Of a DNA stretch of 32,000 bases, positions 1 to 32,000 are shown in pieces. This DNA is from Acaryochloris marina MBIC11017 (GTDB lineage Bacteria > Cyanobacteriota > Cyanobacteriia > Thermosynechococcales > Thermosynechococcaceae): positions 5,760,001 through 5,792,000 of the forward strand of contig NC_009925.1 of assembly GCF_000018105.1 (NCBI RefSeq), in the 5' to 3' direction. A program made the translations under genes and the position numbers. The notes under the pieces were generated by a model. It did not search any database. It was not told the origin of the DNA and saw nothing but the letters and a program-made list of their open reading frames with translations. Positions within the stretch are counted from its first letter, which is position 1, and the number at the start of each line of letters is the position of its first letter.

Positions 1-3
1 CCT

Positions 4-39
4 TCTTAAGCATGGAACAGATCTTAAGCACAGAACAGA
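4..39 (+). repeat. Tandem 18-bp direct repeat upstream of dnaK
   Basis: tcttaagcatggaacaga (4-21) and tcttaagcacagaacaga (22-39) share 16 of 18 positions. The second copy covers the expected -35 position relative to a TAAAAT at 55-60. Confidence 0.5.
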
Positions 40-121
40 ATCCGTTTAGCAGGATAAAATATTAAATTCAACGGTTCACGATACAGATCGCACCAGGCTG
101 GCGATAGGAGAAATAGAGTTC

Positions 122-2134
122 ATGGGCAGAATTGTCGGCATTGACCTAGGTACTACTAATTCAGTGGTGGCAGTGATGGAAGGGGGCAAGCCAGTGGTGA
201 TTGCCAATACCGAAGGTAGCCGTACAACTCCTTCTGTGGTGGCGTTTGGCAAAGAAGGTGAACGGCTGATAGGTCAGCTGGCCCGCAGACAAACCGTCCT
301 CAATCCCCAGAATACCTTCTATGCCTTTAAGCGATTCCTGGGGCGTCGGTATAGTGAACTATCGGCTTTTTCCAAACGGGTGCCCTATACAATTCGGCGC
401 GACCAGGCGGACAATGTCAAAATTAAATGCCCAGCTTTGGAGCGAGAATTCGCCCCGGAAGAAGTATCGGCCATGATTCTGCGGAAACTGGCGGATGAGG
501 CGAGCCGTTTTCTGGGAGAACCCATTACTGGGGCAGTGATTACGGTGCCTGCCTACTTTAATGATGCTCAGCGACAGGCCACGCGGGATGCGGGGCGAAT
601 TGCGGGGTTAGAGGTCAAGCGGATTATCAATGAGCCGACGGCGGCAGCCCTGGCCTATGGACTGGACAATCAGTACAACCAGACGGTGATGGTGGTTGAT
701 TTAGGCGGCGGGACCTTTGATGTCTCGATCCTAGATGTGGGAGATTCGGTCTTTGAAGTGCGAGCGACGGCTGGAGACACGCAATTAGGCGGCACGGACT
801 TTGACCGGGTGATCGTCGATTGGCTGGCGGAACAGTTTCTAGAGAAAGAAAATATTGATTTGCGCCGGGAACCCCAGTCTTTACAGCGCCTGACGGAAGC
901 GGCGGAAAAGGCCAAAGTTGAACTATCGGGCTTGCCGGAGACCAATGTGAGCCTGCCCTTTATCACGGCGACAGAAGAAGGCCCCAAACATATGGATGTG
1001 GTGTTGAGCCGGGGGCAGTTTGAGAATTTATGTGCCGATCTAGCAGAGCGACTACAGGCTCCGGTGGAGAGGGCTTTGCGGGATAGTAATCTTCGCTCCA
1101 TCGATATTGATGAAGTGGTGTTAGTGGGCGGCTCCACCCGCATCCCCATGGTCCAGACCTTGATCGGTCAGATGATCAATAAGCGTCCCAATCAGAATGT
1201 TAACCCGGATGAAGTGGTGGCTGTGGGAGCAGCGATCCAGGCTGGGATTACGGCAGGGGATTTGCAAGATATTTTCTTGTTGGATGTGACCCCCCTGTCC
1301 TTTGGCCTAGAAACCATTGGTGGGGTGATGAAGACCCTAATTCCCCGCAATACGACGATTCCCGTGCGGCGGTCTGATGTCTTTTCAACGGCCCAGGACA
1401 ATCAAAACCAGGTGGAAGTCCATGTGCTCCAAGGAGAGCGACAGCTAGCCAATAATAATAAATCCTTGGGACGATTTCAGCTGCGGGGTATTCCCCCCGC
1501 CCCCCGAGGGGTGCCCCAGGTCCAGGTGTCTTTTGATATCGATGCCAATGGCATTCTGCAAGTGACGGCGATGGATAAATATACGGGCCGAGAACAAACC
1601 ATTACGGTCCAAGGGGCGGCCAATCTGTCGGATTCTGAAGTCAACCGCATGCTCCAAGAAGCGGAGCAGTTTGCTGATAAGGATCGCCTGCGTCGGGAGC
1701 GCATTGATAAGCGGAACCGGGGGCAAGATCTGATTAGCCAATGCGATCGCAAGTTAAGAGAAATCACCCTAGATTTTGGTCCCCAGTTTGCCAGCAACCT
1801 CAGAAGGCGGGTCGAAACCCTCTCCCGAGATTTGCAAGACAGCATTAACCAGGATCAGGATCGTCAAATTGATTTGGACTATGCCAATCTCCAGGACGCC
1901 CTATACGAACTTAATCAAGAGGTGGCTCGCGTCAATCAAGAGTACTACGATGATGAAGAAGAGCTGTTCCCCTTGCCTTCCATGTCTTCCATTAGTGAGG
2001 CGGTCTCTAAAGGGGTGAATAAAGGCGTGGAATTGGTGACCGGGCGACCATCCTCAGATGATCCGCCCCCTCGTCGATCTTCGAGTCGAATGGATGGTGA
2101 CTTCTGGGAAGACTGGGATGATGATGATTGGTAA
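122..2134 (+). CDS. dnaK: Hsp70 chaperone DnaK paralog (670 aa) with an acidic, Trp-containing C-terminal tail
   Basis: ATG at 122 is preceded by AGGAG (106-110). Hsp70 signatures are present: IDLGTTNS, IINEPTAAALAYG, DLGGGTFDVS, VLVGGSTRIP. The C-terminus is ...RMDGDFWEDWDDDDW. A J-protein gene follows 49 nt downstream on the same strand. Confidence 0.95.
   Translation: MGRIVGIDLGTTNSVVAVMEGGKPVVIANTEGSRTTPSVVAFGKEGERLIGQLARRQTVLNPQNTFYAFKRFLGRRYSELSAFSKRVPYTIRRDQADNVKIKCPALEREFAPEEVSAMILRKLADEASRFLGEPITGAVITVPAYFNDAQRQATRDAGRIAGLEVKRIINEPTAAALAYGLDNQYNQTVMVVDLGGGTFDVSILDVGDSVFEVRATAGDTQLGGTDFDRVIVDWLAEQFLEKENIDLRREPQSLQRLTEAAEKAKVELSGLPETNVSLPFITATEEGPKHMDVVLSRGQFENLCADLAERLQAPVERALRDSNLRSIDIDEVVLVGGSTRIPMVQTLIGQMINKRPNQNVNPDEVVAVGAAIQAGITAGDLQDIFLLDVTPLSFGLETIGGVMKTLIPRNTTIPVRRSDVFSTAQDNQNQVEVHVLQGERQLANNNKSLGRFQLRGIPPAPRGVPQVQVSFDIDANGILQVTAMDKYTGREQTITVQGAANLSDSEVNRMLQEAEQFADKDRLRRERIDKRNRGQDLISQCDRKLREITLDFGPQFASNLRRRVETLSRDLQDSINQDQDRQIDLDYANLQDALYELNQEVARVNQEYYDDEEELFPLPSMSSISEAVSKGVNKGVELVTGRPSSDDPPPRRSSSRMDGDFWEDWDDDDW
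1743..1750. repeat. HIP1 octamer GCGATCGC (first of 12 copies)
   Basis: Exact copies start at 1743, 3616, 3746, 6262, 8415, 11481, 14284, 17799, 18327, 24757, 28597 and 31959. Confidence 0.9.
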
Positions 2135-2183
2135 ACTCAACGGTATCGTTGCAAATTTGGCGAACTAGGCTAACAAGAGGTAG

Positions 2184-3128
2184 ATGCAGAACTTCCGCAA
2201 TTACTACGACATTCTTAAGGTGTCTAAAGAGGCATCCACGGAAGAGATTAAGCGTTCCTATCGAAAATTAGCCCGGCAATATCATCCCGATTTGAACCCG
2301 GGCGATAAAGCGGCGGAAGAGCAGTTCAAAACCATCAGTGAAGCCTACGATGTCTTGTCGGATGTCGAAAAGCGTTCTAAGTACGATCAGTTTGGCCAAT
2401 ATTGGCAGCAACAAGGATTTCAAAAATCGAGCAGTCCCCAATCCACGAAGAAATGGGGGGGACAAACCAATCCCTTTGTCTCTGATAAGGTGGATTTTAG
2501 TGAATTTGCAGATTTCCAAGAGTTTTTAGATCAGCTCTTAGAGCGGCCCTATGGCAAGAAGAGCAATGCTCGTAAGCAAACGAGGAAGAAGCCGAAATCG
2601 TCCTCGGTGGGTCAGCGAGATGCCGAAGCTCGCCTGACTCTGCCCTTGGAAAAGGCTTATGCCGGGGGCCGAGAGCGTATTCGCCTAGAAGATGGACGGT
2701 CCTTAGAAGTGTCGATGCCCATGGGGATGGTGTCGGGCCAGCGCATTCGTCTGAAGGGGCAGGGAACTTCCGGCGGTGACCTTTATCTCAAAATTGATGT
2801 TTCGCCCCATGCCTTCTATCGCTTAGAAGGGAACGATATTATTTGCGAACTACCGATTACCTGTGCAGAAGCCATCCTGGGGGGACAAATCGAAGCCCCC
2901 ACCTTAGACGGATGGGTGAAGGTGACCATTCCTAGTGGGGTTCGTTCTGGCCAGCGGCTACGGCTGGGGGGGAAAGGATACCCGGCTTCAAATGGAAAGC
3001 GAGGCGATCAATTAGTTGAGATTCGCATTGAATCGCCTAAAAATATTAGTCCTAGAGAGCGGGAACTCTACGAACAAATCCGCCAAATTGAAACCTATAA
3101 ACCACGGGCAAATTTACCGATTATGTGA
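2184..3128 (+). CDS. dnaJ: DnaJ-family co-chaperone, type II (J-domain, no zinc-finger domain), 314 aa
   Basis: The N-terminal J-domain (YYDILKV...YRKLARQYHPDLNP...AYDVLSD) carries the HPD tripeptide. No CxxCxGxG repeats are present; the only two Cys are in IICELPITC. The C-terminal part resembles the DnaJ/CbpA substrate-binding domains (GQRIRLKGQG, GQRLRLGGKG). An AGAGG Shine-Dalgarno (SD) sequence lies just upstream of the ATG. Confidence 0.9.
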   Translation: MQNFRNYYDILKVSKEASTEEIKRSYRKLARQYHPDLNPGDKAAEEQFKTISEAYDVLSDVEKRSKYDQFGQYWQQQGFQKSSSPQSTKKWGGQTNPFVSDKVDFSEFADFQEFLDQLLERPYGKKSNARKQTRKKPKSSSVGQRDAEARLTLPLEKAYAGGRERIRLEDGRSLEVSMPMGMVSGQRIRLKGQGTSGGDLYLKIDVSPHAFYRLEGNDIICELPITCAEAILGGQIEAPTLDGWVKVTIPSGVRSGQRLRLGGKGYPASNGKRGDQLVEIRIESPKNISPRERELYEQIRQIETYKPRANLPIM

Positions 3129-3162
3129 ACTATCTTGATCGGCAGGTATTTTAGCAGCGGCT

Positions 3163-4317
3163 TTAAGATGGCACCCTTAAATTAGGCTGATGTTGAAGAG
3201 CTGCTTTATTCCTAGCTTTTAAGGGTCTAACTGCTAGTAGCTTTGTAATCTCCTTGATATCAGCATTTTTCTGGCGGTAGATTTTTAATTCCACATCAGT
3301 GGCATTGAGCTGAGATTTATATCGTCTCTCAATCGCTTTAAGCTGAGCAGAGTAATGCTGTTTCGCCTGGGCTTCAATCGCCTCATAATTGGCGTCAATG
3401 GGAACTTCTAGGCGGACTGTAAAAGCACCTCCACTTTTCTTTTCAATAGCCTGAATCTCGATGTCACACTGTTCAAATTCCTTGGTAAGCGCTTGGAAAG
3501 CGGCGACAAAGGCCAACCAATCGATACCGTGCAAAAAGAGTAAGTCAATGGTGCCTAAGGGTTTTTGTATTAAGTTGATAAACTCACCGGAGATAAAATC
3601 GCCCGCTAGGGGATGGCGATCGCGTTGGGAAGACTTGAGATAAACATAGGCACAGTCAACTTCATCAAATTTGGTGTCGTTACTGATTTTCCAGTTTTCG
3701 ATACTGGCCCCAGTAAAGGTGGCTCCGGTAAAGTCAGACGAAAGTGCGATCGCATAATCTAGCGACGAATACCGCAAATCGGCCCCGCGCAGATCCGTCC
3801 ATCGCAAATCCGTTTCATATAGGTTGGCTCCCCGCATATCGGCCCAGCGGAGTTCTGTCCAACTGCAATCTGCCTTTCTCAGAATCGAACGGCAAAGGGT
3901 GGCCCCACTCAGGGTAGCCCCTCGGAGGTTAGCCTGGGTGAGTCTGGCAAAGCTAAGGTCAGCCCAACGCATGGTTGCCCCACGCAGTTTGGCATAGCTT
4001 AGGTCCACCTGTTCCAGGGTGGTGCCACTCAAATCGGCTCCCCATAAATAGGCCCCTCTCAAGGTGGCTCGACTCAAATCCGACCAACGCATAAAGGCCC
4101 GACTGAGATTAGCGCCAATTAGGTGAGCATGCCTGAGTTCTGTTCCACTCAGATCCGCACCGCTCAGATCCGCTCGACTGAAATTGATCTTGCTGAGGTT
4201 TTTGCCATTCAGGTTTGCCAATTGCAGATTAGGACGAATATTAGGGTTGGCATCTCTCCACTGATTCCAGGCTTTAACGCCCTGATTCAGTATGTTTAGA
4301 TGCTCTCGACTCGCCAT
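3163..4317 (-). CDS. Pentapeptide-repeat protein with a non-repeat C-terminal domain of about 170 aa
   Basis: About 35 consecutive A(D/N)LxX pentapeptides are visible (ADLSGADLSGTELRHAHLIGANLSRA...). The ORF track starts at a TTG at 4329. The in-frame ATG at 4317 (MASREHL...) is preferred. Confidence 0.85.
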   Translation of the reverse strand: MASREHLNILNQGVKAWNQWRDANPNIRPNLQLANLNGKNLSKINFSRADLSGADLSGTELRHAHLIGANLSRAFMRWSDLSRATLRGAYLWGADLSGTTLEQVDLSYAKLRGATMRWADLSFARLTQANLRGATLSGATLCRSILRKADCSWTELRWADMRGANLYETDLRWTDLRGADLRYSSLDYAIALSSDFTGATFTGASIENWKISNDTKFDEVDCAYVYLKSSQRDRHPLAGDFISGEFINLIQKPLGTIDLLFLHGIDWLAFVAAFQALTKEFEQCDIEIQAIEKKSGGAFTVRLEVPIDANYEAIEAQAKQHYSAQLKAIERRYKSQLNATDVELKIYRQKNADIKEITKLLAVRPLKARNKAALQHQPNLRVPS

Positions 4318-4436
4318 GCTCGACTCCAAAATCCCCTAACATCTCCACTAAAATAACTCTGAAAAAATTTTTTCGCCGCATTTCTGTGAATAAGAGCAAA
4401 AGATTTTGCTAAATCCCTCTATTCGGGGGAAAAAGG

Positions 4437-4464
4437 TTGACAATCCCTGGATTATGTGTAAGAT
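4437..4464 (+). promoter_or_regulatory. Sigma70-like promoter candidate for the 4495 ORF
   Basis: TTGACA (4437-4442), a 16-nt spacer, then TAAGAT (4459-4464). It lies about 30 nt upstream of the ATG at 4495. Confidence 0.4.
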
Positions 4465-4494
4465 AGCTTCAACGTCTATGGGTAGGGCTAGTTC

Positions 4495-4947
4495 ATGGCT
4501 GATCAGAGTGGCGAATGGTTATCGGTGGTCGTCAATAATGGATTTCATCTACTGAAACAATTTACCCAGGGAATATGCTTACCTCGGTGGTTAGCTCCCC
4601 TTGGTATGGTGGGGGTATTGTCTGCCTTAGATAAGCTTCTACCTGCCATGCAAAAAGGGTCCTTTTGGGCAGGTATTGGTAGCTATCTGCTAATCGGGAT
4701 TCTGATCGTCAACTTGTTGGCTTTGTCCTTCTTTTTGTATTTACCCGGTCACATTGTAACCTCGACCACCCCTGCAGTAGCTCAGTCTGGCCGAACGCTG
4801 CTGAAACTCTTGCTGATGGGCTGCTTAGTGGTGGTGAAAAACGTGGTGGTCCAGAGCTTGAAACTGGCGTTTGATCTCATCGTCCTGCTATTCGCCGCCT
4901 TGACCTATCCACCTCGCGAAGCCAACCAAATTGCAGCCCACTGCTAA
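4495..4947 (+). CDS. Hypothetical small membrane protein (150 aa)
   Basis: The ORF has 2-3 hydrophobic helices (WAGIGSYLLIGILIVNLLALSFFLYL; LLKLLLMGCLVVV; LAFDLIVLLFAAL). A consensus-like promoter lies upstream. No family was recognised. Confidence 0.55.
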   Translation: MADQSGEWLSVVVNNGFHLLKQFTQGICLPRWLAPLGMVGVLSALDKLLPAMQKGSFWAGIGSYLLIGILIVNLLALSFFLYLPGHIVTSTTPAVAQSGRTLLKLLLMGCLVVVKNVVVQSLKLAFDLIVLLFAALTYPPREANQIAAHC

Positions 4948-4968
4948 GCTGCTGTTGGTGGAGGGGGC

Positions 4969-6429
4969 CTAAAAGCCGTCAAGAAAGGCTGCAGATACCT
5001 GCAAATGCTGGTCTAGCTTGTCGCCCATGCGATCGAGATGGCTGACGGTCATCCGCGTGCGAGGATTGCGCTCAAATAATGATCGATGCTTGTGCATAAA
5101 CCGCCAATACAAACCGTCCCAAAGGGTGCTCCAGTCTCCTGGCTTGAAGTAACTCATCTTGCGCAGGTAGTTGGAAGAACTGACATAGGGTTTAGTAATC
5201 ATTAGGCCCCCGTCGGCATACTGGCCCATGCCATACACATTTGGGACCATCACCCAGTCAAATGCATCGATAAACAACGATGAAAACCACCGATAAACCT
5301 GATCTGGATCGAATTCGCAGAGCAAGAATAGGTTGCTAAACACCATGAGTCGTTCAATATGGTTGGCATAGCTATTGTCCAGCACCCGTGCCATGGCCGA
5401 ATCAAAAGGCAGGATATCGGTGTTGGCGTCCCAAAAATCTTCAGGGATAGGCCGTTGGTGCTGGAAAAAATTAGTGGTTCTTTGGGTTCGTCCTTTTAGC
5501 AGGTAGACACCTCGGACATATTCCCGCCAACCAATTACCTGACGAATAAACCCCTCCAAGGAGTTGAGAGGAATGGGGCGCTCTGCATGCCGGTCTAAGG
5601 TGGCTTGGACGATTTCTTCTGGATGCAATAAACCAATGTTCAGTGCAGGCGTCAACACGGAGTGGAATAAGTAGGATTGGTTTGTATCGATGGCATCTTG
5701 GTAGGCACCATACTGGTCAATGCGGGTTTCTAGGAATTGATAAAGGAATTGCACGGCACTGTCGTGATCAATCGGATAGACAAAACCGTGGCTACTACCT
5801 GGATTACTGGCAAAGTGTTGCTGGGTGTAGATAACGGCCTCTTTGACATAGGTATTGGCTGCAGGCCACTGGATACGAGGAAGCTCAATTTTTTGAGGTA
5901 AGCGCTTCCGATTGTCCGCATCGTAGCTCCATTTGCCTCCTACGGGTCCCTCCCCGTCCAGGAGAATCCCTAATCGCTGGCGCTGTTTGATATAGAAGGA
6001 ATTCATCCGTAAGGATTTGTTGGTAGGCAAAAGGGATTCTAATGCGGAGGTTTGGGTGAGGAAGTTAGGGGTTGGATACCAATACAGCTGGATGTCGAAG
6101 GTCAGTGCTGCTTTATTAATCCGTTGCTCTAACCAGTCATCGGTTACTTCGCAAATATGGGCACAGCGAATGCCCTGGCTCTTGAGAATGGCGAAAACGG
6201 TGGACGAAGATTCAAGGTCATGACTTTCTAAGTATTGGGCAGTTATCCCTTGGGTTTGCAAGCGATCGCCATAGCTTTTCATCGAAGCTCGATGTAGGAT
6301 AATCTTCTTTTGGTGAAAGGGATATTGGCGAAAAAAAAGGGGCTCTTCGATTAAGAAGGAAATACGCTCTGGTGAGACGGCAGGATGAGATTCATATAAC
6401 TGATGAGGGTAAATGAGGGTTGACTCCAT
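4969..6429 (-). CDS. Cryptochrome/photolyase-related protein (COG3046, bacterial (6-4)-photolyase-like), 486 aa from the ATG at 6429
   Basis: Motifs remembered from the PhrB/CryB-like family are present: LIYPHQL, KKIILHRASM, GGKWSYDADNR, GWREYVRGVY, ANHIERLM, ITKPYVSSSNYLRKMS. The track ORF begins at a TTG at 6540. The 37 residues before MESTLIYPHQL do not look like part of the family fold. Confidence 0.8.
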   Translation of the reverse strand: MESTLIYPHQLYESHPAVSPERISFLIEEPLFFRQYPFHQKKIILHRASMKSYGDRLQTQGITAQYLESHDLESSSTVFAILKSQGIRCAHICEVTDDWLEQRINKAALTFDIQLYWYPTPNFLTQTSALESLLPTNKSLRMNSFYIKQRQRLGILLDGEGPVGGKWSYDADNRKRLPQKIELPRIQWPAANTYVKEAVIYTQQHFASNPGSSHGFVYPIDHDSAVQFLYQFLETRIDQYGAYQDAIDTNQSYLFHSVLTPALNIGLLHPEEIVQATLDRHAERPIPLNSLEGFIRQVIGWREYVRGVYLLKGRTQRTTNFFQHQRPIPEDFWDANTDILPFDSAMARVLDNSYANHIERLMVFSNLFLLCEFDPDQVYRWFSSLFIDAFDWVMVPNVYGMGQYADGGLMITKPYVSSSNYLRKMSYFKPGDWSTLWDGLYWRFMHKHRSLFERNPRTRMTVSHLDRMGDKLDQHLQVSAAFLDGF

Positions 6430-6623
6430 GAGTCTTCTCTTCTGTTTTGGCAACAGTTCCCTATCATACAAACTCTTATCAGGACTGCTTAGGAAATGAA
6501 GGGGTAGGCGATGAGTTGAGGTCACCTGGTAATTGCACAACTACTGGAAACCTTGAGCCTGAATCTTGAAAACTTTTCGGCTGGGCATACTTTAACTTGA
6601 GAGAACATCAATGTTTTGTGGTT

Positions 6624-8519
6624 ATGCAACGGTGGTTTCAGTGGATCTCCTTTAAAAAAATCTCCACACCTGAGGAGTTTGATGCTTTAGTTTGCCGAGT
6701 TGAGAGGATGGCTCACCGAAATCCAGGTTTCTACCGGAGTCGGTTAAGACTATTAGCCTGTTTAGGTTATGTCTATATTTTGGCTGTTTTTGTCTTGCTC
6801 TTTGCTGGTTTATGGGGAATTCGACTGTACTTAACCACTATCCAAGACCTGGAAACCATTGAATCGCTTAATTATGTGACTATTCTGGTTGGATTTAGTC
6901 TGTTGCGCTTGTTTTTCGTTCGTTTTGATCGCCCCAAGGGGATTCCCTTGACTCGGCAACAAGTCCCTGAGCTGTTTGCCATGCTTGATGAATTAGCATC
7001 GGTTATGAAAGCTCCTAAGTTGAACAATGTCATCCTCAATGGGGAGCTTAATGCTGCGATTGTTCAGCGTCCTCGGTTGGGATTTATTGGTTGGCAAAGC
7101 AACTATTTGTTAATGGGACTGCCCCTGATGCAAGCACTGTCTCCCCAGCAATGTAAAGCAGTATTAGCCCATGAGCTTGCCCATCTTTGTGGAGATGATG
7201 GTCGGGTATCCGCATGGATCTATCAAATTCGTCGGACTTGGTACGATCTAGCAGAACAATTTGAGTATAGTAGTGGGGGATTTCTGTTTTACCGCTTCTT
7301 TAGCTGGTATGGACCATTCTTTCGTGCGTTTTCGTTTGTCCATGCTCGCGCTCAAGAGTATGAGGCCGATCAGCAGGTAATAGAAGTAGTGGGGGGTCAC
7401 CATCTAGCCGAGGCACTCATTTGGCTTTATGTGTATGATCATCTGCTCTTAAAAGAGTATTGGTCCACCCATTACCATCGAGCACTCCACCAGCCAGAAC
7501 CGGATGATGATTCTATTTCCCAAATTCTCCAGGTTCTTAGATCAGGACTATCTCCAGATCAATATTGTCGATGGTTGGCCCTATGCCTTGCGCGACAAAC
7601 CACCAATGCCTCGACTCATCCCTGTTTATCAGAACGTCTGGAAAGGCTGGATTATATCCCCGCAGAATTAGCTCCTCCTGAGTTGAACGCTACAGTTTTA
7701 CTGGGGGATAAATTTGCTGACTTAACTGCTCAATTAAATCAGTTTCAAAAACAGAAAGAAATCGAGGAGTGGGCTGATGATCATGACTATAGTCAACATC
7801 AGTTGGCTTGGTTACACCGTTTGAATCAGAAGCCTGAACATCTGCTCACCCCAGAAGAAAAAATGAAACGGGCTTCAACCACCTGGCAACTTCAGGATCA
7901 ACAGCAGGCACTATCCATGTTCCAATCGATTATTGCTGAGAACCCGAATCAGGTTGGTGCTCGCTATTGGGTTGGATACTTACTGACAGAAGAAGGGCAG
8001 GCCGATGGAGTGACACACCTTGAGTTTGCGATGGATCATGATCCTTCACTTGTGATACCTGCTTGTCGTCAGCTCTACGGTTACTATCACCAACGATACC
8101 AACCAGATCGGGCTGGACCCTATAAACAGCGATGGCAGAACCATCAGAAAGTTTGGAAGATGGCCCTGGCGGAACGATCGAAGTTTGCGCAGGATACCCA
8201 ATACAAACCTCATGGATTACCGGATGCAGAAATTCGACAGCTAACGGAGTACTTCTCCAGTTATCCAGAAATAAAATCGGTCTATTTAGCTCAAAGGGTG
8301 CTTGAACGTTTTCCTGAATGTCCCTACTTTGTATTTGGGATGACTCGACGTCCATTTCATAGAAAGAAGCATGATTTTTATAGCAACCAGAAACTGAAGG
8401 GCTTGATCAATTGTGCGATCGCATTCTCGTCTGACTATGTCTTGCATTTCCTGGATGAGCTGGTCAATTGGGAACGTTTAAAACGGCTGCCAGGAGCCAA
8501 AATATATCCCCAGAGATAG
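6624..8519 (+). CDS. M48-family zinc metallopeptidase, membrane-anchored, with a long C-terminal helical (TPR-like) extension
   Basis: HExxH is present (AHELAHL), with a downstream EYEAD third-ligand region. N-terminal TM helices are visible (LLACLGYVYILAVFVLLFAGLWGI). The track start at 6597 is a TTG. The first in-frame ATG is at 6624. Confidence 0.75.
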   Translation: MQRWFQWISFKKISTPEEFDALVCRVERMAHRNPGFYRSRLRLLACLGYVYILAVFVLLFAGLWGIRLYLTTIQDLETIESLNYVTILVGFSLLRLFFVRFDRPKGIPLTRQQVPELFAMLDELASVMKAPKLNNVILNGELNAAIVQRPRLGFIGWQSNYLLMGLPLMQALSPQQCKAVLAHELAHLCGDDGRVSAWIYQIRRTWYDLAEQFEYSSGGFLFYRFFSWYGPFFRAFSFVHARAQEYEADQQVIEVVGGHHLAEALIWLYVYDHLLLKEYWSTHYHRALHQPEPDDDSISQILQVLRSGLSPDQYCRWLALCLARQTTNASTHPCLSERLERLDYIPAELAPPELNATVLLGDKFADLTAQLNQFQKQKEIEEWADDHDYSQHQLAWLHRLNQKPEHLLTPEEKMKRASTTWQLQDQQQALSMFQSIIAENPNQVGARYWVGYLLTEEGQADGVTHLEFAMDHDPSLVIPACRQLYGYYHQRYQPDRAGPYKQRWQNHQKVWKMALAERSKFAQDTQYKPHGLPDAEIRQLTEYFSSYPEIKSVYLAQRVLERFPECPYFVFGMTRRPFHRKKHDFYSNQKLKGLINCAIAFSSDYVLHFLDELVNWERLKRLPGAKIYPQR

Positions 8520-8536
8520 GGGAGTCTAGCTGAGTC

Positions 8537-9664
8537 TTATGGCGTTATACCCACATCCCGGCGATACACCGTACCGTTCTGCCCAGCAATTTGGCGGGGA
8601 AGTTTGAGGTGGTCGATCACCTGTAAGGTTTTCATATCGTAGGTGGTATAGGTCGTTGATAACGCCTCATAATCAATATCCATCACCGTTAAGGTTTTCT
8701 GAGGGGTGAGATTGCTTCCCACTAATTGGCGTGGGCCCCCTCCTAACGCTCCGGTATGTAGCAGTTGGAGCTGTCCCCGGCGACCGGGATAGTAAGCATG
8801 TTGGTGACCACTAATATAGGTATGAACGTCATAGCGTTCCATGATCACCCTTAACTGCTCGGCATTGCGCAAATACTCACCAGGTTTGTTACGGCCCACC
8901 GCAATTCCATAGAGAGGGAGATGACCAATCATGATCCGAAGTTTCGCCTTCTTGGCTGCGGGACTCTCCAGGCTTCTGACTACCCAGGCGAGTTGTTCTT
9001 GGGTGATTTTAGCAGTGGAAGCATCCCAAACGAGATAGAAGATATCATCCTGAGCAAAAGAGTAATTGAACGGGAAGTTTGCCCGATCGACAAAGGGTAA
9101 ATTGGGGCGCTGTTGATTCCAATAGGAAGAGGCCACTTGCCGATCGACGGTAAAAATATGACGACCTGCCGGTGATAAGGCGCCAGAACCATCGTGATTG
9201 CCAATGGTGAATCCCAAGGGAAGTTGAGCTTTACGAAGGGGGGCTGCTACGTTGCGATCAAAGGCAGCCCACATGGCTTGCAGTTGGGCTCGGTTTAGCG
9301 AACGAGATTGTCCCGCCACCATATCTCCCCCACTTAAAACTAAATCGGGTTGCCAACCAGGGATAAGTGAGATCGCTTTAGTGACTTCGGGGGCATAGGT
9401 GGTTGACCCATACTGACTATTAAAGTCACTAATCACTACTAACCGCACGTCTCCCCTCGGCGGGGCAAATAGCCCTGGAGGTGCTGGAGCTGCCTTGGGT
9501 GAGTTTGGGGCAGGACCAGGGGAGGATGGTGTCGAAACGGAAGGGGGTGAGGAGGCCTGAACGCCTTGGGAAGAAGACCGCCACTGATAAATTCCAACGG
9601 ACAACGCGAACCCGCCAGCGAGAAGACTAGTAACCCAAAGTCGGTGATTGCGAGAAGGTTTCAT
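8537..9664 (-). CDS. Exported calcineurin-like metallophosphoesterase
   Basis: Metallophosphoesterase motifs are present: VVISDFNS, GGDMVAG, GNHD, GHLP, GHQH. The start is preferred at the ATG at 9664 (MKPSRNHRLWVTSLLAGGFALSVGIY), which gives an N-terminal signal/anchor followed by a Pro/Ser-rich linker. The track start at 9760 adds 32 residues. Confidence 0.8.
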   Translation of the reverse strand: MKPSRNHRLWVTSLLAGGFALSVGIYQWRSSSQGVQASSPPSVSTPSSPGPAPNSPKAAPAPPGLFAPPRGDVRLVVISDFNSQYGSTTYAPEVTKAISLIPGWQPDLVLSGGDMVAGQSRSLNRAQLQAMWAAFDRNVAAPLRKAQLPLGFTIGNHDGSGALSPAGRHIFTVDRQVASSYWNQQRPNLPFVDRANFPFNYSFAQDDIFYLVWDASTAKITQEQLAWVVRSLESPAAKKAKLRIMIGHLPLYGIAVGRNKPGEYLRNAEQLRVIMERYDVHTYISGHQHAYYPGRRGQLQLLHTGALGGGPRQLVGSNLTPQKTLTVMDIDYEALSTTYTTYDMKTLQVIDHLKLPRQIAGQNGTVYRRDVGITP

Positions 9665-9788
9665 GGGGGTCAGGTCGTTATCCTTTGGCGCAATGGACTG
9701 GACAGTGGTTAAGCGCTTCATAGTGATGCGAGACTGTTTCGCTATCTTGAGCCTTGCCACTCCTGAAAAGTTCCAGTTTTACATCGAT

Positions 9789-11714
9789 TTAAGGGATTTT
9801 GGCTTCTGTATTGATCTTGTAGTTATTGATAATGCGATTGAGGGGTTTTTCAAGTTCCTTGAATTGATCATTGGGAACGATGAAGCTTAGAATAGCCACT
9901 CGTTTGTCTTTGCGTTCAATAAAGCTATTGCCCAGCAGTTTTACTTCAATGTTGCCGGTTGCTTTGGCGGTATACCCCCAGATGAGCAAAACGCTGCCAT
10001 CTTTTTGGGGTTTAGCGTCTCGGAGAAAGAAGCCCGGTTCCTTCTCAAACGAGTTCTTGAGGAAATCTTGGAGTAACTTGGTTAAATCATCCTGGGTGGG
10101 ATCATAGTCAACATCGAAAATATCGGCGACGAGTCCACCGTTACGGGTTGGATCGGTCCATAATACAATCACTTCACCCGGCTTGCTATTGTCTTTGCTT
10201 TTCCATCCATCGGGAACCAGTAAGGAAAAGGCTTTGGTTTTATGGGTATAGGTGGATAAATTATCAATTTCGACGGACTTAAACCGCCGCCGACTGGGCG
10301 GGGATGGGCTGGGCGAGGGGCTGATCCGAGGGGAAGAGGAGCTAGATTCAACTGGCGAACTCGATTCTTCTGAGGATACGGTTGGATCGACACTATTAAA
10401 GCCAGCGTAGACAACACCACCCAGAATGATGAAGGTCAAACCACCGGCAATGGCCCATAACTTAACGTTATTATTGCTGGGCTCTTCCACTGCAGCAACT
10501 TGTTGTACAGGGGCAGAATAGTTGGCGGCGAAAGGATTAGATGACTGGGTGGCCTGGGGGGACGGCTGAGTCGGAGGTGGGGCCGCTGGCATGGTTGGCG
10601 GCATGGTTGGTGGTACCCCAGCGACGGGGGGTGGCTGCATGATTTTGGTGGGGGGTGGCTCTATCTGAGTATTGAGGGCTTGAATGATTTCTGCCGCAGA
10701 CTGGTATCGATCCACCGGTCGGGGTGCCAACATCTTGTTGAGGATATCAGCCAAGTTAGGGCTTAAGCTGAGTTGTTTTTGCCAGAGCCACTCTAGAGAT
10801 TGGGGATCTTGGAGCTGCTGGGGTGGATGTCCCGTCATCAGCACTAAAGCCGTCACTGCTAGGGCATATAAGTCACTATGGGGGGCCACTAAGCCGAGGC
10901 GCATCTGCTCATCGGGCGCATAGCCAATTTTCCCTAAGCGAGTCCCGCCTGTGGATGCTCCAGGAGAACTCCCTTGAGTGGCCACTTCTGTGGCAACGTC
11001 CAGAGCCACTTGCTTCACCCCACCCATGTCAATCAGGATGGGTAAACCATCTTTGTTCCGCCGGATAATGTTATCGGGGGAAATATCTCGATGAATCACT
11101 CCCTGGCCATGGAGATAACTGAGGACTGGCAGCAGATCTCGGAATAGTTGCGTGACTTCGGTTTCGCTAAAGGTTTGCCCTTGCTGTTGGCGTCCTTCTA
11201 ATAATTGCTGGTATGTGGAGCCTTCGGCGAAATCTTGGACCAGGAATAGCCGTTTTTGGGCGGTAAAAAGCTCCCAGAATCTGGGGATTTGGGGATGCTC
11301 AAGGCGATGGAGGGTGGCCGCTTCTCTTTGGAAGAGTTCTTCCGCTTTCTTTAGGGCGTAGGTGCCTTGAACGGATGGCGTTAATTCCTTGAGGACAATA
11401 ATTTCGTTAAAGCGTCCGGTATCCTCTGCTCGGTAGGTTCTGCCAAATCCACCTTGTCCCAACTGTTGTTGAATCACATAGCGATCGCGGAGTCGCGTTC
11501 CAGGAGGTAACGAGGTATGGATATTTTCTGTGGGGTCTATGTTTGCAGTCGCTTGGGTAGGGGAAGTAGCAGATTGATTGCTGGTTTGAGGAGCGACTGC
11601 AGGGCTGTTTGATCCTGTTGTCGGCGGTTTCAACAATGAAGTCCCACAATATTGGCAGAATCGAGAGTCTGATGAATTTTCTCGCCCACAGGAACTACAC
11701 GTAATCTGAGTCAT
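9789..11714 (-). CDS. Hanks-type Ser/Thr protein kinase: N-terminal zinc ribbon, kinase domain, Pro-rich linker, one TM helix, extracytoplasmic domain of about 160 aa
   Basis: Zinc ribbon CSSCG...CQYCG. Kinase motifs GQGGFGRTY, VLKEL, HRDISPDN, DMGGVK, YAPDEQ. TM helix LWAIAGGLTFIILGGVVYAGF. The C-terminal domain is unassigned (FSLLVPDGWKS...). Confidence 0.9.
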   Translation of the reverse strand: MTQITCSSCGRENSSDSRFCQYCGTSLLKPPTTGSNSPAVAPQTSNQSATSPTQATANIDPTENIHTSLPPGTRLRDRYVIQQQLGQGGFGRTYRAEDTGRFNEIIVLKELTPSVQGTYALKKAEELFQREAATLHRLEHPQIPRFWELFTAQKRLFLVQDFAEGSTYQQLLEGRQQQGQTFSETEVTQLFRDLLPVLSYLHGQGVIHRDISPDNIIRRNKDGLPILIDMGGVKQVALDVATEVATQGSSPGASTGGTRLGKIGYAPDEQMRLGLVAPHSDLYALAVTALVLMTGHPPQQLQDPQSLEWLWQKQLSLSPNLADILNKMLAPRPVDRYQSAAEIIQALNTQIEPPPTKIMQPPPVAGVPPTMPPTMPAAPPPTQPSPQATQSSNPFAANYSAPVQQVAAVEEPSNNNVKLWAIAGGLTFIILGGVVYAGFNSVDPTVSSEESSSPVESSSSSPRISPSPSPSPPSRRRFKSVEIDNLSTYTHKTKAFSLLVPDGWKSKDNSKPGEVIVLWTDPTRNGGLVADIFDVDYDPTQDDLTKLLQDFLKNSFEKEPGFFLRDAKPQKDGSVLLIWGYTAKATGNIEVKLLGNSFIERKDKRVAILSFIVPNDQFKELEKPLNRIINNYKINTEAKIP

Positions 11715-11918
11715 AGAATTAGCATTTCAATTAATGCAGCATTGTCCAAACCAAGTGAAACGCAGAAGTGATTGACCCCTTTCCCATACTGGCGTGTAGC
11801 CATTGATAATTTCAGTATGAGTATTAATTAAGATGTCTGAGACTTCCTGCGTTCACATCATAACCTAGCTCAGTTTAGGTCCTGTTTGAATGATAAAGAT
11901 CACCTGAATTGTCCCGTT

Positions 11919-13922
11919 TTATTCAATCTCAATATTGATGCTGTAGGGGCTGGTTTGATTGGTCGATACTTCGAAGCGATAATCTCCAGATTGAGGTAGT
12001 TGCCCTTGCCAATTGGTTGCCTGAGAGTCGAGTTGACCGATGAGTTGGCCACTGGGACTGAAGAGAGTTAACTGAATATCCCCTTGGCTGATCTTGACTC
12101 CCATAAACTGCTGTGCTCCGGCATTGAGCAAATATCGCTGCCGTTGGCCGGGTTGAATCGTGTTGTTGAGTTGAGTCCCCGTTGTACCAGGGGCAAACTG
12201 CACCCTTGAGGTGGTGTCTTTTGGAGAGATTGGTCTGGGAGTGACCACTTCAACGTCTACGGAAAATTGTTCAGCCCCAGGCTGCTGATTTTCTACCGCG
12301 ATAGTATAGTCCCCATTTGTAGGTAAGGTTGTTTTATCCACAGGGGTTTGCCGATCAGCTTGGGCAATCACACGACCTTGAGGATCGAGGACTTGAACTT
12401 CTACACTGCCCCTGGTTAAGCGCACCGTCATGGTTTGTTGGGCTTGAGCCTGGAGGAGGAACGGTTGCCGTTCATGCTGATTCAAGGTTTGAGTCAATAC
12501 AGCTTCTGTTGCTCCTGGGGCAAACCGAACCCGATTCGCGCCTAACGGGCATACTTGCCGGGTTAAGTTTTTGGAAACCCAACCGTCAGGAGATTGAATT
12601 TGCAGCCATTTCCCTTGGGAACCGAGCACTGACAAGGGGGTGCCGTTGTCAGCGGTGGCAACGATATTGTTGGGGGAGACTTCTGGACTGGACCGAATAT
12701 TTAGGGGAGGGTTTGGATCATTGACGGTGACCTTGCAGTTGGAGGGGAGCGGCGTAATGTTTCTGGTGGGGGGAGGACTGAATGAAGGGGTGGGGGAGGG
12801 CTCAGCAGAGGGTTCAACAGAAGCAGAAGGACTGACGGTCGGATCTGAGGATCGTCCATTGAGTCCTGAAAAATTAGGCATTAGACCGAGGGCGTAAGCG
12901 CCCCCTAGACCTGATAAACCGACAATCCCAGCAGCAATCCACCAAGAACTACGAGACGGTTGGGGAGAAACGGGTTTTGGACTCACAACATTGGTGGCAG
13001 GTAAGTCGGTTGGGGTTGGGTTGGGAATGGGGGCGGTAGGGGGGATGGATCCACTGTGAATAACGGGTTCGGTGGGAGGAATGGCGGCAGGGATAGGTTG
13101 CGAAAGGAGCTGCAAATCTTGAAGAACGTCTGCAACCGATGGGTAGCGAGTATTAAATTGAGATCGCACCATCCGTTCCAAAATTTCAGCAAACCGGGGA
13201 GACACCTGGGGAGCTAGGGAACGCCACTGAATCTCCGCCGTTTGTTCATTAAAGGGAAGCTGTATGGGTTCTACCCCCGTCATGGCTTTGATACCAATCA
13301 TGCCAACGGCATAAATATCGCTGTTGAGGCGAGGGCGGCCCGATAGCTGTTCCCCTGGCATATATCCTTGGGTGCCGATGCCCACGGTATAGCCGACGGA
13401 TTGGCCTGCGGGGGCAATTTGAGTGCGGATTTCTTTGACAGCCCCGAAATCAATTAAGACCAAATGACCATCGGCTCGGCGACGAATCAGGTTGTCCGGC
13501 TTGATATCCCGGTGAATGACTTGGTGATAGTGAACGAAATGCAAGACGTTGAGAATCTCTTGCACAATGCCCAACACTTGGGCTTCGGGTAGGGGTTGGC
13601 CCAGGGGCATTTCATCACTGAGGGGCTGACCTTGAATAAATTCCTGAACGAGATAAAATTCCTTTTGATCTTCAAAGTAGGCGAGTAGCTGGGGAATCTG
13701 ATCATGGCGTCCTAGTTTCTCCAGCATTTCCGCTTCGGTTCGAAACAGACGTCGAGCCACATCAATAAATTGGGTATCAGAGCTGGCTGGTTTCAGATGC
13801 TTCACCACGCATTGGGGATTGCCCGGTCGGCGAGTATCTTCGGCAATATAGGTTTGGCCAAATCCACCGGCCCCTAAGACTGCCGTCACCCTATAGCGCT
13901 GATCGAGCAAAGTACCCAGCAT
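11919..13922 (-). CDS. Hanks-type Ser/Thr protein kinase with TM helix, SH3b-like module and two tandem beta-sandwich-like repeats of about 95 aa
   Basis: Kinase motifs GAGGFGQTY, VVKHLK, HRDIKPDN, DFGAVK, YMPGEQ. TM helix WWIAAGIVGLSGLGGAYALGL. SH3b-like segment LNIRSSPEV...GKWLQIQSPDGWV. Repeats begin VRFAPGATEAVL... and VQFAPGTTGTQL.... The start is preferred at the ATG at 13922 (MLGTLLDQRYRV). The track start at 13961 adds 13 aa. Confidence 0.9.
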   Translation of the reverse strand: MLGTLLDQRYRVTAVLGAGGFGQTYIAEDTRRPGNPQCVVKHLKPASSDTQFIDVARRLFRTEAEMLEKLGRHDQIPQLLAYFEDQKEFYLVQEFIQGQPLSDEMPLGQPLPEAQVLGIVQEILNVLHFVHYHQVIHRDIKPDNLIRRRADGHLVLIDFGAVKEIRTQIAPAGQSVGYTVGIGTQGYMPGEQLSGRPRLNSDIYAVGMIGIKAMTGVEPIQLPFNEQTAEIQWRSLAPQVSPRFAEILERMVRSQFNTRYPSVADVLQDLQLLSQPIPAAIPPTEPVIHSGSIPPTAPIPNPTPTDLPATNVVSPKPVSPQPSRSSWWIAAGIVGLSGLGGAYALGLMPNFSGLNGRSSDPTVSPSASVEPSAEPSPTPSFSPPPTRNITPLPSNCKVTVNDPNPPLNIRSSPEVSPNNIVATADNGTPLSVLGSQGKWLQIQSPDGWVSKNLTRQVCPLGANRVRFAPGATEAVLTQTLNQHERQPFLLQAQAQQTMTVRLTRGSVEVQVLDPQGRVIAQADRQTPVDKTTLPTNGDYTIAVENQQPGAEQFSVDVEVVTPRPISPKDTTSRVQFAPGTTGTQLNNTIQPGQRQRYLLNAGAQQFMGVKISQGDIQLTLFSPSGQLIGQLDSQATNWQGQLPQSGDYRFEVSTNQTSPYSINIEIE

Positions 13923-14046
13923 AAAGGTCCCCTGTGCAACACTCCTGATTCTGGCACACAATGATCTCAGTTCCCGCGTGATGGGAGTGATGGTCGCGTA
14001 TCATCAATGGGGCTTTGTTTATATTCTGCTGCTGAACTGAGTTTTC

Positions 14047-14802
14047 ATGTCTCAAGTGTCGATCATCCTGCCCCTGCTCAATGAAGCAACGGTTCTCAGC
14101 CGGACCCTCAAGCATTTGATGGCCTTAGAGCCTCCCGCCCATGAAATTATCTTGGTGGATGGGGGCAGTACGGATGGAACGGTGGCCATTGCCCAACAGT
14201 ATGCTGAGACCTGGGAAGGAACGAACCTTGTGGTGGTGACGGCAACGGAGCAAGGCCGGTCATCACAGATGAATTATGGCGCTGCGATCGCAACCGGGGA
14301 CATTCTGTGTTTTCTCCATGCCGATACCCTTGTTCCAGATGATCTGGTAGTCTTAATGACCCAAACGCTAGCCCACCCCAATACCGTCTGCGGGGGCTTT
14401 ATCGCTTTGATGTGTGGCGATCAAAGTACTTGCTGGGGCATTACATTGCAGAACTATCTAAAAACCTATCTTGCCGCTGCCATTACTCATCCCTATCTCT
14501 ATCTATGCAAGGGATTTAGAGTCTTATTTGGTGATCAGGTTATCTTCTGTGGCAAACAAGCCTTTTGGGACTGTGGAGGCTTTGATCCAGACCTGCCCAT
14601 TATGGAAGATGCAGACTTCTGCACCAGAATAGTTCAACACGGCAAAATTCGGCTGGTCAACCGCATTGTCCAAACATCCGATCGCAGATTGCAGCAATGG
14701 GGGGCTTGGAAAGCCACATTCATCTATCACTCGATAGGTTGGCTGTGGTTTATGGGTTTACCCGCCGAATTTTTAAAGCGCTTTTATGAAGAGATTCGTT
14801 AG
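14047..14802 (+). CDS. Family 2 (GT-A fold) glycosyltransferase, 251 aa
   Basis: [23 protein letters not shown] and FLHADT (DxD-like) are typical of small GT2 enzymes. Its stop codon overlaps the stop codon of the convergent metK. Confidence 0.8.
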
Positions 14803-16055
14803 GCGTTGCCAGATAGGGCAGGACTCAAGGCTTGCTTGAGCAGATCTGCTTTATCGGTGGCTTCCCAAGGCAGATCTAAATCGGTACGACCAAAATGGCC
14901 ATAGGCCGCCACATCTTGGTAGAACCGACCGCCTCGCTCACCTGGGAGTTTGGTTAAGCCGAAGGTTTGAATCAACCCCGCTGGACGAAGTTCGAAATTT
15001 TCTTGAACAACCTGCAGCAGACGATCTTCATCCACCTTGCCAGTGCCAAACGTCTCGATCAAAATGCTAACGGGGCGAGCAACACCAATGGCGTAGCTGA
15101 GCTGAACTTCACACTTCTCGGCCAGCCCGGCAGCAACGATATTCTTAGCTACATATCGGCAGGCATAGGCGGCACTGCGGTCTACTTTTGTGGGATCCTT
15201 ACCGGAAAAAGCACCACCGCCATGACGGGAATATCCTCCGTAGGTATCTACAATAATCTTCCGTCCCGTGAGTCCGGCATCGCCTTGGGGACCCCCTACA
15301 ACAAATTGGCCAGTGGGATTGACAAGGAATCGAGTATTGTCGTCGGGCTTGATGTCAATATCAGCAAAGACAGGGAGTACAACCGCATTCCACAGATCTT
15401 CCTTAATCTTGGCCTGTACTGCGGCAGGGTCAGTAATGTCACCAATGGTGGCATCATGCTGGGTCGAAACAAGAATTGTATCAATGCCGACGGGACGCCC
15501 ATCTTCGTAGGTGACTGTAACCTGAGATTTACCATCGGGTCTTAAATAGCCCAGTTGGGTTTTGCGCACGGCAGCCAAGCGGCGAGTGACTCGATGGGCG
15601 AGGCTAATCGGCAATGGCATCAGTTCAGGGGTCTCGTTGCAGGCAAACCCGAACATTAAGCCTTGGTCACCGGCCCCAATGGCATCCAGCTCTTGATCGC
15701 TTTTCTCTTCGCGGGTTTCTTGGGCGGAGTCAACCCCTTGGGCAATATCTGGAGATTGCTCATCTAGGGCAACCAGGACAGAACAGCTATTGGCGGCAAA
15801 GCCATTATCGGAATCGGTATAGCCAATTTCAGTAATTTTCTGACGAACCAAATCAACAAAGTTGACTTGGGCTTTCGTGGTGATTTCTCCAGTTAAGAGA
15901 ACGAGGCCAGTGTTAACCACTACTTCAGCCGCAACCCGGCTAGCGGGGTCTTGAGAAAGTAGAGCATCAAGAATCGTGTCAGAAATTTGATCACAAACCT
16001 TATCGGGATGGCCTTCAGTCACAGATTCTGAAGTGAAGAGATAACGCTTAGGCAA
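14799..16055 (-). CDS. metK: S-adenosylmethionine synthetase
   Basis: [26 protein letters not shown] and GGGAFSGKD are present. The preferred start is the TTG at 16055 (MPKRYLF...), which lies 9 nt downstream of a perfect AGGAGG (16065-16070, minus strand). The track start at 16079 adds 8 atypical residues. Confidence 0.95.
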
Positions 16056-16118
16056 GATCTTGATCCTCCTGTGGAGCAAAGCGAGAGAACAATAATGAGC
16101 AAAAATTCCTGTGAGTCC

Positions 16119-16138
16119 AGAGAATTATAGCATTCTCT
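16119..16138 (-). promoter_or_regulatory. Inverted repeat (7-bp arms) whose loop carries a minus-strand TATAAT; candidate metK -10 element or HAD-gene 3' hairpin
   Basis: Arms are agagaat (16119-16125) and attctct (16132-16138). Plus-strand attata at 16124-16129 reads TATAAT on the minus strand, 69 nt upstream of the metK TTG. No convincing -35 element was found. Confidence 0.25.
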
Positions 16139-16195
16139 CCTGAATAGACTTTGAGGGGATTGCTAGAATCCTACAATCGCAAACAGAGCATGATT

Positions 16196-16936
16196 TTATG
16201 GGCTGATGGAGAGCTGCTGCCACCTTTCTAAGGAAACATCGGCGAGATGAGTGGAGACTGGATGATGCCATCCCCATTTGACGTATATGCAACCTGCCGC
16301 ATGGGCAGATTTTGCCATTTTCATATCCACAGGTGCATCCCCAATCATTAAGGTTCGGTTAGGGGCGGTCTGCATTTGAGCGCAAATATTAATGAAGAGG
16401 GAGGGATCGGGTTTCGAAATCGATCCGTCAACTCCTTGGGCGGCTTGAAATAGCTCCTGCAGGTGATAGGTATCTAGGAACGCTTGGACATTTTTGCTAC
16501 TGTCTGCAGATAAAATTCCCTGCTTCACCCCTGCCTTAGATAAGGTCGTCAAGGCTTCTAAAGTGTGGGCGAGTAAAGGAGTATGCTCTGCTTTCGGTAT
16601 TAAATAGGTATCGGCTTCGTCAAAAGCGGATTCAACCACTTCTAGTGCCTCTAACCAGTTGTATCCAGTTGATGCGACAGAGGCTGCAGCAGCAATTTGA
16701 TTCTCATAACGACTCCCCACGGCGAGTAAGCCAGCAGGGTTGATATAGGTCTCCTTTAGGCCAAAAGCGAGTAATATCGGTGCCTGAACGGCTGGAACTT
16801 TTGCCTCTATCAAGCGAGACCGGATCTGTCCCAAGCTCATTAAATAGGATTCGACGTTGGCTAAAGTACCGTCTTTGTCAAAAACGATGGCTTCAATATT
16901 GGTAAATGAATGGTCTAGACAGTGAATAGTGGCCAT
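16196..16936 (-). CDS. HAD-superfamily hydrolase (subfamily IA-like phosphatase)
   Basis: The four HAD motifs are present: FDKDGTL (DxDGT), GILSAD, SKPDP, GDAPVD. Confidence 0.8.
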   Translation of the reverse strand: MATIHCLDHSFTNIEAIVFDKDGTLANVESYLMSLGQIRSRLIEAKVPAVQAPILLAFGLKETYINPAGLLAVGSRYENQIAAAASVASTGYNWLEALEVVESAFDEADTYLIPKAEHTPLLAHTLEALTTLSKAGVKQGILSADSSKNVQAFLDTYHLQELFQAAQGVDGSISKPDPSLFINICAQMQTAPNRTLMIGDAPVDMKMAKSAHAAGCIYVKWGWHHPVSTHLADVSLERWQQLSISP

Positions 16937-16997
16937 GGAACAGGCAAATCCTTTGGCAATTAGACCTCAGTGTAAATGATTTTAGTCTGGTCTTTAT

Positions 16998-17011
16998 ATA
17001 TCAATTGATAT
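16998..17011. promoter_or_regulatory. Perfect 14-bp palindrome ATATCAATTGATAT in a divergent promoter region
   Basis: Read directly from the sequence. It lies 62 nt upstream of the HAD ATG (16936) and about 430 nt upstream of the kinase ATG. Confidence 0.3.
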
Positions 17012-17244
17012 CTTCTAGTTTGTTTGGTAAATAACAATATCTGGCTGAGGACTTTTATGCTGCGCTGGTGCAACTAAATATCGATTTTATGATAGTAGAT
17101 AAAGTTGTGATTCTGGTAATTAAATAGGATTATTGATCTTGTATTTTAGTAGGCTATTGGGGAATTTAATTGCGATCTTAATGGATTCTGTTTGCTTTGT
17201 TGATGTGGTGATAGTCTGCTTGTGTAGGATAAATATTTCTACTG

Positions 17245-17258
17245 ATAGATCGATCTAT
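17245..17258. promoter_or_regulatory. Perfect 14-bp palindrome ATAGATCGATCTAT
   Basis: Read directly from the sequence. It lies about 180 nt upstream of the hybrid kinase ATG at 17441. Confidence 0.3.
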
Positions 17259-17440
17259 GGCTAGTGTTTTTTCGGCGACAAACTGGGAGTTTTGGGTAAT
17301 CCAATTGTTATTGATCGAACTCTTTTGCTGCTGGGAAAACTAAGGTGTATTAAACGAGACTTTATTTGCTTTTTCTACTGTTTTTAATAGGTAGGGATTG
17401 AAGTTTTCTCCATTCCGGTATCCTTGGATAGACACTGCAC

Positions 17441-20400
17441 ATGAAAGACCCTAAAGGGATTTCCCTAGATCTGGCACCAGAGAGTAATGAGCAGGTATTT
17501 GGACCGGCATTGCATAACATTTCTTCCTCCTCAAAATTGGATGATGGTCAGGATGCTGTTCATTATGCTCGACGCTTGCAAACCCTTTCGAGCAGTATCA
17601 GCCGGATTCGGAAATTACTAGACTTAACGGCTATTTTGGAGGCGACGGCTGAAGAGGCACGAACTGTTCTAAATGCAGATCGCGTAGCAGTGTTTCAGCT
17701 GGAGCGAGACAATCAATCTCGCGGGGCATTTGTGGCTCAATCTGTTGCTAGTAATTGTTCATCCATACTGGGGCAACCAGCTTGTGACCACTATTTTGGC
17801 GATCGCTTTGTGGCTGCCTATCGACAAGGAAGATACCAAGCTCTAGCGGATGTTGAGTCAGGTGAAATTAGCGAGTGTCATGCTGATATTTTAAGAAAAT
17901 TGCAGATCAGGGCCAATTTAGTGGTTCCTGTCTTGCAAGAAAAATATCTTTGGGGGTTGTTATGTGTCCATCAATGTCATACCCCCCGTGAATGGCAGCA
18001 AGAGGACATTCAGTTTGTTCAGAATTTAGCAGAGCATTTTGGAGTTGCCGTTTCTCAAGCAGAGTTGATTCAAGAAGAAAAAGTTAGAACTCATCAACTT
18101 TCTGCTGCATTAGAGCGAGAGAAACGTTTAACGGAAACCTTTGGTAAGATCCATCAATCCTTGGGAATTGATGCCCTGATTCGCTCGGCAACGGTGGAAT
18201 TACAGCATCTACTGGATGTGGATCGGGTGGCAGTCTTTCAATTTAAATCAAACCAATTGAGGCAAGGGGAATATATTGCTGAACAAGTCAGGGAAGGCAG
18301 GACGTCAATATTGACGGAACCCACTTGCGATCGCAACTATTGCCAGCAACTCGCAAACCTCGTTCGAGAACAGACCCCGCAGGTCATTTCAAATATCGAT
18401 ACCACTCTAGAAGAAGGAAGCTTTAAAGCTCACCTACAGCATTTCGACGTAAAAACTCTCTTGTTATTACCGTTATCCCAAGAGAATTCTCTTTGGGGAT
18501 GTCTAGTCATTCATCAATGTGCAAATATTCGAGAATGGTTAGAGGATGATCTGAGATATTGCCAGCAAATTAGTGAACAACTGAGTGCTGCTCTTACCCA
18601 GGCTGCTTCAGTTGATCAAGTCTACCAACAGAGTATAGAACTCAAAAAAACGACGGAGCATCAAAAAGTATTAGTAGACACCATTGATAAGGTGCGGCAA
18701 TCTCTAGATACGGATGTTGTTTTTCAGACGGCTACAGAAGAAGTCTTAAAACTGATCAACGTAGATCGAATTGCCATTGCCCAGTTCAATTCTAGTTGGG
18801 GTTACTCGTTTATTGCCGAATCCTTTAAGTATGGTTGTTCTCCTTTAGTTGGAAATATCCCGCCCATCGAAGATGCATATTTGCAAGCTTCCCAGGGGGG
18901 GAATTTCGTTAATCATGAAATTGATATTATTGATGATATTTATGCAGCTGACCTGGCAAAGTATCAACTCAAGTTATGGGAAACCTTAGATGTCAAAGCT
19001 TGTGCTTTGGCCCCCATCTTTTTAGGCGAACAGCTATGGGGGTTGTTTGGTGCATTTCAAAATTCTAAGTCTCGGCATTGGTCCCAGGATGAGATTAGTT
19101 TATTGACGCAGGTCGCAGCCCAACTTGGCGTGGCCTTACAACAGGGAAATTACCTCCAAGAACTCAAAGAAAAAACAGCTCAACTTAATCAAGCAGCTGA
19201 ACGGCAAAAGTCTTTAGCCAAAACGATTGATAAAATCAGGCAATCTCTGAATATTGATGATATTTTTCAGACGACAACGGTTGAAGTTCGTCAATTGCTA
19301 GGAGTGGACCGGGTGGCTATTTATCGGTTCAATTCAGATTGGAGTGGCTCCTTTGTGGCGGATTCCATTGTGGATGGATGGGCGCCTAATCTGAATCCTC
19401 AAGCTCCTGTAGAAACCGTATTGGCAAAGTTAGACAAAGAAGGGACTTATCCCCGTCATGAAACCTTTGTCCCCATTGTGTTGGGAGATAAGTTTTGGGG
19501 ATTATTAATTGCCTACCAAAGCGCAAGACCCCGTTACTGGCAGGAGGATGAAGCATCCTTATTGGCCCAAGTTGGAAATCAATTGGGCGTAGCCCTCCAA
19601 CAAGCAGAACTCTTAAAGCAAACTCAACAACAGGCCGCCGATTTACAGCAGGCACTGCAAGAGTTAGAGACAACCCAGTCCCTGCTGATGCAGGGAGAAA
19701 AAATTGCCATTAATCAGGCCTATTTATTGAAGCAAGAACGAGAAAATAACCGACTCTTGAAAGAAGCTCGAAAAGCCGCAGAAGAGGCTGTCCAAGCCAA
19801 GAGTGAGTTCCTCGCCAATATGAGCCACGAAATTAAAACCCCTATGAATGGGGCTTTGGGGATGGCAGGGTTGTTATTAGATACAGAACTACAGTCTGAG
19901 CAACGCAACTTTGTGGAAACGATTCAGAACTGTGGGGATTCGTTGATGGTAATTATCAACGATATTCTCGATTTCTCCAAAATTGAAGCAGGAAAGCTTG
20001 ATTTAGAGGAATGTTCCTTCAACTTACGAACCTGCATTGAAGAAGCCTTAGATTTATTGGCAGTGAAAGCGGCGCAAAAGCAGTTGGAACTCAATTACCT
20101 TTGGCATGCCGACATCACAGAACAGGTAGAGGGGGACCCAACTCGGTTACGTCAAATTCTGGTCAACTTGATAGGGAATGCCATTAAGTTTACAAATGTG
20201 GGAGAGGTGACGGTAGCCGTTGGTGCCCGTGAAATACAACATGTTTGTGCTTTAGATCCTCAAAAAATTGCCGAAGAGGTTCAGCACTTTGAAGTGGAAA
20301 TTGCGGTGAATGATACGGGGATTGGGATACCACCGGACAATATGAGTCGTTTGTTTGACTCTTTTAGCCAAGTTGACTCATCCATTACTCGGCAGTATGG

Positions 20401-21397
20401 GGGGACAGGCTTGGCGCTCACGATCAGTAAACACTTATGTGAACTGATGGGGGGACGAATGTGGGTTAGAAGTGAGGTTGGGAAGGGCTCTAGCTTTGCC
20501 TTTACGGTGCAACTACAAGTCAAGCCAGAGTCAGCAGGATTGGCAGCCGAAACCCGGACTCCAGCACTCGCCAACAAACGAGTCTTAATTGTTGATGACA
20601 ATGTAACTAGTCGAAGACTGCTCACCCAACAAACCATTGACTGGGGAATGAAACCAAAATCGGCAAACTCGGTGGAGGACGCCCTTAAAATGTTGCAGAA
20701 TGTGCCGGAGCCTTTTGATGTTGCCATCATTGATTGGCAAATGCCTCAAAAGGATGGAGGCGTTTTGGCCCAAGAAATTCGGAATCGATCGGCCTTAGCC
20801 TCAATGCCTTTGATTGTATTGTCCACGGTGATTGATTCAAAACTGAAAGCTGAAAATAAATTGCTCTTTCAAGCTCGATGCCATAAACCAATTAAGCCAA
20901 AACTATTACGACAATCATTACTGGACGTATTTGCAGCACCAGAACTCTCTAGGAAAGTGCCTCAATCCACTGCCCCTAAGATTGATGAAGAGTTAGCTCA
21001 GCAATTCCCCTTAAAGATATTAGTGGCTGAAGATGTGGTTGTGAACCAAAAATTAGTACTGCTGCTGTTACAGAAAATGGGATACCGGGCTGATGTTGTT
21101 CAAAATGGATTGGAAGCTTTAGATGCCCTACATCGACAACCTTATGATTTAATTCTGATGGATATGCAGATGCCCGAAATGGATGGGTTGACCGCTGCTC
21201 GTCAGATTTGTGAGGAGTATTCGGAGGCTGAAAGACCCTATATTATTGCGTTGACGGCTAATGCAATGCAAGGGGACCGACAAAGATGCTTAGATGCTGG
21301 AATGAATGCTTATATTAGTAAACCCATTCAAGTCGAAGAGCTAGTCAGAGCCATTCAGGCTATTCCCCAGAAGACGTCTCAGAACCAAGCAGCTTGA
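17441..21397 (+). CDS. Hybrid sensor histidine kinase: 4 GAF domains, coiled coil, HisKA, HATPase_c, 2 receiver domains (1318 aa)
   Basis: Approximate GAF domains: aa 53-210, 232-386, 412-567, 592-722. Each begins with DR(V/I)A(V/I) and ends with LWG..(x)..HQ...R.W. H-box [12 protein letters not shown] (His796, 19826-19828). N-box GNAIKFT, G1 DTGIGI, G2 GGTGLAL. REC1 has VLIVDDN...IIDWQMP (Asp1098, 20732-20734). REC2 has ILVAEDV...LILMDMQMP (Asp1241, 21161-21163). Confidence 0.92.
17597..18070 (+). other. GAF1: phytochrome/cyanobacteriochrome-like GAF retaining the canonical Cys-His
   Basis: The segment ...[59 protein letters not shown] matches the remembered CBCR pattern (CH...L...(V/I)(K/R)ANLVVP(I/V)L). 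Cys146 is at 17876-17878. An extra Cys115 lies in ACDHYF (17783-17785). Confidence 0.55.
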
Positions 21398-21452
21398 AAG
21401 GAACGGAATCTACAGTGAAAGTGAAGCGCGTAGAAATGAGATCGTAACGAGT

Positions 21453-22058
21453 ATGTTGCAGGTCAAAGGAACTGAGGGATATTCGGCAGCGACCGAGCGG
21501 TTTATGACAGCGACTCATAAAATCGCATTTCAAGACCTGCATCAATCTTTCCTTAAGTTCATCCCCACAGATTCATCCAATGTACTGGATGTTGGCTCAG
21601 GGATTGGCCGGGATGCTGCTGCGCTTGCCGATATGGGACATACCGTAGTTGCAGTAGAACCCACTAGCGAATTTCTATCGGCTGCACAAAAACTCTATGG
21701 TACAAGCATTGAGTGGATCAATGACTCGTTCCCATTCTTGCCCAGCCTTGGAGATCGAAATGAAGGGTTTGACTTTGTTCTAGCCTCAGCCGTGTGGCAT
21801 CATCTCGATCAGCATGAACGCAGGATTACCTTATCGCGCATTGCTGATTTGCTGAGACCCACAGGAATTTTTGCTCTTTCTCTGCGTCATGATCCTGCTG
21901 GAGTAGGCACACATATATTTCCTACGGATGGACAGGAAACAGTGCGAGATGCAGAAAGAGTGAATTTGAAGCCGCTACAGGTATTGGGAAACCAGCCCAG
22001 CTTGGTCAAAGGCAAGAGAAATGTGACTTGGACCCGAATTGTTCTACAAAAAATCTGA
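21453..22058 (+). CDS. Class I SAM-dependent methyltransferase (201 aa)
   Basis: Motif I is VLDVGSGIGRDA, with acidic post-I VVAVEP and motif II-like FDFVLASAVWHHL. Confidence 0.75.
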   Translation: MLQVKGTEGYSAATERFMTATHKIAFQDLHQSFLKFIPTDSSNVLDVGSGIGRDAAALADMGHTVVAVEPTSEFLSAAQKLYGTSIEWINDSFPFLPSLGDRNEGFDFVLASAVWHHLDQHERRITLSRIADLLRPTGIFALSLRHDPAGVGTHIFPTDGQETVRDAERVNLKPLQVLGNQPSLVKGKRNVTWTRIVLQKI

Positions 22059-22101
22059 GAGAGCTAACTCAGTTATCAAGTTTGAAGTTGGTATTGGTAA
22101 T

Positions 22102-22689
22102 TTAAGCACTCTTTCTGGCGATGAACTGGACGACGGAGGCCATACCGGTGTGATATTTCCCTTCAAGGACTTCGCGTTCCAGTTCCCTCATGAGTATGGG
22201 TTCGCAGTTGGGGAATTCACGTTCAACTTTGGCACAGGTCATCAACATATCAAGGTCTTTTGGACCGCCTGTGTCGCGAGTAATTTGGTTTTCTGAGTAG
22301 GCCTCTAACAGGATGATACCGTTGGGTTTTAGGCATTGCTCCACTAATGGGTAAAGCCTGTTGCGAATTGTGCTGGGAAGATGGGCTGAGATTGAAATAA
22401 CCGATCCGTAATGATGTGCTGGTGGTTCAAACAGGCCAAGATCAGCCACTTCTGTTTGGATGTCTACGCCTTTGGCTTGAGCCAACTTGAGGGCTTTGGC
22501 AAGGCCCACTTCTGAGCCATCAATGCCAAGGACTGAAAATCCTAATGAGGCTAGAAATACAGCATTCCGTCCTTCTCCTTCAGCTAAGGATAAGATTGGG
22601 TTACTGAGCATGTCTGCATGTTCAGCCAGGAAGGAATTCGGTTCCGTTCCATAAATATAGTCGTCGTTAGCGTAACGTTGATTCCACAT
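22102..22689 (-). CDS. Class I SAM-dependent methyltransferase (195 aa, TehB-like layout)
   Basis: The N-terminus is WNQRYANDDYIYGTEPNSFL. The motif I variant is ILSLAEGEGRNAVFLASLGFSVLGIDGS. It is convergent with the preceding methyltransferase, with a 43-nt gap. Confidence 0.75.
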   Translation of the reverse strand: MWNQRYANDDYIYGTEPNSFLAEHADMLSNPILSLAEGEGRNAVFLASLGFSVLGIDGSEVGLAKALKLAQAKGVDIQTEVADLGLFEPPAHHYGSVISISAHLPSTIRNRLYPLVEQCLKPNGIILLEAYSENQITRDTGGPKDLDMLMTCAKVEREFPNCEPILMRELEREVLEGKYHTGMASVVQFIARKSA

Positions 22690-22831
22690 CTCTTATTCGT
22701 CAATCTAATTTGGGCAGTTCAAAAAGCGAGTTGCAGTTGATGAAATAGCTGGGGCACTGTTGATCAAAGAGTTTTGTCATTTTCTGAAGGGTTGAACAGG
22801 GAATGAGCATGTATAGGCAGAATTCCGGGAT

Positions 22832-23425
22832 TTAGGAAATTATTAAAAGGGATTGTTGGCATCGCTGATGTCGGTCGTTGGCGAATGCATTTTTATCGTC
22901 TAACCAAAACTGAACACCACAATATGGGCATTGGATCCACCGCTCGGAGTTTGCCTTAACCCTTAATGCGGGTCGTTGATTGGAAAAAGAGAATCTCAGG
23001 TCGATTTTCTCAAAGATAGACTTAGGCCAGAGAACCTTGGCTTTCTCGATTGCTTTTTGCTCACGTTCTGAGAAAAAAGTATGCCATTGGACGGGGGAAC
23101 TGGCAGTTGAATAACCAAGCTCAAGATATTTTCTGACGGATAGTGGAAACTGTAGCACTTGTGCGATGACAGGGTCTGGAAAACTATCTTCAAACAACTT
23201 TTTCTCAAAGTAGGTCTGGCACCCAGATATCGTTAACTGCACCTCACCTGGGATGGAATTATGTTCAACAGTTTTAAAGGTATGGGTTGAGTTAAGGGAC
23301 CCGTCGGGATAATGGTGCTTGATTCCCTGGATCTGTTCTTGCCACTCGTTCCAACCAATTTGAATGGCATTTAGATCGTCTAGGGTAAAACCGATGGGTG
23401 AGTGTAGGTAGAATGTTGTGGACAT
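22832..23425 (-). CDS. Hypothetical protein (197 aa) with a C-terminal CxxC...HxxC zinc-ribbon-like motif
   Basis: The ORF starts with ATG and no family was recognised. The C-terminus contains CPYCGVQFW...DRHQRC. It is flanked by AT-rich non-coding DNA. Confidence 0.5.
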   Translation of the reverse strand: MSTTFYLHSPIGFTLDDLNAIQIGWNEWQEQIQGIKHHYPDGSLNSTHTFKTVEHNSIPGEVQLTISGCQTYFEKKLFEDSFPDPVIAQVLQFPLSVRKYLELGYSTASSPVQWHTFFSEREQKAIEKAKVLWPKSIFEKIDLRFSFSNQRPALRVKANSERWIQCPYCGVQFWLDDKNAFANDRHQRCQQSLLIIS

Positions 23426-24057
23426 TTTACGAATGCCTGATCTTCATATTGCCAACATTCAGTTACGATGGGCAAGCGCTGTGTTTGGAGCTCTTGTATT
23501 TAATTTGCCACAGATCTTCTCACGGCATCAGCGGTAACACTCGTCTATTCCATAGCATCAACGCCGTTTTTTTGTATAAGTTTAAAAATCTATATCTAAA
23601 GATAAGATTGAAACCTTGTTTTTTGGCCTTAGCTTTTCGTGATATCTAGGTAGAAGATAGCTAGAAAATATACCAGTTTAAAAAACAATCCACCACCATG
23701 TTTTTACAGCTTAGGGAATGGAAGATTATTGAGTTATTTTTCCTGTTGAGTAGACCATTTAACAGTTTAAGCTACATTCTGATGACAAGATTTGGTACCT
23801 GGTTTGGAATCTCGCCCTTGCTGCTTATATCGATATAGCTCAACACCTCCCTATCTTTAAAATCTCTTGAAGAAGGCTTTTTTAGACAGCTTCACTTGAA
23901 CTCAAGATTAGTAAATTTTCAATATCTATTGGGAAATTATGGGATGCTTAAGATAAGGTTCTTAGGGTTTTTTATTCAATGAGCGCTAAGGGCTAAATTG
24001 TCAAAAGAACTACAGACCCCGTATTTGTAGGGCTAAGGATAATTCAGGGGGGATAAG

Positions 24058-24684
24058 ATGTATATTATCCAGTCAGCGAATTTAATGGCGCGGGGCATAT
24101 TGACGGATCAATCTGCTTCACTCATGATTCGAGGGAGATGGTTTAGACCTGGCCCTGCATTTGCCCAATCATTGCGTCAAATAGCAATTGAGTTTTGTGA
24201 AGAGTCACTTTCTCAGGGACGACAATACATACTGATTGAATTTCCCTTGTACTTTATGGCTTGGCGTCGTTTTCGTCCCAATCAAGAGACTCAAGCCCAA
24301 TCGAGCAAGTCTTTGAAATTCACGGTAAATCCACAACAAGTGAGACCTACAACCTATCAGTGGTCACCCGCTTTTACAAAGCCCACTTTCCCAAATAAAC
24401 AGTTTTCTCAATCAGATCGAGATAAAGAAAGAATCAAAACTCCAAAATTAGGTGGTGCTGGAATTGATCATGTGTTGATCAAACAGTGTAAAGCAGAGCT
24501 AGCGATCCATATTGGCCCCATGGCCGACTATATTACAGAACAAACATTAAATAATTCGGCTCAACTGAGTTCTGAGCAACTTATTGCAGCCCTCGCTGCC
24601 CACATCCCGAATACGAAAGCAGGTCTCTTATTTAGGTGGACTTTAACAAAAAAAATGCAGGACCTGAATAATAAGCATGTTTAG
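24058..24684 (+). CDS. Hypothetical protein (208 aa)
   Basis: The ATG is preceded by GGGGGGATAAG. From memory only, the C-terminal module QCKAELAIHIGPMADYITEQTL...SSEQLIAALAAHIP resembles a helical module seen at the C-termini of some cyanobacterial Ser/Thr kinases. This is unverified. Confidence 0.5.
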   Translation: MYIIQSANLMARGILTDQSASLMIRGRWFRPGPAFAQSLRQIAIEFCEESLSQGRQYILIEFPLYFMAWRRFRPNQETQAQSSKSLKFTVNPQQVRPTTYQWSPAFTKPTFPNKQFSQSDRDKERIKTPKLGGAGIDHVLIKQCKAELAIHIGPMADYITEQTLNNSAQLSSEQLIAALAAHIPNTKAGLLFRWTLTKKMQDLNNKHV

Positions 24685-24875
24685 AGTAATAGCATTTTAT
24701 CCAGGGCAAGTTCATTACCTGAACTACGAGAATTGTGTGCGCTGTTTTTTGGAGTTGCGATCGCATTCCCACTACCGAGCCTAACCTAGCTTACGGATGC
24801 TTGAGTAATCTGGGTTACGCCAATTCAACCCTCAGAGATGTGAAAATCTAACAGCAAAACAATGGGCAGCCCATC

Positions 24876-26180
24876 ATGGATCGACAAAGAGCAATCGGAG
24901 CCACGCTGATCCTTGCATTTATTTCCCTAGCAGGCTGCATATCGCTGCAATCTTCTCAGGCACAAAAGTCTCCCTCTCAAAAAAATAAGGCCAGGCAATC
25001 TATCACACTACGGAATGGTGCCATGACCCAGGGAACGACTGTCCCAAACTATTGGCATCAGCAGTGGGTGGGCAAAGGCAAGATATCTGTTACACGGGAT
25101 ACTCAAATCTTTAAACAGGGGCCTGCGGCCTTAAAAGTAGCCAGTACTTCTGGCCCGGCAAAAGGACAAGCCTTTCAACTGATCCAAGGTTCACCCAATC
25201 AATCTTTCACTATCAGTGGTTTTGCCAAATCAACTGGAAGGGTCAAGGTCAATGTTGCGATTCAGTCCTTCTCTAAAAAATCGCGTCCCCTCCAATTCCG
25301 GCAAGTCCAGTATCTCCACAATACCCAAGACTGGAGTTCCTTCTCTCAGGAGGTGACCTTACCGCCCAAGACCCATAAGTTTGGCATTGTGCTCCTAATA
25401 GAAGGTGAAGGAGAAGCTTGGTTAGATGAAGTCAAGTTGACTGGCACTAATGTGAAAAATATTGCCGGGAAGCTTGAACAAGCGTCTGCTCCAAACCAGC
25501 AAGATTCCACTGTTGTTAAGAAACAGCAAAATCCTACGGTTCCTACACCGGGTCACTACCCAAAGTTTCCCCAAGCCTGGCAAAAGCTTCACCAACAACA
25601 TCTCCAACAAACTCAGAAACGCGAAATCAATGTTGTCTTTCTGGGAGATTCGATTACTCGGGGATGGCAAAAACATAAAAAGCTCTGGCAGAAACACTAT
25701 GGCAAACTTGATGCGGTCAATTTTGGTATTGGTGGCGATCGTACCCAACAAGTTCTCTGGCGAATAAACAATGGCTTATTTGATCAGATCCAGCCCCAGT
25801 TGGTTGTTCTCAATATTGGTGTCAATAATCTCTGGCAAGATGGTTATGGTTCAGAACAGATTGCTGCAGGAATTGAGAAGATTGTTGCTGCCATCCACAC
25901 TAAAAGCCCAAAAACAAAAATTCTGCTGCTTGGAATTTTACCGACAGGTAAGCAATTAAATGCTCCAAAAAGAGAAAAAATTCAGGCTATTAATAGCAAA
26001 ATTAGACAGCTCGATAATGGCTCGACAATCCGATTTTTAGATATGGGTTCAAACTTCTTGGAACCTGATGGTTCAATTTCTAAAGACGTTATGCCAGACT
26101 ATTTGCATTTATCCAGGCAAGGCTATCAAATTTGGGCTACATCAATGGAAAAAACATTAAGTGAGATGTTGAATGAGTAA
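24876..26180 (+). CDS. Lipoprotein SGNH/GDSL hydrolase (esterase) with an N-terminal CBM-like beta-sandwich module
   Basis: A lipobox is present (ISLAGC, Cys at about aa 21). SGNH blocks I-III and V are present: VVFLGDSITRGW, FGIGGDRT, GVNNLW, DYLHLS. The N-terminal 170 aa has a CBM_4_9-like look (...GFAKSTGRVKVNVAIQ...AWLDEVKL). Confidence 0.8.
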   Translation: MDRQRAIGATLILAFISLAGCISLQSSQAQKSPSQKNKARQSITLRNGAMTQGTTVPNYWHQQWVGKGKISVTRDTQIFKQGPAALKVASTSGPAKGQAFQLIQGSPNQSFTISGFAKSTGRVKVNVAIQSFSKKSRPLQFRQVQYLHNTQDWSSFSQEVTLPPKTHKFGIVLLIEGEGEAWLDEVKLTGTNVKNIAGKLEQASAPNQQDSTVVKKQQNPTVPTPGHYPKFPQAWQKLHQQHLQQTQKREINVVFLGDSITRGWQKHKKLWQKHYGKLDAVNFGIGGDRTQQVLWRINNGLFDQIQPQLVVLNIGVNNLWQDGYGSEQIAAGIEKIVAAIHTKSPKTKILLLGILPTGKQLNAPKREKIQAINSKIRQLDNGSTIRFLDMGSNFLEPDGSISKDVMPDYLHLSRQGYQIWATSMEKTLSEMLNE

Positions 26181-26792
26181 TTTTATCATCTCTTTATTAG
26201 ATTTTTATCAAATGCTGACATTTCAGATATCTCTGTCAGTACGGCAATTAGGCTGGGAATCATATAAATAAGAATTAGCGATTGTTCTAAAGCTAAAACA
26301 TCAGAATCTATTTGCTAAATGCAATAAATTTTTATTGGATAAAAATTGTGTTGTTTTAGTTTAAAGGGCGCAAAATATTTGCAAGTCCTCATCGGATTCT
26401 TTAGTGCTCTCTAGCAAGTTAGAAGAAGAGAGTTTTTATTAGTTGAGCATATTTGTGAGCGCGAGTCATAAATGTTGAGGGGATTCGAAATGTCAATAAT
26501 CTTAGTCAGATCAGTATCCATAAAACGTAGCCGACTGGACTCATATCCGATATCGAGAGCGTTAGGTCATACAAGATAGTATCTCTACAGCAAATATCTT
26601 TGCTACTACTATCACAGAAATCAGGCTGATTAGCTATTACGAATCCAAAACTATTCAGGTTGTGGTCGTCTATGACCTGTGGTGTCACTACTCTAATTTC
26701 ACTTAGTCACCACTAAATAAAAAACAAAGATAGTGAGTTCAAGTAAAAGTTCTCACTGATATCTATAGCTGTTTTCCTCTGATTATAAAAAT

Positions 26793-26814
26793 ATCCCTTT
26801 TGTAGAAAAGGGAT
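26793..26814 (+). other. Perfect 9-bp stem / 4-nt loop hairpin in the leader of the RTX-repeat gene
   Basis: Arms are atccctttt (26793-26801) and aaaagggat (26806-26814), with loop gtag. The hairpin lies 57 nt upstream of the ATG at 26871. Confidence 0.35.
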
Positions 26815-26870
26815 GGAATATTTTCTGACTAAAAATAGATCAATTATTGAGGATATAAAAATAAGAGAAA

Positions 26871-29800
26871 ATGCTAAATTTTGATGATTATTTAATTAAA
26901 ACATATGGTGGCTATCAAGAACAGAACCTTAGCTTTTCCACACTGTCAAATGGCAATATATTGCAGTTGTCTGGGAATGGCTGGAAAAAAATTAGACGAC
27001 CTTATCAGATTACTAGAAATACAGTTCTAGAATTTGACTTCAAAAGCAATATCCAAGGAAAGATTCACAGTATTGGTTTTGATAATGACAATGTTCTGAG
27101 TTCAAACCAGAGTTTTCAGCTCTATGGCAGTCAACCTTGGGGATTATCTCAGTTCAATGATTATCCGGCTACTGGGGACTGGCTCTCTTATCGGATTCCG
27201 GTCGGAGAATTTTTTACGGGGCAGTTTGCCTATTTAACCTTTGGCAACCATCAAGATACCCCTCAACCCAATGCTAATGGCTTTTTCCGAAATGTCAGGG
27301 TGTTTGAACAAGTTTCCGCTCCCTCATCAACGCAGACTGGTTCGGGAACTCCTGCATTTGCATCCCAGCTTTCAGCGTCGATGCCAGCCACATCGATGGC
27401 CACAATTGGTGAAGTTGGGCAAATTTCAGGACTGACCCATCTCAAACAGACAATTGAACTTCAGCACAACTATATCAATCCCGTTATCTTTGCCCAAACC
27501 CTGAGTTTTAATGGAGGACAACCAGCAACGGTTCGCATTGACAACATTCAAAGTAATCGGTTTGAACTCTATATCCAGGAGCCTAGTAATCATGATGGTC
27601 GACATGTACCCGAAAACATTAGTTTCATCGTCTTGGAGGCTGGTTCCTGGGTTCTAGAAGATGGAACCCAGTTAGAAGTTGGTACTTTGAAAACCAATCG
27701 TTTAGTCACCAGCGGATTTGAAACCGTTGACTTTAGCCAAAAATTTTCAGATTCTCCCATCGTTTTTAGCCAGGTTCAAACCGCTGACGGTTCGGATTTT
27801 GTTCGTACACGACAACAAAAGACATCGGCTATTGGCTTTCAGGTCGGCATGGAAGAGGAGGAGAAGAAAAAATACTCAGGTCATGTATCAGAGTCGGTAG
27901 GGTGGTTAGCTATTGAGCCTGGATCGGGAACTTGGGGAAGGCTAGCTTATCAAGTTGGGCAAACCAGAGATACGGTGACCCATGATTGGGCATCTATTGA
28001 TCTGTCCGGTTTTACGTCCACCCCCAATTTTTTAGCGTCTCTTGCTTCTTATGATGGATCCGATTCGGCTGGGGTTCGTTATCGTAATCTTCACAATACT
28101 TCTGTAGAAGTCAAGGTAGAAGAAGACACCACTGCAGATGCGGAGACTTCCCATACGAGCGAAGTTGTTAGTTTTTTAGCCATTCAAGGCAGTGGGTTAC
28201 TTCAAGGTTCTAAATCTACGAACTCTACAACTGACACTGGAGGAACTGTGGCGACACGGGATGTAACCCAGCGGCCTTTTGCTGCCAATTCGATCTGGAA
28301 TACCCCCATTGGATCTGATGCTGAATATGTTGATGCCAAGATTGAATGGGCTAAAAATGCAACAGTGGATGTCGATCATTTTTATATCCTCAAGGGTGAT
28401 GATCCGCTACAACCGCTTTATAAACATGGGACCTGGGGACCTGGTCGAACAACGGGCAGTGCCTATCAAGGAATTTCCCTGCCCCTTCCGAATGATTTAC
28501 GGATTGCGGATTCGACCAATACCAAGACACCCAATAATTCTGCGGCTTTCTTGATGCCTGATGGTCGGACCTTGGTTCAGGTGAATGCATTGACCCGCGA
28601 TCGCAACAACGATTTCGTCTATGGCCAACGATTACCCTTTACCCTGAATGTTGCTCGGTATGAGGATATTTATGGAACAGGTATAGAGGGAGCCCATGCG
28701 GGGTCTGGGTTATCCTCCATCGGCGGCACCATTCGAAAGGGCGAATTGATTGGCTCTGATCCCATCCGCCATGCCCTGAAAGTAAATCTTTGGACTAAAA
28801 ACTATTTTTCCTATACCGATGGTCCAGGTGGTGGATTGGGTTATCGGTGGCCCGCGGTCAAAGCGGATACCCATGCTAGTCCAGGAACCTATGCGGGTGC
28901 AGTACCTGAACTGCTCAACGGCAGCTTGCTGGCTATCCCACCAGATATGACACCGGATAAATTAGGGATACAGACAGAAGTTGGTAAAAAACTCTTCTAT
29001 GCCTTTCAGGACTATGGGGCCTATCTTGCTGATGATACTGGATGGGATGCCCATGCCATCGCGGTTGAAAAAGGGGTCACTAAAGAATTCTCTGACCACT
29101 ATGGCTTTAGTTTTACGGACAACAGTGGTCCTTTTTATGAAGACTATATGCAGTTGTTTTCGGCCTTGCATGTCGTCGATAACAATGCCCTAGACAATAT
29201 CGGCGGGGGAGGAACACCCCGTGCTCCTCTAGCTCCAGATTTTGACGTTGCTCCTCCGCCAGCATTTATCGGTAACGCCGACTCGAACAACCTAGAGGGA
29301 GATGACCAAGCCAACCGAATGGATGGCAAAGCAGGAAACGATCTGATCCTAGGTCGTGGTGGACATGATTTCATCACTGGTGGGTCGGGTAGAGATACCC
29401 TCGATGGGGGTAAGGGCAATGATCATCTTATTGGTGATACCAGCTCTGATCATTTGCTAGGGGGAGATGGGAATGACTATTTAGATGGAGGAGCCTATGG
29501 TGACACCCTGGAAGGAGGAGATGGAGACGATCATCTGACGGGGGGAACTGGTAAAGATCGCTTCATGGGTGGAGCTGGATTTGACACTGTGATCGAGTCT
29601 GATGATATTGACTTTGAGCTGACTAAGAACAAACTGATTGGCACCTGGACCGATACCCTTGACAGTATTGAGCACGTCATTCTCAGTGGTGGGGATAGCA
29701 ATAACAAACTAGATGCATCCCAATTTCAAGGTACGGTCCATTTAAATGGTGGTGAAGGCCATGATCAGTTAATCGGTGGGCAACAGGGCGATGTCTTGGT

Positions 29801-30131
29801 CAGCAGTTCTGGGAATGACAGCCTGACAGGGGGGGCAGGTACCGATACGTTTGATGTAGTGGGGCGAGTTGAGTTTTTACAAAGTAATCGTAGTACCCCT
29901 TTGAAGACAGGTGAATTTGCGCTTATTAATGACTTCAACAAGGATAAAGACACCCTCATCCTTCTGGGATCTGCCCAACAGTATGTTGTCGGTATTAGCA
30001 ATATAGGGGCAGAAATATACTTGGATACCAATGGTGATGGCATCACCACTCAAGCGGATGAAATCGTCGCGATTATCAAGGGTTCAAATTCATTTAACCT
30101 AGACGGTTCGTTTGTTAAATACCTTGATTGA
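26871..30131 (+). CDS. Large multidomain secreted protein (1086 aa): CBM-like N-domain, 3 tandem repeats of about 85 aa, uncharacterised domain of about 320 aa, RTX (GGxGxD) Ca-binding repeats, C-terminal tail
   Basis: This is the first start codon in a long open frame. There is no N-terminal signal peptide (MLNFDDYLIKTYGG...). RTX nonapeptides are present, for example GGSGRDTLDGGKGNDHLIG, GGDGNDYLDGG and GGDGDDHLTGGTGKDRFMGGAGFDT. The central domain is homologous to the product of the adjacent convergent gene. Confidence 0.9.
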   Translation: MLNFDDYLIKTYGGYQEQNLSFSTLSNGNILQLSGNGWKKIRRPYQITRNTVLEFDFKSNIQGKIHSIGFDNDNVLSSNQSFQLYGSQPWGLSQFNDYPATGDWLSYRIPVGEFFTGQFAYLTFGNHQDTPQPNANGFFRNVRVFEQVSAPSSTQTGSGTPAFASQLSASMPATSMATIGEVGQISGLTHLKQTIELQHNYINPVIFAQTLSFNGGQPATVRIDNIQSNRFELYIQEPSNHDGRHVPENISFIVLEAGSWVLEDGTQLEVGTLKTNRLVTSGFETVDFSQKFSDSPIVFSQVQTADGSDFVRTRQQKTSAIGFQVGMEEEEKKKYSGHVSESVGWLAIEPGSGTWGRLAYQVGQTRDTVTHDWASIDLSGFTSTPNFLASLASYDGSDSAGVRYRNLHNTSVEVKVEEDTTADAETSHTSEVVSFLAIQGSGLLQGSKSTNSTTDTGGTVATRDVTQRPFAANSIWNTPIGSDAEYVDAKIEWAKNATVDVDHFYILKGDDPLQPLYKHGTWGPGRTTGSAYQGISLPLPNDLRIADSTNTKTPNNSAAFLMPDGRTLVQVNALTRDRNNDFVYGQRLPFTLNVARYEDIYGTGIEGAHAGSGLSSIGGTIRKGELIGSDPIRHALKVNLWTKNYFSYTDGPGGGLGYRWPAVKADTHASPGTYAGAVPELLNGSLLAIPPDMTPDKLGIQTEVGKKLFYAFQDYGAYLADDTGWDAHAIAVEKGVTKEFSDHYGFSFTDNSGPFYEDYMQLFSALHVVDNNALDNIGGGGTPRAPLAPDFDVAPPPAFIGNADSNNLEGDDQANRMDGKAGNDLILGRGGHDFITGGSGRDTLDGGKGNDHLIGDTSSDHLLGGDGNDYLDGGAYGDTLEGGDGDDHLTGGTGKDRFMGGAGFDTVIESDDIDFELTKNKLIGTWTDTLDSIEHVILSGGDSNNKLDASQFQGTVHLNGGEGHDQLIGGQQGDVLVSSSGNDSLTGGAGTDTFDVVGRVEFLQSNRSTPLKTGEFALINDFNKDKDTLILLGSAQQYVVGISNIGAEIYLDTNGDGITTQADEIVAIIKGSNSFNLDGSFVKYLD
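28272..29237 (+). other. Uncharacterised conserved domain, copy A (aa 468-789 of the RTX-repeat protein)
   Basis: By eye it aligns along its full length with aa 61-373 of the 30136-31266 product. Shared blocks are SIWN.PIGS, LKGDDP.QP, TPNN..AFLMPDGRTLVQ, GAH.GSGLSSIGG.IR.GEL, PIRHALK.NLW, GYRWPA, GSLLAIPPD, QDYGAY..DDT.W.AHAI, GGGG.PRAPLAP. Confidence 0.85.
29271..29860 (+). repeat. RTX / hemolysin-type calcium-binding nonapeptide repeat block (two runs separated by a spacer of about 35 aa)
   Basis: GGxGxDxLx-type units repeat in the translated sequence from GNADSNNLEGDD to GGAGTDTFDV. Confidence 0.85.
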
Positions 30132-30135
30132 GCTG

Positions 30136-31266
30136 TTAATCGTGAATGGGCGGTGCCAAGGGTGCTCTAGGGTCGCCCCCTCCGCCCACTGATTCAGGGG
30201 TATTGTTAGATACGACTGAAAGTCTAGTAAACAACTTCATCACATCCTCAAAAAAAGGACCTTCTGAGCGATTAAACCCATAGCCGTAGGTCTGTCGAAA
30301 CTCTTTCAGGACACTATGCTCCAAGGGGATGGCATGGGCATTCCAGGCCGTATCATCCACCACGTAAGCGCCATAATCTTGCAACGCATGGAAGAGCTTT
30401 TTGGCGGGTTGTGTTTTGAGTCCCAGACTGGACGCAGTGATATCAGGGGGAATGGCCAATAGTGAGCCTTGAACCAGCTCGGGATTCTTACCACCATATT
30501 GCTGAGCTGCATACTTATCCGCGCGATCTGCTGGCCAACGATATCCAGGGATGCCCTTGGAATAGTAAAGATATTTTTTACCCCACAAGTTAATCTTTAA
30601 AGCATGCCGAATAGGGGCGTCTCCCACTAATTCCCCTTCCCGGATGGAGCCACCGATAGAAGACAATCCTGATCCAAAATGAGCACCTCCAATACCGGCA
30701 TCGTAGATATCGACATTGGGAAAATATCGCCAGCCGTAGATGGGACCGCCTGGCTTACAGCGTGCTAAAGGTTCTAGCTGAACCAATGTCCTGCCGTCTG
30801 GCATTAGAAATGCAGAGGCATTATTGGGGGTCTTTCCTTTCCCTGCATCTGGAACGATCAGATCATCTGGAACAGGCAGGGAAATCTTCATGGACTTTTT
30901 TTTGCCTTTACAGCGCTTTCTCCAAGAACCAGGTGCATAGACCGGTTGGCGAGGATCATCGCCCTTTAATTCAAAGAAATACTCTTCATCGGATCGCAAT
31001 CGGGGAGCTGGCTTAATGTGGGCGGGCTGATATTGAGCATTGGAGCCAATGGGCATATTCCAGATGGAGTCGGCGGAAAACGGCCAGAGAAATTTATCTC
31101 GAGAGGTGGGGGCGCTGTGGCTATAGTCCACTGGATAAGACGAGATGCGTCGCTCGAGCGCAGATGAAGAGCCGCTACTAACCTGTTGACAGGCTAAGAG
31201 TCCGAACATGCCAAGCAGAACGCACAATAAAATGAAATACTGTTTATAGCGATTTCTATTCAACAT
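30136..31266 (-). CDS. Lipoprotein consisting almost entirely of the same uncharacterised domain (376 aa)
   Basis: The signal peptide has a lipobox (LLGMFGLLAC, Cys26). Residues 61-373 are roughly 50-60% identical (estimated by eye) to aa 468-789 of the convergent RTX-repeat protein. The gene lies 58 nt downstream of a GT2 gene on the same strand. Confidence 0.85.
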   Translation of the reverse strand: MLNRNRYKQYFILLCVLLGMFGLLACQQVSSGSSSALERRISSYPVDYSHSAPTSRDKFLWPFSADSIWNMPIGSNAQYQPAHIKPAPRLRSDEEYFFELKGDDPRQPVYAPGSWRKRCKGKKKSMKISLPVPDDLIVPDAGKGKTPNNASAFLMPDGRTLVQLEPLARCKPGGPIYGWRYFPNVDIYDAGIGGAHFGSGLSSIGGSIREGELVGDAPIRHALKINLWGKKYLYYSKGIPGYRWPADRADKYAAQQYGGKNPELVQGSLLAIPPDITASSLGLKTQPAKKLFHALQDYGAYVVDDTAWNAHAIPLEHSVLKEFRQTYGYGFNRSEGPFFEDVMKLFTRLSVVSNNTPESVGGGGDPRAPLAPPIHD

Positions 31267-31324
31267 GGGCTATCTGTAGCTTCACGTTTTCGTTCACCCG
31301 GACTGGCACCTTTCTCAGAAACCA

Positions 31325-32000
31325 CTAGCCAAATTTGAGTTGTGCCTTCACCCGCTCTAGCGCCGTTAAATGCTTGATAAAGGTCAACACAAGCCACAGC
31401 TGCAGTTTCTGGTGGACCGTATCTACCCGTGCCCGAGCAAAGGTCTTGAAAGGGGGGAAGACATCTCTGACAATATCCTTGATGAATTTCTTTAAGGTGT
31501 AGGTACTAGACTGGCTCAAGTCATAGGGGCCTCGGGTTGTTCTGAGGATTTTCTGGTAAAGCTGTGCAAAGGAATGCCGAGCTGGGTGATGGACAAAAGC
31601 CTCTGCTGAATAGACTTGTGGATACCCTGCCTTGAACACTCGTTGTCCCCATTCATAGTCCCCACCAGATTTCAGGGTTTGATCAAACAAACCGACTTTG
31701 TGGAAGACCGATTTAAAGGTAAAGACATTGGCCGTAGCGCCAAACTTGGCATGTTTTAAATACAAATCTTGCTGTAAATACAGCACGCTATCACAGAGTT
31801 CAATGGGGTTTGGCTGTTGTGGATTTTGATAGCTGAATTCGATTCTGCCAGCCACTAGACCACAGTTGGGAGTATCGTGTAAGCTCTGAACCCCTTTTTC
31901 AATCCAGTCAGGGGCAGGTATACAGTCTGCATCCGTGAACGCTAGGATGTTTCCTTTTGCGATCGCAATCCCAGTATTTCGGGCAGCATAGGACCCCCGC
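31325..32000 (-). CDS. Family 2 glycosyltransferase, 5'-truncated by the window edge
   Basis: The track ORF starts at a GTG at 31855. The frame stays open to position 31999 and reads RGSYAARNTGIAIAKGNILAFTDADCIPAPDWIEKG..., which includes a typical GT2 DxD region. The true start is beyond the window. Confidence 0.8.
   Translation of the reverse strand, partial: RGSYAARNTGIAIAKGNILAFTDADCIPAPDWIEKGVQSLHDTPNCGLVAGRIEFSYQNPQQPNPIELCDSVLYLQQDLYLKHAKFGATANVFTFKSVFHKVGLFDQTLKSGGDYEWGQRVFKAGYPQVYSAEAFVHHPARHSFAQLYQKILRTTRGPYDLSQSSTYTLKKFIKDIVRDVFPPFKTFARARVDTVHQKLQLWLVLTFIKHLTALERVKAQLKFG

Follow-up and report, generated by a model that had tools for sequence, protein, structure and literature searches.

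Gene content and paralogy

The window, by which we mean the whole stretch of 32,000 nucleotides that was analysed, contains two convergent genes that share a domain of about 320 residues. One encodes a 1086-residue protein with RTX repeats, and the other a 376-residue protein of lipoprotein type. The features of both genes and of their immediate neighbours are collected in Table 1.

Table 1. Features of the convergent gene pair and adjacent genes (positions within the window).
Feature	Position	Strand	Basis and remarks
SGNH/GDSL esterase gene, lipobox LAGC	24876..26180	+	Pfam Lipase_GDSL_2, E=5.3e-30; same direction as, and upstream of the RTX gene
RTX gene (1086 aa, cysteine-free, acidic, pI 4.6 (4.61))	26871..30131	+	ORF; putative type I secretion substrate carrying the shared domain
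Module A (aa 1-160), CBM-like beta-jelly-roll	26871..27350	+	Recurrence elsewhere; AF2 model with moderate local pLDDT
Module B (aa about 175-450), beta repeats resembling H-type lectin, three copies	27393..28220	+	Recurrence; weak Pfam and Foldseek matches
Shared domain, RTX copy (aa 462-789)	28254..29237	+	BLASTP; domain dN/dS 0.068
Eight RTX nonapeptide repeats GGxGxD (aa 837-995)	29379..29855	+	Regular expression, Pfam, NCBIfam
C-terminal 91 residues beyond the last repeat	29856..30128	+	Presumed uncleaved T1SS signal region, from position only
Lipoprotein-type gene (376 aa)	30136..31266	-	ORF; mature protein pI 9.1; convergent with the RTX gene
Shared domain, lipoprotein copy (aa 55-372)	30151..31104	-	BLASTP; contains the Cys119/Cys170 pair
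Signal peptide and lipobox (aa 1-26, ...FGLLAC)	31189..31266	-	Sequence; PROSITE-like and strict patterns match
GT2 glycosyltransferase, 3' part of an intact gene	31325..32000	-	Runs off the window; directly upstream of the lipoprotein gene, in the same direction

The two copies of the domain were aligned using BLASTP, which gave 178 identities over 328 positions (54%, E=1e-106) between residues 462-789 of the RTX protein and 55-372 of the 376-residue protein. The original prediction had described an end-to-end alignment of residues 468-789 with 61-373. This is recovered with six further residues on the N-terminal side, and each of the invariant blocks that it quoted is present in the alignment. 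It had also proposed an old duplication held by purifying selection, having counted different codons at 9 of the 16 identical residues of the block TPNN..AFLMPDGRTLVQ. The count is exactly as claimed, and over the whole alignment different codons are used at 94 of 171 identical degenerate residues. The third base is shared at only 23 of 69 fourfold sites and the two domain copies have a nucleotide identity of 59%, so that synonymous sites are saturated. Comparison with the Acaryochloris orthologues (loci L001 and L002) gave dN/dS values of 0.07-0.12 for the two genes, with 0.07-0.10 for the lipoprotein gene, 0.09-0.12 for the RTX gene and 0.068 for the domain within the latter. In a tree of the domain family, the two copies are joined at a node that covers 240 of the 274 leaves. 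These results confirm that the paralogues are anciently diverged and under purifying selection.

Export features and accessory modules

The 376-residue protein starts with a charged n-region followed by a hydrophobic h-region, which leads to the lipobox cysteine, Cys26. The sequence MLNRNRYKQYFILLCVLLGMFGLLAC fits the PROSITE-like lipobox pattern and also a strict one, defined as [LVI][ASTVI][GAS]C behind a positively charged n-region and a hydrophobic h-region. The lipobox is kept in the homologues P0001, P0003 and P0004 and in the orthologues of L001 and L002, and the LLAC lipobox originally described is therefore upheld by both pattern and conservation. Together, the signal peptide, the lipobox and the conserved cysteine pair support export of this copy as a lipoprotein. 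Lipoprotein status is not a trait of the domain family: among 106 short homologues, 95 have a Sec-type hydrophobic N-terminus and only 36 have a lipobox.

The N-terminus of the RTX protein is not hydrophobic, with a maximum 15-residue Kyte-Doolittle mean of 0.51 in the first 60 residues, as against 2.83 in the lipoprotein copy. Its repeats are matched by Pfam HemolysinCabind (E=4.2e-23) and by the NCBIfam RTX/serralysin C-terminal region, and the C-terminal 297 residues have a pI of 4.08. There is no cysteine in the protein or in its orthologues in L001 and L002, and in the pairwise alignment the positions of the cysteine pair are occupied by R and D. The absence of cysteine has been recorded for lipases secreted by type I systems (T1SS) and for RTX S-layer proteins (PMC3034196). 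The pair is missing from all seven RTX-bearing relatives, six of which have no cysteine at all, and is retained in 214 of 270 other members. The clade that contains the RTX copy has 13 members, of which 10 are cysteine-free and 11 lack a hydrophobic segment at the N-terminus, and as the association of RTX repeats with cysteine loss is confined to this one clade, it may represent a single evolutionary event. RTX repeats, no signal peptide, no cysteine and a pI of 4.6 fit type I secretion, which is supported as the export route of this copy by its sequence features. Genes for T1SS ABC, MFP and OMP components were searched for in the window and the examined flanks, and none was found.

The features of the two proteins thus agree with the suggestion that they use different routes, one having a lipobox and a cysteine pair and the other being an acidic, cysteine-free RTX protein that lacks a signal peptide. 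The pair offers a clean natural case of one putative catalytic domain adapted to two different secretion routes, in which the disulfide pair was lost, the pI went from 9.1 to 4.6, and lectin modules were gained.

The N-terminal part of the RTX protein had been described as binding-type modules, and this is weakly confirmed. The AF2 model of module A resembles CBM29, CBM4 and CBM16 (1w8u_A, E=7e-3, probability 1.0, TMt 0.55), and the module is found again at the N-terminus of P0127, which also bears CBM6/CBM35, and at the C-terminus of P0135. Module B recurs C-terminally in P0150 and in P0139. Its match to Pfam H_lectin (PF09458; E=0.018, 15.6 bits) is under the gathering cut-off of 24, and Foldseek gave weak matches to discoidin I/II. 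H_lectin matches at E=5e-5 in two other members of the domain family. The modules may be a CBM-like jelly-roll and H-type-lectin-like repeats.

The domain family

Searches with the shared domain itself gave no assignment. Pfam gave nothing at E<=1, NCBIfam gave no match even when 10 distant members were included, and searches of PDB sequences with phmmer and profiles, for which the queries were one protein alone, two profiles of the family and two phage proteins, returned noise only. The AF2 model of the lipoprotein copy is confident (pLDDT 89.4), and a Foldseek search of the PDB with this model found no solved structure that matched the predicted fold. Literature searches found no characterised cyanobacterial or phage family that matches the domain, and a full-text search for six motifs of the family produced nothing relevant. 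Profile searches of the HMMER type and Foldseek therefore brought out no characterised family, in line with the original prediction, which had been unable to assign the domain. Some apparent candidates were rejected. ZepA, an Anabaena zinc-uptake exoprotein (PMC10957091), is ruled out by its H-x(2-9)-H-[FY]-H motif and its different two-domain fold, while GH183/DUF4185 and GH172 are ruled out as the identity of the domain by the lack of a Pfam match, and have value as precedents only.

The family contains 2,945 representatives at 50% clustering. Its members come from cyanobacteria, Paenibacillus, bacteria with a T9SS, and actinobacteriophages. Unnamed, covered by neither a Pfam nor an NCBIfam model and lacking structural relatives, this set of about 3,000 clusters is a tangible starting point for the definition of a new CAZy family and fold. 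The accessory modules in 57 multidomain relatives are fn3 (15), F5/8-type-C (8), CBM_4_9 (6), Ig_Rha78A_N (5), T9SS tails (4), RTX (4), CBM9 (3), GDSL (3) and CBM6 (2). Peptidase_M23 is fused to the domain in two relatives. LysM, SH3 and PG_binding are absent from the 25 most frequent accessory domains.

Phage homologues and conserved residues

Both copies match the phage profile PHROG 17388 (E=1.6e-12 and 5e-13), with two stretches passing in each and the best-scoring stretch at profile positions of about 310-435 out of 702. In the other direction, the domain-family HMM matches five Gordonia phage proteins with E=1e-30 to 1e-33 and full coverage of the domain. The Foldseek matches in BFVD include a minor tail protein of a Gordonia phage (E=1.8e-18, TMq 0.67) and a phage protein that contains a parallel beta-helix. 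The members of PHROG 17388 (Guillaume gp9, Stormageddon gp18, Sukkupi gp23, Trax gp22 and Annalisa gp28, named 'minor tail proteins') are true homologues. The 'minor tail' names are annotation only, and one record says 'glycosylhydrolase'. IMG/VR contains 39 loci with the domain, with ORF lengths of up to 2,205 aa. Some phage copies, including two of the Gordonia 'minor tail' proteins, are close to lysin B. No phage or prophage context was found for the genes in the window, whose neighbours are cellular (DnaK/J, kinases, MetK, glycosyltransferases), and they are not phage genes despite the common domain.

The phage copies are embedded in proteins of 559-749 aa and are about 24% identical to the window domain. 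At this low identity about 25 positions are invariant between phage and cyanobacteria, including R56, N70, D157, R209, E212, H221, D250, Y257, Y298, Y301 and N354. The phage copies lack the TPNN block and the cysteine pair. H196, S199 and S202 of the GAH.GSGLSS block are T, A and P in all aligned phage homologues, and N148 (in the TPNN block), D93, R118 and K224 are likewise not conserved; a catalytic role for these seven residues is therefore unlikely. The original prediction had drawn on conserved His and Ser blocks for its suggestion of a hydrolase or lyase, and for the His and Ser of GAH.GSGLSS this is not supported; a Ser-His-Asp triad on H196, S199 and S202 was rejected. The TPNN block, singled out as the best conserved, is likewise not invariant across the family.

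The pattern of conservation also bears on whether the domain is an enzyme at all. It could be a non-catalytic glycan-binding or adhesion module, both proteins then being surface or secreted adhesins. Such a role would be in keeping with the lack of any catalytic family match in Pfam, NCBIfam or PDB folds, and cyanobacteria commonly have RTX adhesins and surface proteins with lectin domains (PMC3034196). We nevertheless consider it very improbable, since some 25 positions, including R, E, H, D, Y and N, are held from phage to cyanobacteria, the domain has a dN/dS of 0.068, and the attachment of several different CBMs is the signature of a catalytic module.

Genomic context

The SGNH/GDSL esterase gene is kept upstream of the RTX paralogue in both L001 and L002, and elsewhere GDSL domains are fused to members of the domain family or are their neighbours. 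The esterase is likely to be a partner enzyme of the RTX copy. On the other side, the part of the GT2 gene inside the window encodes a sequence 86% identical to residues 70-293 of the GT2 of L001 (blastx), where the gene order is GT4-GT2-sulfotransferase-GT2-GT2-lipoprotein copy. In terms of this order, the last of the GT2 genes is the one that the window end cuts through. A further cluster of GT4, sulfotransferase, Wzx and GT2 genes has the RTX-type P0130 as its last gene. At L129 the convergent pair lies beside glycosyltransferases and three sulfotransferases, and L128 and L129 have the same association with polysaccharide synthesis as L001. The glycan-related neighbourhood noted originally is thin inside the window, and the main evidence for it is found just past the window end and in the orthologous loci. 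Rfam found nothing within the window, and a scan of it for promoters and terminators gave no more than shuffled expectation.

Distribution and neighbours of family members indicate an exopolysaccharide-synthesis context in cyanobacteria and sugar-import clusters in Paenibacillus. Genes for glycan synthesis (GT2, GT4, Wzx, GLF, GlfT2-like) are found within 6 kb at 48 of 79 cyanobacterial loci, a raw count inflated by synteny in Nostocales (39 loci, anchored by an ABC1 kinase). GLF (UDP-galactopyranose mutase) or GlfT2-like neighbours occur at 14 of the 79, all in Nostocales, and may thus reflect few independent events. A general sulfotransferase/GDSL neighbourhood was not found across cyanobacteria, being confined to Acaryochloris-type loci. 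Paenibacillus-type loci have ABC sugar importers, AraC-type two-component systems, GH36-like (at two loci), GH4, GH140, GDSL and SASA esterase genes adjacent. One relative that combines M23, a CBM and the domain has a TraG-like protein and a recombinase as neighbours, a context resembling that of a conjugative element.

The M23 fusions and the phage copies near lysin B would also fit a cell-wall target. The domain would then be a hydrolase of peptidoglycan or the cell-wall core (a novel muramidase, lytic transglycosylase or amidase), with the lipoprotein copy remodelling the cell's own murein in the manner of the Mlt lipoproteins, the RTX copy attacking the walls of other bacteria, and the phages breaching or lysing the host wall. 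Outer-membrane lipoproteins include many lytic transglycosylases, and the occurrence of the domain in Gordonia phage 'minor tail' proteins and beside M23 and a CBM in this conjugative-element-like context would suit this function. We think it unlikely, because the 25 most frequent accessory domains feature CBM4_9, CBM6, CBM9, discoidin, H-lectin and fn3 and not LysM, SH3 or PG_binding, the relatives are encoded within sugar-import clusters, within GH clusters or as the last genes of exopolysaccharide-synthesis clusters, and the PDB provides no lysozyme, transglycosylase or amidase fold match.

The position of the gene among sulfotransferases and glycosyltransferases in biosynthetic clusters raises a second possibility, that the domain modifies the polymer without cutting it, for example by epimerisation, transglycosylation or the removal of decorations. 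The mannuronan C5-epimerases of Azotobacter show the same duality, AlgG being periplasmic and AlgE being RTX-bearing and secreted by a T1SS, and the conserved His, Tyr and Arg would suit proton abstraction at a uronate. The beta-helix domains of AlgG and AlgE are however not similar to ours, and the occurrence of the domain in structural or lysis-associated phage proteins, together with its placement in catabolic sugar-import clusters, favours chain cleavage, which makes this alternative improbable.

Proposed function

Accessory modules, phage homology, and biosynthetic and catabolic contexts all make an enzyme that is secreted and acts on some cell-surface polymer, as was originally guessed, the best reading. 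More specifically, we propose that the shared domain is the module responsible for catalysis in a family of polysaccharide depolymerases (glycoside hydrolases or lyases) not described before, and that the two copies act on the organism's own exopolysaccharide from two compartments. We put the probability of this at roughly 0.6. As the domain has no sequence or fold likeness to any characterised GH or PL, the choice between hydrolase and lyase, and even catalysis, rest on context.

According to this proposal, the substrate would be the cell's own exopolysaccharide, probably sulfated and esterified. The 376-residue copy would be exported by Sec and lipidated at Cys26, with a putative Cys119-Cys170 disulfide stabilising it, and would work on polymer that is still being made, either in the periplasm or at the outer membrane. 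As the terminal gene of the GT/sulfotransferase cluster, it would process the polymer which that cluster makes. The 1086-residue copy would leave the cell unfolded via a type I system, and its CBM-like and H-lectin-like modules may dock it onto released or capsular polymer, from which the upstream SGNH esterase probably strips acyl groups first. The catalytic centre may be E212/D250, together with H221 and conserved Tyr and Arg residues.

Comparison with known systems

The closest parallel is the pair ExoK and ExsH of Sinorhizobium meliloti (with PlyA/PlyB and PrsDE of Rhizobium leguminosarum), which are paralogues dedicated to one exopolysaccharide. ExoK and ExsH are GH16 enzymes. ExoK, a beta-1,3-1,4-glucanase by description whose gene belongs to the exo cluster, and ExsH, secreted by the PrsDE type I system, depolymerise succinoglycan, and acyl decorations alter the cleavage (PMC1403797). 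One paralogue is thus encoded in the biosynthetic cluster while the other is of RTX type and type I-exported, as the sequence features suggest for our pair, and the modulation by acyl groups has a counterpart in the SGNH esterase gene that adjoins the RTX gene. The differences are that our domain matches neither GH16 nor any other Pfam GH or PDB fold, that the Sec-type copy is predicted to be a lipoprotein, and that the RTX copy has lectin/CBM-like modules. By analogy, the pair would follow the logic of ExoK/ExsH without membership of the family, using a putative catalytic fold that appears to be different and undescribed.

Degrading enzymes are also encoded within other exopolysaccharide clusters: AlgL, PslG, PelA and BcsZ are exported to the periplasm and have known PL/GH folds. 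The lipoprotein copy is likewise last in a glycosyltransferase cluster (in the order found at L001), but those enzymes belong to known PL/GH families and our domain matches none. A precedent for the family as a whole is provided by the GH183 (DUF4185) endo-D-arabinanases, a once-unknown domain of bacteria and actinobacteriophage lysis cassettes, including that of a Gordonia phage, which proved to be a cell-envelope glycanase (PMC10115798). The family is a different one, as there is no DUF4185 match here.

Cyanobacterial exopolysaccharides shape mats, blooms, sheaths and motility, and to our knowledge the enzymes that cut or process them, including the sulfated ones, are essentially uncharacterised. 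In a wider version of the proposal, the domain would found a new family of carbohydrate-active enzymes with a fold unseen in solved structures, with which cyanobacteria process surface polysaccharides of their own that are partly sulfated or contain galactofuranose, paenibacilli feed on such polymers, and actinobacteriophages cut the Gordonia envelope. We hold this tentatively, at somewhat under even odds. In its sharpest form, the common theme of the substrates would be a galactose-type glycan. This is suggested by the GLF/GlfT2-like and GH36-like neighbours, by the discoidin and H-lectin fusions and by the galactofuran core present in Gordonia walls, and the galactofuranose idea is speculation. 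The phage members could become envelope-degrading tools against mycolata.

The two paralogous genes

The window carries two convergent ORFs, encoding an RTX protein of 1086 residues and a lipoprotein-type protein of 376 residues, as the original prediction had described. The domain of about 320 residues that they share aligns by BLASTP with 54% identity and 68% positives (E=1e-106), and every conserved block that had been quoted is visible in the alignment. The codon count was also exact: in the block TPNN..AFLMPDGRTLVQ, different codons are used at 9 of the 16 identical residues. Over the whole alignment this is true of 94 of the 171 identical degenerate residues, and only 23 of 69 fourfold sites have the third base in common, so that synonymous sites are saturated between the copies. 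Their common ancestor spans 240 of the 274 leaves of a neighbour-joining tree of the family. dN/dS was calculated against orthologues in two Acaryochloris MAGs (L001 and L002, 79–81% identity), and is 0.07–0.10 for the short copy, 0.09–0.12 for the RTX protein and 0.068 for the shared domain alone. On this evidence both genes are functional.

The stop codons of the two genes are 4 bp apart. The same convergent layout and an identical gap are found in both MAGs. On a more distant metagenomic contig (L129), which has a short copy of 70% identity, there is a 4-nt overlap of the stops. A terminator would not fit into such a gap. The two transcripts must therefore overlap at their 3′ ends, which makes antisense or transcriptional interference between the copies possible.

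Coordinates of the pair and of associated features (window positions unless a locus or protein is named)
Feature	Location	Strand	Comment
RTX protein ORF	26871..30131	+	ORF check of window
Lipoprotein-type ORF	30136..31266	-	ORF check of window
Shared domain, RTX protein	aa 462-789
Shared domain, 376-aa protein	aa 55-372
Module A, RTX protein	aa 1-160		recurs in other family members, either side of catalytic domain
Module B, RTX protein	aa about 175-450		three repeats; recurs as module A
Stop codons, window	30129-30138
Stop codons, L001	7129-7138
Stop codons, L002	7126-7135
Stop codons, L129	8168-8171
Intergenic region	26181-26870
Palindrome	26792-26815
SGNH/GDSL esterase gene	24876..26180	+
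208-aa ORF	24058-24684
Ser/Thr kinase pair and hybrid histidine kinase	9789-13961 and 17441-21397
Phosphoesterase fusions (calcineurin-like or PF04185), viral contigs	L095 3942-6608; L104 4725-7034
M23 fusion protein P0261	L132 9001-13632

The RTX gene is preceded by an AT-rich intergenic region of 690 bp (34% GC in the bin 26001-27000), which no Rfam family matches; it contains a palindrome with a 10-bp stem and a terminator score on both strands. The SGNH esterase encoded upstream has its own lipobox (LAGC) and a pI of 10, and the approximately 210 residues before its GDSL domain, originally labelled CBM-like, have no Pfam assignment. The 208-aa ORF, which has no Pfam match and no counterpart in the syntenic MAG loci, may not be a real gene. 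Also upstream are a gene for a 1318-aa multi-GAF hybrid histidine kinase and two Ser/Thr kinase genes that lie next to each other, of which one has a zinc ribbon and the other SH3_3; as far as can be told, all three are unrelated to the paralogue pair.

Sequence, fold and conserved residues of the shared domain

The domain had not been assigned to a family in the original prediction, and our searches gave the same outcome. Pfam matches in the long protein are limited to the RTX repeats and a sub-threshold H_lectin match, and there are none in the 376-aa protein. NCBIfam gave only RTX-type C-terminal similarities and left the domain unmatched, also when ten distant members were searched. Single proteins and two profiles compared with PDB sequences gave only noise. 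AlphaFold2 was used to model the 376-aa protein from a 40-sequence alignment. The model is confident (pLDDT 89.4, pTM 0.84) and has a β-rich N-terminal half and an α/β C-terminal half; its best Foldseek match in the PDB has E=1.0 and TMq 0.11. The catalytic family and its fold thus appear to be undescribed in the libraries searched (Pfam, NCBIfam, PDB).

In an AlphaFold2 model covering the other modules of the RTX protein (pLDDT 72.8), module A resembles CBM29/CBM4/CBM16 jelly-rolls. Module B weakly resembles discoidin I/II structures, which contain H-type lectin domains, and this likeness is consistent with the weak H_lectin match.

Residues were considered conserved when every phage copy and at least 90% of 277 cellular domains have them. 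These are R56, S67, W69, N70, D157, R/K169, R209, E212, H221, W244, D250, Y257, Y298, Y301, N354 and several Gly/Pro, and they offer a candidate active site. Conservation does not extend to the phage copies at D93, R118, N148, H196, S199, S202 and K224. The original observation is real and most of its interpretation stands (paralogy, lack of a family match, export features), but the His and Ser of GAH.GSGLSS, put forward as catalytic hints, are H196, S199 and S202, and the TPNN block, presented as invariant, includes N148; both are features of cellular members only. Because carboxylates (E212, D250, D157) are conserved together with His, Tyr and Arg, the putative chemistry could equally be that of a hydrolase or a lyase.

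Export of the two copies

At the N-terminus of the short copy, a charged n-region and a hydrophobic h-region lead up to the lipobox LLAC. The N-terminus is hydrophobic in 95 of 106 short homologues, and 36 of the 106 have a lipobox, so the family is predicted to be generally Sec-exported, with lineage-specific lipidation. A pair of cysteines, C119 and C170, is nearly invariant across the family. In the pairwise alignment these positions are occupied by R and D in the RTX protein, whose 1086 residues include no cysteine. The Cys pair is missing from all seven RTX-bearing relatives (six of which have no cysteine at all) and is retained by 214 of 270 other members. The RTX copy belongs to a clade of 13 cluster representatives in the neighbour-joining tree, of which 10 are Cys-free, 11 have no N-terminal hydrophobic segment and 7 have RTX repeats. 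The pI is 4.61 for the RTX protein, compared to 9.13 for the mature lipoprotein.

Lack of cysteine and an acidic pI are documented for lipases, proteases and S-layer proteins secreted by type I systems, and Acaryochloris marina has up to 28 RTX proteins (PMC3034196). No T1SS exporter genes were seen near the pair, and for this reason we infer, rather than observe, secretion of the RTX protein. The two routes originally proposed agree with a lipobox on the Cys-paired short copy and a Cys-free, acidic, RTX-bearing long copy, and we hold these predicted routes with more confidence than the function discussed below.

Functional context

Partner domains were counted in 57 multidomain family members. 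The commonest are fn3 (15), F5/8-type-C (8), CBM_4_9 (6) and Ig_Rha78A_N (5), followed by RTX and T9SS sorting tails (4 each), GDSL and CBM9 (3 each), and CBM6, M23, RGI_lyase β-sheet domain and H_lectin (2 each). An uncharacterised domain that occurs with many different CBMs is usually a carbohydrate-active catalytic module.

Foldseek against BFVD matched the domain to a minor tail protein of a Gordonia phage (E=1.8e-18, TMq 0.67) and to uncultured phage proteins, one with a parallel β-helix. PHROG 17388 matches at E of about 1e-12, tblastn matches were to Gordonia phages only, and the family HMM matches five Gordonia phage proteins across the full domain (E=1e-30 to 1e-33). The phage genes lie near lysin B, in the portal-protease interval, or flanked by the genes for the major tail protein and chaperone. 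In a further 39 IMG/VR loci the ORFs reach 2,205 aa, and some of these join the domain to Metallophos, PF04185 phosphoesterase or a glycine-rich domain of tail-fibre type. Pur_ac_phosph_N is carried by three cellular members; together with the phosphoesterase fusions, this is a hint that the substrates contain phosphodiester links.

Glycan-synthesis genes occur within 6 kb in 48 of 79 cyanobacterial loci (GT2 23, GT4 18, UDP-galactopyranose mutase 12, GlfT2-like 10, Wzx 9), and an intact GT2 gene runs across the end of the window. In L001 the lipoprotein copy follows GT4, GT2, sulfotransferase, GT2 and GT2 genes in the same direction, and the convergent side has the RTX copy with a GDSL and a PhoD-like gene upstream. 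The L129 pair adjoins GT2/GT4 genes and three sulfotransferases, and an RTX-type member (P0130) is the final gene of a GT4-GT4-sulfotransferase-GT4-Wzx-GT2 cluster. In Nostocales (L004-L076) the family gene lies beside an anchor, an ABC1 kinase in 39 loci and a 125-aa membrane protein in 36, next to which the GT sets vary (GLF/GlfT2-like; Mannosyl_trans3-like with an unknown 282-aa protein; GT2/GT4/Wzx); the arrangement resembles a variable locus for surface polysaccharide. Paenibacillus-type neighbours include ABC sugar permeases and binding proteins, AraC-type two-component systems, GH36-like, GH4 and GH140 proteins, GDSL and SASA esterases and CBM-only proteins.

Taken together, the architecture, phage homology, and biosynthetic and catabolic contexts favour a polysaccharide depolymerase, to which we give a probability of about 0.6. 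An SGNH/GDSL partner recurs: some members are fused to it, loci L130 and L131 have it as a neighbour, and in the window it is encoded upstream of the RTX copy. This suggests that the substrates are acylated. A peptidoglycan hydrolase is possible, in view of the M23 fusions, the phage copies near lysin B and a conjugative-element context, but it is a poorer fit to the CBM repertoire and to the sugar-utilisation and EPS-cluster contexts. Less likely still are a polymer-modifying enzyme comparable to AlgG/AlgE and a non-catalytic binder.

One M23 fusion protein of 1543 aa (P0261; also P0189) unites Peptidase_M23 and CBM_4_9 with the family domain. Its neighbours are a serine recombinase and a TraG/T4SS-coupling-like protein, so it may be an enzyme with which a conjugative element breaches the wall.

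For the depolymerase reading, the closest functional analogue is the Sinorhizobium pair of ExoK, an endoglycanase whose gene belongs to the exo cluster, and ExsH, a depolymerase exported via the type I system PrsDE; how easily the two cleave the polymer depends on its acetyl and succinyl groups (PMC1403797). The window pair would work alike, but falls outside this system on its catalytic domain. The logic of the pair is known already; the catalytic family and fold appear to be the new part. A precedent for an unknown domain shared by phages and bacteria is GH183/DUF4185, from bacteria and Gordonia phage lysis cassettes, which proved to be an envelope glycanase (PMC10115798).

Size and spread of the family

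Word-indexed searching gave 1,441 matches, each hypothetical or without a name. An exhaustive profile search at 50% clustering gave 2,945 representatives at E<=1e-3 and 996 at E<=1e-30. There are 543 relatives in GTDB species genomes, the best 78 of which are all cyanobacterial. NCBI names of distant members, for example in Paenibacillus swuensis and P. roseopurpureus, describe accessory domains only ('fibronectin type III', 'discoidin domain-containing protein').

The top-scoring representative has three tandem domain copies and originates from the chrysophyte Dinobryon, in MMETSP/EukProt transcriptomes (P0121, 1309 aa; P0270, 1731 aa; P0271). Either a eukaryote has acquired the gene or the culture was contaminated with bacteria; both are possible. 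Several Nostocales loci (L010, L012, L013, L014, L025, L027, L032, L039, L042, L045, L046) have two or three tandem co-directional Sec-type copies instead of a Sec and RTX pair.
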